Part shown: one piece after another, positions 1-57,082 of the stretch
Position numbering within the stretch: the first letter of the stretch is position 1
Layout: the number at the start of each line of letters is the position of its first letter
DNA from: a virus
Taxonomy: Duplodnaviria > Caudoviricetes
Length of the DNA: 57,082 nt
Reading direction: 5' to 3' (one strand)
IMG/VR virus record: IMGVR_UViG_3300025383_000031
Span: 1-57,082 of that record
Program-made: the position numbers and the translations under genes
The notes under the pieces: generated by a model
What the model saw: the letters and a program-made list of their open reading frames with translations, nothing else
Told to the model about the DNA's origin: nothing
Databases searched by the model: none

Positions 1-202
1 TAGGAACTTTACCGCCTGTGGCAATACCATATTGGCGACCACGCTCATAGCACCACTGTGCGGCACCGTGAGAAGCAGTTTCCCACTTGTCATAATCGGG
101 GTCAAATGGGCGACCTGCTACCGCATCTTGTACACCTTTTGTAAAATAACGGTTATGAAGAATAGTGGAAATCTTAGCCTTACGGGTGCTTACTTGTGCC
201 AT
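1..202 (-). CDS. Hypothetical early protein, truncated by window edge (MAQVSTRKAKISTILHNRYF...)
   Basis: Not in the ORF track. My translation from ATG at 202 stays open to base 1; GGAG RBS at 210-213; sigma70-type promoter upstream. Confidence 0.75.
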   Translation of the reverse strand, partial: MAQVSTRKAKISTILHNRYFTKGVQDAVAGRPFDPDYDKWETASHGAAQWCYERGRQYGIATGGKVP

Positions 203-210
203 TTTGCCGC

Positions 211-257
211 TCCATTGCTTATATTAGTAATATAACACAGAATTAGAGGATGTCAAG
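211..257 (-). promoter_or_regulatory. Early sigma70-type promoter, copy 1 of a 47-bp repeat
   Basis: TTGACA (256-251), 16 nt, TATATT (234-229) preceded by TGT; 42/47 identical to 915-961. Confidence 0.8.
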
Positions 258-903
258 CACTTTTTTTGATCCGCACATAGTGCAAACGGGTCTGATTATT
301 CTCGTCATGCTTGTGAATTCTAGCCGAAATAGAGATAATATCGTCCCGATTTAGCTGTTCTGCAAGCGGAAAACAGACCAAATTTCGGTCAGCAGTAAGG
401 GCGGTATGATACCATTTGTTATAATTGGCGCTATAAACCGCTGATTTAATGGTAACTTCTGCTTCAATACCGTCGCCAACCTGTCCAATATGACGGCTAG
501 TTTCGGCAATAATACGCAGTTCGTCCTTGGCTTTTTCACGACCAATGGCATTAAAATAAGAGTTAGGAACGCTAGCAACTAGTGCTAAGGTCTTGAAATC
601 TTTAGCATTAATCTGCTTTTGTTCTGTCAATAGAACAAGATTCTTCCAATAATCATGTAGAGTGCCAGCAATAAGTTCAATCATCTTGCTGTCAAGATAT
701 TCTAAAATTTGATCAGCGATTTCAATATCTTGTGGCAAATGGTCAAAGTTCACCATATCTGGATTGAGAAATTCACGCATAAGTGCGCCATTGCTCAATT
801 CGCCTTCTTTGGCGTCATAACGCTTGATATACTTGCCATTGACCCGTTGGGCAGCTACAGCGGCAGTCATGGCATCTTTAAGGGAAATTACTTTATCGGA
901 CAT
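253..903 (-). CDS. Hypothetical protein with probable C-terminal OB-fold-like domain
   Basis: Likely start ATG 903 with GGAG RBS; C-terminus HIGQVGDGIEAEVTIK...SARIHKH...TRLHYV resembles phage OB-like domains. Confidence 0.65.
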   Translation of the reverse strand: MSDKVISLKDAMTAAVAAQRVNGKYIKRYDAKEGELSNGALMREFLNPDMVNFDHLPQDIEIADQILEYLDSKMIELIAGTLHDYWKNLVLLTEQKQINAKDFKTLALVASVPNSYFNAIGREKAKDELRIIAETSRHIGQVGDGIEAEVTIKSAVYSANYNKWYHTALTADRNLVCFPLAEQLNRDDIISISARIHKHDENNQTRLHYVRIKKSA

Positions 904-914
904 ATCGCTAGTTC

Positions 915-961
915 TCCATTGCTTATATTCTGAATATAACATAGAATTATAGGATGTCAAG
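915..961 (-). promoter_or_regulatory. Early sigma70-type promoter, copy 2 of the 47-bp repeat
   Basis: TTGACA (960-955), 16 nt, TATATT (938-933) preceded by TGT. Confidence 0.8.
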
Positions 962-1367
962 ACATATTTTGGATGGCTTGTCCTAAATCTCCGCCGCAAA
1001 GTTCTATCATCATGCTAAGTTCGCCATCCATTAGGAATAGTTCGCCCTTGCTCATTTGATAAAACCAAGGGTAGGCATGATAACGGTCCATTAACACAAG
1101 TTCTTTGCCGTTAATTTGATATTTTCGCCTATCAATCTGATGCTCGTAAAATTTATAACCAGCAGTACGAATTAATTCAAATGCAGTGTTGTTAAGCCTA
1201 TATCCAAAATTTTTGTTGTTATTATACCAATAAAGAATATAGATATTTTTTTGATTTATATTTGGAATAAATGCATCTTCGCCATGTGCAAGATGAAATA
1301 ATTCATGTGTCCAATCTGTTTTAGATTTTTGTAACACTTGATTGTGTTGGATAAATTGCTGCGCCAC
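957..1367 (-). CDS. Hypothetical protein
   Basis: 136-aa ORF tiling with neighbours. Confidence 0.7.
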   Translation of the reverse strand: MAQQFIQHNQVLQKSKTDWTHELFHLAHGEDAFIPNINQKNIYILYWYNNNKNFGYRLNNTAFELIRTAGYKFYEHQIDRRKYQINGKELVLMDRYHAYPWFYQMSKGELFLMDGELSMMIELCGGDLGQAIQNMS

Positions 1368-1632
1368 TGTTTAATAATACCACACTAAACTTTGTAGTTT
1401 TAAATTGAACATTGAGTTTTTTACAAAGATTGATGGCATGACCAGGATTAGAAAAACTTGTTTTCTTATATTTTGGACCACCGTATGTTGCAACCATGCT
1501 AGTAGTTTTAAAATTGATTGGTTTATTATCATAGAAGATAGCCCAAATTCCATCACTGGCCAATATTTGGTCTGATTTGTATGTAGTTTTATTCGTAATT
1601 TCTAATAGAATATTTGGTTTTGGTCTTGACAT
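1321..1632 (-). CDS. Hypothetical basic phage protein
   Basis: 103-aa ORF; TAAATA late-promoter motif at 1649-1654 upstream. Confidence 0.75.
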   Translation of the reverse strand: MSRPKPNILLEITNKTTYKSDQILASDGIWAIFYDNKPINFKTTSMVATYGGPKYKKTSFSNPGHAINLCKKLNVQFKTTKFSVVLLNSGAAIYPTQSSVTKI

Positions 1633-1673
1633 AATTGATTACTACATATATTTATTACTTGTAATATACGTAG

Positions 1674-1907
1674 TTAAAAATTTTCCCCATTTAATTCTAT
1701 CGTAATAATTTGTGATTCGTCAACTTTAGTTTGCAATTCATCAATTTTATTTTCAAGTTCAAGAACATATGCAAGAATATCAGCCAGTTCTTTTGTTACA
1801 TTTACTATAGTTTCTTTATCAAGTACTAAATTATTACCAACGATGGTTTGACCACGGTTGATAAATTCACGGACATGAAATGTTCTAGGCGGTCTCATTC
1901 GTAACAT
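1674..1907 (-). CDS. Hypothetical coiled-coil protein
   Basis: Heptad-like C-terminus; start uncertain. Confidence 0.6.
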   Translation of the reverse strand: MLRMRPPRTFHVREFINRGQTIVGNNLVLDKETIVNVTKELADILAYVLELENKIDELQTKVDESQIITIELNGENF

Positions 1908-2364
1908 TCCTTAACTTTTCTGATTGTTCAATTTTAGTCTTATATGGACCATGATATGAATAACGTTGTAACGTAATAAGTTTAGGGCAATATTCAGCTA
2001 CCCAAACCTTATCATATTTTACAACATAATAACCTGCACAAAAATAACTGCTACTTTTGTTATTTTTTGTATAGATTGGAAGTTTAAGTTTCACATTCCA
2101 AATCTGATTAAATGTTGAATGACTTGTAGGATATCCATAAACTTCTGTTTCTTTTGATTTATTTTTAAATTCAGTAGTTTTACGGACAATTGTGATATTT
2201 TTTTTCTCAACCATTTCTTGCATATTTGGAAATATTTCCATAGTATCACTTACAGTGCAACGAATGCCGCTGTTAGTTTGTGCAATATTTCCAATACGCT
2301 CGCCTTTATCGTTTTCAATAATCCAAAAACGATTTTCTACGATGCTTTTAGCCTTGAGTGTCAT
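1885..2364 (-). CDS. Hypothetical protein
   Basis: Probable start MTLKAKS at 2364; tiles with neighbours. Confidence 0.7.
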   Translation of the reverse strand: MTLKAKSIVENRFWIIENDKGERIGNIAQTNSGIRCTVSDTMEIFPNMQEMVEKKNITIVRKTTEFKNKSKETEVYGYPTSHSTFNQIWNVKLKLPIYTKNNKSSSYFCAGYYVVKYDKVWVAEYCPKLITLQRYSYHGPYKTKIEQSEKLRNVTNETA

Positions 2365-2557
2365 CTTTAATCTTTCCTTCAATCATGTCAAACAGCGAAT
2401 TATATTCACTACGAACTTCAATGAATGATGCCCACCCAATAGCAGCAACAATATCCATTAGAACACGGTCATGATCAACATTCCAGTATTCATAAATCTC
2501 AAATAGAAATACACCAAGAACTGCCCATGGAAAGTATTTGACAAAAAAATTACGCAT
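2348..2557 (-). CDS. Small membrane protein
   Basis: Hydrophobic N-terminal segment; overlaps both neighbours. Confidence 0.6.
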   Translation of the reverse strand: MRNFFVKYFPWAVLGVFLFEIYEYWNVDHDRVLMDIVAAIGWASFIEVRSEYNSLFDMIEGKIKDDTQG

Positions 2558-3551
2558 ATGTGGTATCCTTTACAAGTGGTTTGCCAAGTATTTCGGCAAT
2601 AGGTTGAACATTTTCACTAAGTTTAGCAAGTTCATACTTACTACAGAACTTAATTAACTGTGTGCCAATCTGACGATTTTCTTTAGGATTAACTGCAATC
2701 AGGGCAGCGTCAATAGCATCACGAATTTCCTGTGGTTGTGCAGTAAGATCAACAAGCACACGGTTTTCTTCATAACGGTCAAGCACACGATGCTCAACGC
2801 CGTTGTGATCAACCCAACGTTGCAACATCATATTATTCCATGCATAACCTTTACGATCACGATCTGAATAGGCTTCTGTAAGACCTACCTTTTTAGAACT
2901 ACCCTTGGTGCGAACGCCAGGATTTGCAGTCATAATATTATCTGTTGGATCACCTCGCATACACTTTTCAAATAGAATAAACTTAGGATCACCAACAGTC
3001 TTTGGTGCTTTTGTAAGCTTGTCTATAACAGGCTTGCCGCTATCTTCAAAGAAACCTTGTAAGGTAATATGCTGATTGGTCATACCATTGTAGATAGTAA
3101 CTTTATCGCTGAGCAACTGATAAAAATCAGTGTCATTGGATAGGATAATGTGTTCATCATTGGGATGTAGTGCAGTCCAACGAGCAATGACATCATCTGC
3201 TTCTGCACGTTCAACACGGATTACGCTGCAGTTAGTGCGTTCATCAATCCATTTTGTAAAGTCACTATATACTTCCCAAAACTCTTTATCCTCTTCTGCT
3301 TCACGAACTGTCATCTTAGATTTGACAACAGCACGATTTGCTTTATAGGTTGTATTATGATCCTTGCGCCAACTACGAGCCTCAAGCGCAAAAATAACAT
3401 GATCTGGCTTATGCAGGCGATGCATCTTTTGTATAACGTTAAACATAATATGCAACGCTAAGCCAATCTTTTGCCATGTATCTGCACCACGTGCAGTACT
3501 GTGACGCGCACGAGCAAACAGGTTTGCTGTATCTACGAGAAGATATTTCAT
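2550..3551 (-). CDS. rnh: T4-like RNase H / 5'-3' flap exonuclease
   Basis: LLVDTAN, YKANR, EADDVIA, SNDTDFYQL, GDPTDNI motifs of the FEN/5'-nuclease family. Confidence 0.92.
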   Translation of the reverse strand: MKYLLVDTANLFARARHSTARGADTWQKIGLALHIMFNVIQKMHRLHKPDHVIFALEARSWRKDHNTTYKANRAVVKSKMTVREAEEDKEFWEVYSDFTKWIDERTNCSVIRVERAEADDVIARWTALHPNDEHIILSNDTDFYQLLSDKVTIYNGMTNQHITLQGFFEDSGKPVIDKLTKAPKTVGDPKFILFEKCMRGDPTDNIMTANPGVRTKGSSKKVGLTEAYSDRDRKGYAWNNMMLQRWVDHNGVEHRVLDRYEENRVLVDLTAQPQEIRDAIDAALIAVNPKENRQIGTQLIKFCSKYELAKLSENVQPIAEILGKPLVKDTTYA

Positions 3552-3557
3552 GATACT

Positions 3558-3586
3558 AATATAATGCCTTATTAGGGGTTTGTCAA
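3558..3586 (-). promoter_or_regulatory. Sigma70-type promoter of rnh, probably leaderless
   Basis: TTGACA-17-TATATT; -10 box ends 6 nt before the ATG. Confidence 0.8.
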
Positions 3587-3589
3587 GTA

Positions 3590-4045
3590 TTAACTGAATT
3601 CACTAAGACCATCGCCTAGATCACGACGACTAACATAACGACTGCCATCAGGATTTGTTGCTACATTGGCTGGTGGTGGATTACTTGCGAGAATATTGCG
3701 AGCGACATCATTTAGCCAAGCATCAACAAGTGCTTCTGGATTTACTCCACGATAGCCAGCTTGGCGTAACATCTCGATAAACTCTGCGTTCCAATCAAGT
3801 TCCATAGAACCAACTTGTGGATTGGCAGGATCAAAGTCAAACTTAAGAACACGAACTTCTGGTTCAACCTGTGGATGAGTTTCCACAATAGGTTCTTTAA
3901 CTTTTTTTACACGAGGCTTACGGGGCTTCTTAGGTTTTGGTTCTGCGATAGTTTGAGTAGAGGCTGTTGGTGCGCTTACTATTACAGTAGAGGCGGCAGC
4001 GTCGTTATTTTTTGATTTACCAAATAGTTTGTCGAGGAGTCCCAT
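3590..4045 (-). CDS. Hypothetical protein
   Basis: 151-aa ORF with Lys/Pro linker and globular C-terminus (ELDWN). Confidence 0.75.
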   Translation of the reverse strand: MGLLDKLFGKSKNNDAAASTVIVSAPTASTQTIAEPKPKKPRKPRVKKVKEPIVETHPQVEPEVRVLKFDFDPANPQVGSMELDWNAEFIEMLRQAGYRGVNPEALVDAWLNDVARNILASNPPPANVATNPDGSRYVSRRDLGDGLSEFS

Positions 4046-4053
4046 ATTATACC

Positions 4054-4362
4054 TTATTGTTGATAGCAGCGACGTTGGCGACCCATATAGTTACCCCATT
4101 GGTCAAATACTGGTTCCATACGGCAAAATACCTGTGGTTGATATGGTTGTCCGTAATATTGTTGTTGGTTTTGTTGCGCCATACCACCTAAAATACCACC
4201 GATAATCAAACCGCCAACCATTGGAGCGACCCAATTGCCACCACCGCCACCACCGCCATAACCAGGACGAGGACCATGATGGTAACGCCAGTCATCGGCA
4301 TTTGCTGCCGTTGCGGAAATTAATGTTGCGGCTGCAAGTAGGATTGCTAGGGTCTTACGCAT
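4054..4362 (-). CDS. Small exported Gly-rich protein (BA14K-like architecture)
   Basis: Signal peptide MRKTLAILLAAATLISATAANA, Gly-rich tract, hydrophobic GGLIIGGILGG, C-terminal Cys pair; GGAG RBS. Confidence 0.7.
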   Translation of the reverse strand: MRKTLAILLAAATLISATAANADDWRYHHGPRPGYGGGGGGGNWVAPMVGGLIIGGILGGMAQQNQQQYYGQPYQPQVFCRMEPVFDQWGNYMGRQRRCYQQ

Positions 4363-4388
4363 GGTGGTTCTCCAATTGAATATAAACC

Positions 4389-4416
4389 AATATAACATAT
4401 TTATTGGCTTTGTCAA
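4389..4416 (-). promoter_or_regulatory. Sigma70-type promoter with TAAATA motif inside its spacer
   Basis: TTGACA (4416-4411)-16-TATATT (4394-4389); TAAATA at 4398-4403. Confidence 0.7.
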
Positions 4417-4419
4417 GGG

Positions 4420-4659
4420 TTAATTTAACTTATTTTTTGCTTCAAATTCAGCAATAACTTGCTCGGCGTTGCCAGTTAAAACCGCATAAGTTTCTTCTAA
4501 ATCTTCTATTTCTGGTGCGTCTGTTTCCAGATACTCATAGATTTCAGCAATAGGAATTTTGTCTCGCCCTAATGCGGTCTGGTCCCTAATATATTTCAAT
4601 ATCAGATATTCAACTTCTTCTTGAGTAATGTCAATCTCTAAAAATTCCTCTTCGGTCAT
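4420..4659 (-). CDS. Hypothetical acidic protein
   Basis: 79-aa ORF, stop/start coupled to the upstream gene. Confidence 0.7.
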   Translation of the reverse strand: MTEEEFLEIDITQEEVEYLILKYIRDQTALGRDKIPIAEIYEYLETDAPEIEDLEETYAVLTGNAEQVIAEFEAKNKLN

Positions 4660-4961
4660 TAGCGATTACTCAAAATATATTGGACGATGACTTCACTTAG
4701 CCGCTCACCCAAATTTTCAGTATCATTGATAACATGCAGTTCATTAAGCCCACGATCTTTGATATTATCATAGCGATGAAACTCTACAATATAACCACCA
4801 TTGGCAACATGCAATTTCATATTGATACCATCAGCGCCAATTCTATCTGGACCACGCATTAATCCATTTCCATTAGCAACGGTCAGTATGCTACTTTCTT
4901 GTTGTGATGCTTCCCACGCCTTCTTTGCTTGCTTCGCAAACCATTTATCAAACCACTTCAC
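4659..4961 (-). CDS. Hypothetical protein
   Basis: 100-aa ORF with RBS; ANGGYIVE motif. Confidence 0.7.
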   Translation of the reverse strand: MKWFDKWFAKQAKKAWEASQQESSILTVANGNGLMRGPDRIGADGINMKLHVANGGYIVEFHRYDNIKDRGLNELHVINDTENLGERLSEVIVQYILSNR

Positions 4962-5589
4962 TGCTTACTCCTATTTTCTGTAATAATTTTGTTGGATGAA
5001 AATTTAAAAATTTTTTAAGAAAATCAATATTATGTTGTTGCATTTCACATCCTACTGTGTTTAAAAATTTTTCCAACCCTTTAAGTGTCCAAACTTCCTG
5101 AGTTTTTACATTCAGGTCAGCTTTTTTCATTGCCACCTTATATCCTTTAAATATTTCGCTATTATAATCTTTTAATAATTTTTTTGTATATCCAATGTAA
5201 TTTCCATCATAATAGCTTCCTTCGGTGTTATAGAAAAACGCTTGTTTATTTGCCGCTAATCTAATATGTGATCTATAATCAGTATATAAACAAATTTTAA
5301 ATTCTTCGGCATTTATCCAATCTTTAATATCATTGCAATGAAAATATATCTTTCTTAAGGTATTTTTTTCTTTTTTTGTTAATGTATTTTCTGGCCATAC
5401 TTCATTATTTTTCCAAGATTTTATATCTAAAATATCAAATTGTTTTTTATTAATCTCAAGATATGGTTTGCCTTCTAGATAACAATAAAAATTATCAGTT
5501 AATAATAGTTGGTGGAGCAAATAAAATCCACCACATCCGCCATAATAGAAAATATTTAAATCGTCACTGGAAGCGTCGTTCAATGTCAT
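4948..5589 (-). CDS. AT-rich hypothetical protein, YGGCG family copy 1 (possibly sulfotransferase/P-loop-like)
   Basis: Probable start 5589; paralog of 6768-7400. Confidence 0.65.
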   Translation of the reverse strand: MTLNDASSDDLNIFYYGGCGGFYLLHQLLLTDNFYCYLEGKPYLEINKKQFDILDIKSWKNNEVWPENTLTKKEKNTLRKIYFHCNDIKDWINAEEFKICLYTDYRSHIRLAANKQAFFYNTEGSYYDGNYIGYTKKLLKDYNSEIFKGYKVAMKKADLNVKTQEVWTLKGLEKFLNTVGCEMQQHNIDFLKKFLNFHPTKLLQKIGVSSEVV

Positions 5590-5911
5590 CTTCTCTACAT
5601 GCTTCGCCATATTGTGTTTCAATAATAACGAGTGGTTCTTTGCCAATATTAATAACTTGGTGCCAGTTACCAACTGGAATTTTAATAGTTTCACCTACTT
5701 GTAAAACTTCGGTTCGGTCATTATACATAGTATCGCTATGATTTGTAACAATCCTGGCAACACCACTTTGGACTACCCAAAATTCACTGCGTTTTTTATG
5801 CTTTTGGTAACTTAAACAATGGCTTGGTTTTACAACCAGTTGTTTTACTTTAACATTACCAGTATCATATAGGACTGTAAAATTTCCCCAAATTCTTTCT
5901 TCACTAATCAT
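5564..5911 (-). CDS. Cupin, mannose-6-phosphate isomerase type II C-terminal domain
   Basis: WGNFTVL, VKQLVVKP, LSYQKHKKRSEFWVV, IP.G.WH, IIETQYG...EDDIER. Confidence 0.9.
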   Translation of the reverse strand: MISEERIWGNFTVLYDTGNVKVKQLVVKPSHCLSYQKHKKRSEFWVVQSGVARIVTNHSDTMYNDRTEVLQVGETIKIPVGNWHQVINIGKEPLVIIETQYGEACREDDIERRFQ

Positions 5912-6209
5912 TATACTTTTCTCTTTGCATAGGTAATTTCATGGCAGCAAACGCCGCTGCTTCATTATTATTAAATTGTATATTAACTTTACCCAATCCG
6001 CAAGTTAAAAATGAAAAATCTTCACCATATCGGTAACCTGCTTCGCCCAATGCATTGCAGATAATACAAGCGGCTTCTACGTCTTGGTAGTTGGCATTTA
6101 ACGCACCGCCTTCTACATAATCACCAGGGTCAATCATATAACCATTTGATACTGATCGCTGTGTGAGTGCTTTACTTGGAAATTCAAGTATGAGAGGTTT
6201 GTTTAACAT
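5904..6209 (-). CDS. Hypothetical protein
   Basis: 101-aa ORF tiling in operon. Confidence 0.65.
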   Translation of the reverse strand: MLNKPLILEFPSKALTQRSVSNGYMIDPGDYVEGGALNANYQDVEAACIICNALGEAGYRYGEDFSFLTCGLGKVNIQFNNNEAAAFAAMKLPMQREKYND

Positions 6210-6469
6210 GCATATGCCAACATAAAAAAACTTACATGCTGTTCATCGGCAAACATAACTGGTAATTCTGTACCATTGTCAAGTTGAAGAAATACATAAT
6301 CTTGTCCGTTACGCAATCCATGATGATTAAAAATTTCTTTTAATTGTTGCATCGCTATATTGCGCTTATTCCACAGCCCATATCTAGGCGTGTTATTTAA
6401 TTTTGCAAGCGGAAATCTTGCTATTTTAGCTTCATCTTTATTGAAAACTGCAACATCTAGGTTTGGCAC
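6203..6469 (-). CDS. Hypothetical protein
   Basis: 88-aa ORF, GTG start with RBS; weak resemblance to the downstream ORF (G.R.G.D[FY].FL). Confidence 0.65.
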   Translation of the reverse strand: MPNLDVAVFNKDEAKIARFPLAKLNNTPRYGLWNKRNIAMQQLKEIFNHHGLRNGQDYVFLQLDNGTELPVMFADEQHVSFFMLAYAC

Positions 6470-6486
6470 TGGCAGTGTCCTGTTAA

Positions 6487-6705
6487 TTACTGCAAGTTAA
6501 TCTGATCACGCTGAGCAAAAAACTCAGCATCGACAGTCCAATTATTTTTTACTTCTTCACCACGCTTAATCTTCTCAAAAAGTGAGTATGGTGTGTTACG
6601 ACGATAAAGATCACCTTCATTAAAACGATAACCATAGTCTCGACAAAAATTACGATATGCATCCAAGTCATTGAATACACGATTTACATTTGAATTACGA
6701 ATCAT
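6487..6705 (-). CDS. Hypothetical protein
   Basis: 72-aa ORF (FNDLDAYRNFCRDYGYRFNEGDLY). Confidence 0.75.
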   Translation of the reverse strand: MIRNSNVNRVFNDLDAYRNFCRDYGYRFNEGDLYRRNTPYSLFEKIKRGEEVKNNWTVDAEFFAQRDQINLQ

Positions 6706-6767
6706 TTATTTTCTCTTTTATTAGAGGTTAATATTATTATGGACTTGCCAGTGCCATAGTTTTTATA

Positions 6768-7400
6768 TTAATCGATTCTGCTATTATTGTCAAGAACTTT
6801 TTGAATTAATTTTGGTGGATGTAAGCTTATATAATAATTTATAAAATCAATATTTTTTTGTGTAATACTATGTCCCAAATCATTTAATACTTTTTCTAAC
6901 CCCGTAATTGTTATAATATCTTGCAAAAATACGGTATAATAATCAAATAAATTTTTTTCAATTATATCTTTATAAATGTTATTGGGATTTTCAAGCAATA
7001 TTTTTTTAATATCGCTATATTTTGGGTTAGGGTTGCCCCATCTTTCATGAAACCAAAAAGATTTTTTCGTATAAGCCATTCTAAGTTGGCTGTGTAAATC
7101 TGTATATACAAGTATTTTTTTACCTGGATAAAAATCCCAATCTTCATATTGATTAACAGTTGCAAAAATTTTTGGCAGATTTGTTTTTAATTTTAACGTT
7201 TTTTTATTATCGGGTTGAAGTTCATGCTTTTTCCATGACTTTGTTTTATCTTTTCTAAAATTATATTTAAAAGTTTGTGTTTTATCTTTATTAAACTCAA
7301 AACAAATATCATATTTTTCAGTTAAAATTAATTGATGCACAAAATAAGCCATTCCGCATCCACCATATTGAAATATATTTAAATCAGGATACTTTATCAT
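6768..7400 (-). CDS. AT-rich hypothetical protein, YGGCG family copy 2
   Basis: DLNIFQYGGCG, SWK..E..P.N, YTD, NIDF...HP.KL shared with 4948-5589. Confidence 0.65.
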   Translation of the reverse strand: MIKYPDLNIFQYGGCGMAYFVHQLILTEKYDICFEFNKDKTQTFKYNFRKDKTKSWKKHELQPDNKKTLKLKTNLPKIFATVNQYEDWDFYPGKKILVYTDLHSQLRMAYTKKSFWFHERWGNPNPKYSDIKKILLENPNNIYKDIIEKNLFDYYTVFLQDIITITGLEKVLNDLGHSITQKNIDFINYYISLHPPKLIQKVLDNNSRID

Positions 7401-7686
7401 TTTTTTCAAGTAATTTGTTATAATGGTCGATTGCTGCTTGTAGTTTAGGAATATCTTTCCTATCTACAAGCACATCATCCCACACCAAATCTGATCCAAA
7501 AATATACTTTATCGCAGCCCAAACTCGCTTGTGAAATGGACGATAATTTACAGCCTGTATATTAACAATAAAGTCTGGTTTATATGGCATGTTATCGCCC
7601 CAATCAAAAACTTGGACAACAATAGTATGCTCAGCACTGCTACATTCGCACGAAAGAAATACTTTCAGATCATTATCTTCGTTCAT
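7384..7686 (-). CDS. Hypothetical protein with CxC...H motif
   Basis: Probable start MNEDNDLK at 7686. Confidence 0.65.
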   Translation of the reverse strand: MNEDNDLKVFLSCECSSAEHTIVVQVFDWGDNMPYKPDFIVNIQAVNYRPFHKRVWAAIKYIFGSDLVWDDVLVDRKDIPKLQAAIDHYNKLLEKNDKVS

Positions 7687-7687
7687 T

Positions 7688-8416
7688 TTATGCCTTTGCG
7701 GGTAGTAAATATTCATACTTGATAAGACCGCTATCAACAGTAATCTTGGCTACACCATCATCACTAAACTGAATGCTCTTATCGCCATGCAGATTAAGAA
7801 TGGATAGGAAAGTAATAATTGGCCATGACCAATTCTTAGTAAGTTTGCCACTAATACCACTTTGGAATACAAAGTTACCAGCATGAGTAGAATGGTCACC
7901 AAAGTAGAACTTTAGATCAGTACCTTCAGTTTTAACAGCAAACATCTTTTCTTCACTATTTGCTTGGCTTTGAAACTTAAGACGTTGAATGCTAGAAACT
8001 GTTGGCTGCATGGTAATGTTCCACGTAGCGCCCTTAAACTTAACCGTCTTCAACTTTTCATTGACAGTTTCAGTTGTCATGAAACGATAATCATTTTTAA
8101 AATCGCCGCTTGCATTTTCAAAGTGTAAGCCAACTGGAACCACGTCGCCATTACGTGGTTGAGTTACAACTGTAATCTTTTCATTCTCTTTATATTCAGG
8201 AATGTTAAGAATTGTATTAAGTTTTGTTAAATTTGGCATACCAAATACGCCATTAAATGCGGCATTAACAGTGTTAAATGTTGCATTAAGAATAACGCTG
8301 CGATCATCGCTTACACTTTCAATAACCGTGCTTTGGTCTGTGCCAGTTACCTTAATCGTATCAATAACACCAAGTGCTTGTGTATGCGCAACAATATCTG
8401 TGAGAAAATCTTTCAT
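7688..8416 (-). CDS. Probable DNA polymerase sliding clamp (gp45/PCNA-like)
   Basis: 242 aa, two-lobed beta-rich pattern, C-terminal YEYLLPA like PCNA; next to DNA polymerase; clamp loader in window. Confidence 0.7.
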   Translation of the reverse strand: MKDFLTDIVAHTQALGVIDTIKVTGTDQSTVIESVSDDRSVILNATFNTVNAAFNGVFGMPNLTKLNTILNIPEYKENEKITVVTQPRNGDVVPVGLHFENASGDFKNDYRFMTTETVNEKLKTVKFKGATWNITMQPTVSSIQRLKFQSQANSEEKMFAVKTEGTDLKFYFGDHSTHAGNFVFQSGISGKLTKNWSWPIITFLSILNLHGDKSIQFSDDGVAKITVDSGLIKYEYLLPAKA

Positions 8417-8436
8417 GTGTTTTTACCTTTTCTTTG

Positions 8437-8465
8437 ATTATACTGTATATTTGTTTAGATGTCAA
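8437..8465 (-). promoter_or_regulatory. Consensus sigma70 promoter
   Basis: Perfect TTGACA-17-TATAAT upstream of the clamp gene. Confidence 0.88.
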
Positions 8466-9300
8466 TTATTTCTGCACTGCTTCCGCCAATTTTAACACGC
8501 GGAGCAACGTCGCCTGGTTTTTTTGCAATAATAAAACTACTACGAAATTGTTGAATTTTGTAATTTTCTATTTCGTATCCTAACTCTATTAGTTTATCCA
8601 TTAAACTTCTATAATCAATAACGCTGAATAGTAAATTAAAATTAGATTTCATTGCCCATAATTCATCATGCGGTAGAAAATTAAAAACAAACTTTCCACC
8701 GTTATATAAAAGTTTATAAATTTCACGCGCCCATGCATATATGTAACCTTCATCTGCATAATAAAACTCATTAAAACAATAGACTAAACCAAAAGAATCA
8801 TGTGGTAATTTAGTCACATCAAAATCTTTTACTGTATATTTTAATAATCTATTGTTGGCATAAAATTCATTGCCTATGCTTTTAGTTGCTTCATCAATAA
8901 TTTCCATATAACGATCAACCACGTATAATGGCTCACTTGCTACCGCATATGGTAAAAATTGACCAGTGCCAGGAAAAAGTTCTAAAGTAGGAACATTCAT
9001 TGCAACCGTACCACTTATGGCTCCTACTAAATTTTGTAAATCAATTTCATGCAGTGTATTGCCTTGAACAAAATCTTGCCGTAATTTTAAATCTTTTTCT
9101 AACAATTTTTCTGTCATTAATCGACTTTTGGCAAGCATTCTCATCTTGCCATATGTCATTGTATCGTCTAATTCAAACAATAATTTATCAAACGCATTAA
9201 TAGTATTTTCATAGTTGCCATGTGCGGTTCCGTAAGTTTCATAAAATTTACGGTGATTGGCTATATTTTCATACATTTCAAATGCTTGAACAAATTCCAT
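8455..9300 (-). CDS. Class I SAM-dependent methyltransferase-like protein
   Basis: LELFPGTG, YVVD, LP..SFGLVY, LL..GGKFVF. Confidence 0.7.
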   Translation of the reverse strand: MEFVQAFEMYENIANHRKFYETYGTAHGNYENTINAFDKLLFELDDTMTYGKMRMLAKSRLMTEKLLEKDLKLRQDFVQGNTLHEIDLQNLVGAISGTVAMNVPTLELFPGTGQFLPYAVASEPLYVVDRYMEIIDEATKSIGNEFYANNRLLKYTVKDFDVTKLPHDSFGLVYCFNEFYYADEGYIYAWAREIYKLLYNGGKFVFNFLPHDELWAMKSNFNLLFSVIDYRSLMDKLIELGYEIENYKIQQFRSSFIIAKKPGDVAPRVKIGGSSAEIIDI

Positions 9301-9302
9301 TA

Positions 9303-11966
9303 TTAATCCTCAAAGTTAAAAAGGCTAGTGAAAGTATTAGTAATATTGGTTGTATTAGTAATATCCCAATCTAACACATCAAGCAAGTTTTCTACTTTCT
9401 GTGTAACAATAGTGTCTTCCATTTCTTGTTGGTCAAACGGCATATCTTTGAACCATTGTGGAATACGAGATTCATCTGTTGGATAACCGATGCTGGTCAA
9501 ACCAAGTGGGTTATCTTTTAGCTTACATACAATAGTCTTCATGCCATCGGTAATCTCAAGCGAACGAGAATCGCTGTGCATTCTGCGGAGATTATTCCAA
9601 TTAATCGCCGCACGAACGTGACCTGGCATGTTAGCCTTGCCTTGTTTCTTTTCTAACGCACCATAATAGGTAAGTTTATTAACGCGCTTTGGTGTTCCTT
9701 TCTCCCAACTTGGTAATTCTTTGAAAACGTACTTGAACTGGCGAACTTCTTCAATGATTTGCTCACGACCTGCACCATCCAATACTTTCTTAAGAATATC
9801 TGCAAGAAATTCCTGAACAACCCTTGGGGTATCTGACCGTTTAAGGTCAAGCCCCATTGCCTTCATCTTGCCAGTCTTGCCATCTACATCAAGACGTTTG
9901 CCTTCAAGATCATAGATAAGAACTGCATAACGTTTCTTGGTAATAAACAATCCACGAGATGCTACAAGTTCGCGACCGCCCTTGATGATAGCACCAAGTT
10001 CTGGCGTAGTGTGAAATGCTTCATACATGAACTTTGGAAAGGTTAAGTTCACTTGGTCACCAATGGAATCGTATAGTTGAACGCAGATTTCCTTGTTCCA
10101 TTCCATACGCCCACTTTCAACTTCATCTTTAATTGCTGGCCACGCAGTAAAATATACCGAATCGGTATCACCGTAGATAATGCTTTCTCCAAGATGGTCA
10201 TATGTTCCCATAATCAACTGATTAACAGTGGCATCCATATGCTTTGCAATTGTTCGACCACATAGCGTGGTGCTTTGCCCAATACGTTGGTCAAAGAAGC
10301 GGCAACCTGCGTTAAGAATAGCACCATAGAGTGAGTTCAAGTTAATCTTTTTAACTAACTGACGTTTATCCCAGAACGCAATCTCTTTTGCATCCTTGGC
10401 ATCTTTCTTCTTGGCTTGTAGTTCTTTACGCTCACTATACCAACGTTCAAGCAAACTTGGGATAATGCCTTGATGCTCAAGATTAAAGATAGTTCCATTA
10501 GCACTCAATGCCCATGGCGCATAGTTGTCAAAAATCATATCAAAGATTTGGGCGGCACTATAAACTTCGCTCTTGCCATCTGCCCAATCAATTGTAATTT
10601 CGGTACCAATGTCTCGGCGCATAACTGCTTCGTATTCTAGGGAAGCAAACAAACCTTCCCATGCTGCTGCAATACTTTTGCCTTCATCAAGCTTAGTAGC
10701 AAGATGAGCATCTGTCATAACGGGACGCAGTTGTCCAACAATAGTTTCTGGACCCATGTTAAGTGAGCGAATCACACTTGGATACAGTGAGTTAATATCG
10801 ATAGCACCAATCCAATCATGCAATCCTTTCTTAGGATATGCAACATAGGCACCAGCAACTTGAGTATTGATTTCATCACTGCGCGGACGGCGATTAGGAA
10901 CCACCATGCCACGACGATGTGCTTCATTGATAATTGCCTGATCCGTAACCGCAACTGCGCCCATAGTTGTTTGCAGCAACACTGTATTATCGTGAGCAAT
11001 TTCATTTGCTAAATCAAGAAATCGAAGTTTCTTATCTAACTTATTGAGAAGCGCAACGTCCTGACGAGAGTATGCAATGAATGTTTCATAATCACGATTA
11101 TACAACTGGTCAAGAGACCCTTCGTATGCGGTCTTACGCTCATTCAATTCATATTCACCAATAGCATCAAGGCTATAGGAATGACGCTCTTCATAGGTGT
11201 ATTTGCGATACAACACCATATAATCAAGATGCACACGACCTACCAAGTCAAATGTTTTACTCATCTTGCCATACTTTTCGTATTCACGTTCTTTAGGAAA
11301 CTGGTCCCAAAGACAGAAACGACGAGTATCATCCTTGCTCAGCACACGAGCAACACGATTAACAGTATAGGGAATATCAAATCCTTCGCTGTTCCATCCA
11401 CTTAACACATCAGCATCATCGATAAGTTCAAGAAAAGTAAGCAATAATTCTCTTTCACTTTCAAAGTTGAAAGTGTTCTCAAACTTAGCAGCGATAGCAT
11501 TGGCTTCATCCATTGTCATTGACTTTGGAGGTAGCGCAAGCGTTATTAATTGATCTAACCAGTCAAGATATACTGTAATAGCAGTAATCTTGGTGAATGG
11601 ATCATCGGGGGTACTATATCCACGGACACTATCAAAGTCCGTCTCGATATCGAAGAAGGCTGTTTGAAGTTGTGGTGAATCCTTGCCAAGATAGTTGTTG
11701 GCTAAACAGCGAAAGATTGGATTAATATCGGCTTCGTAAATCTTCTTGTTGCTGTGAATAGCAAGTTCTTTACGAAAGTCCTTGCTACTACGGCATTTTA
11801 CAAGTTTAACAGGCGTATCAAAGATACTCTTATGCGAACCATTTTGGTCATCATAGTAGAAAATATAATCTACATCATAGTCTTTGTAGATGCGTTTGCC
11901 ATCTACTCGCTCAACAACGAATACTTTTTCTTTCTGTCGGTCAAGTAGTGCATCTACATATGCCAT
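9303..11966 (-). CDS. Family B DNA polymerase (gp43-like), uninterrupted
   Basis: Exonuclease motifs FDIET, GWNSEGFDIPY, YSRQD; polymerase motifs DINSLYPS, KINLNSLYG, YGDTDS, KKRY. Confidence 0.97.
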   Translation of the reverse strand: MAYVDALLDRQKEKVFVVERVDGKRIYKDYDVDYIFYYDDQNGSHKSIFDTPVKLVKCRSSKDFRKELAIHSNKKIYEADINPIFRCLANNYLGKDSPQLQTAFFDIETDFDSVRGYSTPDDPFTKITAITVYLDWLDQLITLALPPKSMTMDEANAIAAKFENTFNFESERELLLTFLELIDDADVLSGWNSEGFDIPYTVNRVARVLSKDDTRRFCLWDQFPKEREYEKYGKMSKTFDLVGRVHLDYMVLYRKYTYEERHSYSLDAIGEYELNERKTAYEGSLDQLYNRDYETFIAYSRQDVALLNKLDKKLRFLDLANEIAHDNTVLLQTTMGAVAVTDQAIINEAHRRGMVVPNRRPRSDEINTQVAGAYVAYPKKGLHDWIGAIDINSLYPSVIRSLNMGPETIVGQLRPVMTDAHLATKLDEGKSIAAAWEGLFASLEYEAVMRRDIGTEITIDWADGKSEVYSAAQIFDMIFDNYAPWALSANGTIFNLEHQGIIPSLLERWYSERKELQAKKKDAKDAKEIAFWDKRQLVKKINLNSLYGAILNAGCRFFDQRIGQSTTLCGRTIAKHMDATVNQLIMGTYDHLGESIIYGDTDSVYFTAWPAIKDEVESGRMEWNKEICVQLYDSIGDQVNLTFPKFMYEAFHTTPELGAIIKGGRELVASRGLFITKKRYAVLIYDLEGKRLDVDGKTGKMKAMGLDLKRSDTPRVVQEFLADILKKVLDGAGREQIIEEVRQFKYVFKELPSWEKGTPKRVNKLTYYGALEKKQGKANMPGHVRAAINWNNLRRMHSDSRSLEITDGMKTIVCKLKDNPLGLTSIGYPTDESRIPQWFKDMPFDQQEMEDTIVTQKVENLLDVLDWDITNTTNITNTFTSLFNFED

Positions 11967-11968
11967 TA

Positions 11969-12235
11969 TTATTCGTTATCCAAGTTGTTAGTGCTATTCA
12001 AAATGCTTTCAATGATATCAAGGTCTTCACGAGCCTTATCAAAGTCACGCTTCTGTGCCATCTTGATTGCCTTCTTAAGCAGATTTGGCTTGATATTCAT
12101 TTCTTCTGCGATAGCAGCAATAGTATCGTTAAGACCGCCAGTAAGAACCTCTACTTCGGTCATTACAGACATACTTTCGCTCATCAATTGCTTAAGTTTC
12201 GTGCGTTCCTCTGCACTAAAGTTTCTCGTTGTCAC
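11969..12235 (-). CDS. T4 DsbA-like dsDNA-binding protein
   Basis: 88-aa helical protein with IAEEMNIKPNLLKKAIKMA pattern. Confidence 0.6.
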   Translation of the reverse strand: MTTRNFSAEERTKLKQLMSESMSVMTEVEVLTGGLNDTIAAIAEEMNIKPNLLKKAIKMAQKRDFDKAREDLDIIESILNSTNNLDNE

Positions 12236-12647
12236 TCTCTTCTCCTTGCTTGTAAAGTTCTAATAGGGTATGGTATTGTTCATAGGCATCCTTAAGTGTA
12301 GGATACTTTTCGGTAAAGTATGGATCATCTGCGATAATCATCATCTTATCTGCAATCATCATAACAGTTTTATACAATTTATCAAGATTTATTTCATTAT
12401 GATTGGTTTTAATAATTGCATCACCTTTATCTTGTGGTGTAATTTGCAATTCTCTACCCATTATTGATACTGATGGACTTCCAGTAGTCCCCCAACTCAT
12501 AGAACCGCTATTTGTTAGATATCCAGTGCCGCCATTACCACCGCCACCGCCGCCACCAGAAATTGTATATGTTGTAGATGAACCAGTAGCACCGATTGGT
12601 GGTGCAAATGTTGTATTAGACGGATTTTGGACGGTTTTTACGATCAT
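12216..12647 (-). CDS. Hypothetical protein
   Basis: Gly/Thr-rich N-terminus; KYPTLKDAYEQY C-terminal motif also seen in 55615-55893. Confidence 0.65.
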   Translation of the reverse strand: MIVKTVQNPSNTTFAPPIGATGSSTTYTISGGGGGGGNGGTGYLTNSGSMSWGTTGSPSVSIMGRELQITPQDKGDAIIKTNHNEINLDKLYKTVMMIADKMMIIADDPYFTEKYPTLKDAYEQYHTLLELYKQGEESDNEKL

Positions 12648-12969
12648 GCTTCATTTTAGCAGCCATCGCATCGGGTGTCAATTTATATTTTGCAATAAAC
12701 GCATTATGAAGGTCTTTTGGATCAACTTCAAACTCACGGCATATTTGTTGCATCATGCTATCAATGCCATCATAGTCAGTGCGTTCTGCACCATCAAGTG
12801 TGCTTGCAAGACGCTCAACAGCGTTTATCATGTTCTTACTATCGCTGCCACGAACGATGGTATCATATTTCCAACGAGCAGCCATTAGCCCACGAGCACC
12901 TGCACTGACAGGATGACGACCTTGAATAGTAGTGCTCATTGTTGCTTCGGTAATTTCTCTAATGCGCAT
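12616..12969 (-). CDS. Putative capsid-internal protein (leader MRIREITE)
   Basis: Leader resembles the T4 capsid-targeting sequence; TAAATA 5 nt upstream of ATG. Confidence 0.65.
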   Translation of the reverse strand: MRIREITEATMSTTIQGRHPVSAGARGLMAARWKYDTIVRGSDSKNMINAVERLASTLDGAERTDYDGIDSMMQQICREFEVDPKDLHNAFIAKYKLTPDAMAAKMKHDRKNRPKSV

Positions 12970-12973
12970 AGTA

Positions 12974-13696
12974 TTATTTACCTAAATCTTTCAGTATCAT
13001 ATCAGTTAATTTTTTATGAGCATTACGACTTGGATGATATGCTATAAAATCTGCGTGTGATTCTTGTGCTTTTTCCCACGCAACACACTTTTCCAATTCT
13101 TCAACCATTCGCTTATCATTGAGATACTGAACATTATTCTTAGTAAATTTTCTAGTATGATACACGGTATTATGTGGTTGTTTTATATCTACAATAGTAT
13201 TACTCCATGATTCAATCATATTATTACAAAATGTATATTTTTTTATGATAGAATGCACTGGACTTAATCCTCCGATGATATAAAAAGGTATCGAAAATCG
13301 ATCATATATTTCTTGTGCGGCATTGTATGTTAATCTAAACCAATCTTCTAATATCTTATCATATGCGCTATAATCATTTTTGCTATAAACAGTTATATCA
13401 TAATTCCATATATCACGATCATCTGGAAATGGACTATAATGATAGATATTTCGTAGTGGTTCTGTTTGAATCCATATGATTTGATCAAATTTTTCTTTTT
13501 TTAAAGTATCACTTATCAACCTTAGTTGTCGTAAGTTATTGTCACCTGGACAGGATTGGTTGATTGCAAAATGATCAGCTTCTATAAGATATTGCACTAA
13601 ACCATCATGGGAAATAATGGTTGTTTTTTTCTCTATTGTTTCTGGTGAAAATTCACCACAACCCCAACTATCACCTGCTATTAGAAATCTTGCCAT
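12974..13696 (-). CDS. SGNH/GDSL hydrolase-like protein
   Basis: IAGDSWG block, PG.NN, terminal HP...H. Confidence 0.7.
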   Translation of the reverse strand: MARFLIAGDSWGCGEFSPETIEKKTTIISHDGLVQYLIEADHFAINQSCPGDNNLRQLRLISDTLKKEKFDQIIWIQTEPLRNIYHYSPFPDDRDIWNYDITVYSKNDYSAYDKILEDWFRLTYNAAQEIYDRFSIPFYIIGGLSPVHSIIKKYTFCNNMIESWSNTIVDIKQPHNTVYHTRKFTKNNVQYLNDKRMVEELEKCVAWEKAQESHADFIAYHPSRNAHKKLTDMILKDLGK

Positions 13697-13892
13697 TTGG
13701 ATTCATGACAGGTGGGCGACCAATCTTATCAGTCTTATTGCCAAATTTTGCTGCTTGCTTTTGCGTTTCACCAGGATGAATATCAACAGTAAGTGCATTA
13801 GCATAACGAGGGTCTTTAGCCGCCTTTTTGTTAGCAGGAACTACACCGACACCAGCGGCTTCATCAAGGTCAAATAATTCGGTTAATAACAT
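13671..13892 (-). CDS. Small basic putative capsid-internal protein (leader MLLTELFDLDE)
   Basis: ATG 13892 with TAAATA 5 nt upstream. Confidence 0.65.
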   Translation of the reverse strand: MLLTELFDLDEAAGVGVVPANKKAAKDPRYANALTVDIHPGETQKQAAKFGNKTDKIGRPPVMNPNGKISNSR

Positions 13893-13896
13893 ATAA

Positions 13897-14526
13897 TTAT
13901 TTATGGTATTTAAACACATATCCTTTAACTGTTTTTTGTCTACCAGCAAGACAATTTGCTATATCACCTTGTCTAATCCCTAAAATATTTGCGGCTTCAA
14001 CTTGATTTGTAAATGTCGCATTGGTTGTTGTTTCAAGAATCGCTGTTCTATTATTTGCTGGTTTATTAAACATTGGATGTTTATCACCTTTTAGGCTATC
14101 ACTTATTGCCTTGCGCCATTGTTCATTATACGAACCTCTTTTTTGTCCAAGCAAACTATTTCTAATTTTCTCTTTGGACTCTTCACTATGTTTTTTACCC
14201 TTCATAGTGCTTGGTTTTCCTTTATTACTTGGTGGTCTTGCGTCAATGCATATATTAGTAAGTTTATCATAGTTTTCTTTAATATAATCTTCTTCTAATT
14301 TATATGCTAAATTTTCATCTTCAATATTATTATGTAGGAATATAACACCTGGCTGCAATCCTTCTGCTTGTATTTTTTTTATTTTATTTGCAGTAGGGTT
14401 ATTTTCTCCGTTTCCACTCCAATGACCTATATGACTACGCCAACGATGGCCATTGCCTTTTCCACAATAGAATACTTCATCGTTGTTTCTTGGGTCAGTA
14501 AGAAGATATACATAGTATGTTTTCAT
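13897..14526 (-). mobile_element. Free-standing GIY-YIG homing endonuclease with NUMOD3 and C-terminal HTH
   Basis: YYVYLLTDPRNNDEVFYCGKG...R; KGKKHSEESKEKIR; FTNQVEAANILGI; start ATG 14526 after TATAAATA (14532-14539). Confidence 0.85.
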
Positions 14527-14563
14527 ACTATTATTTATACATATTCCAATATCTTGCTTTAAT

Positions 14564-15400
14564 TTACCACTTACGACAGGACCAATAACGAGCAGATGTG
14601 CGTGGACCTGGATTCTCACAATGGTGTCTAGCACGGAAACTCTTACGACGCTTTGGATTACTCTTCTTAATGCGCATTTTCTTATCGCCAAAATTAACTT
14701 TCTTAATATTGCCAGTTTTTGGGTCTTTAACAAACACTTTAAACTTCTTTACATCGCCACGCATTGGCTTGCTAAGTGGAACTTTACGACCATGATATTC
14801 TGCTTCATAAAGGTCATCCATAAAGAATCGAACTTCTTCATTGCCCTTGTATAAAACAACATCATCATCTTCTTCTTCGACATCCCATCCCATGTTATCA
14901 AGCATTTTTGCGGCTTGTGCATGTTGTTCTTGATTACCATTCCACCACATTTTTACTAATCGTTTTAATGTCTGCTGATTGTTTTGTAGTGAAACTACTT
15001 CGCCTTCTTCAATGCCTTCGCCGTAATCTTTACGGTCGTCATTTTCACTATAACCTTTTGTGTATGCTTCAATTTCATGTGGATCAGTTAATTTTTCGTG
15101 CTCATGACCGCCATGTTCGTTTGGCACGAGTTTATGTGGATTATGTCTGCGACCATAATATGAATCAGCACGACCACGATCATATGGCGAACCATGCTTG
15201 CTTTCTGTTTCATCAAGGCTTTCTAACACCTTAAATAATCTTTCGTCGCCAAGTATAGTAATACTATCACCGCTCATTTCCATGATTTCGGTATCAACTT
15301 CTAGCATGTTACCAAATTCTAGGTAAACACCATCACCAATCATTGGACGGTCTTCTGCTATGGCTGTAAGTTTTTCAATTAAAGAACGCATGTCACTCAT
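14564..15400 (-). CDS. Modular putative capsid-internal protein with basic C-terminal domain (SFRARH.C...ARYWSC)
   Basis: Leader MSDMRSLIEKLTAIAE; linkers SLDE, IEEGE, LYE; TAAATA at 15420-15425. Confidence 0.7.
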   Translation of the reverse strand: MSDMRSLIEKLTAIAEDRPMIGDGVYLEFGNMLEVDTEIMEMSGDSITILGDERLFKVLESLDETESKHGSPYDRGRADSYYGRRHNPHKLVPNEHGGHEHEKLTDPHEIEAYTKGYSENDDRKDYGEGIEEGEVVSLQNNQQTLKRLVKMWWNGNQEQHAQAAKMLDNMGWDVEEEDDDVVLYKGNEEVRFFMDDLYEAEYHGRKVPLSKPMRGDVKKFKVFVKDPKTGNIKKVNFGDKKMRIKKSNPKRRKSFRARHHCENPGPRTSARYWSCRKW

Positions 15401-15422
15401 TTTATAAATCCTGCTATATTAT

Positions 15423-16592
15423 TTATTTGTCTATGGCGTTTTGTAAATCTTGTGCTTGAATCTCATATATATTTTTTGTGTAATACTTTAATTTTTCTTG
15501 ATTATGTATAAATCTATCAATATTTTGCGCTTTGTATTCTTGCCAATATTGGATTGATTTATTACAGATTTTCTCTAGCTGCTCAACTGCAAGTTTAATT
15601 CTATGCAGTGGATTAATTTCTAAATCATAGCTATGATCTATAATATCATCAAATAAATCAAAACCCATTGCTCTTATATACTTTAAACTATTGTGGTAAC
15701 AAATATATATAGGAACTTGTCCCAATGCAAAAGGTTTAGTAGATTTCTCTGTAATAAACGGCACTGACCAATAATTTAAATTTATTTCTTTTTCATAGCT
15801 TGATTCTTGCACAATGTTTGCAAATGCGTGTGTAATCTTTATACTATTGAATATATTTTCATTTCCATTATGATTTTCTTGCGGACCATCTATATACATA
15901 GGCATTAAATGTTGATATCTTTGTGGAACTGCTGAAAAATTATTTTCTTCTTTTACATTATAATATCCGCTGCCTAAACTAATATGTCCAAATTTATCAA
16001 GTTTTTTATCTAATAATTGGACAGTGGTTTCTATTCTATGCGGTCTTGTAATTCTTGCTAAACTTACAAAATGGTGTGTTGGTACAACATGACAATTATA
16101 TGCCGCTAACTCTTCCATTTTAAAATTTCGTATAGCAACGCGATTTGTCGCACAATTAATTATAGAAGTATTGAATTGATGTTGCGCACCACTAAAAATT
16201 ATAATATCTTTTAAAGAAATATTAGTTTTTTCTATAATATAATCAATAATAAATTTATAATCATATTTGTATGTTGGTGCTTCATCTTTGTGTTCAAATA
16301 ATATTTTAAATTTATAATTTTTATTTTCTGCAGATTTTTTGTATTTTTTTATAAGATTAATTAAATTCTTATCATTGGCGTCAATAGTATTTTTTACTTT
16401 ATTAATATCAAAAACTTCATACTTGGATATAACAAATAAAAAATTATTTTTAAAATTTAATTCATCCAATAATCTTGCAAAATCATGTTCATTGCCATAA
16501 GTTAAACTACTGCAATACACTACATAATTTTCCTTATCAGCAATTAACATTGCTGTTTTGATAGGAAACTTATCATTATGATTATTGGTCAT
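15423..16592 (-). CDS. AT-rich glycosyltransferase-like protein
   Basis: FITEKSTKPF...G.VPI...MGFDLFDDIIDHSYD, reminiscent of the GT10-like TEK motif. Confidence 0.55.
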   Translation of the reverse strand: MTNNHNDKFPIKTAMLIADKENYVVYCSSLTYGNEHDFARLLDELNFKNNFLFVISKYEVFDINKVKNTIDANDKNLINLIKKYKKSAENKNYKFKILFEHKDEAPTYKYDYKFIIDYIIEKTNISLKDIIIFSGAQHQFNTSIINCATNRVAIRNFKMEELAAYNCHVVPTHHFVSLARITRPHRIETTVQLLDKKLDKFGHISLGSGYYNVKEENNFSAVPQRYQHLMPMYIDGPQENHNGNENIFNSIKITHAFANIVQESSYEKEINLNYWSVPFITEKSTKPFALGQVPIYICYHNSLKYIRAMGFDLFDDIIDHSYDLEINPLHRIKLAVEQLEKICNKSIQYWQEYKAQNIDRFIHNQEKLKYYTKNIYEIQAQDLQNAIDK

Positions 16593-16599
16593 ATAGTAG

Positions 16600-17553
16600 T
16601 TATGACTTTGCTTTGGTGCTCACACGAATTGGTGCCTTGCCACTGCCGCCAGTATCTTTACCGCCACGACCTGCTGCGTTTTGTGCTTTGCGCTTACGAG
16701 TAACTGCACTCTTCTTTTGCGCAGCACTCATGCTACGTGCTTTTGCTGCTGGAACACATTTAGCATAACCACTCTTGCTACCACTGGTACCGCATGGGGG
16801 ATGCTTACCACCAACTTTCTTGCCAATATTAACCCACTTGTCCTTAAACCACTTATGAAGATTGCCGCTTGCTTCTGGTAGCACTAAATTACCACAGTGC
16901 ATGCAATAATCAACTTGTTCAAGTAGCACACTTTCTGTAATTGGGTCACAGCGCAGTTCTGTACTTTCTGTGGCCATTTCTGTTGCGATTTTTTTCTTAT
17001 ATACGTATAGTTTGTAACCTGAACTATCATCGTTAAAAATTTTATTCTGTTGAACTGGATCGGTTACAGCCTTAAAACCCATCTGCTCAAAGAATTTTGC
17101 TGCCCTATCATATAATTTAATTCTGCTTAATTCGTTTGATTTTGCGCCCATGACAATTACTTCGGCATTGGGATGTCTTGCAATAAAGTGATTTAAACAA
17201 TAGGCAACACCGTTAAATATTTTAAAAACAGTATCCTTTTCAGTTCCAGTTGCAGCATGGGTATCGGGTCTTGACTGTGTTTTATTTTCGAAAGCCAATA
17301 CATAATAATTTTCATTATATTCTTTAAATGTGACTTCAATTTTGGTTTTACCAACAGTGAAATCATAATCAGAACCGTAATTATCTGCATACACGTCAAA
17401 ATTTTCTGGCGCTTTATTTACATCAATAAATTCTTCAATTTCTTCGCTTTCGTTCTTGACGCAGTTTGGGTATGTCTTGCCAAACATCTTCTTGTTACCT
17501 TCTTTGTGGTAACCTTTCCAACATGCTTCACCAAGAACATCTTCCATCTTCAT
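16600..17553 (-). CDS. Modular putative capsid-internal protein
   Basis: Leader MKMEDVLGE; CWKGY...PNCV module; central SRIKLY domain; CxxC; Glu-free basic C-terminal domain. Confidence 0.7.
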   Translation of the reverse strand: MKMEDVLGEACWKGYHKEGNKKMFGKTYPNCVKNESEEIEEFIDVNKAPENFDVYADNYGSDYDFTVGKTKIEVTFKEYNENYYVLAFENKTQSRPDTHAATGTEKDTVFKIFNGVAYCLNHFIARHPNAEVIVMGAKSNELSRIKLYDRAAKFFEQMGFKAVTDPVQQNKIFNDDSSGYKLYVYKKKIATEMATESTELRCDPITESVLLEQVDYCMHCGNLVLPEASGNLHKWFKDKWVNIGKKVGGKHPPCGTSGSKSGYAKCVPAAKARSMSAAQKKSAVTRKRKAQNAAGRGGKDTGGSGKAPIRVSTKAKS

Positions 17554-17954
17554 TTGGATTTATTTCCCCAATTTTTAGCACCAGCCTTACGGCACTTAAC
17601 TAGCGCACCACTTGCGTAAGCACTTGGCCATACTTTGTAACGGCTCTTTACTTTATAATAGCAAGCATCCTTCTTTTCATCTACACGAGATTCTGGTAGC
17701 ATAAGTCCGCCACAATGCGGGCAACTTTCTTCTACATGGTCGTGTGCGGCACTGCCAACAATTTCATTATAATTGTCCATGCAAAGATAATCGTGGTGCT
17801 TGGATAATTTAATCATCTTTTCAGCAACATCATGCAAATCTTCATCGGTTTTTGCATCTTCACGAGCATATTCCATCATACGTAGCAGTAGCGGAATATC
17901 CATACTAACTGTATCGGTTTTGTCTGCTTCGCTTACAATCTGCCTAATACGCAT
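17550..17954 (-). CDS. Modular putative capsid-internal protein
   Basis: Leader MRIRQIVSE; DIPLLLRMMEYARED module; CPHC; basic C-terminal WPSAYASG module after VDE. Confidence 0.7.
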   Translation of the reverse strand: MRIRQIVSEADKTDTVSMDIPLLLRMMEYAREDAKTDEDLHDVAEKMIKLSKHHDYLCMDNYNEIVGSAAHDHVEESCPHCGGLMLPESRVDEKKDACYYKVKSRYKVWPSAYASGALVKCRKAGAKNWGNKSK

Positions 17955-19765
17955 TACTTTTTGCCTTTAGGTTTTTTACCACGTTTTTTCATATTAATAG
18001 CAATAGCTGCTTGCTGTGCAAGATTCTTTGCTTCATCTAACATACGCATGATATCACGACTGTTGTTACTTTCAGTTCCACTTGCCATATATTCGTGATC
18101 ATCAAAGTTTTCCATTTCTTTCTTTAATGCTGCACGTTCTTGTGCTGAAAGTGTGCCATATGCTTTCATAATGCTACGCACATCTCCTGATACAGGCGCT
18201 GCTGCTCCACCTGCTGCTCCACCTGTTGGTGCTGTAGTGGGCGCTGCCGCTCCACCTGCCGCTCCACCTGCTGCTCCACCTGCTGCTGGCGCTGTTGCTG
18301 GCGCTGTTGCTGTAGGAGCAGCTTGTTTTGGCGCACGGGACCCACGAGGGAATGGAATTTTCATATTCTTAAATGTAGTTTTAATTATTTCATCGCTAAC
18401 GCCTTGCTTGCGTAAAAAGTCAAGAACTACTGCACTATCAACGCTTTTAGATTGCCCGCTGTATGAAAAACCAGGACCGTTTTTCCATGCATTGTTTAGC
18501 TTGTCTGCAGTAACTTTATTGGCTAAATTGCTGCCAATCGTGCTTACTTTATTACCAATAGCACTACCAATATTTTTCAAGCCTTGAACAAAACCAGCTT
18601 CTTCAATTTGATGGAAAATTACAGGAACTGCGCTTTCAAATACCCACACGCTGCGAGCGCCATCATCAAGTACGCCTTCACGTAAGAACCAATCTTGCAT
18701 TGTAGCATCACGATCTACATATTGGCTGCTATTTGTAACTTTCTTAGCACCTGCGGCTGCTACTCGCTTTGCAGTATCTGATGCTGTACCAACACCACCT
18801 TGATAAATTGGATTACCCGTTGGCTTTGGAATTTTAAGTGTAGCGCCAGCACGAATTGCATCTGGGTTATTAGCATATTGTGGATTTGCATCAACTAAAT
18901 CTTTTACACTTACATTATATTGTTTAGCAATAGTGCTTAAATTAGAACCATTTGGCACCTTCATAGTAGTATAATCTTGCGGACCTAAATCAGTACCAGC
19001 ACGATATCCTTGAACACCTGATACATTATTTTGTGCTGCAGTTGTATCATACGGACCACCATCAGTACCAGCATGATATCCTTGAACTCCTGATACATTA
19101 TTTTGTGCTGCAGTTGTATCATACGGACCACCATCAGTACCAGCATGATATCCTTGCACCTTTGATGGGGCAGGAGCGGCACCTTTAAGATAACTTGCTA
19201 ATTCACGACCAAGACCAGCAGCACCAGCAGTAACACCGCCCTTAATCATAGCAGCACTTAGTTTATCGCCTTGTAGCAGACGATCTGTCATCTTCATAAG
19301 ACCCAACACTGCAATGGGAGCAGCACCACCAGTTGCTAAGCCAACGACTGCAACAAGTGCGCCATAGATTAGATTTTGAATAATTGGATGCTTTTTAGCA
19401 AGCGCACGATACGCATAAACATGCTTAGCAAGACCTTCGTCACCACCAGTAGCATCTTTTAGTTTTGCAGCCATACTATCAAAAGCATTATCAAATCCTT
19501 TAACTGGACCTAAATTTCCAATTTTAGAGATAATACCTTGATATGCATTATTTACAGCAGCGCCTGCTTTGCCAGCAACATCTACGCCTTTGCCAAGCGC
19601 AGTTCTGTTAGTGCCACTTGCTCTTGCGCCTTGCTCAATTGCACCAAAAAGCGCAGTAATCTGCTCTGGACTTAGTTTTGCTTCACTAATCGCACGACCG
19701 GCACTAGTCCAACTTTCCATTAGCGGATTAAAATCTGCTGCTTCAAATAACGCTGTTGTATTCAT
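17954..19765 (-). CDS. LysM-containing Ala/Gly-rich putative ejection protein
   Basis: LysM (VPNGSNLSTIAKQYNVSVKDLVDANP...IRAGATLKIP), hydrophobic segment, leader MNTTALFE. Confidence 0.75.
   Translation of the reverse strand: MNTTALFEAADFNPLMESWTSAGRAISEAKLSPEQITALFGAIEQGARASGTNRTALGKGVDVAGKAGAAVNNAYQGIISKIGNLGPVKGFDNAFDSMAAKLKDATGGDEGLAKHVYAYRALAKKHPIIQNLIYGALVAVVGLATGGAAPIAVLGLMKMTDRLLQGDKLSAAMIKGGVTAGAAGLGRELASYLKGAAPAPSKVQGYHAGTDGGPYDTTAAQNNVSGVQGYHAGTDGGPYDTTAAQNNVSGVQGYRAGTDLGPQDYTTMKVPNGSNLSTIAKQYNVSVKDLVDANPQYANNPDAIRAGATLKIPKPTGNPIYQGGVGTASDTAKRVAAAGAKKVTNSSQYVDRDATMQDWFLREGVLDDGARSVWVFESAVPVIFHQIEEAGFVQGLKNIGSAIGNKVSTIGSNLANKVTADKLNNAWKNGPGFSYSGQSKSVDSAVVLDFLRKQGVSDEIIKTTFKNMKIPFPRGSRAPKQAAPTATAPATAPAAGGAAGGAAGGAAAPTTAPTGGAAGGAAAPVSGDVRSIMKAYGTLSAQERAALKKEMENFDDHEYMASGTESNNSRDIMRMLDEAKNLAQQAAIAINMKKRGKKPKGKK
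18197..18312. repeat. 12-bp low-complexity coding repeat (GGAA/APAT linker)
   Basis: Repeated gctgctccacct / gctgttgctggc units. Confidence 0.7.
18989..19160. repeat. 72-bp coding tandem repeat, ~2.4 copies (QGYHAGTDGGPYDTTAAQNNVSGV)
   Basis: atcagtaccagc recurs at 18989, 19061 and 19133. Confidence 0.95.
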
Positions 19766-19766
19766 C

Positions 19767-20699
19767 TTAATTGCTTCCTACCATTTTTTTGCCGGGCGGA
19801 CCCTTGTCGGTACCTTTCCAATATCCAGTAAATTTTGGACCAGTTTGACCTTTGCCTTCTACTTTACGCTTTTTCTTTTTCTGATTATAGGTTCCGCCAA
19901 ATAGCGAACCAACATTATTGCTGCCTGCACCACCATTCATTGCGCCAACTGCAATACCACCAGCACCGCTTGCGCCAGCACTTGCACTTTCACCGATTAC
20001 ATGAAAACCTGCTTGTTGTTTGCTTTTAACTTGTGTGCTTGGCACCATAATAGCCTGACCTTGCACATTGCCATTGGTATCAATCTTTGCCATTTTTACC
20101 ATGCCAGGAGTCTTAGTAGCGCCTGGTGGTGTATTTGGCTTACCGCCTGGTGTGCCATTGTTGGCAGTAGGTTGTGGTGTTCCCATTTGCTGACCTTGAG
20201 GTGGTTGTAATTGACCTGGTACTTGTGGGTCTTCCATCATTTCTTCTTCTGGATAGCGCATTTCATAATCCATATAATCAAATACGCTTTCAATATAATC
20301 TGCAGCACGAGTTAGTTTGCGCTGCACCCATCCATCTAATCCTTGTTCTTCACCAACATTCTTTAGCAGTTCGTGCAACATGATTGCTAACTTTGCTGTG
20401 CGATAAAGATCAGCACGAGCCATATGAACTTCATTATCACGTGGTTCTTCACTATAATTTGAACCCATTGAATATGAACGTTGTGGCTGACTTACAATCT
20501 CACAATCACATTCATCAAGACTTGTAATAGTTTCTGGTAATTTAATAAGATAACGACCAGTAGGCAATTTCCATACAGAAGTTCCACGAAAACGTTGTAA
20601 TAATTTTTCTGCATCATCGTAATTTACAATGACAGGACGATCATCCTTGTATAATATTTTTCCATATACTGAACTGTCATGAACTTTGTAGTTACTCAT
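19767..20699 (-). CDS. Modular putative head/core protein
   Basis: Helical MARADLYR...WVQRKLTRAADYI module; linkers SLDE, MME, IGE, KVE; TAAATA at 20718-20723. Confidence 0.7.
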   Translation of the reverse strand: MSNYKVHDSSVYGKILYKDDRPVIVNYDDAEKLLQRFRGTSVWKLPTGRYLIKLPETITSLDECDCEIVSQPQRSYSMGSNYSEEPRDNEVHMARADLYRTAKLAIMLHELLKNVGEEQGLDGWVQRKLTRAADYIESVFDYMDYEMRYPEEEMMEDPQVPGQLQPPQGQQMGTPQPTANNGTPGGKPNTPPGATKTPGMVKMAKIDTNGNVQGQAIMVPSTQVKSKQQAGFHVIGESASAGASGAGGIAVGAMNGGAGSNNVGSLFGGTYNQKKKKRKVEGKGQTGPKFTGYWKGTDKGPPGKKMVGSN

Positions 20700-20723
20700 C
20701 TAAGATATCCTTTGAATTATTTA

Positions 20724-21056
20724 TTAGTTTGAGGTAATCTGTATTCTATAATCTGTAGATGAATATGTAAAAGTGTTGCCCATACCATTTACTAATCTAT
20801 CTTTATTGATAAAAAATCTAGCAATTTTTATTTTTTTGTTGCCTATGTTTTGTATATTAACTTTAATATTTTTTATATGTTCATACGAAAATATAAATCG
20901 TTCAACGAGCATTTTGTCACTTGTAATTGCGGGAAAAACACGTTCTACAAATAATTGATTATTTGCTGTTATTCTATAAACAATATCACCTTTAACATAA
21001 TCGTATGTTTCGGGATATAAAACTATAGCAATTTCAATTTCTTTTTCTTCTAACAA
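20724..21056 (-). CDS. AT-rich hypothetical protein
   Basis: 110-aa beta-rich ORF. Confidence 0.6.
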   Translation of the reverse strand: MLEEKEIEIAIVLYPETYDYVKGDIVYRITANNQLFVERVFPAITSDKMLVERFIFSYEHIKNIKVNIQNIGNKKIKIARFFINKDRLVNGMGNTFTYSSTDYRIQITSN

Positions 21057-21316
21057 TTAAACACCGCAACTAAATCCTTATATAATTTAGTGCTACGTGC
21101 TCGCTCTTGAAGATTTTCACTATTTTTTATCTTATTGATTTTGGCACTCAAGCGGCGTAAATCGCTGCGAGTAAGTTTTCTGCGCATCTTCTTGCGTAGA
21201 AACGATAACGCCTGTCGTTTTAAATTGACAGGCGGTTGGTATGTTGTGGCGTGTTGGAATTCTTCCCAAAGTTCGGTAACTTCATCCCAAGTGTCAAGGG
21301 TTTGTGTATCATACAT
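21050..21316 (-). CDS. Hypothetical basic protein
   Basis: 88-aa ORF with GAGG RBS. Confidence 0.65.
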   Translation of the reverse strand: MYDTQTLDTWDEVTELWEEFQHATTYQPPVNLKRQALSFLRKKMRRKLTRSDLRRLSAKINKIKNSENLQERARSTKLYKDLVAVFNC

Positions 21317-21326
21317 AGTAGTTCCC

Positions 21327-21884
21327 TCATGCTAATTCTCCCTGTTTAGCAAAACGCTTAAGTGTTTTGGCAACACGGGCGAAATCTCTATCATCATATT
21401 TGATACCAATACCACCAGCCATCTGCCATGCCGTTATGTTTTTACCATAGTCATCAACAAGAATGTTGGAAACGCCACGTTCATTGGTAGCAAACTGTGC
21501 TTTATTATGTGTTAATTCAATTCCGCTTGGCAACATGTCATTGAAATGCATATTAATCCAAGCACGTTTTCCACTTTCGCTGCGACTGTCGCCAGCCAGT
21601 GGAGTAGAACAAATATAATATTCACCAAATGTTTCTTTGACAGTGCGAACAAGTTCCCTTGCATGAGGAAGTAAGGGAAGGTCTACCCAAAATGTAGGAT
21701 GGTCTCGCACAAGTTGTAATTTGGCTTCTGGGTTATCAATATCTTTATAGTGGTCTTTGCCATCAAGCCTAGCCCACTCACCAAAGAAGTCAGCCAATAC
21801 GCCATCCATGTCTAGATAAACTTTGAACTCTGTTTTGACGACTTCATCTATACGCATGCGATTATTTATCCTGATTTTGACCAT
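21327..21884 (-). CDS. HAD-family 5'(3')-deoxyribonucleotidase (NT5C-like); alternative start at 21857
   Basis: YLDMDGVLADF, GKRAW, ILVDDY..N...W..AGG.GI. Confidence 0.88.
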   Translation of the reverse strand: MVKIRINNRMRIDEVVKTEFKVYLDMDGVLADFFGEWARLDGKDHYKDIDNPEAKLQLVRDHPTFWVDLPLLPHARELVRTVKETFGEYYICSTPLAGDSRSESGKRAWINMHFNDMLPSGIELTHNKAQFATNERGVSNILVDDYGKNITAWQMAGGIGIKYDDRDFARVAKTLKRFAKQGELA

Positions 21885-21917
21885 GCTACATCATAGCATA
21901 TTCTGTGGATAAGTCAA
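21863..21917 (-). promoter_or_regulatory. Tandem early (TTGACT-16-TATGAT) and late (TAAATA) promoters
   Basis: -35 at 21912-21917, -10 at 21890-21895, TAAATA at 21863-21868; -10 and TAAATA each lie 5 nt before an in-frame ATG. Confidence 0.7.
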
Positions 21918-21920
21918 GTA

Positions 21921-22085
21921 TTATCCAAAAGAATGGACACGGCGCTCAACTTTGGATACCCATGCCTTACTAGGCTTTCCATGACCTTTATAGTATTGTA
22001 GCGGCTTGCCAGTTGTTTTACTGACAAGCGCCCAACGACCTTTTACTTTTTTCAATGTTTCGGTTATAAACTCGTGTGCTCTCAT
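21921..22085 (-). CDS. Small basic putative capsid-internal protein (leader MRAHEFITE)
   Basis: Closest match to T4 MKTYQEFIAE; ATGA overlap with the upstream gene. Confidence 0.75.
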   Translation of the reverse strand: MRAHEFITETLKKVKGRWALVSKTTGKPLQYYKGHGKPSKAWVSKVERRVHSFG

Positions 22086-25000
22086 GATAGTTGCCCTACG
22101 CTCCAACCAGTTAGTCCAGCACCATTTGCTAGCGGTGTAAAATGGCGCACCGCATCTTGATAAGAATTAAAAGTTCCATTTTCTGATATCTGTCTACCTT
22201 GAACAAATAGCGCATACTCACCACGCCCACCAGGATTTGCAATTCTAGGTCTAGGTGCTGGTGTAAGTTCAGCAGCAGGTTGATTTACAATAGCCTCGCC
22301 TGGTCCCATATAGAATAATTCTTGTTCTTGGGTATCGGGATCAACAGCAAACATCTGAATACCATTAATGCCACCCAATGTGCCACCCCAACGCACCGAA
22401 CTGCTATTGCGTCGTTGAATATCATTAGCATGCTCTTTTGCTTGTTCTGGATCGTTGTAAGTAAATGAAGTAATGGTTTGTCCAGTATCTGTGTATTTTA
22501 ACAGATACTTTACAGCACGACCTGTAGCAGCACCAGAAGCAGTTGTATTTGATTGTGCCGCTTGTGGTGGCAGTGATGGCACACGGTCTTCGCCTCTACT
22601 AGTAATACGCATCATTTCATCACGCAAGTATTGTAGTGAATATTCATCTAATAGTAGAACACCAAAACGATCTGCTCGCAAACCACTTACGCCCCAATGT
22701 TTTTCAGCCGCAGGAGCAGCCATCTTTACTATTTCACTTTGATATGTTGAATACATTTCAACCTGTGGAATAAACACTATTGTTTTACTGTCCATTTCAT
22801 TTGGATTAGTAGAATAGTATTGAACACGAACCATACTGTAGCCAGGGTAACGCAGACTTACATCAGCAAGTGGCATCTGACGGTCATGGGCAAACTTCAC
22901 TGCTGCCTCAATCATATCATATGGAGCAGTGCCATTGATTTTTACTACTTGCTCGCCGTCTTCATTTTCCAAGAAACCATCAACTGGTCCGCTGCCTATC
23001 GGTGCAATAGGCTTACGACGCTCTTGGGCAGTGCGTAATTCTTTAACAAGTTGTTCTTTGTCAATAGCGCCAGCAGTGTATTTGGCAAACAATTGCATAG
23101 TATTGTCTTTTTCACCTATACCAGCACTTACAAACTTATACAGTTTCTTTTGATATTCTCTGCTTGCATCTTCAGTATCAGCAGCGGCACCTATGACACG
23201 AACATAACGCAACATAGTATTGCGAATTTTTTCATATTGTTCAAAATAGTTACCACCAGCACTGCGGAACTCAATATAATTTGGCTTGATATTCACGCTA
23301 ACATAACGGTCGCCACGAGGAACCAATAGTTTATTGATTTCTTTTTTGGCAATATCTTGCAATCCACCACGCATCTTATCAAGGATTGCTGGTACATTCT
23401 TTCGGGCATTTCTACCACGCACTTCACGCTTTGCTTGATCAAAACTACTCTTAGTCCATCGTGAACCAGCACGACCAAATGCTTTAAGCACATACTCATC
23501 ACCAAGCAACATGATTACTTTAAGATGGTCAATGTTTTCTAAGGTTTGATTAGGGATACTAACACCAATATGGAAACCTGTTGTGCGGTTTGTATAATAA
23601 TCATTGCTCTTTGCCCAATCAAATACATTCTCTAACGCAGCCAAGCCATCTTCTAGGTTCATTGGAGGTGATACAAGTTCAATACCACCATCGCCATCAT
23701 CATTTGGACTATCTAGCGAACTATCTGGTTCAAATATCCAAGTGCTTTCATCACGAGTTGCTCCGTGATATCCACTGCTTGCTCGTGCTTTATAACCAGT
23801 TGTGCGTCTAAAATCATCAACAACATCACCAATGTCTGTGGTTGGTTCTTCTCTACTTCTGCTATATGTATAATGCGGCCAAGTTAGCGATTCACGAGTA
23901 TTGCGATTTACCCAACGCATCCAATCATACATGTCATCAATGCTATTACGACTTAAGAATCTGCCCCAAGTATATTCTTCGTTTTCTTCCATCCAATTGG
24001 TGCGAACATTATCTTTGGCATCATCAAGTTCTCGCTCACTTGCCTCGTCCATAGGCGTATCGCCTAATTCTTCTTGAACTGCGTCTTTGTAATCATCAGT
24101 GCCTTCAAATTCATTATCATAGGTTTCATATTGGTATTCACTAAATGCTTCATAGAACGATTCTAATGCACTTTCAACATCACTGCGAGTATTGTAATCG
24201 CTAACAAAAAAATCCATAACATCACGCTGACGATCACGATATGAAGCCGTGCCAGGAAAATCCTCATTGGCATCCATATCCTCTTCTTCTTCCTCATCGC
24301 CTTCTTCACCGCCAAGACCAGGAATATACATTTCGGTTTCAAATCCAACCTTCATGCTCTTGGCAAATGGAGTATCAGCAAACTTTTCAAGAGATGTAGG
24401 ACTCATATTGATTTCGTTTAGGATACTTTCTTCAATACTTTCGTTACGAGGAGCAAGTTGAACTTCATAATCCTCATCACCAAGATGTTCATCTGACCAA
24501 GATTCAGCATAGCGTTCAGCACCACGAGGTGATGCTGCACGGAACTCGTGGACTACACCACCTCTGGCAATGATTTGGTATTTTACACCTTCCACAGCAG
24601 TAATGTTAGAAGATGTGGCTGTTGCATTTGCTGGAATAGCATTGCCCGTAATATCATAACCACGATCTATTTCTAACTGTGAATATTGGCGTGGTTGTTC
24701 TGGTTGTGCGGTTGGTTGAGGAATTACTTGACCTTGCGTATCCCATAGATTATTGTTGTTTGGTGATCTTATAGCAATACTTGCTAATGGTAGATTACGT
24801 TCTTGCGCAAATCTTTGGGCTGCTTGCGTTGCTGCGTAAAAACTTTGTGCTTGTGTTGCTAATAATTCTGTGCCATCGCTACGGTTTACAACAACATAGG
24901 TTGCTGCGCCACCACTGGGCAATTGTAGTGCTTGTGTACCAGCACCAGGTATTGGTGTATTTGAATCATCGTTTGCAAGGGATAAGAACCAATCGCTATC

Positions 25001-26908
25001 ACGATAACCATATTCACGCGTCAGACGAGCAGCAATGTCTCGTGCTTGCTCATTATCTGGCGCACGAAACTGTGTAACCGCCTGCTGATTGTTTGATCTG
25101 CGGATAACATACATAGGTTGAATAGATGATACAGTTCGATCACCGCCAATTGATAATGGTTGGCGTGTTAGAATATCATCTGCTTGACCATCACGATCAC
25201 GAGTATCTCTTAACGCTACTAGGTCAAATGAACGACCACTTGCTCGCACTATGCGTGTGGCAATATCATATACATCACTGTAAGTCATTCTTGGAGATAC
25301 TACAAATGATTGCCATGGGTTGCCAGTTATACGACTGATAATCTGAAATGTAATACCACCAATCCCATCGTAATCTACATACGGTGTATCATCATCGTCA
25401 CCACCACCAACATTTGGTTGCGGTGCTTTTGCTTTCTTGGCAAAATCACGCTTGCTTTGTGCTGTTTTAACATAACTTATAAGTGCTGCGCGAGGCATAT
25501 TACCTGTTGCAAATGCTGTGAAATACTTGATAGTATCGGTTTCATCTTTTTTATCAGCAGTAAGCAGTTTGGCAAATTTCTTTTGGTATTCTTGGCGTTC
25601 TGCTTCTGGGTCAAGGGCAATGTTCATAGCATATACAACACGTAACAGTGTGTTTACTACTTCATCAGTATCCATATCAAGCCAGTTACCGCCTGGTGAA
25701 CGAAACTCTACACGATTATCTTTTGTATTGATACTTGTAAACTTGTCAGTATAACCACTGTGAATAAGTTTGGATGCTACTAGATTTAAATTCTGACGCA
25801 TCGCATCAACGGCTTTATTAGCCTTTTCTGGATTTTGTTTAATGAATGAGGCAATCTGTTCAAACGCACTACGAGCGTATGAATTACCAAGACGACCAAA
25901 CTTTTCAAGAATATACTTGTCGCCTAAAAATAGTGCAAGTTTAACATAATCAAGTTTATCTAACTTATAACCTGGTATAGAGATGTTCATATGCAAACCA
26001 GTTTTATCATTGGTATAAGCATTGCCATCTTTTGCCCACGCCTTGACCTTATTGATTTGGTCAATCATAGTTGTGATATCAAGTGGTGGTGATACAAACT
26101 CTAAACCTTCGCCACCTTTGCCACGAGTAGGTTGTAGACTGCTATCTGGTTCAATAACATACGCATCGTTTGGCTTTGCTATGCCGTGATAACTGCCGCT
26201 CTTAATAGTCTTCATACCAACAGCACGACGGAAATCACCTACATCAACAGTAGAGCGAGTTCTGCGGTCATAATAATCAGGTTCAGTCCAGTTTGGCCAA
26301 GATAGCCCAAGACTGCTATTATTTGCCAAATTACTCATATATGCGCCACCATAGTTGTCTTCTAAAAATTGTTCAAGATAGTCGTCAATGTTATCGTCAT
26401 CTTCAAGATTATCTACCCAAGTTTGGAAATATCGTGATTTAAACTCTTCATATGGATCAATCGTATCAATTTCTTTAAATAGTTCTGCTTGATTAGCATA
26501 ATCACGACCATAACGTTGGTCAATAAAATCTTGAATACGGGCGCTAGTATAATTATCCCATAGCGGACCTTCAATATAATCGTTCCATGCGTCATGGATC
26601 AAAGCAGTTGCAAAGTTTACTTCACGACGACTATTGTGGTCGCCAACGAAGAACTGCGTAACATCTTGTACTAATGCACTAAAACTTGCGGTAGAAACAC
26701 GCTCATCTTGGTCATAGTCTGGTTCGCTATCAAAGTCTTCATATGGATCATAATCATCATCTTCCTCTTCTTCAAGATTAGTGACGATAAGTTCAAATTC
26801 AAGACCTGCCTTGGCATTGGGAATCTTTGCCACTGCCGCACGAAGGGCTGACGGACTCATATTCACTTCATTTAGGATTTCTTCAAGGATTAGGTCTTTG
26901 TCGCTCAT
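22082..26908 (-). CDS. 1608-aa protein with two tandem amidoligase (COOH-NH2 ligase) domains plus short repeats
   Basis: Twice: G[LF]E.E, EPDSSL, G.E.VSPP, TG.H...S, EFRS.GG; both copies start ILNE-[VI]NMSP; TAAATA at 26914-26919. Confidence 0.85.
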   Translation of the reverse strand: MSDKDLILEEILNEVNMSPSALRAAVAKIPNAKAGLEFELIVTNLEEEEDDDYDPYEDFDSEPDYDQDERVSTASFSALVQDVTQFFVGDHNSRREVNFATALIHDAWNDYIEGPLWDNYTSARIQDFIDQRYGRDYANQAELFKEIDTIDPYEEFKSRYFQTWVDNLEDDDNIDDYLEQFLEDNYGGAYMSNLANNSSLGLSWPNWTEPDYYDRRTRSTVDVGDFRRAVGMKTIKSGSYHGIAKPNDAYVIEPDSSLQPTRGKGGEGLEFVSPPLDITTMIDQINKVKAWAKDGNAYTNDKTGLHMNISIPGYKLDKLDYVKLALFLGDKYILEKFGRLGNSYARSAFEQIASFIKQNPEKANKAVDAMRQNLNLVASKLIHSGYTDKFTSINTKDNRVEFRSPGGNWLDMDTDEVVNTLLRVVYAMNIALDPEAERQEYQKKFAKLLTADKKDETDTIKYFTAFATGNMPRAALISYVKTAQSKRDFAKKAKAPQPNVGGGDDDDTPYVDYDGIGGITFQIISRITGNPWQSFVVSPRMTYSDVYDIATRIVRASGRSFDLVALRDTRDRDGQADDILTRQPLSIGGDRTVSSIQPMYVIRRSNNQQAVTQFRAPDNEQARDIAARLTREYGYRDSDWFLSLANDDSNTPIPGAGTQALQLPSGGAATYVVVNRSDGTELLATQAQSFYAATQAAQRFAQERNLPLASIAIRSPNNNNLWDTQGQVIPQPTAQPEQPRQYSQLEIDRGYDITGNAIPANATATSSNITAVEGVKYQIIARGGVVHEFRAASPRGAERYAESWSDEHLGDEDYEVQLAPRNESIEESILNEINMSPTSLEKFADTPFAKSMKVGFETEMYIPGLGGEEGDEEEEEDMDANEDFPGTASYRDRQRDVMDFFVSDYNTRSDVESALESFYEAFSEYQYETYDNEFEGTDDYKDAVQEELGDTPMDEASERELDDAKDNVRTNWMEENEEYTWGRFLSRNSIDDMYDWMRWVNRNTRESLTWPHYTYSRSREEPTTDIGDVVDDFRRTTGYKARASSGYHGATRDESTWIFEPDSSLDSPNDDGDGGIELVSPPMNLEDGLAALENVFDWAKSNDYYTNRTTGFHIGVSIPNQTLENIDHLKVIMLLGDEYVLKAFGRAGSRWTKSSFDQAKREVRGRNARKNVPAILDKMRGGLQDIAKKEINKLLVPRGDRYVSVNIKPNYIEFRSAGGNYFEQYEKIRNTMLRYVRVIGAAADTEDASREYQKKLYKFVSAGIGEKDNTMQLFAKYTAGAIDKEQLVKELRTAQERRKPIAPIGSGPVDGFLENEDGEQVVKINGTAPYDMIEAAVKFAHDRQMPLADVSLRYPGYSMVRVQYYSTNPNEMDSKTIVFIPQVEMYSTYQSEIVKMAAPAAEKHWGVSGLRADRFGVLLLDEYSLQYLRDEMMRITSRGEDRVPSLPPQAAQSNTTASGAATGRAVKYLLKYTDTGQTITSFTYNDPEQAKEHANDIQRRNSSSVRWGGTLGGINGIQMFAVDPDTQEQELFYMGPGEAIVNQPAAELTPAPRPRIANPGGRGEYALFVQGRQISENGTFNSYQDAVRHFTPLANGAGLTGWSVGQLS

Positions 26909-26925
26909 TTATATATTTACCGTTT

Positions 26926-29900
26926 TTAAGGTTTGCGTTGTTTATTCAAATACTGTACTTTTGCGCCATTTTCATCTGGTTCAACCTCACGATCCCAAGG
27001 AAATGTGGCTACCTGACGGTCAGGATAATCATTGCCGCCACCAACAGTTCCTATGATAGAACCAGCGTGTTCATTTTGTTGCGGTCCAAATTTCTTTATA
27101 AACTTTGCTTTGTCTTTTGGCATTTCGTAGTCTAATGAAATTTGGTTATCAATTCTGCCTCGCTCATCAACTATTATATCAACTGCAATATGCTTAAATC
27201 CAAGTGCAGTTTGTGCATATACACGATACATCTTTTTAAGGTCAGGCAAGAAACCTTGAACAAAAAACGAAACGGTTGCTTTTGCAAAACGCACATATCC
27301 AAGTTTAAATGCTTCTTCATATCCATCAATGTCTTTACTATAAAGCCATCCCAGATGTTCTTCCTTCGTAACATATTCAACTTTGCGATTAGGCAAAATC
27401 CAACCATGTGTTTCATTCGGGTCAAGTGCTTCTTCAATGCTTTCACTTTGTTGTGCTTCTGCATCCCACTTCTTGTGTAAGAATGTTAGCAAACCTTTTA
27501 CATCGCTAGCACCGATTTTGCGCATTGCTGCAATAATTTTAGTTGCTGCTTCATAACCACTGTTGCCTGGCTTACGAGCATTGGTAATTTCATTACGTAA
27601 CCCAAGGTCATCAGCAAACTGACCACCGCTCCAATAGGTTAAACTATAACGCAGTTTATTTGCTTCTTTGGATAACTCACTGCGTTTCTTCTTAAAGATA
27701 AGTTCTAACCAAGGAGCAAGATATTTCTTACCATTAAAGGTGCTTATATAACCAGTCTTCTTTTGACCACGAATTAAATCTTGGGCTTTGCTTACTGGTA
27801 TTGCTCGTTTGGTGTCCTGTAACTTCCACGCATTTTCATTGCTATAAAGATAAGTTGGTAAGCCACGCTTCTTTGCTACAATCATTAACTGACGAGTAGT
27901 TGGGCTTGCAAATTCACCTGCTTCTTTAAGCAAAATATGAACGGCTGTAATAGCATCTGCTGGTATTGTTGGCTCACGTGAGAATACACGGTCTTCGCTT
28001 TCACTGTGCTTTTGCTTATCAAATCCTGCCCAATAGTCAATTGCTTTAACTGGATAACGACGATTAAACCAATTGCCATCAAGATTAAACATAACAGCAG
28101 TGCCGCCAGTAAATTCGTGATAACCGCCTACTTTGCTGCGAGTGGTAGATAAGAAATAGTTATAACCTTTTGGCGCATACTGATCTTCTACACTACCAGT
28201 AGAAATGCTCAACATAAACTCATTGTTTTTAAGAATGTTTAATGCTGCCCCTACACTGCCTGTATAGTGGAACAGCACTGGTGATGCTGCTTCGTCAATT
28301 TGTGATTCTGCTACTAATTCATTCTTTGTGATAGATTTCATAATCGGTAGATAGCGTGGTTGAACTTTTTCCATATCTTCACGATGTATGTCAAGATGAC
28401 CTTTGCGAATAAGTTCTGCGTGATACATAAAATCACCAAAACCATCTTCTTCTTGTGAAATATGTTGATTGGCATAGTCTTCAAGTTCTTGTGCTATTGC
28501 CAACATGTTGCTATTTGGTTCAATAGTTTCATCTAAATCTTTACGATGACTGCGCTTGTAATATGAACACCAACCATTTGGCGCAATCTTACCACTAACA
28601 GCCGAACAACCATGAGGAGGACGCCACATAGTGCAATGATCACAACGTTGACCATTGCGAGGCATATCCTGGTACTTTGCTACGGCTTTGGTTGATTTTT
28701 CTGCTGCTTCATCTAAATTTTCATTTGCCAAGTCAGGAGCAACCATATAACTGTTCTTGGAACCTGGTGGAAATTCAAAACGTTCCATGCCTTTCTCACG
28801 AGCAGCGGCACGAGCCTTCTTGAACATTAGCGTCCACCAGCGGCGATTAGCATAATCTTTATTGCCCATATAGGCTTTTGGATCAGTAATGCGCAACTCT
28901 GCCCATTGGTCAGGAGTTAGGTCTTCATCTAATTCATACTTTGGCAAACCATATAAATCAAGGTCTGTGCCGTGTGTAGAACCATAATCGGTATCGTCCT
29001 TATTAGGTTCATATGGTTTGCGACCACGTTTTACAAGTTTAGGATTATCGCCCCAATCGCCACCAATGCCTGGTGCTTCGGTAACAATGCCCATTGCCTT
29101 TAACATAGCACGAGCAACTACACGGTCTTTTTCTTTTTCTACTTCTGGCAACTGTGCATAAGTTTGTTGGGCAAGAGCATAACGTTTCTTTTTCTTGTCG
29201 GGAATAGTTGGAGTATCTAACTGCAACTTGCCCATATAATCAGCCACGGCAGTTTTATTCCAACCATCGTGGATAGCATTAGCAATTGCTTCTACATCTG
29301 TAATGCCACTATCAATCATACGCTTTGCAGCAGTGGCACTTTCAATGTTTGCCAACCAACCAAAGTTATTGGTAGGTGTAGATAAACCATAGTGATAAGC
29401 ATCATCAAGTGCTTTATCACTTATGTGTGCAAGTTGTTCTACTGATAGGCTTTCACGGATAATGCTTTCACTGATAATACTTTCTTCAACTGTCTCACTT
29501 AGTCCCATGCCACTACGAACTGCTTGGAATAGTGTTTTACCATCTACCATAATATTTTGTGGCACACGGGTAGCACGTTCAAATGCTTCTGGGTCACCAA
29601 TCTTCGCTGCTTCACGAGCATTTGTAGCACTCGTTAAGCGAGGGCTTTCCATAAAGGATAACGGTTCAAACTGATAGAAACCGTGTGCTACTTGCTTGCC
29701 GTTGTATTGTTCCAATACTGGTCGCATTGATGCCATATCGTCTTCACCAGCCACGAAAGTGGCACTACGGAAGCCTTTGTCATAAAGATATGCGGCTGCT
29801 TGTAAGAATGTTTTAATTGAGGGGTCTTCAACGAGATGTCCTTGTGTTTGTGGATAAAGTGTTTTTACCCATTTTACTTTTTGATCATAGGTAAGAGGAT

Positions 29901-30078
29901 TCTTTTTAGTATCTTGACTTTTACTAAGGAATAATGCCCAACTGCCTTTCTTTGCCACGCTGGCAAGAGTATTAATTAACCCTTCGTGTCCAAAGTGCGG
30001 AGGGTTCATACGTCCAAATGCAAATGAAATATGCGGATTTGGTGCTTCGTTAAAAATGGTGCGATGGCTTAAGGTCAT
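26926..30078 (-). CDS. 1050-aa multidomain protein: HxGH nucleotidyltransferase, RyR-like, HiPIP, ART-like and unknown domains
   Basis: FGRMNPPHFGH; AIHDGW...YAQLPEVEKEKDR; YQ..P..GQRCDHC...C..V.G.IAPNGWC; FHYT...STTRS...ESEDR. Confidence 0.85.
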   Translation of the reverse strand: MTLSHRTIFNEAPNPHISFAFGRMNPPHFGHEGLINTLASVAKKGSWALFLSKSQDTKKNPLTYDQKVKWVKTLYPQTQGHLVEDPSIKTFLQAAAYLYDKGFRSATFVAGEDDMASMRPVLEQYNGKQVAHGFYQFEPLSFMESPRLTSATNAREAAKIGDPEAFERATRVPQNIMVDGKTLFQAVRSGMGLSETVEESIISESIIRESLSVEQLAHISDKALDDAYHYGLSTPTNNFGWLANIESATAAKRMIDSGITDVEAIANAIHDGWNKTAVADYMGKLQLDTPTIPDKKKKRYALAQQTYAQLPEVEKEKDRVVARAMLKAMGIVTEAPGIGGDWGDNPKLVKRGRKPYEPNKDDTDYGSTHGTDLDLYGLPKYELDEDLTPDQWAELRITDPKAYMGNKDYANRRWWTLMFKKARAAAREKGMERFEFPPGSKNSYMVAPDLANENLDEAAEKSTKAVAKYQDMPRNGQRCDHCTMWRPPHGCSAVSGKIAPNGWCSYYKRSHRKDLDETIEPNSNMLAIAQELEDYANQHISQEEDGFGDFMYHAELIRKGHLDIHREDMEKVQPRYLPIMKSITKNELVAESQIDEAASPVLFHYTGSVGAALNILKNNEFMLSISTGSVEDQYAPKGYNYFLSTTRSKVGGYHEFTGGTAVMFNLDGNWFNRRYPVKAIDYWAGFDKQKHSESEDRVFSREPTIPADAITAVHILLKEAGEFASPTTRQLMIVAKKRGLPTYLYSNENAWKLQDTKRAIPVSKAQDLIRGQKKTGYISTFNGKKYLAPWLELIFKKKRSELSKEANKLRYSLTYWSGGQFADDLGLRNEITNARKPGNSGYEAATKIIAAMRKIGASDVKGLLTFLHKKWDAEAQQSESIEEALDPNETHGWILPNRKVEYVTKEEHLGWLYSKDIDGYEEAFKLGYVRFAKATVSFFVQGFLPDLKKMYRVYAQTALGFKHIAVDIIVDERGRIDNQISLDYEMPKDKAKFIKKFGPQQNEHAGSIIGTVGGGNDYPDRQVATFPWDREVEPDENGAKVQYLNKQRKP

Positions 30079-30113
30079 TATACAATCCAGATAAAATATT
30101 TATCTGTATAATG
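30076..30113 (-). promoter_or_regulatory. Late promoter inside a hairpin that covers the start codon
   Basis: cattataca (30076-30084) / tgtataatg (30105-30113) inverted repeat; TAAATA at 30097-30102. Confidence 0.7.
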
Positions 30114-30121
30114 GGTAGGGG

Positions 30122-31249
30122 TTAATTTGGTGTCCAGCGATGACGAGGCACAAGTTTAATATTAGGTTCGCCATAATTAACATAACCTTCGCCACCTTTT
30201 TGACCTTTGGTAGTTTGTTGAATATCGCCACCTTCACTATCTAATTGGTCAATAATTTGATTCTTAACCGTGCGAAGATTTTCTAATACCGCAAATGTAG
30301 CAATAAATCCTCGTTGATTTTGCGCAATCCAGTCTTGAATTTTTTGTTGCATTGGCGCAGATTGCCTGCTACTGCTAGTTAGCCAAGTTATAAATTCACT
30401 TGCAAGGTCATTTGTTCTGCCAACCCTTGCCATCTGATTGTTAAAGTTATAAAGAACGCCTTTAAATCCTGCCATTTTCATAGCAGCAAGGCGTTCATCA
30501 TTTAAAAAATTATCAATAGCAACTTTATTTGCAGCAACATATTTCTGTAAGTCTTGTAATTTTTTTGTATCAATTTTAACGGGTTGCTGTGCATATTTTG
30601 GACCCAACACAATTAAACCTTGTGTTTTATTAAATGGCGTAAAATCATCAATAGGTTGCTGTTGATCATCGCCCATACCAAACTGTGGAAAGTATGCATG
30701 TCCTACAACTGCTGCGGTTGCTTTTGATATACGTTGGCCAAGTTCAGTTGATTGTGGTACGCTATAGGTAACATTGTTTGGTGTAAATGTGTATGCATTA
30801 TTTTCTAATTGGGGACGACGCATAAACAATAAATCACCATACACATAACCACGAAAATCTTGTGGAGTTGCTGCTTCAAACAGCGCCCATAGACTAGCAT
30901 ACTCATTAGCAAAACGCATACGTTCATCTTCTTTATCGGGCGTAACATTGCCAGTACTCATGATAAATTTAACAAGTTCTGCTGGACTTTGACTTTTTCC
31001 GCTGCTATCGGGTTTTAACCAACCATTGTGTCCAACCATGATAAATTTACCATTTGGCTCACGTCCCCAATATACTTGAGGTTTGCCATCCCATTTCCAA
31101 CGCACGGTTTGTGGATTGCTTGCGAGAGCGGAAAGACGAGAAATGGCAGTAGATGCACCATCACTGCCATTTATCAATACCAAATCTTCTACGTGCTGAA
31201 ATGCACGTCCTACTTTTGGTGCCTCGTTTACTATCTGATTTATGAACAT
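30122..31249 (-). CDS. Ligase-fold (KxDG) covalent nucleotidyltransferase-like protein, leader MFINQIVNE
   Basis: KWDG, YGDLLF, GEGYV, IKLV in the order of ligase motifs I, III, IV, V; TATAAATA at 31254-31261. Confidence 0.65.
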   Translation of the reverse strand: MFINQIVNEAPKVGRAFQHVEDLVLINGSDGASTAISRLSALASNPQTVRWKWDGKPQVYWGREPNGKFIMVGHNGWLKPDSSGKSQSPAELVKFIMSTGNVTPDKEDERMRFANEYASLWALFEAATPQDFRGYVYGDLLFMRRPQLENNAYTFTPNNVTYSVPQSTELGQRISKATAAVVGHAYFPQFGMGDDQQQPIDDFTPFNKTQGLIVLGPKYAQQPVKIDTKKLQDLQKYVAANKVAIDNFLNDERLAAMKMAGFKGVLYNFNNQMARVGRTNDLASEFITWLTSSSRQSAPMQQKIQDWIAQNQRGFIATFAVLENLRTVKNQIIDQLDSEGGDIQQTTKGQKGGEGYVNYGEPNIKLVPRHRWTPN

Positions 31250-31256
31250 CAAATAT

Positions 31257-31736
31257 TTATAGGTTTTCTAAGAACCACATATAGGTAGGAACACTAATAG
31301 TTAAACGCCATTCACCATTTAAACCAATAACATTGAGTTTTTCTGGTAACGGTTCATCTTCATATATTGGTTTGCCACCTTTTGTACCAATTTGTTTGTA
31401 GAATCTGCTATTAAAATATGCAAGCCATTCTAATTCAATTTCATCAATTTCAACTTCTTTAATCCACAAAAGTTGATCAGATAAAATATTGCCGCTATCA
31501 TCTACTTCGGTATGTTTTGGTTTTTTGTTAAGCAATCGAATCTTTAACTCATGCTCACCTTCTGGCAATTCTTTAGAAAAAGAAACAGATTTAATTTCTT
31601 TATTACTTTCTAATTCAGAAACTTGTCCGCTTTCAATTGATTCATCATCAATTAAAATTTCATAACTTGGCGGCTCATTGTGCCAAGTACTACTAAACTG
31701 GATTTTAAATTCTACTGTTTCTAAATCATCAGACAT
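31257..31736 (-). CDS. Hypothetical acidic beta-sandwich protein
   Basis: 159-aa ORF, GEHELKIRL pattern. Confidence 0.7.
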   Translation of the reverse strand: MSDDLETVEFKIQFSSTWHNEPPSYEILIDDESIESGQVSELESNKEIKSVSFSKELPEGEHELKIRLLNKKPKHTEVDDSGNILSDQLLWIKEVEIDEIELEWLAYFNSRFYKQIGTKGGKPIYEDEPLPEKLNVIGLNGEWRLTISVPTYMWFLENL

Positions 31737-31741
31737 AAAGA

Positions 31742-32608
31742 TTAACCTTTTTTCTTACCTAACTTTAATTTAATTGGCTGTGGCGAAGCAGTTGGAGTTG
31801 CGGGTGCTGCTTGTGCCTGTGGGTCAAGATGATGTGGGCCACCATTTGAAGTTTGGTTGAGCAGAACTTTCTTAAGTTCTTCAACATTTCCCTCATACTT
31901 GTGATAACCAGTATGGTCAAGTTTAATGCCAGTGTCGGCAAAAATCTTACCACCTGCCATACGCCATAGATAACAGAATGTCCAATCTTCGGAAAGATAG
32001 TTATCATCCTTGTCAATCATAGTATCAAACAAGCCATACATAAGTGGCTCATACTGCGCACCAATGCCGATATTATCACGATACTTAAGTTCTGGATGCA
32101 GGTTAATCAATTGTTCAATAACCTGACGCTTTACCATCATGAAGCCTGTTCCAAGGGTTGAAACTTCAACAAGATCACCCATAGTAATTGGATTTGGAAC
32201 TGTGTTAATAACATAGCGAATTGGGATACGCTTCATTGGATATACGCCACCGACGACATCTTGATTGGCGAGTAGCAAACGAATGATCGCTTCTGGATCA
32301 AATCCAAGATCAACGTCAATAAACATTAGGTGTGTTGCTGCTTGGTTAAACAAAAACTTTGCAACAAGGTTGTTTCGCCCACGAGTAATAAGTGATTCAT
32401 TAACCATCGTATCAATAGAATAGTTAAGTCCCATCTTACCCGCAATAATGCCAAACTTAATCATTGCAATAAAAGTTGCTTCATTGCATAGACCACCATA
32501 CATTGGTAGGCAGAAATGAATATGTTGTTTTCTTAAAAAATCTAATGCCTCTGGCGGCAAACCAAACGTATTATCTTGTGGTGGTTGTTGATTAATTTCT
32601 TCTGTCAT
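31742..32608 (-). CDS. GT-A fold glycosyltransferase
   Basis: NESLITRGRN, HLMFIDVD (DxD), GTGFMMVKR, LSEDWTFC, LDHTG. Confidence 0.85.
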   Translation of the reverse strand: MTEEINQQPPQDNTFGLPPEALDFLRKQHIHFCLPMYGGLCNEATFIAMIKFGIIAGKMGLNYSIDTMVNESLITRGRNNLVAKFLFNQAATHLMFIDVDLGFDPEAIIRLLLANQDVVGGVYPMKRIPIRYVINTVPNPITMGDLVEVSTLGTGFMMVKRQVIEQLINLHPELKYRDNIGIGAQYEPLMYGLFDTMIDKDDNYLSEDWTFCYLWRMAGGKIFADTGIKLDHTGYHKYEGNVEELKKVLLNQTSNGGPHHLDPQAQAAPATPTASPQPIKLKLGKKKG

Positions 32609-32670
32609 TGACTCTTTCCATTAAGTGTAGATATTATTATATATCTACTATAGCAAGTGTAACAGAATTT

Positions 32671-33042
32671 TTATGTATTGTAAAGAACTCTATTAATATC
32701 ACCAGCAGAAAAATTTGTGATATGCGCACGGCACCACACAAAATTTCCAGTAAAATTATAATAGCTTGTGCCATTTACAGGATTAGTGCCATCACCAACT
32801 GTAGTAGTAGTTATATCAAACCAATCGTTCTCTGTTGGATTTGTTAATAAGGTTGCTTGAAATTTAATTATACCAACAAATCCACTTAAGCTATACGTTA
32901 CAGTGTGTAAGCCATCTGTATAACCATAGTATCCGTTACCTTTAAAAAGGTTACTGCTCCAAGTAGTACTAACGCCATCATATGGCGGATAAACTTGTCC
33001 AAACTGAATTGCACTTAAAACTACTTGCGGTAAGCTAGCCAT
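32671..33042 (-). CDS. Probable virion structural protein
   Basis: Beta-rich, G/T/N/aromatic-rich 123-aa ORF downstream of a late promoter. Confidence 0.55.
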   Translation of the reverse strand: MASLPQVVLSAIQFGQVYPPYDGVSTTWSSNLFKGNGYYGYTDGLHTVTYSLSGFVGIIKFQATLLTNPTENDWFDITTTTVGDGTNPVNGTSYYNFTGNFVWCRAHITNFSAGDINRVLYNT

Positions 33043-33202
33043 TATTTTCCACTTCTACTAAACATTTATCGCCAGCTAGTTCTTGAATAACTGCAACTAA
33101 CTGGTCTATAGTATCGCTATCTAGTTTTGTGTCAGCAGTTTTATTGTCTGCAACTAGTTGCGATACTTTTATTGTAATTGATTCTTCAAATAGTTTAGCC
33201 AT
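33035..33202 (-). CDS. 55-aa hypothetical protein (MAKLFEESITIKVSQLV...)
   Basis: Below the ORF-track cutoff; my translation; GGAG RBS and TAAATA at 33218-33223. Confidence 0.75.
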   Translation of the reverse strand: MAKLFEESITIKVSQLVADNKTADTKLDSDTIDQLVAVIQELAGDKCLVEVENNG

Positions 33203-33545
33203 TGATATTCTCCAATGTATTTATTCTAGGCTTACGCCCACGCTTCTTGCCCGCCCCACGATTCGAGCCATTTGGTTTAATATCATACGCAAGACCAAGG
33301 CGAGTAGGTTCCATGCCATCAATTTCATCAATTTTTTCAATAGGAACACTAAATTTGCGACCGCTGCGATGAGAAGAAATAAACTTTAGCGTTCCCTCAT
33401 CACTTACGACCTTATCTACATTGAGAAATAAACGTTTTTCCATTGGCATACCACCAAATGCTGGAACAGGACAACGTGCTAAAATACGAGTCTTGTCATT
33501 TACGATACCACGAGAAATCAATGCTGTTGCTAATTCAATATTCAT
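33195..33545 (-). CDS. Hypothetical protein with basic tail (GKKRGRKPR, AT-hook-like)
   Basis: 116-aa ORF. Confidence 0.7.
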   Translation of the reverse strand: MNIELATALISRGIVNDKTRILARCPVPAFGGMPMEKRLFLNVDKVVSDEGTLKFISSHRSGRKFSVPIEKIDEIDGMEPTRLGLAYDIKPNGSNRGAGKKRGRKPRINTLENING

Positions 33546-33549
33546 TATG

Positions 33550-34248
33550 TTACGCTTTCACTTTCTTTACTAATTTATAGACTTTTTTGATACCATCTTG
33601 AAACAACATATACAGTAGCGGAATATTGTCTGCACTTCTGCAATAAACACGAACTGTGCCATAGTAATAACCTGTTTCAAAACCTGTGGCAGTACGAGTA
33701 CACCAGCGATTTAGTTCGTATGGAAATGACAAGTCATCTTTGTTGTTATTAACAAACTCATACAACTCAAGTAGATTTTCTCGCTGTGTTTTTCTGCCAC
33801 CATAGCCACCTGTTTGCCAACCCCAATAAGTTTCAAACTCAACCTGATAAGGAATATCTGGGTCATACCTTGTTTCACTTACCAGTTTAACATCAACTGC
33901 GATATTGTCAAGGTTTTTAATTTCAGAAATATACTGATTATTGCTTGTGGTAAATCCTTTGACTGATGCAAGCAATGATGGATCAGCAAGAATTGCATCA
34001 AGCGCAGTGGTGCTATTCGTAAAGAAACGCAAAAATGATTCTTTACGAAGACGACAGTATGGATCAAGCTTTTTTAAGACATTTCGCATATTTCCAAAAA
34101 TATTCCAATCTCTTGGAATTGCTAGTTCTACACGAAAATGATACTTTCCATACCATAGTTTGTTTTCGGTACTAATATGCCATTTAAACAAATGGTCTTT
34201 AAACCGATCACGGTATTCAATCAGCGTTAATTCTGCTATCTCTGTCAT
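33550..34248 (-). CDS. Hypothetical protein
   Basis: 232-aa ORF overlapping the clpA stop. Confidence 0.7.
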   Translation of the reverse strand: MTEIAELTLIEYRDRFKDHLFKWHISTENKLWYGKYHFRVELAIPRDWNIFGNMRNVLKKLDPYCRLRKESFLRFFTNSTTALDAILADPSLLASVKGFTTSNNQYISEIKNLDNIAVDVKLVSETRYDPDIPYQVEFETYWGWQTGGYGGRKTQRENLLELYEFVNNNKDDLSFPYELNRWCTRTATGFETGYYYGTVRVYCRSADNIPLLYMLFQDGIKKVYKLVKKVKA

Positions 34249-36451
34249 CTTCTGCCACCAATTCTAACTTGTCACCATTTAGGTCCACCTTAATATTAGC
34301 ATAGTTTCCTGTCTTGTCAAACAGTATTTTCTTTGCTAACGGAACTTTAATGTGTTCATGGATAGTGCGTTGCATTGGTCTGGCACCAAGACTTGGAGTA
34401 TATCCTTTCTTGCATAACCAATCCCATGCAGCATCAGTAAGTGAAACAGATGTATTCTTTAGGGCAAGTTGCTCATTAAGGTCACGAATAAACTTCTCTG
34501 CAACCTTGCGAATTGTAGCGTTATCAAGTTTGTTAAATGTAACAATCGCATCCACTCGATTGCGGAACTCTGGGCGGAAGAACTCCTTAACCGCAGCATC
34601 AACTGCATCCACATTTGTACCGCCACCAAAGCCAATAATGTTACGTTCGCTATCAGCAGCACCCAAATTACTAGTCATAATAAGGATAGACTGGCGGCAA
34701 TCTGCTCGTTTGCCATTGGTGCCAGTGATGAAACCTTCGTCCATAACTTGCAACAGCACCTGTGAAACATCAGGATGTGCCTTTTCAATCTCGTCAAAGA
34801 GAATGATAGAATGTGGATTCTTGGCAATCTCACTAATAAGCAACCCACCAGCAAGGTTAGCATCTTCATAGCCAACATAGCCAGGAGGCGCACCAATAAG
34901 GCGTGAGATAGAATGACGTTCTTGATACTCACTCATATCAAAGCGCAGCAACTTCATACTTAAACGATCTGCCAATTGCTTGGCAAGTTCTGTTTTACCT
35001 GTACCAGTAGGTCCAAGGAACAAGAATGAGCCAACAGGCTTGTTATCAGCCTTTAGACCAGCCTGTGATACCCACACACGGTCAAGGACTTTATCAACTG
35101 CCGTATCTTGATTATACACAACTGCTTTAATCTCAGCGCCAATGTTAGGCATAATCTTTTGTGTATTTTCAGCGCCTAACTGTGCTTCTGGAATTCCAGT
35201 AATGCGAGAAAGTTCGCGACGAATCTGCGCCACATCAATGGTGCGTGAGCCACGTGCTTTTGTACGGCGCAATGCTGCAGCACTGTCAATAAGATCAATT
35301 GCTTTATCTGGAAGTTTCTTATCTGCTTGATAACGAGCAGATAGTTCTACTGCCTCACTAATTGCTTCATCGGTAATTTTTACACCATGAAAAGTTTCAT
35401 AGTTTTCTTTAATACCAAGCAGAATAGTTTTACAATCCGCAATACTTGGTTCATCTACAGCAACACGATTGAAACGACGCATAAGCGCACGATCTTTTTC
35501 AAACTGCTGAGTATATTCTTCCCAAGTAGTTGCAGCAATAACCTTAAAATCACCACGAGCAAGTGCTGGTTTTAACATATTAGAAAAATCTACACTGCTA
35601 TTACTGCCACTGCCAGCACCACGCATCTGATGCGCTTCGTCGATGAATAAAATAATGTTACCAAGTTCGGTAGCTGCTGTGATAATTTCTTGAAGCTTCT
35701 CTTCAAAATCACCACGATACTTTGTACCGGCAAGCAGCGAACCAATGTTTAAACTATAAACTTCATGGTCTTTTAGGAATTTTGGTACGTCGTTATTGAC
35801 GATATTATATGCAAGACCTTCTGCAATAGCAGTTTTACCAACGCCAGCGTCACCTACTAGTAACACATTGCATTTGTTCTTGCGAGCAAGAATCTGCGTC
35901 ATATCAGCAATTTCAGTAGTGCGACCAATTACCGCTTCAATCTTGCCATTGCGTACCATCTCATTTAAATTAGTACAATGTTCATCTAGCGCATTGTTTG
36001 CTAGGTTAATATTTTTCTTGTTCTTGCTCTTATTATAAGTTTCAATAACCTTTTCAGGTTCAACGCCATATTTTTTTAGATAAAAAGCAGCATGACTATG
36101 TGATTCTTTTGTAATTGAAAGATAAAGATCACTGATATGAATAGTTTGGCGACCAAGTAAAATTACTTGTGTAAAAGCACGATTGAATACTCGCTCAAGA
36201 CTTTGTGTCTTTTTCGGCTCATCATCTATATTACTTTGTGGATAGTTTTCGAAGATATAATCTTCAATTTCTTTGGCTAGATTCTCTACATCTACACCCA
36301 TTGTCTGTAATACTTGCATAAAACTTTTTTCATGTAGCATAGAATATAGTAAATGTTCAACTGTAAAGTATTGATGATGGTTTTCAGCAGCAAATTGCTT
36401 GGCTACCTTAACAATTTTTTCAAGATCGTTGTTGCTATTAAATTGGGTCAT
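34217..36451 (-). CDS. clpA: ATP-dependent Clp protease ATP-binding subunit ClpA
   Basis: Clp N domain (TVEHLL), two AAA+ modules (GDAGVGKT, GPTGTGKT), KYRGDFEE and GYVG pore loops, IGF ClpP-docking loop. Confidence 0.95.
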   Translation of the reverse strand: MTQFNSNNDLEKIVKVAKQFAAENHHQYFTVEHLLYSMLHEKSFMQVLQTMGVDVENLAKEIEDYIFENYPQSNIDDEPKKTQSLERVFNRAFTQVILLGRQTIHISDLYLSITKESHSHAAFYLKKYGVEPEKVIETYNKSKNKKNINLANNALDEHCTNLNEMVRNGKIEAVIGRTTEIADMTQILARKNKCNVLLVGDAGVGKTAIAEGLAYNIVNNDVPKFLKDHEVYSLNIGSLLAGTKYRGDFEEKLQEIITAATELGNIILFIDEAHQMRGAGSGSNSSVDFSNMLKPALARGDFKVIAATTWEEYTQQFEKDRALMRRFNRVAVDEPSIADCKTILLGIKENYETFHGVKITDEAISEAVELSARYQADKKLPDKAIDLIDSAAALRRTKARGSRTIDVAQIRRELSRITGIPEAQLGAENTQKIMPNIGAEIKAVVYNQDTAVDKVLDRVWVSQAGLKADNKPVGSFLFLGPTGTGKTELAKQLADRLSMKLLRFDMSEYQERHSISRLIGAPPGYVGYEDANLAGGLLISEIAKNPHSIILFDEIEKAHPDVSQVLLQVMDEGFITGTNGKRADCRQSILIMTSNLGAADSERNIIGFGGGTNVDAVDAAVKEFFRPEFRNRVDAIVTFNKLDNATIRKVAEKFIRDLNEQLALKNTSVSLTDAAWDWLCKKGYTPSLGARPMQRTIHEHIKVPLAKKILFDKTGNYANIKVDLNGDKLELVAEDDRDSRINAD

Positions 36452-36457
36452 AATATT

Positions 36458-36485
36458 AATATAGCACCTTTTCTATTTAAGTCAA
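36458..36485 (-). promoter_or_regulatory. Sigma70-type promoter of clpA, probably leaderless
   Basis: TTGACT-16-TATATT with TGC extension; 6 nt to ATG. Confidence 0.75.
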
Positions 36486-37360
36486 GTGTTAATTGGTTTG
36501 ATTTTTTGTATTTGTGCAATTAAATCAAGTTGTTGTGCAGTAAGTGCAGATGGTATAAGGATATTAATCTTGGCAATATACTTGCCACGAGTACCGTTCT
36601 GTCTAGGGAATCCTTCGTCAGTTATACCAAACTGGCTTTGATGTTGAGTTCCTGCTGGAATATTAATTTCAATTGTTTTACCACTTGGTAACATAATTGG
36701 TATATTGCAACCCATGATTGCTTGGAAACAATCAATTGTTATTTCTTCAATAATATTTTCGCCATTTCTTAAAAATCTTGGATGGCTACGAACTATTATC
36801 TGAACTTCTAAATTACCACGAGGCACTGCTGGATTAGCATCATCGCCACGTCCAGAAATAGTAAAAACATTACCGTTTTCAATGCCTGGTGGAATTTCTA
36901 GTTGCAAAGTATCGGTTTGATTTGTTGTTCTAAATTCAATAACTTTTACTTGACGTTCGAACGTTTCTAAAAAATCCATTTCAATAGTTACACGAATATT
37001 ACGATTTCGTGGTTGCTGACGAGTGGCAAATCCAAACTGTTGTGCAAATTGTTCGTGAAATGCACCAAATGGGTCTGGTCCGCCGCCAAAATTAAAATGA
37101 AACTCAAATGGATTACCGCCACCACGGTGTTGTGCCTGGCCATATGGATTATACTGTGGTTGTGGATTGCGCCGAGTATGATCATAATGCGCACGAGCGT
37201 TTGGATCACTTAATGTGCTATATGCCTCGTTAATTTGCTGAAACTTAGCCTGATCACCACCCATATCTGGGTGATGCTGTTTAGCAAGGCTTCTAAAAGC
37301 TGCCTTTAATTCTTCGGGGCTAGCAGTTTCTGCCACTCCCAATGTTTCATAATGATTCAT
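36482..37360 (-). CDS. dnaJ: Class B J-domain chaperone (DnaJ/CbpA-like)
   Basis: HYETLGV, HPD motif, G/F region, C-terminal substrate domains, no zinc finger. Confidence 0.92.
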   Translation of the reverse strand: MNHYETLGVAETASPEELKAAFRSLAKQHHPDMGGDQAKFQQINEAYSTLSDPNARAHYDHTRRNPQPQYNPYGQAQHRGGGNPFEFHFNFGGGPDPFGAFHEQFAQQFGFATRQQPRNRNIRVTIEMDFLETFERQVKVIEFRTTNQTDTLQLEIPPGIENGNVFTISGRGDDANPAVPRGNLEVQIIVRSHPRFLRNGENIIEEITIDCFQAIMGCNIPIMLPSGKTIEINIPAGTQHQSQFGITDEGFPRQNGTRGKYIAKINILIPSALTAQQLDLIAQIQKIKPINT

Positions 37361-38360
37361 TTTTATTATACAATTTTTCTGCGTTTTTATAAGCAATCTT
37401 CTCACAAATATGTGGTGGTACTTGTGCTAAAATTTCACGCCATACATCAATAATTTCTGGATAATGTTCCCAAGCAGCAATAGTATGACAGTCTGTGCCA
37501 AACATGATTTGATCTTGCCAACGATTTAATAAAGCCAACCAGTCACGTTTAATCTTACCATTGGTTTCTAAGAAACTGCTTTCTAATCTTGCTTGTTTTT
37601 CTTTGCTCTTTAAACTATAACGACCTACCCAATCACCATATTTGTTGAGCCATATTTTGCGAAAATGAAACATATCTTTTTTACTAATCGTCATATAAAC
37701 ATTTTTATGACGATTTAATATTTCATTTGCATGTGCATCATCTGTGTATGCGCAATGTGGAATAATAAAATTAACATCTGAATATTCAGAAAATAATTTA
37801 TTAAAATCTGGCCAATCACGTTCCCAATTATAATTTTCCCAATGAACCATTACAGGTATATTACGTCCTCGCAACCAATTCATAAGTATTTTACTATTTG
37901 GTGCTAAACAATTAACATATCGCTCACCAGTTAGATTTTTTTCTTTAAATTCAATAATATGCTGCTTATCAGCATGAACATAATGAAGTTCGCCAATAAA
38001 TTTTGCGCCTGCCCGAACTTCATCCATTGTATCTTTAACAAAAGCCGTAGTTAAATCATCACGTTGATCCATACGCTTGTATGTGCCTAACACAATCTGC
38101 CCTGGATATTTCTTAGCAATATCTATAGTATGCTGACGACCATCTTTTTCTTGTTGATAACGTCCAAACAGCGCAAGGCGATACACTCCAGTTTGATTCA
38201 TCATATCAATAATATGTTCGCCACTGACATTACTATTAATTTGTCCCATTGCGTCAAATATAGGACCATTGTATTTTACTTTTGGTTTGTTTAGTTTATT
38301 GAGTTTTAATCGCAAATATACAAAATATTCACAAAAATCTTGATAAAAATTATTCAGCAT
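37347..38360 (-). CDS. Amidohydrolase-family TIM-barrel protein
   Basis: FIGEL, PVMVH.E, FIIPH, IMFGTD, IAYKNAEKLY. Confidence 0.8.
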   Translation of the reverse strand: MLNNFYQDFCEYFVYLRLKLNKLNKPKVKYNGPIFDAMGQINSNVSGEHIIDMMNQTGVYRLALFGRYQQEKDGRQHTIDIAKKYPGQIVLGTYKRMDQRDDLTTAFVKDTMDEVRAGAKFIGELHYVHADKQHIIEFKEKNLTGERYVNCLAPNSKILMNWLRGRNIPVMVHWENYNWERDWPDFNKLFSEYSDVNFIIPHCAYTDDAHANEILNRHKNVYMTISKKDMFHFRKIWLNKYGDWVGRYSLKSKEKQARLESSFLETNGKIKRDWLALLNRWQDQIMFGTDCHTIAAWEHYPEIIDVWREILAQVPPHICEKIAYKNAEKLYNKNESL

Positions 38361-38381
38361 AGAAATCTCCTCACTTAGATA

Positions 38382-38410
38382 ATTATGCCATGATAAGGTC
38401 TATCTGTCAA
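38382..38410 (-). promoter_or_regulatory. Sigma70-type promoter
   Basis: TTGACA-17-CATAAT followed by GAGGAG RBS. Confidence 0.75.
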
Positions 38411-38413
38411 GAA

Positions 38414-39028
38414 TTAAGTGGTGCTGATTGAGCCACCAGGTGGCTTTGTTGCCCCTGTTGCTGCGCTTGCTGCGGATGTTTTTTCTTGAGTTCTGCCATA
38501 AGCAGAAATACCAAGAATCGCACCAAATGCAAGGTGAATTAACCCACCATTTGACAGTGTAAGGCTTTGCCATTGAGCATAGGTAACTGTATTTGCACCT
38601 AAACTTTTTAAGAAAATTGGCATCAACATGCTTAGAATTGGTGCAGCAACAAAGTCAAAGAAACAAATTAGCATATAAAGCCAACCCATTGCAGGACGCC
38701 AATATGACTTCATCCAGTGTTCGCTTGCTTTATCTTCTTTTTTATTTTCTTCTTTGGCTATCTGCGCACGTTCATACGCAACTTCATCTTCTTTTTGGTC
38801 TTCATGACGATCTTCAATCGCCATCTTATGATATTCTTTCTTTTCTTCTAACGCAAAACGCATTTCTTCAAGACGAAGTTTGCGAAGTTCAATATTATTT
38901 TGGTCTGATTCTGATAATACAGGTGCAGGTGGAGCAGCAGTTTTTAGCTGTGCATCATCTGGACGTTCATCATCCGCCATACGACGAGGGCCAACTGGCT
39001 CATCATCATCTTCAATTGGTGCTGCCAC
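38414..39028 (-). CDS. Probable holin (GTA 3TM-like) with acidic coiled-coil N-terminus
   Basis: WRPAMGWLY, hydrophobic helices, GAILGISAYGRTQEK; probable GTG start at 39028. Confidence 0.75.
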   Translation of the reverse strand: MAAPIEDDDEPVGPRRMADDERPDDAQLKTAAPPAPVLSESDQNNIELRKLRLEEMRFALEEKKEYHKMAIEDRHEDQKEDEVAYERAQIAKEENKKEDKASEHWMKSYWRPAMGWLYMLICFFDFVAAPILSMLMPIFLKSLGANTVTYAQWQSLTLSNGGLIHLAFGAILGISAYGRTQEKTSAASAATGATKPPGGSISTT

Positions 39029-39410
39029 TGGTAGTTCCTGACTTGGTTGTACCTTGGGTAGAGGCTTGGGAATCGTAATAAGATTTGTATGCGTTAATTT
39101 GTGCTTGATATTGTCTAATGACTTTAACAAGATTGGCTTGATTAACAGATAGGTCTTCGTAATCTCTTGGGTTAATGGCGAAAAGGCTTTCGCTATGTGC
39201 TTTTCCAAATGCCGTGTCAATGTGATCTTCACTTCCAGGTTTTGCTGATTTATTTACCACGTGCCATTCAACGTCATTTAACTTAACTTGATCTACGCTA
39301 GGTAGTACAAGTGTTGGACGTTCAACAGTAACAACTGCTGTGGTAGGCTGCATTGTTTGACAAGCAGCGAGTAATAAACATAAGGGAATTGCTTTAGCAA
39401 CCTTGAGCAT
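39012..39410 (-). CDS. Probable o-spanin (Rz1-like lipoprotein)
   Basis: Lipobox LLLAAC; directly downstream of the i-spanin candidate. Confidence 0.75.
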   Translation of the reverse strand: MLKVAKAIPLCLLLAACQTMQPTTAVVTVERPTLVLPSVDQVKLNDVEWHVVNKSAKPGSEDHIDTAFGKAHSESLFAINPRDYEDLSVNQANLVKVIRQYQAQINAYKSYYDSQASTQGTTKSGTTSGSTN

Positions 39411-39795
39411 TGGTTAAACCTTTATTGACAGTATCTTCTATGCAGCGGAATGATTTGGCTGTTGCATCATTCATACGCTTTTGTAATTCTGTAGGCTTGC
39501 TTTGTGCAAATGCGCCAAGGTCACGATTATTCTTTGTGAATTTTTCTTGGATATCTTGCACTTCATTACGAGCAGCCTGATAATCATCAAATGTTTTTTG
39601 TGAAATTGCTTGCTGTTCTTTTAAATCTGCTTGTGTTTTTTCTAACGTAGCAGTAGTAGTCTTAAGAGCAAAGTCTTTTGTTGCTACTTCTTGATTTAAT
39701 CTTGCCAATTCATCTTGAGTATATTTAAAATACCCAACACCTGCGCCTATTAAACCAATGATAACAAATATCTTCCAAAGGCTAAATCCGAACAT
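39394..39795 (-). CDS. Probable i-spanin (Rz-like)
   Basis: Single N-terminal TM helix, coiled coil, C-terminal Cys residues. Confidence 0.75.
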   Translation of the reverse strand: MFGFSLWKIFVIIGLIGAGVGYFKYTQDELARLNQEVATKDFALKTTTATLEKTQADLKEQQAISQKTFDDYQAARNEVQDIQEKFTKNNRDLGAFAQSKPTELQKRMNDATAKSFRCIEDTVNKGLTNAQGC

Positions 39796-40316
39796 TAGAT
39801 AATCCCACTTAATCGCTTGATGTCTTCTATATCACTATTTAACTTTTTAGTTTCATTTTTTATTCTTGTGAAATTTTTTACACTTTCATCATATTTTTCA
39901 GCAGTAAGCGGAACTATTTTTTCAAAATTTTCTTCGTTCATCTGTACATAATCGCCGCTTTTATACCAACGAAATTTCCATGAATCAGGTTTAATACCAG
40001 TTAGATGATCGAGGTCACCTAACATTTCTTTTATATAATTAAAGATGCCTGGTTTGCGTTGCACTTCAACAAATACTAAACGTTCATTATCGCTAACTTC
40101 ACCTGTGCTTACGTCAGCGTCTAACACCCAATCGTAGCCATTTTCTAGATAGCTAACAAGATCATTTGCTGGCATAATATCACGAATTTTAAAACTTAAA
40201 GTGACAACATCACTTGCTTGTCCCATCTTGCTGTTATATTCATCAATGTGAATAGTTTCATCAACAAGATAGTTAAGGTCGCCCATTTGCAAACCTTCAG
40301 ATATTTGGTTGCGCAT
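39795..40316 (-). CDS. Hypothetical late protein (leader MRNQISE)
   Basis: Probable start at 40316; in late operon. Confidence 0.7.
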   Translation of the reverse strand: MRNQISEGLQMGDLNYLVDETIHIDEYNSKMGQASDVVTLSFKIRDIMPANDLVSYLENGYDWVLDADVSTGEVSDNERLVFVEVQRKPGIFNYIKEMLGDLDHLTGIKPDSWKFRWYKSGDYVQMNEENFEKIVPLTAEKYDESVKNFTRIKNETKKLNSDIEDIKRLSGII

Positions 40317-40857
40317 TTTCTTCTGCTCCTGGTACTTCTTGTGGTGCAGCCTGAGGTGGCGCATTATTTGCAGTACTCTTATCAGTTAGACCTTTTTCTA
40401 TACTAGTTTGTAAATCAGCCAAATCAACTTCTTCACCTGCAATTTCAACACTTCCTTGCTTAATATCACTCATAAGTTTTTTTGGCAACATCATTTCCAC
40501 ATACCAAATTGGAAAATCAACTAATTTTCCTTTATGGCTACCTGGTCTAATATCTGCTGGACTGCGAATTTCTACAGGAACTTGAACTTTATCTTTGGTA
40601 TAAGTTATCTTTGCACCATATGGCATAAGACGTTTAGCTGCAGATGGGTCTGGCATACGATCAAGTGGCCACATAAATTTGCATTTTACCCAATAACGAC
40701 TAATAATTGGACCTTCTACTAACTCACCCAAACGCCAGTTTGGAAATGCATAAAAATCCATACTATCTAACACACGTTCAAAATCACATAGCATGCTTAA
40801 GCTAGCATCGCTCATATATAATTTCTTTATGCTTTCTAAATTTGCTTTAACACTCAT
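40297..40857 (-). CDS. Hypothetical late protein
   Basis: Start 40857 after TAAATA (40874-40879); DFERVLD...NW..GELVEGP. Confidence 0.75.
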   Translation of the reverse strand: MSVKANLESIKKLYMSDASLSMLCDFERVLDSMDFYAFPNWRLGELVEGPIISRYWVKCKFMWPLDRMPDPSAAKRLMPYGAKITYTKDKVQVPVEIRSPADIRPGSHKGKLVDFPIWYVEMMLPKKLMSDIKQGSVEIAGEEVDLADLQTSIEKGLTDKSTANNAPPQAAPQEVPGAEENAQPNI

Positions 40858-40968
40858 AGCAACACCTTTGAGATATTTATGATTGTTAATGGTCTTCAAA
40901 GATTACAACATAATTGTCATATTATGGCATTAAATAATTATGTGTTACAACCAACACAGGAATCTCAA

Positions 40969-41742
40969 ATGCAGCATAAGCGTAAACAGAAATATAATCA
41001 GCCAACAAATAGTTTTAACAATGGAAACGGAAACTCAAACAAACGAAATTATAATAATGTTATCGAACCTGACCAATTCTTACCTGCTAAAAAAAGAAAT
41101 GTAGATATAATCCCAAGAAACCTTAATCAAGAACATTATCTTGACCTACTAATGGATGATAGTGTAAGTATCATCATTGCAAGCGGACCAGCGGGAACTG
41201 GTAAAACCTTACTTGCAATGCAAGCCGCAATTAAAGCCTTAAAAAATCGTGATATTGAACGTATCATCCTTACTCGTCCAGCAGTGGGCGTAGAAGGTGA
41301 AAAACATGGTTTTCTACCAGGTGATTTAAATGCGAAAATGGAACCTTGGACCAAGCCACTGTTTGATGTTCTCCATGAGTATTATAGCACTCGTGAAACT
41401 CAACAGATGGTAGAAAATCAAGTAATTGAAATTTGCCCACTGGCATTTATGCGTGGTCGTACCTTCAAGAACTCTATGATTATTGCTGACGAAATGCAGA
41501 ACGCAACACCTAATCAAATGAAAATGTTGCTTACTCGTATCGGTGAAGGCAGTCGGATTATTGTGACAGGTGACGTTCGTCAAACTGATAGAACAGAAGG
41601 CGAGAATGGTCTATTAGACTTTAGCCGTCTTATTGAACGTTTTACTGATAGTGATCATGTTGGCACAGTTGAGTTCAACGGTGGTGACATTGAACGTCAT
41701 CCTGCAGTTGAAGAGATTCTACGCATTTATGGCGATATTTAA
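40969..41742 (+). CDS. phoH: PhoH-family ATPase
   Basis: GPAGTGKT, LTRPAV, GFLPG, AFMRGRTF, DEMQN, GD..QTD, RH; TAAATA at 40931-40936. Confidence 0.96.
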   Translation: MQHKRKQKYNQPTNSFNNGNGNSNKRNYNNVIEPDQFLPAKKRNVDIIPRNLNQEHYLDLLMDDSVSIIIASGPAGTGKTLLAMQAAIKALKNRDIERIILTRPAVGVEGEKHGFLPGDLNAKMEPWTKPLFDVLHEYYSTRETQQMVENQVIEICPLAFMRGRTFKNSMIIADEMQNATPNQMKMLLTRIGEGSRIIVTGDVRQTDRTEGENGLLDFSRLIERFTDSDHVGTVEFNGGDIERHPAVEEILRIYGDI

Positions 41743-42074
41743 TTATTAGGACGACTTAATATCTTTAATAATTGCCAATTATTATAAGCTTCTTCAACGG
41801 ATGGGTTTTCATGAGTCATATCTTTTACCCAACTGGTTTCTTTGACCCATCCGTTGATTTTATTTTCATATGAAGCAACCATCCATGCTTCTACTAGGTA
41901 TTGTTCATACCAAGTGTCATTTCCATTATCATCTTTTTGCAATCCAAAAAACGCATTGCCATCCATAATAGCAATTGTTTCTGCAATAGGACGCAACATG
42001 CGTTTTTCTTGGGCAGTAAATTTCTTTTTGCGTGTTTTCTTATACGTGTTATATATATGACTAAGAATTTCCAT
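41739..42074 (-). CDS. Hypothetical protein
   Basis: 111-aa ORF converging on phoH. Confidence 0.6.
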   Translation of the reverse strand: MEILSHIYNTYKKTRKKKFTAQEKRMLRPIAETIAIMDGNAFFGLQKDDNGNDTWYEQYLVEAWMVASYENKINGWVKETSWVKDMTHENPSVEEAYNNWQLLKILSRPNN

Positions 42075-42996
42075 TAACTTCCGCTAACTCACACAATGTC
42101 GCACTAAGATTAATTTCTGCATCGGCAACCATAGAATGATTGACTAGCCCATTACGAATGATAACAATAGCACGATCTTGCCCCTCATCACTTGTTGAGA
42201 ACAATTCAAGATTGTCATACATCCAACGAAATACTTCTTCAATTTCATCAGCACGAACTTGGTTGCATAACAATTTACGTGCTTCTCGCACCTTTCCATT
42301 CTTAAATAATTCAACTGCGGCAATGCGGTAATCGCTACTGCTTTGCGTATCATTACTCGCAGAACTTAAGGTTCCACCATTACTTGCGCTTTGCAAACTG
42401 TTAATGCATTTGCGCAGATCAGGATATGCTGCAGTTACATAGCTATCCAGTGTATCTAATTCAAAATCAACGCCTTCTTCAACAAGAATGGTAGCAGCAC
42501 GAGCAGTAAATTCTGTTTTATCAAGACGTTCAATATGAAAACCTTGACAGCGGCTATGAAGTGCTGGGATAATCTTATTAGGATAGTTACAGGTCATAAT
42601 GAAACGTGCGCTTGCACTATAAGTTTCCATCAACCCACGCAACACTGCTTGCGCACTTGGTGAAAGATAATCTGCCTCATCTAGCAGAACAATCTTAAAC
42701 TCACCAAATGGCATTGTAGATACAAATCCTTCAATCTTATCACGAATGAAATCTACACCATTATCACGAGAAGCGTTGATCTGCAACACATCAAAGTCAT
42801 CTACGCCCAAGTCATGGATAAGAACTTTGGCAAGCGTTGTCTTGCCTGTACCAGGTCCGCCACTGAATAATAAATGTGGAATAGTACTGTCACTAATCCA
42901 TTGACGAACTTGTGCCTCTTGAGCAGCATCACGCCATACATAATCGACCACGCTACTTGGACGATACTTTTCAACCCAAAGATAATTTTTTGTCAT
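42061..42996 (-). CDS. Clamp loader AAA+ subunit (gp44/RFC small subunit-like)
   Basis: WVEKYRP, GGPGTGKTT, INASRD, LDEAD, SRC motif. Confidence 0.95.
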   Translation of the reverse strand: MTKNYLWVEKYRPSSVVDYVWRDAAQEAQVRQWISDSTIPHLLFSGGPGTGKTTLAKVLIHDLGVDDFDVLQINASRDNGVDFIRDKIEGFVSTMPFGEFKIVLLDEADYLSPSAQAVLRGLMETYSASARFIMTCNYPNKIIPALHSRCQGFHIERLDKTEFTARAATILVEEGVDFELDTLDSYVTAAYPDLRKCINSLQSASNGGTLSSASNDTQSSSDYRIAAVELFKNGKVREARKLLCNQVRADEIEEVFRWMYDNLELFSTSDEGQDRAIVIIRNGLVNHSMVADAEINLSATLCELAEVNGNS

Positions 42997-43002
42997 AGGA
43001 TT

Positions 43003-43031
43003 ATATTAACACTGTGTTAGAGGAATGTCAA
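43003..43031 (-). promoter_or_regulatory. Sigma70-type promoter of clamp loader, probably leaderless
   Basis: TTGACA-17-TAATAT; 6 nt to ATG. Confidence 0.7.
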
Positions 43032-43035
43032 TTGT

Positions 43036-43428
43036 TTAATAAGTTGGATTTAAACCAACAGTTAAATCTTCTTTTGGTGGCTCATCGCTGCTCATAAGAA
43101 TATCTTTGGGATCAACTAGACGAATGGTAGTTGATACACCATCTTCATCTGTCATGTCAAGCCCACGAGTCCAACGACCATGTGCAACAAGGATATATTC
43201 ACCTACTTTTACATCTTCTTGTTTTGGTCCAATCGCTACTACTTCTGCCCAACGAGGACGAATACCCTGACCTTTCTTATCATCGTCAAGAATAATAATA
43301 CCACCAAGAGTCATGCGTTCGCCAAAATCCATATCTTTGACCATAACATTATTCTTAGTTGGTTGAATTTTACGATAATCTTGATTATAATGTAATGTGC
43401 TACTGCGTGGTCCAATGGTAGTTTTCAT
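43036..43428 (-). CDS. groES: GroES-like co-chaperonin
   Basis: IQP..NNVMV, TLGGIIIL mobile loop, AEVVAIGP, VKVGE. Confidence 0.85.
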   Translation of the reverse strand: MKTTIGPRSSTLHYNQDYRKIQPTKNNVMVKDMDFGERMTLGGIIILDDDKKGQGIRPRWAEVVAIGPKQEDVKVGEYILVAHGRWTRGLDMTDEDGVSTTIRLVDPKDILMSSDEPPKEDLTVGLNPTY

Positions 43429-43847
43429 ATTCTGTTTCTCTGATTTCTTAATTTTTCTGCTAATTCTTGACTACGAACAAGTGCATCTGCATATCCACCA
43501 CTTGTTGGTGCAGCAGTTGTTGGTTCAACAACTTGTGGATTTTCTTTACTTGCAGCAATGTCACTTGCTGGATCAGTGATAGGTGTTTCAAATATATCAG
43601 CGATTGCAGCCTGCGAAGCTTGATCACTATTAGCATATATCGGGTTATCACTTAATACCGAACCTTTTTGTTGTTCATAAACTTCTTTCATGATTTCATC
43701 CCTCGTTTTAGCTATTACGCCGCCTGGACCAATAATGTCACCACGTGCATTTTGACGACTGTTTCCGACAGCAATAGTACGTTCTTGATGAATCTTTAAT
43801 GCATTGATATCTAAATATTTTCCAGTTGCTGTTCGATACACACCCAT
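43425..43847 (-). CDS. Hypothetical late protein
   Basis: YRTATGK..D...L...AVGN..NARGD; TAAATA at 43865-43870. Confidence 0.7.
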   Translation of the reverse strand: MGVYRTATGKYLDINALKIHQERTIAVGNSRQNARGDIIGPGGVIAKTRDEIMKEVYEQQKGSVLSDNPIYANSDQASQAAIADIFETPITDPASDIAASKENPQVVEPTTAAPTSGGYADALVRSQELAEKLRNQRNRI

Positions 43848-43867
43848 TTCTATTCCTTTTACACTAT

Positions 43868-44383
43868 TTAACGCATAAATTCATTGAAGTTTAAATTATT
43901 TTTAAGACTATGAATACGATGGACGCCAATTAGGTATAGCACGAAACTTGCTACACTTGAACCACGACCAACACCCCATACTACACTATTTTTACGCATC
44001 GTGTCAACAAGATATTTTAAGTATTGCAGCAGTGGCAATAAACCTCTGTCAGCATATTCCATCAATTCTTGACCAGCACGTTGCAATTCATTTTGGTCTG
44101 CACACTGTTCCAATACCCACTTGGCAATATCCATATTCTTATATTCATCGGGCATAAACCATTCTTGTTGGTTCATGCTATGATATTCTGCTACTGAACC
44201 ATTTAACGTTGCTAGTTTTTTAAGTGGCTTGTAATCAAGATATAAACTCTTAATAGCAGAATTATACTTTTCTGGATTTACAATGGTAATATCATCAATG
44301 GTAAGTTGCGGATTTGTATATAGTAATTCCGCTAACTCACTGTCGCTAATTATACTGCGACCATATTCGTCAAGATTTGTCAC
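43868..44383 (-). CDS. Stand-alone DnaE (Pol III alpha) fragment-like protein
   Basis: WGVGRGSSVASFVLYLIGVHRI...LNFNEF matches the DnaE GRGS region; probable GTG start at 44383. Confidence 0.8.
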   Translation of the reverse strand: MTNLDEYGRSIISDSELAELLYTNPQLTIDDITIVNPEKYNSAIKSLYLDYKPLKKLATLNGSVAEYHSMNQQEWFMPDEYKNMDIAKWVLEQCADQNELQRAGQELMEYADRGLLPLLQYLKYLVDTMRKNSVVWGVGRGSSVASFVLYLIGVHRIHSLKNNLNFNEFMR

Positions 44384-45026
44384 CCTTAATAACCTCTGGC
44401 TTCCACCCTTTTTTAAGTGGAACAATGTTGTTTTCTGATTTCTTCTTGATTATTATAGCAGGTGGTTGATCCCATTGCAATATTGTTGGCCAATCATTTT
44501 CATCAGTTTCAACTATAAATTCTTTATTCTTTTTAATTGGAACGTCCCACGTAGTAGGAGTTGGTCTAAACCACCATGCTGGTTTTTCCCAACTTTTCAT
44601 CGCCAAATCATCCATTACTTCTTCATTAGTAACAATATCTTCATCGATGTTTAATGCAATATCATCACTTTTATCGCTGCTAACAGAAATATATTCAAGA
44701 GTCGTTCGACCCTGTGTAATACTCAAAATCTTATACCACGTAACAACACCAATAACAAAGTTATTTGGTTGATATGGTAAGGTTACGATGCGAGATTTAA
44801 ATTTCTTGTGCAGCGTTGGAAGTAACGGATTTTCTAAATGCACAAATATTGCATCTTGATATAAATCTTTTATTAAACTACGTATTCTACCAAAAGAAGT
44901 TTGTGGGTCTTCTTCATTGATAGATTCATCATTAAACCCAATGCTAATAGTATAATCGCATGGTTCAAGATAATCTTTAAAACAATTGATAGCAGTAAAA
45001 TTTACATTCCAACTTACATCACTCAT
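44370..45026 (-). CDS. Hypothetical protein
   Basis: 218-aa ORF tiling in operon. Confidence 0.7.
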   Translation of the reverse strand: MSDVSWNVNFTAINCFKDYLEPCDYTISIGFNDESINEEDPQTSFGRIRSLIKDLYQDAIFVHLENPLLPTLHKKFKSRIVTLPYQPNNFVIGVVTWYKILSITQGRTTLEYISVSSDKSDDIALNIDEDIVTNEEVMDDLAMKSWEKPAWWFRPTPTTWDVPIKKNKEFIVETDENDWPTILQWDQPPAIIIKKKSENNIVPLKKGWKPEVIKGDKS

Positions 45027-45256
45027 CCTATATCCAAACTATCCTTGAAAATTGGGTTTTCTTTTGCAGCATTTGCTTCTGCACGATAACGAGCGTTAAT
45101 TTCTTCTTGGTAAGTATCTGCAACCATCCGCAACTGATTTAACATAGCAGTGTTACCCATCTTACCAGCAAAAGACATTTTCTTGTATGTTTCGTTGATA
45201 GTTTTGAGCAACTCATCCAATGTTTTTTCAGTTAAATTGCCCATCAATGGATGCAT
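45023..45256 (-). CDS. Hypothetical helical protein
   Basis: 77-aa ORF coupled to both neighbours. Confidence 0.7.
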   Translation of the reverse strand: MHPLMGNLTEKTLDELLKTINETYKKMSFAGKMGNTAMLNQLRMVADTYQEEINARYRAEANAAKENPIFKDSLDIG

Positions 45257-45672
45257 TATAGATCACCCTTCACACGATTTTCACTATGCCAAGCATCAAA
45301 TTTGCCACCTGGATAGCGTGATTCTAACTTCTTTACATTTTCATTAATAACATCGTTTGGATCAAGTCCAAGTGCAGTACAGGCATTCATCCAATACCAC
45401 ATGATATCGCCTAACTCACGCTTCATATGGAATACGTTTTCTGCATTAAGTGGCTTGCCTTGAAAAAACATCTTCTTGATGATTTCATTAAACTCACCAC
45501 TTTCAGCACTCAAGCCCATGCCAGCCGTCAATAACAATGCTGGACGAATATTGGTGCGGTCTTCTTGATATTCACTTAGTTCTTGGAAACGTTTTTCGAA
45601 AGCATATTCATACTTGCTTTCAGCACTAGTTACTTCTAGTACAAAGTCTTGGTACAGTTTAAGGTCTGTCAT
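45256..45672 (-). CDS. MazG-like nucleotide pyrophosphohydrolase
   Basis: GLSAESGEFNEIIKK, ELGDIMWY, N..KL..RYP. Confidence 0.9.
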   Translation of the reverse strand: MTDLKLYQDFVLEVTSAESKYEYAFEKRFQELSEYQEDRTNIRPALLLTAGMGLSAESGEFNEIIKKMFFQGKPLNAENVFHMKRELGDIMWYWMNACTALGLDPNDVINENVKKLESRYPGGKFDAWHSENRVKGDL

Positions 45673-45688
45673 GATTTACTCCTACACT

Positions 45689-45717
45689 AATATAACGTTA
45701 GATAGGCTAGTAGTCAA
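45689..45717 (-). promoter_or_regulatory. Sigma70-type promoter
   Basis: TTGACT-17-TATATT then AGGAG RBS. Confidence 0.8.
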
Positions 45718-45719
45718 TA

Positions 45720-46625
45720 TTAAATTTGTGTTTTAAACCATTTCTCAATGCCAGGATTACGTGGCGCACCAACGTAAGTATATCCCAAGTGAGCACCAGC
45801 ACTTAATGTAGTAACATTTCCATTGATTGTATTAGCATGTAACAAATATAGATTAGAAACATTAACGTTTGCAGAAATCTGAACTACCTGACCATCAACT
45901 GCATAAGCAGGAAATGTAACATTAACGTTGCTAAGTTGTGTTCCAGTAGTACTGTCAAGGATAAGCTTGGTAGCCATTGTAATGGCAGTTGGGCTAGCAA
46001 CTGTTCCATTTGCAACGTTAGCATACTGATAATCAGTATTATTACGCTGGCGAGATAGTGGGAAAACAGTAATGGTTGCGCCAGCGTTGTCGCTTACGAA
46101 CTCATACCAGTATGTTCCAGTTCCACTCTGAGTGTAACCAATGCTATTATTGCTTGCATTATATTCTTGTAGATATTGCGTACCAATGCTTACTGCGCTT
46201 GGTAGAATCATGCGATGTGAAGAATCTCTAACAATTAGCTTTAAACGGATACGACCAACCGTGCCTGCTGCTGGAAAATTTGAAAATGCAACAGTAAATG
46301 TACCATTAGTTGAAACTATTTGGTAATGCCCACGGGTATGATCTAGTGTTACGTTTGTACTTACAAGACTATTATCATATTCTGTTTCACGAAAATCTTG
46401 AATTTGAGCACTGCTTAATAATGTACCAGCCATATTGTTATTAAGTGTGGTACCAGTTAGCGCACTCTTAACAATAACCTTGTTTTGCAAATCAGTGATT
46501 TCACTTGCAGCATATGCAAAGTTGTTAAGGATGTTGGTAAAGTTGTCACGAAATCCTTGACTGTCATTGTCAACGCCTGCTACAGGATATGCGCCATTGA
46601 TATTGTTAGGATTAATATTGCTCAT
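45720..46625 (-). CDS. Virion structural protein (baseplate/fibre associated)
   Basis: YPVAGVDNDSQGFRDNF coiled N-terminus, N/T-rich; TAAATA at 46648-46653. Confidence 0.7.
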   Translation of the reverse strand: MSNINPNNINGAYPVAGVDNDSQGFRDNFTNILNNFAYAASEITDLQNKVIVKSALTGTTLNNNMAGTLLSSAQIQDFRETEYDNSLVSTNVTLDHTRGHYQIVSTNGTFTVAFSNFPAAGTVGRIRLKLIVRDSSHRMILPSAVSIGTQYLQEYNASNNSIGYTQSGTGTYWYEFVSDNAGATITVFPLSRQRNNTDYQYANVANGTVASPTAITMATKLILDSTTGTQLSNVNVTFPAYAVDGQVVQISANVNVSNLYLLHANTINGNVTTLSAGAHLGYTYVGAPRNPGIEKWFKTQI

Positions 46626-46703
46626 TTATTGGTTTCCATGTCTGTGGTATTTAGTTGTTTCATTTATTTATTTTAACAAATTTGTTTGTTTTAGATTTAT
46701 CCA

Positions 46704-49700
46704 TTATTCAAGAATATTTTCACGAGGAAATTTTAAGTAACTGTCATTGGCAAATGGTATTGTATATTGGTCTTCGTTGTTAATAAACACTGTTGCTTTT
46801 TTATCAAAAGTAGTAGGTGATTTAAGTTGAATTGTGCTAATATTTACTGACACATACGTTGGTACTGTTTGACCAGCAATACCAATACTTGCAGCACTAT
46901 ATTCTAATGTTTTGCCAGATTTTGCACCGAAGCGTACTGATACTACCTGATTAACTGTTATTTCTTTTACAAATGTAAGTGTTACTAAATTATTTGCGAT
47001 AGAAATACTCCAGACACCAGCACGTTTGTTAGTGTTAGCAGTTCCTTGTTGAACTTCTGCATAACCAGGTACAGGCGTATTATTTTGTATCCATCCGTCA
47101 TTTGTCAATGATGGAAAAAGTGTAGGGTTGTATTTTTCTTGCGTACTAAAAATTATTTGCTTACCGTTCCATCCGCCAGTAGTATCGCCATCTAGCCCAC
47201 CGAGCGCAATAATACTAGCAACTGTGCTATTATCAACATAGTTAAATGGTATATCAATAGCATAATCAACACTTGCACTCGGAGTTATGCTTTGGATATA
47301 ACCTGTGTCAAATGTAGTATATGCTTTCGCATCCCATTTTCCTGTTGCAATGTTGAAATTACGATCTTGATTATTATCTAAAATATATCTATCTGCAACA
47401 AATGGTACAGTTTTAATGTCTGTTGGTACGCTATGTTTTAACTTATAAAGAACTTTTTCACCAGTTCCTGGTTTTAAGTAAGCAAGCACTGCTGCTGTTT
47501 GAAAACCAATAATTTTTCCATTGTTTTGAATACTAGTTTGCCACTGCGGTAGTGTATTTGAGTTTAATTCGCCTACTGCAACAATGATGTCATTTATCAT
47601 CAAGTCTAAATCATTTGGGTATAATTTTATACTAGATAGATGATCAGCAAATATAGTATAACGATTATCAAAGAAAGTAGTTTGTAAATCAATGACAGTA
47701 TCTAATTTATAATTACCATTAAAAAATGTTATGAAATCATTGGGTGGAATATTCTTTTTAGTGACGCCATTAACAGTAGTATATGTTTTTGTATCTTCAA
47801 TAAGATCAACATAAATTACATCATATAACGGATTACCATATTTGTCAGTAGCACTGGCATAATGATAATCACCAAAATAAAACTTTTTATTAAAATGGCG
47901 TTTTTTCATCGCAGCAATATATGCACTACTCTGGCTAGGGTTTAATCCATAACCAACCAAAATTTTAATATCATTTTGTATGCCCCACCATGGATCATTT
48001 GGTCTATAAATGTCATCAAGTGCAAAATAATCAGTATTGCCCAAAATAGTATTCAACAATGTTCTTTTATTTGCACTTGGCAAACATGCAATGTATAGGT
48101 TATCATATGGACTATAGGTTACAGAGTTAATCTGAAGTGTGAAGGTTTTTGAACCACTGACATTTGCACTGTAATCTTTAGCAAATACAGTAAATGTATA
48201 AGTTTTATCCAATGTGGTTGGAGCAGTATAAATTCCCAATCCAACATTCGTAACATCAAAGGTAGTTGAACCCTTATCCAAACTAAATGTTTGAAAACTT
48301 GTTTTACCACTCAACGTACCATCACTTAGCAATTGCATACCTTGTGGTAATCTACTGCCTTCTGCTAATGTATAATACAATTGACGCCCACTTGGCGCAG
48401 TTGCACTTATAGATAACGTACTAACACTGCCTGCATCAATATAACCTAAATTACTAGGTGTGTTAAACGATACACTCAAATCTAGCGCACCTAAAATAGT
48501 AACTGTGAAAATTTTAAGCGGACTTATAACACTTGAATCTAGGCTATTATATACTTGTACGCCGAATGAATATGATTGTGAAACTGCGCTTTGTGCAGGC
48601 ACAAAACCAGTCATCCAACCAGTTATATTGTCAAGAACAAGACCTGGTGGCAATGCTAAATCACTTTGATCCCATGGTGAATTATCCCACGAAATATTAT
48701 CACTATCAAATCCTGTTCCGCTTGAAGCAGACAAACTATAATTTACAGGAATACCATCGTAATCAATGCCATCAAATTTAAATGCAAAATAATTTCCACT
48801 AACAAATGTAGAGTAGCTACCTAATGAGGTGGTCAATAAAATCGGTGTGCGTACATTAGTAGTATCACTTGTGATTGCAGAACTGTCATCAGTGACAGTT
48901 GAGTTATCTGCTCTAATATCACTGTGATTATGTACTATAATTGCATATTGTTTTGTGTCAAAACTTTTGCCGTCAGTTAAACTAACTACAAAATTATAAT
49001 TATTTGTTGAACTTGGTGTATTTTGTGGTATTAATATACCACTAATTAACCCGCTACTTGAAAGAGTGATACCAGGTGGCAAACTTCCTGACAAAATAGA
49101 ATAAGTTAATGTGTCAGCATTTAAATCTATACCGCTTAATTGTATAGATATCTGTGTGCCATCTAAAAATTCACCAAGTGGCAAGTAATTGTTTGTTAAT
49201 AACTGTGGTGGATAATTTCCAGTAACAGTTATAATAAATGAACGGTCTGTTATCTTTCCACTACTGCTAATTGCACGTATTGTAAAATTGCTTGTACGGT
49301 CTTGTGTAACTGCTTGTGGCACACCGTCAATACTATAGGTATCTTTTGGGTTACCAGTAACTTTACCACTATTATCAATTTGCATGCCTGCAGGCAATCT
49401 GCCAGCAACTAATTTATAATTGACATCACTACCATCTGGATTTCCAGTTGGATCAACTGCTTGCAAACCTAATTCAAAAAATTGTAATGCTTGTATTTTT
49501 CCTAAATTTCCACTAGGAGTAACCCATTCTGGATAACCACTTCCATAACCAACGGATTGTTCTAATGTTAGTACATCTACGTCGCCATAATATGTATTAC
49601 CAATCACATAAGGATATGCTGGTTTATTATCCACACCAATAGTACAAAAATATGCATATGTTCCAAGAGGAAAATCAGGAGTAACACAAAATCTACCATT

Positions 49701-50516
49701 ATGAGTATCTAAATCACCTGCATTTGTAAATTCATAATCTTCAACAAAAATACCCATTGGATAAACTGACGTATTTTCTGCGGGTGTATTGCGACGATAT
49801 AATGGATTTTTTAATGTATATCCACTAGCTACAGCCTTGATACCACTTGTATTGCTGCTTGGATTAGTATATCCATATGGTCCATAGATAGGATAACCGT
49901 CTAGTGAAAATCCTATTATTTTACTGTGTCCGTCTGGATGTGTCAATCCACCATTCAAATATGGTATAACATTAACTTCTGGCAATCCATGGATGGTGCT
50001 ACTATATGGTGCGCCGCCAAGACCTGTAAGCCAAGCATTTGCAAAGCTATAGCTATTATAATGATATACGCCTTTTTGATCAGCAACACCGCCTGACAAA
50101 TCTTCGTGAAAAGTATAACCAATAGCTTGCTCTTCTGCATAACTTGCATTAAAGTGATAACCAGATGGTTGAGAATATCCAAGAGGCGCATTATTGCCTG
50201 CACTTGGATTAAATATTGCCACACCATTTAACCAAAAGCCAATTACAGTATCTGCTGTAGTAGTTTGAGGAGAAGCAGCGCCTATGTCTAATCCGCCACG
50301 ATATACCCAACTGCGATTATAGTATTGTGCAAGTGGAGTATTTGTTTGTGTAATATTGCCATAACCATGATATGGCAAACCAACAGCAGTTAAATTGATG
50401 CTAGTTTGGTAAGAACCATTGATAAAAGTATTAGGTACTATTGTCCAATTGCTACTAACATTGATTAAACGACCTAAATCTTTGTTAATAGCAATACCAT
50501 TGTATGATGCTGTCAT
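46704..50516 (-). CDS. Large virion protein: N-terminal YHYH-like domain plus Ig-like repeats (baseplate wedge-like)
   Basis: GVYHYN, HSKIIGFSLDGYPIYGPYG, DLDTHNGRFCVTPDFP; four LP.G..L...G..[ST]G Ig-like repeats. Confidence 0.8.
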   Translation of the reverse strand: MTASYNGIAINKDLGRLINVSSNWTIVPNTFINGSYQTSINLTAVGLPYHGYGNITQTNTPLAQYYNRSWVYRGGLDIGAASPQTTTADTVIGFWLNGVAIFNPSAGNNAPLGYSQPSGYHFNASYAEEQAIGYTFHEDLSGGVADQKGVYHYNSYSFANAWLTGLGGAPYSSTIHGLPEVNVIPYLNGGLTHPDGHSKIIGFSLDGYPIYGPYGYTNPSSNTSGIKAVASGYTLKNPLYRRNTPAENTSVYPMGIFVEDYEFTNAGDLDTHNGRFCVTPDFPLGTYAYFCTIGVDNKPAYPYVIGNTYYGDVDVLTLEQSVGYGSGYPEWVTPSGNLGKIQALQFFELGLQAVDPTGNPDGSDVNYKLVAGRLPAGMQIDNSGKVTGNPKDTYSIDGVPQAVTQDRTSNFTIRAISSSGKITDRSFIITVTGNYPPQLLTNNYLPLGEFLDGTQISIQLSGIDLNADTLTYSILSGSLPPGITLSSSGLISGILIPQNTPSSTNNYNFVVSLTDGKSFDTKQYAIIVHNHSDIRADNSTVTDDSSAITSDTTNVRTPILLTTSLGSYSTFVSGNYFAFKFDGIDYDGIPVNYSLSASSGTGFDSDNISWDNSPWDQSDLALPPGLVLDNITGWMTGFVPAQSAVSQSYSFGVQVYNSLDSSVISPLKIFTVTILGALDLSVSFNTPSNLGYIDAGSVSTLSISATAPSGRQLYYTLAEGSRLPQGMQLLSDGTLSGKTSFQTFSLDKGSTTFDVTNVGLGIYTAPTTLDKTYTFTVFAKDYSANVSGSKTFTLQINSVTYSPYDNLYIACLPSANKRTLLNTILGNTDYFALDDIYRPNDPWWGIQNDIKILVGYGLNPSQSSAYIAAMKKRHFNKKFYFGDYHYASATDKYGNPLYDVIYVDLIEDTKTYTTVNGVTKKNIPPNDFITFFNGNYKLDTVIDLQTTFFDNRYTIFADHLSSIKLYPNDLDLMINDIIVAVGELNSNTLPQWQTSIQNNGKIIGFQTAAVLAYLKPGTGEKVLYKLKHSVPTDIKTVPFVADRYILDNNQDRNFNIATGKWDAKAYTTFDTGYIQSITPSASVDYAIDIPFNYVDNSTVASIIALGGLDGDTTGGWNGKQIIFSTQEKYNPTLFPSLTNDGWIQNNTPVPGYAEVQQGTANTNKRAGVWSISIANNLVTLTFVKEITVNQVVSVRFGAKSGKTLEYSAASIGIAGQTVPTYVSVNISTIQLKSPTTFDKKATVFINNEDQYTIPFANDSYLKFPRENILE

Positions 50517-50522
50517 TGGTGC

Positions 50523-50543
50523 TCCACTATAATATTTAGTGGA
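50523..50543 (-). promoter_or_regulatory. Late promoter in RBS-sequestering hairpin
   Basis: tccacta/tagtgga inverted repeat; TAAATA at 50533-50538; GGAG RBS overlaps the 3' arm. Confidence 0.7.
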
Positions 50544-52751
50544 TTACCCCACACGTATCCAACGTGGTCCGCCAGGCAGTGTCTGTGGAATAGGATTGCC
50601 ATTAAAGGGAGCAAATTTTACATAATGCCAACTGTAAGGAGTTGATGGACTTATACTAGTAACATTGCCCTGAACAATACTGTCGTTTGCAATAATACGT
50701 AAGCTAGTTACGTTGATATTACTTCCGATAGTAATTTTTGTTCCGTCACTAATATTAGTATTTGCTGGTAGATATATGTTTGCAATAGCTACTGTCTGTC
50801 CGAGAGTATTGTCAATAATTAAGGTCGATAAGTTTCCATACAGTGTTGTTGTATTACTTGTTGTATTAGCAAGGTTTGCAAGAGCATAACCATTAATAGA
50901 AATATAACCTAACACATAACTTGCGCTACTTACACCATTTGCTGCCAAGTTAGCGGTAGTATAATATGTTGGTAGATAGTTAGCCACGCTAGCATTGCTA
51001 TAAAGACCAGTTAGATATTGTGAGCTACCAATAAAATACGTTGCATTAACGTTGCCAGTAGTATTCACGTTGCCAGCATTGATATTACCACTATAAGTTG
51101 GCAAGTATGCAGCAGCTTGAATGTTACTGTATAAACCTGTTAGTAGGCTACCATTACCGATAAAGTAAGTTCCACCTACATTGCCAGTTGCTACAAGATT
51201 GCCTGCAGAGACGTTTGCAGTATTGGTTGGCAAATATGTTCCAAGATATGCGCTTGCCTGTGTATTACCATACAAGCCAGTAAGTGTGCTACCATTACCA
51301 TAATGATAGGTTGCGGTGACATTACCAGTACTAGTAATATTAGCAACAGTAACATTACTGTTAAACTTAGCGGTGCCAGTAACTTGAAGTTTGTTTGTAG
51401 CATCATCGCTGCCACCAATTACCCAACGGCTGCTGGTGATACGTCCTGCCTCATTAGCAGCCAACGTACCATCAGTATGGAATACTATTGCCTTACCAGT
51501 TGTTTGGGTGCCAACTGAAATGTTACCACCATTTACATATAGATAACCATCGTGTGCGGTTCCAATAGTGAAACTTGCATCGCTGTAATTATTACTATTG
51601 ATACCCATATCAATATAATTTGCAGTATCGGTTCCATCATTTGATGTTGCAACAACGTCAGCACTGGTTGCACTGCCGTTGCCAATATTCTGAATATTAA
51701 TCTGTGTATAGTAAATGCTGTTATCTACAAAACTTGCAGTAAGATTTGCAGTTGGAACAGTTCCTGCTGGTCCCACAATAATATCATATTGTGATAACAG
51801 ATTACCCGCATAAACATTGCCAGTAGCATTAATGTTTGCAGCATAAACATTGCCACCACTATAAATGTTACCTTTAATACCCATGCCGCCTTGTATAATG
51901 ATTGCGCCACTGCCTGTACTTGTGGCTGGCGTTGTATCATTCAACCAAACTTGAGTAGCAGGAGCAATAGCAAGGTCGCCAGTTCCATCAGCATTAATAT
52001 TAATGTTGGCATTTGTGCCTGCTGGCGTAATAATATTACCAGTTGGACTTACTACAAGATTAGCAGCAGCGGCAAGTACAACATTGCCATTAACATTAAT
52101 ATTACTGACTAAAACATTGCCATTGTAAGTTGCAAGATACGCTGCAGCATTGGCATTGCCATAACTGGCAGGTCCAACACTTAGCCCACTTAAGTAATAA
52201 CCATTACCTGTTACAAATCCACTAGTGCTTAGATTACCTGTTGCATAAATGTTGGCGTTTGTGTTGATTGTGGCAACGTTCATAATACCAACGTTAATAT
52301 AACTTAAGTTACCAATAGATGTAACGTTTGGTAATTGTGTGCCACTATAATTTTGTGCATTAATAGCGGTTGATGCAGTTCCCGCAGTGGTAGCATAAGT
52401 TGCTGCAGCAGCCGTAGTTGCGCTGCTTGCTACGCCAGTAAGATTACCAATAAAACTATATGCAGAACTTACTGTTACTGTGCCGTTAAACACGGCATTA
52501 TTGGCTACAAATTGATTTTGAGGAGCAACAACGACACTGCCGATAGCAGTAACATTACTAGTTGGTGCAAGATTGATATTTGCACCCGTAACAGAAGTAA
52601 CAATTGAATTTCCACTAAGATATAGCCCACTAGTACCAACTAGTGTGAATAATTGACTAAAATTATTATTTGTTTTTAATAAAGCTGTTCTTAGCGGGTC
52701 ACCTGTGCCGTCATTGGCATAAGCACCCAAATTAATTACTTCTTGACCCAT
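50544..52751 (-). CDS. Tail fibre/spike protein with T4 gp9/gp10-like N-terminus
   Basis: INLGAYANDGTGDPLRTA..KTN.NF; repeated GNG..LTGLY.N...A.YL units; N/T/G-rich. Confidence 0.8.
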   Translation of the reverse strand: MGQEVINLGAYANDGTGDPLRTALLKTNNNFSQLFTLVGTSGLYLSGNSIVTSVTGANINLAPTSNVTAIGSVVVAPQNQFVANNAVFNGTVTVSSAYSFIGNLTGVASSATTAAAATYATTAGTASTAINAQNYSGTQLPNVTSIGNLSYINVGIMNVATINTNANIYATGNLSTSGFVTGNGYYLSGLSVGPASYGNANAAAYLATYNGNVLVSNINVNGNVVLAAAANLVVSPTGNIITPAGTNANININADGTGDLAIAPATQVWLNDTTPATSTGSGAIIIQGGMGIKGNIYSGGNVYAANINATGNVYAGNLLSQYDIIVGPAGTVPTANLTASFVDNSIYYTQINIQNIGNGSATSADVVATSNDGTDTANYIDMGINSNNYSDASFTIGTAHDGYLYVNGGNISVGTQTTGKAIVFHTDGTLAANEAGRITSSRWVIGGSDDATNKLQVTGTAKFNSNVTVANITSTGNVTATYHYGNGSTLTGLYGNTQASAYLGTYLPTNTANVSAGNLVATGNVGGTYFIGNGSLLTGLYSNIQAAAYLPTYSGNINAGNVNTTGNVNATYFIGSSQYLTGLYSNASVANYLPTYYTTANLAANGVSSASYVLGYISINGYALANLANTTSNTTTLYGNLSTLIIDNTLGQTVAIANIYLPANTNISDGTKITIGSNINVTSLRIIANDSIVQGNVTSISPSTPYSWHYVKFAPFNGNPIPQTLPGGPRWIRVG

Positions 52752-52760
52752 AAAGAAAGA

Positions 52761-52784
52761 CTCCTGCAAGATATTTAGCAGGAG
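52761..52784 (-). promoter_or_regulatory. Late promoter in RBS-sequestering hairpin
   Basis: Minus strand reads CTCCTGC-TAAATA-TCTT-GCAGGAG-9 nt-ATG. Confidence 0.8.
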
Positions 52785-52790
52785 AATTTC

Positions 52791-53141
52791 TTAGACACTA
52801 ATACTTGTTCCGCATCCACATGAACTCTTAGCCATTGGATTTGACACAACTAATTGACTGCTTACAAAATCACTCTTATAATCAATTTCACTACCTAACA
52901 GATACATTAATCCGCTGCCATCTACGATAAGTGACTTACCTTCGCCTAAAGAGATCATCTCATCAATTTGCGGTGAGCCATTCTTAGCATACAATTCATC
53001 ATCAGCAGGTTCCCAGAAATATTCGAAGCCTGCACAGCCACCACCTTTAAGTCCGAATACAAGATATGGCTTGTCAATATTGATAAGTGTGCGACGAATA
53101 TGAGTTTTTGCTGCTTCTGTAATAGTTACTGCTGTTTTCAT
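52791..53141 (-). CDS. iscA: A-type Fe-S cluster carrier (IscA/SufA/HesB)
   Basis: ITEAA, GGGCAGFEY, GSEIDY, NP.AKSSCGCGTS. Confidence 0.93.
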   Translation of the reverse strand: MKTAVTITEAAKTHIRRTLINIDKPYLVFGLKGGGCAGFEYFWEPADDELYAKNGSPQIDEMISLGEGKSLIVDGSGLMYLLGSEIDYKSDFVSSQLVVSNPMAKSSCGCGTSISV

Positions 53142-53145
53142 TGTC

Positions 53146-53661
53146 TTATCCTAATTTCGCTAACCAGTTATAAGTGCTCCAACGTTCTTTAGTTATTGGA
53201 GATAGCAATCCATGACGTTGTTGCTTGTTTATCATTAAGTAACCACAATTTTTCTTAAATGGAATAATATAAGAAAAATCTCCTTCTAAACTAAAAAATG
53301 TTGTTCCAGAACTTGATGGACCATCTTTTAAATAAACTTGCATCGCACCAATAACGCCAGGATTATCTGCATGCTCGTCCATTTCGTGACCAACGCTGTC
53401 TATCCATAGCGCACTACTTGATACTCTATAACCCAACTCATTAATACCGCTTTGGTCTATACTTGCAAATAAAGAATTCCATTTACTGTTTGAGGGGAAA
53501 GATTCAATATTTTTCCTAAGAACAAAACGCTCTTGCATTTCTAAAGATTTGCTATCACTGGCAGAAACATCTTCTTGCAAGAAAGATTCTAAAATGTCTA
53601 AATCATATACATTTTCAACTGTAAAAAGACCATCAATATTTTCAACTGGAGTAATAATCAT
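53146..53661 (-). CDS. 2OG-Fe(II) oxygenase-like protein
   Basis: HAD, QVYL, GTTF, HG, R.S pattern. Confidence 0.75.
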   Translation of the reverse strand: MIITPVENIDGLFTVENVYDLDILESFLQEDVSASDSKSLEMQERFVLRKNIESFPSNSKWNSLFASIDQSGINELGYRVSSSALWIDSVGHEMDEHADNPGVIGAMQVYLKDGPSSSGTTFFSLEGDFSYIIPFKKNCGYLMINKQQRHGLLSPITKERWSTYNWLAKLG

Positions 53662-53877
53662 TTACTTAAACCTATAGGTTATACGACCACGAGTTAAATC
53701 ATATGGAGTTAATTCAACTGACACTCTATCATCTTGGATAATCTTGATTTTATTTTTGCGCATATTACCACTTGCATATGCAAGAATAATATGGTTATCA
53801 ATATCAACTCGGAATACACCGTTAGGTAGAACTTCTACCACTTTGCCTTCCATCGTTATTAGTTCTTCCTTAGCCAA
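53662..53877 (-). CDS. infA: Translation initiation factor IF-1
   Basis: [22 protein letters not shown]...[30 protein letters not shown]. Confidence 0.96.
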
Positions 53878-53878
53878 G

Positions 53879-54565
53879 TTAATCCTTTATCTCAGTTCCA
53901 TATGGCGCTAATACACCACTTACTCCCATGCTACCCCACGGTAGATTATTTATAAGGTAGGATGGCATATGTTTATATAGCGCATGTTCTGTATCACAAT
54001 ATTTGCCAATCGTAACATGATCTAAAATTTCTTGATGCATCTTTTTGTATGTCTCTGCCATGGTCGAAAGTAACTCTGTTCCATACACCATGCAACGCAC
54101 ACTATACCAAAATTTTATATCACTAAAATGTTCTGGATTACCTGTTTGTACAGGACCACTTAGCGTAATCTTATTTGCAACATAGTTTAATGAAAATGTA
54201 TCATCTAAGGTATATCTTCCACTCAACTTAACTACTACACCATCTTCAAGTTTTTCATTTTGTAAGAATACACCTAGCGCATAACTCTCACATAAATTCT
54301 TGCATATACTATCTACGTTCCAGTTATTATATATTTGCTGCAAATATTCATCATTAATCGTAACAACTTTATGTGAATATTGTTTTATAGCAGATATTTG
54401 TGCGTCGTTTAATGAATCTTTGCTGATATCAAGTGTAATAATATGTGCGTCAGGAAATTTTTCTAAGATATTACGATATGTAACAAGTTGCTGTTGCAAT
54501 CTTTCGTCTGATGAAAATACACCAAAACTACTATTGACAGCACTTGTTACAATAAAGTTTATCAC
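53879..54565 (-). CDS. Hypothetical protein, possibly glycosyltransferase-like
   Basis: FIVTSAV...ERL.Q, KLSGRY, D.EH pattern. Confidence 0.55.
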
Positions 54566-55044
54566 TTATATTTCACCGACATAGAATCACCAGTGTCTGG
54601 GTCAAACATTGTAAATGCATCCAAATCAGTAGGCGATGCTGGCATTACTGTTCCACTAGTTGTAGATGTAGTAACAGGATTTCTATACATAATGTCTGTT
54701 AATTCTGCTATTTGATCATCAGTCAATGTTACATTGGGTGTATATGGCATTGTGGTGATGCCCCAATTATTATAGTTTCTGCCACGCTCATAGGTATCTT
54801 TTGACCAATATGTGCCACGTTCTCTATTGACAGTTTCAAATTTAAGTTGGTCTAATTCACTACGCATATTTTGCAATTCACGCCACATTTGTTCAAGTGG
54901 TCCAACAGGATTAATGTTCATGCTGTCTTCTGCTACTTTGGTCAATACAATAGCTTGCTTAAAAGCATCAAGCACGGTTGGATCACGTGATATCAAAACT
55001 GCGTCTAATTCTCGCAATTGTTCTACTAAATTAGTTTTGGCCAT
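54562..55044 (-). CDS. Hypothetical protein
   Basis: Coiled coil then Thr-rich tail. Confidence 0.65.
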   Translation of the reverse strand: MAKTNLVEQLRELDAVLISRDPTVLDAFKQAIVLTKVAEDSMNINPVGPLEQMWRELQNMRSELDQLKFETVNRERGTYWSKDTYERGRNYNNWGITTMPYTPNVTLTDDQIAELTDIMYRNPVTTSTTSGTVMPASPTDLDAFTMFDPDTGDSMSVKYK

Positions 55045-55606
55045 TGTCAAGCAAATCCTTTCTGCAATAAAGTAGTGTTAGACCAGGTGCATAATACATA
55101 TTTTCAGCGATATGCCATGGGTCATTGTTTTGTAAGAAACTGTTAAGACCAAACACAACACCGATTGCCTGTACGCCATTGCCTAGTCTAACCGTTGGGT
55201 CAGGCTGATGCGCATGTTTAAATGTGTTATTAACAACAATATAGCGATTAACACACTTTTCAAACTTTTGACAAATAGTCATTACTACATTGCCTTCGGC
55301 AAACGCATCAACTATCAACATATCAGTTTGCAGAATAGTATCTAGTTCAACAATCATCTTATTGTGAAATACAAATTGGATACCATACTGATTAGCAAGT
55401 GCTTGATAATCACCAATGCCATCAGGCAATACATGATCATATAGTGTAATGCTCTTTGGCTTGGTGCTTAATGCCACAAGAGTGCTAAGACCGCTCCCAA
55501 ACCCAACAATAGTAATATTATCCACTCTGCGACACCAATCCATGAGACGAAAAAATTGAGGATTGCTGCTAATGTTCTCTGCGATGTTTTCATAAATTTC
55601 CTGCAT
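55031..55606 (-). CDS. Degenerate methyltransferase-like protein
   Basis: IVGFGSGLST, TDMLIVD, GLTLL; probable start 55606. Confidence 0.55.
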   Translation of the reverse strand: MQEIYENIAENISSNPQFFRLMDWCRRVDNITIVGFGSGLSTLVALSTKPKSITLYDHVLPDGIGDYQALANQYGIQFVFHNKMIVELDTILQTDMLIVDAFAEGNVVMTICQKFEKCVNRYIVVNNTFKHAHQPDPTVRLGNGVQAIGVVFGLNSFLQNNDPWHIAENMYYAPGLTLLYCRKDLLDNGQN

Positions 55607-55614
55607 GATTATAA

Positions 55615-55893
55615 TTATACCTTGTGATGTTGCTTTGCTAAATTTAATAGTACCTGATACTGTTCCCATGCTTCCATGACAGTAGGATACTGCTCACGAA
55701 TCATGGCTTCATAAAATGCGTTCTCTACAATGTCATGGGCAGCATTTTTCGTAGTCCAAATTTCTTCACGTTCATTATTTGGCAGCGTGTTTATACGCAC
55801 ACGAATTTCTTTAAAATCTTCTTCATGGTTGTTCCATGGACGACGAGTGACGGTTTTTCCACCGTCTGGACTTTCATAAATCCAAGAGGTCAT
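55615..55893 (-). CDS. Hypothetical protein
   Basis: IYESPDGGKTV.RR N-terminus; YPTVMEAWEQY C-terminus. Confidence 0.7.
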   Translation of the reverse strand: MTSWIYESPDGGKTVTRRPWNNHEEDFKEIRVRINTLPNNEREEIWTTKNAAHDIVENAFYEAMIREQYPTVMEAWEQYQVLLNLAKQHHKV

Positions 55894-56116
55894 TTTTAAT
55901 TCCTAATGTTTGTGGAGAATGGTCAAGATATTCTGTCTGTCCATTGCTATAAAAATAAGCATCTTCATCATTGATGGTTACTCGTAAATCACTGTGACAA
56001 ATTTCATAATCAGTAAATTCGCCGTCCTCGTGATAGACACGGAATACCCAATGATCATCCATTGGATGAGTGGGTATCAATACTCCAGTCACGCCATTTG
56101 CACTTTTTAATTTCAT
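55874..56116 (-). CDS. Hypothetical early protein
   Basis: 80-aa ORF directly after a sigma70 promoter. Confidence 0.7.
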   Translation of the reverse strand: MKLKSANGVTGVLIPTHPMDDHWVFRVYHEDGEFTDYEICHSDLRVTINDEDAYFYSNGQTEYLDHSPQTLGIKNDLLDL

Positions 56117-56122
56117 AGTACT

Positions 56123-56151
56123 AATATACGGATTAATTAGGCAAGTGTCAA
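56123..56151 (-). promoter_or_regulatory. Sigma70-type promoter, probably leaderless
   Basis: TTGACA-17-TATATT; 6 nt to ATG. Confidence 0.8.
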
Positions 56152-56585
56152 TAATTATTTTGACGATTTCTTACTGCAATGCTTAATTGGTCTGCGGGTA
56201 TGCCGTTCATTTTATACCCATCATACACATGTTTTAGGTATTTGTGGGATGGTGATCTTGATATATCGTCTCTGCTCTTGATCATAACATAGGTTAAGGC
56301 TTTGTATAATTCACCTTTGTATAGCACTTCAATGAACGCATGACTATAATCTTTGCCATCGCCTTCATACCAATCTAATATTTTTAATGAATCCATATCA
56401 ACAGCCCATAGCACACCATAGGTTTTTGCGCCATCTTTTTGAACAATATTAGTATAATGATTTATTTTTAATTGCTGATTTGGTGCAACAGCAACCCCAA
56501 TGCGTTTTGCGTTGGGAATACGGTTTTTTAATTCAGGTATATTAGTATTATGTCCGTATGAGAAATATAAAATGCTGTCAGCCAT
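56148..56585 (-). CDS. Gamma-glutamylcyclotransferase (GGCT/AIG2-like)
   Basis: YFSYGHN, YGVLW, LDWYEG, A.TY, PS..YL; TATAAATA at 56591-56598. Confidence 0.85.
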   Translation of the reverse strand: MADSILYFSYGHNTNIPELKNRIPNAKRIGVAVAPNQQLKINHYTNIVQKDGAKTYGVLWAVDMDSLKILDWYEGDGKDYSHAFIEVLYKGELYKALTYVMIKSRDDISRSPSHKYLKHVYDGYKMNGIPADQLSIAVRNRQNNY

Positions 56586-56600
56586 AAAAATATTTATAAT

Positions 56601-56628
56601 AAAAAAGGGGAAGTAAAAACTTCCCCTA
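56601..56628 (-). terminator. Rho-independent terminator
   Basis: aggggaagt/acttcccct stem followed by a T run on the minus strand. Confidence 0.85.
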
Positions 56629-56656
56629 ATCAGTGTCCATTCGCATGAACTAATAT

Positions 56657-57082
56657 TTAGTCGTTACCTGGATCGCCCTTGCAAAGAGTCTTCTTTGCAG
56701 CAGCAACTGCCTTAAAATCTACTGGCCATAGAGCAGGTTTTGCCTTCTTGTCAGCGCCTGGTGGAAGTGGGAATACCAATCCACTTGCTGCTTCAACATC
56801 AGCAACACTAACCTGAACCTTGGTTAGGTCATTGCCCTGATTTTCAGCCTGTGGGAATAAGAACGCATAAACTTCCTTGGTCTGTTCATCAATAACAATC
56901 TTAAACATCTTGTTTGGAACAGTTACCTTGTTAGCGCCGATTGTCTTATCGGTTCCAACCTTGTAGATGTTGCCAGCATAGATGAGAAGCGTATGATTGC
57001 GTGAGAATGTCCAAGCACCTGTTGAACCTTCAAGCAACTTCCAGATACCACGATTAAGACCTGGCAACTGTGGTGACATGTT
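56657..57082 (-). CDS. DNA/RNA non-specific endonuclease, N-terminus outside window
   Basis: NMSPQ.PGLNRGIWK.LE, VP..MFKIV, AFLFP, VSV..VE..SGL.F. Confidence 0.88.
   Translation of the reverse strand, partial: NMSPQLPGLNRGIWKLLEGSTGAWTFSRNHTLLIYAGNIYKVGTDKTIGANKVTVPNKMFKIVIDEQTKEVYAFLFPQAENQGNDLTKVQVSVADVEAASGLVFPLPPGADKKAKPALWPVDFKAVAAAKKTLCKGDPGND

Follow-up and report, generated by a model that had tools for sequence, protein, structure and literature searches.

A putative head-targeted cargo polyprotein with hydrophobic-x-Glu joints in an uncultured T4-related giant phage

An open reading frame of 1050 aa (P0001), encoded at 26926..30078 (- strand) by an uncultured giant T4-related phage, consists of unrelated modules whose boundaries carry hydrophobic-x-Glu motifs. 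From sequence, structure models and analogy with known phages, we regard it as probable that a T4-related jumbo phage makes P0001 late, as a polyprotein of cargo that is directed to the head and cut at its joints. The joints follow the rule by which the T4-type head protease cuts, so P0001 probably enters the capsid on one tag and is cleaved there into separate enzymes. Its closest known counterparts include T4 CTS cargo and polyvalent proteins. The window (the whole stretch of DNA analyzed, 57,082 nucleotides) is a 17%-complete genome fragment for which no near-identical phage DNA was matched in the phage collection. The P0001 frame is open under table 11, and full-length copies that are 96% identical were present on other contigs, which leaves little call for an alternative genetic code or an assembly join as the explanation.

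Modules of P0001

The initial annotation had described P0001 as domains separated by hydrophobic-x-Glu linkers, and all of the motifs that it listed were found at their residue positions (Table 1). Its estimate of roughly eight proteins was about right, with nine pieces of at least 48 aa plus small peptides counted. At least 5 distinct folds were present, in keeping with the 2-15 unrelated effector domains that characterize polyvalent proteins.

Table 1. Features of P0001 and of the neighboring open reading frames (a slash marks a joint)
Feature	P0001 residues	Window positions	Strand	Motifs (P0001 residues) and remarks
Leader MTLSHRTIFNE	1-11	30046..30078	-	IFNE 8-11; predicted capsid-targeting propeptide, cut after Glu11
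HxGH nucleotidyltransferase (NMN/NaMN adenylyltransferase-like)	12-195	29494..30045	-	HFGH 28-31; ends LSE-195
Stacked-site linker	196-209	29452..29493	-	LSETVEESIISESIIRES 193-210; VEE-199, ISE-204, IRE-209
Helical module, weakly RyR-like	210-334	29077..29451	-	IVTE 331-334; ends VTE-334
Short cassette APGIGG..YELDE	335-385	28924..29076	-	LDE 383-385
Small cassette DLTPDQW..NENLDE	386-457	28708..28923	-	NENLDE 452-457
Complete mini-HiPIP ([4Fe-4S] carrier)	458-517	28528..28707	-	LDE 515-517; ends LDE-517
Helical cassette	518-596	28291..28527	-	AESQIDE 590-596; ends VAE-591 / IDE-596
ADP-ribosyltransferase-fold module	597-883	27430..28290	-	SESIEE 878-883; ends IEE-883
'GWI' alpha/beta domain	884-1003	27070..27429	-	HGWILP 891-896; QNE 1001-1003; ends QNE-1003
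Conserved tail HAGSIIGTVGGG..FPWD	1004-1050	26929..27069	-	
1608-aa ORF downstream		22082..26908	-	a pair of amidoligase modules, both preceded by the joint ..ILNE/[VI]NMSP
DUF6267 ORF upstream, 376 aa		30122..31252	-	leader ..QIVNE/AP; Pfam E 2.8e-28

The nucleotidyltransferase label was supported by a PHROG cytidyltransferase match (E 4e-35) and by Foldseek matches to NadM, NadD, and PPAT (prob 1.0, E about 2e-3) for a module with AF2 pLDDT of 70-87; the Pfam score of 17.1 bits was under the cut-off of 21. On the strength of its HFGH motif and modeled Rossmann-like fold, residues 12-195 are assigned to the HxGH nucleotidyltransferases. Standalone homologs of this module are found in T4-like cyanophages, and it alone was returned when Foldseek was run with the full-length P0001 model. 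The RyR-like label stood only as a weak resemblance, with a Pfam PF02026 score of 16.7 bits against a gathering cut-off of 27.4 (E 0.0085) and an atlas score of 0.78 that serves as a lead only. AF2 placed helices over residues 213-328 of this module, and Pfam RyR at E<=0.001 matched 1 of 44 relatives.

The HiPIP label was borne out. Residues 460-508 matched residues 3-51 of the 54 residues of PioC (6xyv) with E 1.4e-7, and Cys 479, 482, 491, and 504, the sole four Cys of P0001, all aligned with PioC Cys. The Pfam score was slightly below the cut-off (20.4 bits against 22), and a HiPIP match at E<=0.001 was present in 15 of 44 relatives. With four Cys in HiPIP spacing and similarity along nearly the full length of PioC, module 458-517 is classed as a HiPIP. 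The helical cassette that follows had AF2 helices at 523-583 and pLDDT <50 over 580-598, and was replaced or missing in several relatives.

The ART-like label was supported by fold. The module had an AF2 pLDDT of 92.7, and its best PDB matches by Foldseek were DarT (E 3e-4) and Tpt1/KptA, with prob 0.98-1.0 and TM 0.3-0.6. Positions S644, R647, E693, E695, and R697 (S, R, E-x-E) were invariant and a His was near-invariant. By modeled fold and conserved catalytic-type positions, module 597-883 is placed in the ADP-ribosyltransferase superfamily. The GWI domain had pLDDT of 78-87 over 883-1000, was missing from many relatives, and gave nothing usable in the atlas search. Almost every architecture retained the tail (residues 1004-1050, pLDDT <50), which stood at the end of the chain or immediately ahead of an amidoligase module.

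Pfam Amidoligase_2 matched two stretches of the downstream 1608-aa ORF (E 3.7e-12). In relatives, the amidoligase module is fused to the polyprotein tail via LDE/VNMSP, and some of them have DUF6267 joined to the nucleotidyltransferase (P0064, P0069). The putative cargo set comprises NAD-related nucleotidyltransferase, ART-fold enzyme, iron-sulfur carrier, amidoligase, ParB, and nucleotidase modules.

Placement of the motif and exchange of modules at Glu joints

The total number of [LIVM]xE sites in P0001 was not raised (16 observed compared to 14.4 expected). The three short linkers with low AF2 confidence, 41 residues in all, contained five of the 16 sites where 0.62 were expected (P=2e-4), and 7 were in or beside 47 linker residues when a one-residue margin was allowed (P=2e-6). 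The motif was depleted in module interiors (6 compared to 12.0 expected, P=0.02), and four control motifs showed no such depletion. Two junctions departed from the strict motif, with F at P3 where the leader ends and Q at P3 where the tail begins. Leader residues 1-12 and linker 196-209 both had pLDDT <50. Wherever the AF2 model was informative, it put the motifs either into linkers of low confidence or at the margins of confidently folded regions, as the proposal of independent domains joined by linkers had called for. The model was uninformative for residues 333-521, with low pLDDT even across the genuine HiPIP, and three boundaries therefore come from sequence comparison.

Cassettes were gained, lost, and replaced at Glu motifs among relatives, in agreement with the earlier suggestion that effectors could be added to the chain. 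Junctions were counted in 77 proteins at 12 module-start anchors, which gave 123 distinct upstream contexts. Glu was directly upstream in 122 of the 123 contexts and strict [LIVM]xE in 98 (background 1.6% per residue); the contexts were drawn from related sequences and hence are not independent events. At P3 the counts were I 36, L 33, and V 25, at P1' they were A 34, S 20, and G 13, and P2 varied freely. Of the 29 different contexts found upstream of the RyR-like module, 26 were strict [LIVM]xE, and the mini-HiPIP had 11 strict contexts out of 12. Cassettes 335-385 and 386-457 were preceded by [LIVM]xE in 7/7 and 6/6 contexts, respectively; the former was present or absent independently of its neighbors, and the latter, for which AF2 confidence was low, was likewise independent. 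The ParB junction in relatives reads L-A-N-E. Linker 196-209 varied in length and sequence among relatives and always ended in [LIVM]xE before SLSVEQ.

Twenty distinct module orders were found across 23 proteins (P0001-P0023), and 17 Pfam families, ART and ParB among them, across 44 relatives. All-against-all HSP breakpoints were also compared, and 255 of 725 clusters were <=4 residues from a motif compared to 95.6 expected, a noisy measure; one cluster was at residue 209 (n=40). We preferred the anchor-based count because HSPs extend into look-alike linkers and the rows are related. Read from these comparisons, modules are swapped, added, lost, split, or fused at Glu joints.

Leaders, head genes, and genomic context

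The P0001 leader has 11 residues ending I-F-N-E, and its length and Glu fit the T4 CTS, whereas the Phe at P3 differs from T4. Leaders of relatives end x-x-E, and those of distant relatives read ..D-I-L-T-E. In the available portion of PMC9026906, the T4 CTS is given as 10-19 residues ending L/I-x-Glu, the gp21 cutting motif as L/I-X-E, and the first 10 residues of IPIII as sufficient for head incorporation (PMC9026906 section 2.6). The same section states that processing in T4 is blocked when position 10 of the CTS is Asp.

The ART module had 1282 representative clusters, and of 147 representatives 144 were evaluable. In 101 of the 144, the ART module was N-terminal and preceded by a short leader with [LIVMF]xE at its end; in 38 it was internal behind the motif, and in 5 the motif was missing. 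Thus 139 of 144 had [LIVMF]xE at the module start. Standalone ART leaders had a modal length of 9 aa and the consensus M-[RK]-x-x-[ED]-[IFL]-[LI]-x-E, and they share the pattern E-[FI]-[IL]-x-E with the T4 IPIII leader; T4 IPIII and IPII start MKTYQEFIAE/A. In one representative (P0081), the entire Met-leader was retained internally as a fusion fossil. The single packaging tag assumed in the initial annotation is consistent with the 10-residue rule of IPIII and with the standalone ART leaders.

No head, gp21-type protease, or capsid genes were found within the 57-kb window. Contig G001, which holds an 88%-identical relative, encodes a 208-aa Peptidase_S77 (T4 gp21-type; E 2e-27, 91.9 bits) within a gp20-to-gp23-like head cluster that includes a Gp23 match (E 3e-98). 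Peptidase_S77 was present in this 1 of the 2 related records searched and was not found in the other, G002, a 26%-complete fragment. The G001 scaffold contained 27 [LIVM]xE motifs compared to 11.1 when shuffled, and none of 3000 shuffles reached 27; the reversed motif was flat (11 compared to 11.2). In the G001 capsid protein, 4 of 5 motif sites were within residues 1-42. The suggested link of P0001 to a prohead protease is thereby supported indirectly, through the G001 protease and through scaffold and capsid-propeptide motifs that are patterned like substrates. By its capsid protein, this T4-related jumbo phage is nearest to the PA5oct and RaK2-like group.

The P0001 gene adjoins replication genes, not head genes, and among the other genes of the window is one for a large homolog of ATP-dependent proteases (phrog_4871, E 3e-248). 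The T4 late-promoter octamer TATAAATA had 4 matches compared to 8.2 expected, none of them convincingly placed. PA5oct is the closest cultured phage; its homolog of the nucleotidyltransferase is standalone, has no Glu-ended leader, and carries no virion mass spectrometry flag in the GenBank notes, although its neighbors are flagged. This leaderless protein is the sole homolog, and PA5oct was rejected as a proteomic proxy. The portion of the phAPEC6 paper available does not mention cleavage.

Proposed mechanism, known systems, and alternatives

We infer packaging, cleavage, retention, and injection of the P0001 products as follows. The 11-residue, CTS-like leader would carry the entire chain of 118 kDa into the prohead's scaffolding core, where a gp21-type prohead protease, cutting after Glu in hydrophobic-x-Glu, would sever the leader and every inter-module joint, with cuts predicted after Glu 11, 195/209, 334, 385, 457, 517, 596, 883, and 1003. 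About nine proteins would be released, comprising the NMNAT-like nucleotidyltransferase, the RyR-like helical module, two small cassettes, the mini-HiPIP, the helical cassette, the ART-fold enzyme, the GWI domain, and the tail peptide. These would stay with the DNA and probably be delivered to the host. The joints would double as standard connectors, at which modules could be added, lost, swapped, split into leader-bearing genes, or fused at Glu.

A broader proposal, to which we give an even chance, is that T4-related phages in general use hydrophobic-x-Glu joints as a plug-in code for their capsid cargo, with linkers as internalized leaders and with modules switching between standalone protein and bead by fusion and fission under one protease and a three-residue rule. 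By such a rule, one protease would mature the shell, clear the scaffold, and unpack a library of effectors that can evolve. For the ART module alone, 139 of 144 representative clusters show this. If cleavage occurs, tailed phages would share the polyprotein strategy of RNA viruses, run by the head-maturation protease, and one short tag plus a three-residue joint would suffice for the loading and equimolar release of many enzymes. Giant phages would then have a ready way to put together, and rapidly reshuffle, their sets of injected host-takeover and counter-defense proteins. Virion cargo could also be predicted in metagenomes by a sequence rule, and the T4 packaging tool, so far used with single fusions, would extend to chains.

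P0001 resembles the T4 proteins IPI, IPII, IPIII, and Alt in having a short N-terminal leader that ends in Glu, albeit with Phe at P3; a gp21-family protease is encoded by a related contig, and an ART-fold enzyme, as Alt is, belongs to the predicted cargo. In contrast, each T4 cargo protein is built of one module and carries one or two terminal propeptides, whereas P0001 has about nine unrelated modules with a motif at each internal joint. In phiKZ, 201phi2-1, and SPN3US, head proteins are processed by gp175/gp245 at S/A-x-E, and 13 of 14 cut sites in SPN3US remove N-terminal propeptides, according to the parts available of PMC9026906 and PMC10052503. The resemblance to P0001 lies in Glu-specific gp21-related proteases, many cut head and ejection proteins, and redundant stacked sites. 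In this group, cutting takes off propeptides, which are then degraded, and yields a single mature protein, whereas each piece of P0001 is a folded, independently occurring module.

The polyvalent proteins of phages and conjugative elements (Iyer et al. 2017) likewise combine many effector domains that are unrelated to each other within a single polypeptide. In the portion of PMC5512222 available, these domains are proposed to enter the host at invasion and to be freed as units, the release being assigned to a zincin-like MPTase domain within the chain; an analogy with RNA-virus polyproteins is drawn there, and prohead-protease sites between domains are not mentioned. In contrast, the joints of P0001 fit a trans-acting prohead protease, and the embedded MPTase or peptidase of the polyvalent model was not found in P0001 (Pfam E<=0.1, PHROGs E<=0.01). 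P0001 could itself be an uncleaved polyvalent protein that acts as a single multi-domain chain, whether packaged or not, and whose joints are flexible acidic linkers inherited with the modules, given that polyvalent phage proteins with 2-15 domains exist, that the N4 virion RNA polymerase is packaged unprocessed (both from the same portion of PMC5512222), and that the total motif count is at expectation. We consider this unlikely, as a flexible linker requires neither the invariant Glu (122/123) nor a hydrophobic P3, and would not call for motif depletion inside modules. The motif, moreover, also ends the 9-aa standalone leaders and marks the scaffold and capsid propeptide of a relative.

Somewhat more doubtful still is cleavage of P0001 at its joints in the cytoplasm, by the phage protease acting outside proheads, a different phage protease, or a host protease, to yield equal amounts of enzymes that are not capsid cargo. 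The position of the gene beside replication genes would suit such processing, as would the leaderless and unflagged PA5oct homolog and the ATP-dependent protease homolog in the window. However, T4 internal-protein genes are likewise distant from head genes, the leaders are similar to the T4 CTS in length and pattern, and no peptidase domain is present inside P0001 (Pfam E<=0.1). AAA+ proteases, moreover, are not known to be site-specific endopeptidases.

The preferred reading, cleavage within the head, also differs from one in which the joints are recombination scars, with linker DNA serving as microhomology for shuffling and the peptide motif a by-product. Linkers are alike (ESIEE, ESVEE, ESIISE) and shuffling is rampant, but the junction codons at P3/P2 differ (CTT, CTG, TTA, ATT; GAC, GAT, GGC) while residue classes are kept and P2 varies freely, which makes this explanation highly improbable. 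Because codons vary and the hydrophobic P3 and Glu P1 persist, constraint acts at the protein level. Cut-site linkers may additionally ease recombination.

Modules of the polyprotein and position of its joints

The window is a contig of an uncultured virus (57,082 bases); CheckV estimated it to be 17% complete, so a genome of approximately 330 kb is expected. T4-type replication genes are present, and no head genes (protease or capsid) were found in the 57 kb. A phage-encoded AAA+ protease homolog and a homing-endonuclease-like ORF were also observed. The polyprotein, P0001, is a single open frame, and every motif listed in it by the initial annotation was found in its place.

Features of the window, of P0001 and of the related contig G001 (/, proposed cut)
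Feature	Location	Details
Exonuclease	2550-3551	T4-type replication gene
DNA polymerase	9303-11966	T4-type replication gene
Leader ORF	12616-12969(-)	MRIREITE/A
Homing-endonuclease-like ORF	13897-14733(-)	phrog_314, E 9e-20; ~170-base overlap with next ORF, 14564-15400
Leader ORF	16600-17553(-)	MKMEDVLGE/A
Leader ORF	17550-17954(-)	MRIRQIVSE/A
Leader ORF	17954-19765(-)	MNTTALFE/A
Leader ORF	21327-21884(-)	..RMRIDE/V
Amidoligase gene	22082-26908(-)	1608 aa
P0001	26926-30078(-)	1050 aa
P0001 tail	26929-27069(-)	47 residues, HAGSIIGTVGGG..FPWD
Leader ORF	30122-31252(-)	..QIVNE/A
ATP-dependent (AAA+) protease homolog	34217-36451(-)	744 aa; phrog_4871, E 3e-248
Clamp loader	42061-42996	T4-type replication gene
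HxGH nucleotidyltransferase	P0001 12-195	PHROG cytidyltransferase, E 4e-35
Helical, weakly RyR-like module	P0001 210-334	Pfam 16.7 bits (cut-off 27.4); atlas score 0.78
Small cassettes	P0001 335-385, 386-457, 1004-1050	unresolved by AF2
Complete mini-HiPIP	P0001 458-517	PioC (6xyv), E 1.4e-7, residues 3-51 of 54
Helical module	P0001 518-596	AF2
ART-fold module	P0001 597-883	AF2 pLDDT 92.7; best PDB matches DarT (E 3e-4), Tpt1/KptA
Alpha/beta domain	P0001 884-1003	confident AF2 fold
Scaffold-like protein	G001 L026, 250-1347(-)
Capsid protein	G001 L027, 1459-2658(-)

The nucleotidyltransferase, HiPIP and ART-like labels of the initial annotation were supported by these matches; the RyR-like label was weak, falling below the Pfam cut-off. 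The nucleotidyltransferase (AF2 pLDDT 70-87) matched NadM, NadD and PPAT in Foldseek at prob 1.0, scored below the Pfam cut-off, and is a standalone protein in T4-like cyanophages. All four cysteines of P0001 lie in the HiPIP module. The top PDB matches of the ART module are ART-superfamily enzymes that work on nucleic acids, and its Ser, Arg and E-x-E were invariant in 54 sequences. An atlas search returned no known relative of the alpha/beta domain.

The motif [LIVM]xE occurs in P0001 no more than expected by count (16 observed, 14.4 expected), but more than expected by position. Three short low-confidence AF2 linkers between confident folds (196-209, 580-598 and 875-882; 41 residues) contain 5 of the 16 sites against 0.62 expected (P=2e-4), or 7 with a one-residue margin (P=2e-6). 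Within modules the motif was depleted in composition-preserving shuffles (6 vs 12.0 expected, P=0.02); the reversed motif was not (12 vs 12.1), and [LIVM]xD, [LIVM]xK and [LIVM]xQ were at or above expectation. The five interior sites outside 518-596 fall in blocks of mean pLDDT 61-86, in or adjoining modelled helices and strands. The structure-prediction check proposed in the initial annotation was favourable where the model was informative, with motifs placed in low-confidence linkers or at fold edges; 333-521 was uninformative, as AF2 gave low confidence throughout, even across the genuine HiPIP, and boundaries 385, 457 and 517 therefore come from comparison.

Exchange of cassettes among relatives

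A catalogue search found 74 relatives of P0001 (577-1835 aa), and an IMG/VR scan found 25 loci; 44 relatives carried 17 Pfam families. Among 23 proteins (P0001-P0023, labelled by 13 anchors that we defined) there were 20 distinct module orders, with ParB, amidoligase and other cassettes gained, lost or substituted. We counted all distinct upstream contexts of 12 module starts in 77 proteins. Glu stood immediately upstream in 122 of 123 contexts, which do not count as independent events, coming as they do from related sequences. Cassette gain and loss at the Glu motifs, a comparison suggested by the initial annotation, was observed, as was replacement. By nearest Glu, strict [LIVM]xE was present in 98 contexts (background density 1.6% per residue), and in the remaining 24 with Glu a strict site mostly lay a few residues farther upstream. 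True exceptions were QNE ahead of the tail, L-A-N-E ahead of ParB and T-Y-E ahead of one RyR context. Ile, Leu or Val occupied P3, two residues before the Glu, in 94 contexts, and P1', the residue after the Glu, was chiefly A, S or G.

The tail was retained in nearly all architectures, always final or immediately upstream of an amidoligase module regardless of the preceding modules; it is possibly a second targeting or anchoring element.

Leaders, the prohead protease and the proposed fate of the modules

The ART module had 1282 representative clusters at E<=0.001, from which the best 147 new ones were examined. In 101 of the 144 evaluable, the module was N-terminal behind a short leader with [LIVMF]xE ending at the module start (9 aa in 48 cases, 8 aa in 20; 9-mer consensus M-[RK]-x-x-[ED]-[IFL]-[LI]-x-E). 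In 38 it was internal and preceded by the same motif, and 5 lacked the motif. T4 IPIII and IPII begin MKTYQEFIAE/A; their capsid-targeting sequence is described as the first 10 residues, with positions 8 and 10 required for processing (PMC9026906). P0081, a 550-aa protein among these representatives, has a whole Met-leader (M-R-A-N-E-F-I-S-E, ~266-274) immediately before its ART module, which looks like a fusion fossil, as expected from joining two leader-tagged genes.

G001, one of two related records searched, encodes an 88%-identical relative. The order of its head genes is that of T4, with Peptidase_S77 (E 2e-27) adjoining the scaffold-like protein and Gp23 (E 3e-98), and the capsid protein shares 68% identity with its counterpart in the cultured relative PA5oct. 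In the scaffold-like protein [LIVM]xE occurs 27 times, where shuffling gives 11.1 (0/3000 reached 27; reversed motif, 11 vs 11.2). Of the five sites in the capsid protein, four fall in residues 1-42 and one in the other 357. The protease carries LIE-7; T4 gp21 likewise has LIE-9. This is the pattern of known gp21 substrates, the cleavage motif being given as L/I-X-E (PMC9026906).

We consider it probable that the leader directs P0001 into the core of the prohead, that every joint is cut by the prohead protease, and that the freed modules stay as cargo; they might then be injected. T4 internal proteins and Alt differ in being described as single modules with terminal propeptides (PMC5694885, PMC3012670), and in phiKZ and SPN3US head processing is reported to strip propeptides, at 13 of 14 SPN3US cut sites (PMC10052503). 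Enzyme modules linked via prohead-protease sites were not found described in a full-text literature search mostly outside subscription journals.

P0001 could instead be a polyvalent protein that remains uncleaved, which we regard as unlikely. ARTs are reported to be frequent in polyvalent proteins (PMC9503650), for which release via embedded MPTase domains has been proposed (PMC5512222); in P0001 the motif is concentrated in linkers and depleted within modules. Slightly less likely still, the joints may be cleaved and the products not packaged. Counting against cargo are Phe at P3 of the P0001 leader, the leaderless PA5oct nucleotidyltransferase homolog, which has no virion mass spectrometry flag in GenBank notes, and the absence of a late-promoter signal in a T4 octamer search. 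That the joints are recombination scars only is very improbable despite the cassette exchange, because P3 and P2 codons differ while residue classes are kept, indicating constraint on the peptide.

In the distant relatives P0027 and P0028, an H-E-x-x-H module sits between nucleotidyltransferase and amidoligase; from its motif, it could be a zincin-type peptidase like those embedded in polyvalent proteins.

Neighboring genes with leaders

The amidoligase of the window is a separate gene downstream of P0001 with two amidoligase modules in tandem. It has its own N-terminal leader, ..DLILEEILNE/VNMSP, and a near copy, NESIEESILNE/INMSP, ahead of the second module; in relatives, the amidoligase module is fused to the polyprotein via LDE/VNMSP. 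Six more ORFs (12.6-31.3 kb) begin with 8-14-residue leaders ending in hydrophobic-x-Glu, and look like an island of head-cargo genes, although the loose leader pattern also matches the clamp loader by chance. One encodes a 603-aa protein with a transglycosylase-like domain. The NT5C nucleotidase and the module of ORF 16600-17553 were found within polyproteins of relatives.

Follow-up and report, generated by a model that had tools for sequence, protein, structure and literature searches.

A HiPIP-type module in a candidate capsid-cargo polyprotein of a T4-like phage

HiPIPs are bacterial periplasmic electron carriers exported through the Tat pathway, in which a Tyr and further aromatic residues surround the cluster. 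The fold of the phage module described here is shared with PioC of Rhodopseudomonas palustris TIE-1 (6xyv, a 54-residue HiPIP), the Rhodocyclus tenuis protein 1isu and Iro of Acidithiobacillus, as are the C-x2-C-x8-C-x12-C spacing, the conserved Tyr and the Gly-Trp-Cys motif. Unlike these proteins, the phage domain has neither a Tat signal nor a periplasmic context and is internal to a phage protein.

Two described phage systems bear on this setting. In T4, the internal proteins IPI, IPII and IPIII and the protein Alt have a leader that is shared with stand-alone phage HiPIPs, about ten residues long, in which positions 4 and 7 are hydrophobic, position 8 is [LIV] and position 10 is Glu; a gp21-type protease occurs in the T4 system and in relatives of the present phage alike, and the ADP-ribosyltransferase (ART)-fold companion module of the HiPIP recalls Alt. 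In contrast to the T4 internal proteins, the predicted cargo here is an Fe-S protein, and many putative cargo units are strung together within a single ORF, separated by joints of the processing type. The polyvalent proteins, as presented in the main text of Iyer et al. 2017 (PMC5512222), likewise combine many effector-type domains in a polypeptide for which packaging and delivery are predicted, and the MuF, InPase and ParB-like fusions of relatives of our module resemble them. That main text discusses metallopeptidase domains, whereas the joints here fit a T4-type head protease; the terms HiPIP, iron-sulfur, Fe-S and 4Fe-4S are absent from it (supplements aside). Among the papers listed on HiPIPs and phages, titles and abstract openings describe no phage HiPIP, and in the polyvalent-protein and phage ejection-protein literature we found no link to HiPIP and to iron-sulfur, respectively.

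The HiPIP module and its identity

The window, that is, the whole stretch of 57,082 nucleotides analysed here, makes up 17% of the genome of a T4-like phage of roughly 330 kb. In it, the module lies within a long ORF with the following parts.

26926..30078, minus strand: multi-module ORF of 1050 aa from the ORF listing, a candidate capsid-cargo polyprotein
30046..30078, minus strand: 11-residue N-terminal leader ending ...IFNE, followed by the cytidylyltransferase-like module
29479..30045, minus strand: cytidylyltransferase-like nucleotidyltransferase module, residues 12-200 (phrog_3041, E 4e-35)
28708..28716, minus strand: upstream joint L455-D-E457, predicted head-protease site with the cut after Glu457
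28528..28707, minus strand: HiPIP module in its predicted mature form, 60 aa (residues 458-517)
28567..28644, minus strand: codons of four putative cluster-ligand Cys (C479, C482, C491, C504)
28528..28536, minus strand: downstream joint L515-D-E517, predicted head-protease site
27430..28290, minus strand: ART-fold module, residues 597-883

The peptide AVAKYQDM...GWCSYY, from which an earlier note had proposed a HiPIP, is real and occupies residues 465-507 of the ORF (28558..28686, minus strand); of the interval 28558-28690 assigned to it there, with no strand stated, the start is right and the end lies 4 nt too far and out of frame. The LDE flanks described on both sides are found at residues 455-457 and 515-517, and the four-Cys spacing is as described, with Cys479, 482, 491 and 504 being the sole Cys among 1050 residues. 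Because the HiPIP domain is internal, it has no signal peptide, again as had been noted, and no twin-Arg leader; such a Tat leader is present in 58 of the 148 best database relatives.

Profile, pairwise and fold evidence all agree on the proposed HiPIP identity. Against a curated cut-off of 22 bits, Pfam HIPIP (PF01355) gives the excised 66 aa a score of 26.7 bits (E 6.9e-6); the six-frame piece reaches 25.7 bits, and the full-length 1050-aa protein falls 1.6 bits short at 20.4 bits (E 6.6e-4); the same model matches 14 of 16 phage-type relatives at E<=0.01. A phmmer search of the PDB returns PioC at E 1.1e-9, over 49 residues without gaps and with the four Cys in register. The NCBIfam model of the HiPIP-type iron oxidase Iro (NF041615) is matched at E 4.3e-12, at 46 bits and thus far from its equivalog cut-off of 100. 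Across 122 aligned relatives one Tyr, four Cys and one Val are invariant, and the Gly-Trp preceding the last Cys is at least 90% conserved; the conserved Tyr sits N-terminal to the first Cys, and the Gly-Trp-Cys motif is kept in the phage module. The AF2 model of the module has a mean pLDDT of 87 (core blocks 93-95), every Foldseek match at ranks 1-18 is a HiPIP, and superposition gives 1.1 Å over 55 columns for 1isu and 1.3 Å over 48 for PioC, to which identity in the fold alignment is 40%. At the level of sequence, the match exceeds chance by far. The segment encodes a genuine miniature HiPIP of the PioC/Iro type, and we infer that its Cys479, 482, 491 and 504 most probably hold a single [4Fe-4S] cluster.

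The nucleotidyltransferase module matches Pfam CTP_transf_like weakly (17.1 bits, cut-off 21), and its alignment to stand-alone cyanophage cytidylyltransferases begins only at query residue 11-17. The ART-fold module is preceded by the joints VAE591 and IDE596; its AF2 model (pLDDT 85) leads Foldseek to DarT and Tpt1/KptA, with E values between 1.8e-4 and 1e-2, and 103 of 106 stand-alone homologs have a leader ending in [LIVFM]xE at their start. On the remaining modules and the neighbours, Pfam and NCBIfam return little besides DUF6267, DUF6934, Amidoligase_2 and NT5C. A RyR match from the same search was discounted, at 16.7 bits against a cut-off of 27.4. With a nucleotidyltransferase, a HiPIP and an ART fold in one ORF, and links to head-associated domains in relatives, the protein has the domain set of a polyvalent protein.

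A cassette bounded by [LIV]-x-Glu joints

The 60-residue module recurs in 22 giant phage proteins (974-1764 aa) in which it is 71-96% identical and bounded in every case by [LIV]-x-Glu, and in which its flanks are unrelated and include ParB-like and amidoligase domains. Module order likewise varies among these mosaic homologs (P0001-P0022). The homolog HSPs break at the joints: starts and ends fall at 449-462, around L455-D-E457, and 11 HSPs end at residue 518, at L515-D-E517. Over the whole protein, 18 of 27 distinct end points lie within 5 residues of an [LIV]xE site, where random placement predicts 4.3 and reached at least 18 in 0 of 20000 trials, the end points being mutually dependent.

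The 1050-aa protein contains 16 [LIV]xE sites, four of them within modules (84, 123, 719 and 972). [LIV]xE is a short motif, and the linkers of this protein are rich in Glu.

Stand-alone genes are the commoner form. Among 80 viral loci, 58 are stand-alone HiPIP genes (64-321 aa with a leader of about ten residues) and 22 are embedded, and an [LIVFMT]xE lies at most 16 residues upstream of the conserved Tyr in all 80 (52 of 52 distinct sequences). Glu457, which is invariant in the 16-sequence alignment A2, is aligned with the last leader Glu of the stand-alone HiPIPs. A scan of viral contigs with that alignment, using one search pattern, returned 167 relatives. In other proteins the HiPIP shares the chain with Phage_Mu_F, InPase and LysM+GH19 domains.

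These distributions bear on the possibility that the HiPIP works within a multidomain enzyme that stays uncut in the cytoplasm, where the HiPIP cluster would relay electrons for neighbouring modules such as the ART fold or serve them as a structural or regulatory cofactor. The module is indeed embedded in a single ORF, it directly precedes the ART-fold module in 12 of the 22 homologs, and the fold matches include, at only E 3.5, small subunits of benzylsuccinate synthase that are HiPIP-like. The excess of stand-alone, leader-bearing genes and the changing neighbours among homologs nevertheless make such an enzyme unlikely, as do the alignment of the joint Glu with the leader Glu and the occurrence of every tested module as a separate leader-bearing gene.

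In a domain tree of 45 columns, poorly resolved and with strong support on 3 of 185 inner branches, the polyprotein modules form one clade (SH-aLRT 96), and phage-type and Tat-type sequences (63 and 56 rows) are parted by 2 label changes, against a mean of 39.8 when labels are shuffled; the tree gives neither donor nor order of events. Net charge does not distinguish phage-type from Tat-type HiPIPs, both having a median of +4 (P 0.71).

Leaders, neighbours and the head protease

T4 IPII and IPIII start with MKTYQEFIAE, and the HiPIP of the cultured cyanophage S-SRM01, gp061, starts with MKSFQEFLFE. At present gp061 is annotated as hypothetical, and neither HiPIP nor any iron-sulfur term occurs in the main text of the S-SRM01 paper (supplements aside). 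Among distinct sequences, hydrophobic P4 and P7 occur together in 20 of 32 N-terminal leaders versus 3 of 16 internal joints, and at P3 a hydrophobic residue is present in 31 of the 32 leaders and in 13 of the 16 joints. According to PMC9026906, T4 genetics assigns targeting to leader residues 4 and 7 and a requirement in processing to 8 and 10, with which the P4/P7 pattern of the stand-alone phage HiPIPs agrees. At P3 and P4 the leader of the window protein (...TIFNE) is hydrophobic, but its P7 is His, which makes it a weaker match to the capsid-targeting sequence.

The proteins encoded on both sides likewise carry a leader, and they lack Cys.

22082..26908, minus strand: 1608-aa protein with amidoligase-like units, Cys-free (Amidoligase_2, E 3.7e-12)
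30122..31252, minus strand: DUF6267 protein with leader ...QIVNE, Cys-free (DUF6267, E 2.8e-28)

The N-terminal leader of the 1608-aa protein (...EILNEVNMSP) is repeated internally as ...SILNEINMSP, and phrog_455 ties the DUF6267 protein to the 1050-aa protein through the latter's N-terminal part. Over the 3033 residues of these three adjoining leader-bearing proteins, the only Cys are the four HiPIP ligands; for comparison, Cys content is 0.79% in PolB and 0.67% in a ClpB-like protein.

Of 14 HiPIP-bearing records, 11 contain Peptidase_S77, the gp21-type protease, among them all seven that are at least 90% complete; G001, a close complete relative of the window phage, encodes one, and its capsid protein has ...YLAE ahead of the conserved core. 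As the 57-kb window contains no head genes and no Peptidase_S77 protease, the protease link is drawn from these relatives. There is no enrichment of the T4 late-promoter motif TATAAATA, with 4 copies against an expected 8.2, and the copy near the gene cluster, considered as a sign of late expression, was set aside as uninformative because it shares nucleotides with the stop codon of the gene upstream.

The earlier note had also suggested that an IscA gene could assist cluster loading.

52791..53141, minus strand: A-type Fe-S carrier gene of the IscA/ErpA/SufA family (Pfam Fe-S_biosyn, E 7e-11)

The product scores 65.7 bits against TIGR00049 (cut-off 58.8) and falls below the cut-offs of the ErpA, SufA and IscA equivalog models. 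In the window the gene lies 24 kb from the HiPIP gene, and in G001 the distance is equal; the link between the two genes holds in this lineage. Co-occurrence as a general rule is ruled out: among 12 related records (G012 and G014 left out of the count) one has IscA, as does one of the seven that are at least 90% complete. S-SRM01, the sole cultured HiPIP carrier, has no IscA at tblastn E<=1e-3, and it is outside the just 11 of 50,697 phage records that have IscA-like genes.

Cyanophages carry genes for electron carriers. By analogy with cyanophage ferredoxin and plastocyanin, the HiPIP, cleaved or not, might be the product of an auxiliary metabolic gene, a soluble and unpackaged electron carrier in the infected cell, for which the A-type carrier gene in the window and in G001 can be cited. 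We consider this less likely still than an uncut enzyme: the leaders look like the capsid-targeting sequence of T4 and are unlike the N-terminus of a metabolic protein, the neighbours of S-SRM01 gp061 are without T4-type leaders, elsewhere the HiPIP occurs in fusions with MuF, InPase and lysin domains, the modules flanking the HiPIP are Cys-free, and we know of no cytoplasmic HiPIP partner. That the four Cys hold Zn or a redox-idle cluster in a stable mini-fold acting as capsid filler or DNA-associated internal protein is highly improbable. In its favour, the module is short and basic, its 60 residues having a net charge of +5, and T4 internal proteins are described as basic (PMC9026906). Against it stand the identity of the module to PioC, the conserved Tyr, Trp and Gly-Trp-Cys around the cluster, and the 71-96% identity across shuffled contexts, which suggests a specific surface.

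A proposed model of head loading and delivery

Because the joints resemble head-protease cutting sites, the phage probably packs an Fe-S protein in its capsid. The earlier proposal of a virion-packaged module gains indirect support from the [LIV]xE joints, the leaders of stand-alone relatives that resemble the capsid-targeting sequence, the gp21-type proteases of the near-complete relatives and the MuF and InPase fusions, from which we infer that packaging and cleavage of the polyprotein are probable. The best reading, which we hold with modest confidence, is that of a [4Fe-4S] cargo that is loaded into the head, set free by the protease and delivered along with the DNA.

HiPIPs normally acquire their cluster in the cytoplasm, prior to export. 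The polyprotein would be synthesised in that same compartment, and its T4-style N-terminal leader, in place of the bacterial Tat signal, would bring the chain into the prohead. There a gp21-type head protease would cut after the Glu of the [LIV]-x-Glu joints and free a basic HiPIP of about 60 residues together with the nucleotidyltransferase and ART-fold modules, pieces that would remain in the capsid and later pass into the host with the DNA. What the HiPIP does after delivery is a guess, and a doubtful one: it might serve in early infection as a partner or sensor in one-electron redox reactions, being compact and air-stable, and we found no sign of a redox partner for it. Put most fully, and tentatively, T4-like aquatic phages, including a cultured cyanophage, may have swapped the Tat signal of a bacterial HiPIP for a capsid-targeting leader so as to load and inject an air-stable [4Fe-4S] redox protein; this might be the first known Fe-S redox cargo of a virion, perhaps acting at the very start of infection on enzymes injected with it, as their redox trigger or partner, and the virions might carry protein-bound iron.

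The HiPIP fold is a widespread phage cassette, found behind a tag that resembles a head-loading signal or inside candidate cargo polyproteins. Since cultured S-SRM01 has a stand-alone HiPIP, the packaging idea is directly testable. Should the protein enter the capsid with its cluster in place, capsids would deliver redox cofactors besides DNA and enzymes, T4-type leaders would be able to bring metalloproteins into the head, and virions would hold protein-bound iron in iron-poor waters.

A HiPIP module within a 1050-residue protein

The peptide singled out in an earlier note is encoded at 28558..28686 on the minus strand, corresponding to residues 465-507 of a 1050-aa ORF (26926..30078); the end coordinate given in that note is 4 nt too far and out of frame. 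LDE indeed occurs on both flanks of the domain (residues 455-457 and 515-517), and the four Cys (479, 482, 491 and 504) are the only ones in the whole protein. The sequence bears out the observation, and the domain can be assigned to the HiPIPs with confidence. Pfam model HIPIP, the profile proposed as a check, scores 20.4 bits within the full protein, slightly below its cut-off of 22, 25.7 bits on a six-frame piece and, when the 66 residues are excised, 26.7 bits (E 6.9e-6). A phmmer search against all PDB sequences matched PioC (6xyv, a 54-residue HiPIP) at E 1.1e-9 over 49 residues without gaps, all four Cys being in register, followed by the Rhodocyclus tenuis HiPIP (E 6e-4). The NCBIfam model Iro, for HiPIP-type iron oxidase, is matched at E 4.3e-12 but far under its equivalog cut-off. 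Scanning all 1.84 billion representatives returned 1173 relatives at E<=1e-3; in an alignment of 122 relatives, a single Tyr, all four Cys and a single Val never vary, and the Gly-Trp that precedes the final Cys is conserved in 90% or more. The AlphaFold model built from this alignment (core pLDDT 93-95) retrieves exclusively HiPIPs at ranks 1-18 in a Foldseek search of the PDB, with an rmsd of 1.1 Å to 1isu and 1.3 Å to PioC. Because of this homology, the phage module is predicted to bind a [4Fe-4S] cluster; that it serves as a structural metal knot and nothing more is improbable.

The HiPIP domain tree, with 45 columns, is poorly resolved, although the polyprotein modules form one supported clade (SH-aLRT 96). 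Only 2 label changes separate 63 phage-type from 56 Tat-type rows (shuffled mean 39.8), a separation that identifies no donor, because related sequences share labels. Net charge was ruled out as a discriminator of the two types, giving no separation. Three database homologs (P0024, P0028 and P0029) carry a tandem pair of PioC-like HiPIP domains, with a twin-Arg signal on P0024 and P0029. No description of a phage HiPIP was found in the titles, abstract openings and main texts covered.

T4-like leaders and [LIV]-x-Glu joints

Of the top 148 database relatives, 58 are short and have a twin-Arg signal, 36 are short without a signal, and 13 reach at least 200 aa. Many of the signal-less relatives have an N-terminal leader of 8-10 residues ending [LIVF]-x-E; in the T4 record, IPII and IPIII start MKTYQEFIAE, and IPI starts MKTFKEF. 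Among 50,697 deposited phage records, a HiPIP occurs only in the two of the cultured Synechococcus phage S-SRM01, whose gp061, 67 aa and annotated hypothetical, consists of MKSFQEFLFE and then the HiPIP; such a leader is absent from the neighbouring S-SRM01 genes. One peptide pattern matched 167 viral-contig relatives, of which 80 were kept, 22 embedded in giant ORFs and 58 occurring as genes of 64-321 aa. A [LIVFMT]xE motif lies at most 16 residues ahead of the conserved Tyr in all 80 loci, which comprise 52 distinct sequences. Glu457, at the joint in the window protein, aligns with the final leader Glu and is invariant in an alignment of 16 phage-type HiPIPs.

According to excerpts of PMC9026906, the first 10 residues of IPIII are enough for head loading, and residues 4 and 7 of the T4 leader control targeting, while residues 8 and 10 control processing. 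Positions P4 and P7 are both hydrophobic in 20 of 32 distinct N-terminal leaders versus 3 of 16 internal joints, these three being short ORFs in which an upstream in-frame start makes the leader appear internal; hydrophobic residues occupy P3 in 31 of the leaders and 13 of the joints. The joints therefore retain the determinants of cutting and not those of targeting, a pattern that fits the split described in those excerpts.

The HiPIP module recurs, at 71-96% identity, in 22 giant proteins (974-1764 aa) on contigs of up to 348 kb. Its flanks vary, with ParB-like and amidoligase domains among them. The full four-Cys motif is present in 21, the remaining one being cut at its N-terminus, and 15 have no Cys beyond it. 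The conserved block starts directly after [LIV]-x-E and ends D-[LV]-[DE]-E. Against these relatives, the window protein has homology break points that cluster at residues 200-211, 335, 388, 449-462, 518, 585-596, 884 and 1003, and 12 of its 16 [LIV]xE sites lie at such breaks. Eighteen of 27 distinct HSP end points fall within 5 residues of a site (random mean 4.3), a number reached in none of 20000 random trials, although the end points are mutually non-independent.

Companion modules and neighbouring genes

The window record is an estimated 17% complete, so its 57,082 bases imply a genome of ~330 kb. Its genes include a T4-type family-B DNA polymerase, a ClpB-like ATPase, a large YHYH/Ig-like protein and an A-type Fe-S carrier.

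Features of the window (CTS, T4 capsid-targeting sequence)
12616..12969, minus strand: gene with CTS-like leader MRIREITE
16600..17553, minus strand: gene with CTS-like leader, DUF6934, 8 Cys
17550..17954, minus strand: gene with CTS-like leader, 5 Cys
17954..19765, minus strand: gene with CTS-like leader, LysM, no Cys
21921..22085, minus strand: gene with CTS-like leader MRAHEFITE
22082..26908, minus strand: 1608-aa Cys-free protein, two amidoligase-like units
27430..28290, minus strand: second module of the window protein, ADP-ribosyltransferase-fold (residues 597-883; no Pfam family)
30122..31252, minus strand: DUF6267 protein, Cys-free, leader ending QIVNE
34217..36451, minus strand: full-length ClpB/ClpA-like double-AAA+ protein (phrog_4871, E 3e-248)
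46704..50516, minus strand: 1270-aa protein with YHYH and He_PIG Ig-like domains, matching PHROGs annotated baseplate or virion structural
52791..53141, minus strand: A-type Fe-S carrier gene (TIGR00049 above cut-off)

The leader-bearing genes in 12616..22085 may form a cargo gene cluster adjoining the DNA polymerase gene. In the three neighbouring proteins with leaders (1608, 1050 and 375 aa), the four ligands are the only Cys, and the Cys content of PolB, the ClpB-like protein and the exonuclease is 0.7-0.9%; avoiding Cys in this way would suit proteins with a phase outside the cell. The leader motif EILNEVNMSP of the 1608-aa protein is nearly repeated mid-protein as SILNEINMSP, suggestive of a fusion between two genes with leaders. 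The family phrog_455 spans both the DUF6267 protein and the N-terminal part of the 1050-aa protein, which are therefore fused in other phages. Next to the ClpB/ClpA-like gene, the product of 36482..37360 (minus strand) has an N-terminus that we take to be like that of a J-domain protein.

Within the window protein, residues 12-200 form a cytidylyltransferase-like module, to which stand-alone cyanophage homologs align only from query residue 11-17. Module 597-883 has 399 shorter homologs; of the 106 that stand alone (<=335 aa), 103 open with a leader terminating in [LIVFM]xE, after which the mature start is shared. In Foldseek, the model of this module (pLDDT 85) hits the ADP-ribosyltransferase-fold enzymes DarT and Tpt1/KptA (E 1.8e-4 to 1e-2, modest TM-scores). 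This module recalls T4 Alt, in which gp21 cuts at ITE-6 and LTE-619 (excerpts of PMC5694885). Fusion partners of the HiPIP in other proteins are Phage_Mu_F, InPase, LysM plus GH19 and, weakly, a ParB-like nuclease. To illustrate, P0045, P0059, P0046, P0080 and P0082, from other phages, have a short leader and a HiPIP fused to LysM plus GH19 lysozyme-like, InPase or MuF head protein.

The suggestion that the IscA-type gene accompanies the HiPIP across related phages did not hold beyond this lineage (1 of 12 records searched, 1 of 7 near-complete). In G001, a close HiPIP-bearing relative, the gene and the HiPIP are ~24 kb apart, just as they are in the window; no such gene was found in S-SRM01 at the threshold used. 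Only 11 of the 50,697 deposited phage records have genes like it, several of them resembling bacterial contigs or huge uncultured phages.

Head protease and a proposed packaging of the HiPIP

Peptidase_S77, the T4 gp21 type, is present in 11 of 14 HiPIP-bearing viral records and in all seven with a completeness of 90% or more; the three records in which it went undetected are 41-60% complete. G001, a complete 338-kb genome with terminal repeats and a HiPIP 90% identical to that of the window, has its protease gene adjoining scaffold-like and gp23-type capsid genes, and YLAE stands immediately ahead of the conserved core of its capsid protein.

The best explanation, to which we give somewhat better than even chances, is that of a cargo polyprotein targeted to the capsid and cleaved by the head protease, which frees a ~60-residue [4Fe-4S] HiPIP that travels with the DNA. 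Against it, the joint motif is short and lies amid acidic linkers, and an uncut multidomain enzyme holding the HiPIP is the first alternative, though an unlikely one. Also against packaging, no head genes were found within the window, the window protein's own N-terminal leader is a weaker CTS match, and the T4 late-promoter motif TATAAATA is not enriched in the window; that the HiPIP is an unpackaged metabolic carrier seems less probable still.

If it is a packaged and cut cargo, the head-loading leader would substitute for the Tat signal of the bacterial ancestor and direct the polyprotein to the capsid, where the protease would release the HiPIP to accompany the DNA on delivery. As a guess, enzymes delivered alongside it, or a host target, might then have the HiPIP as a one-electron partner or as a sensor.
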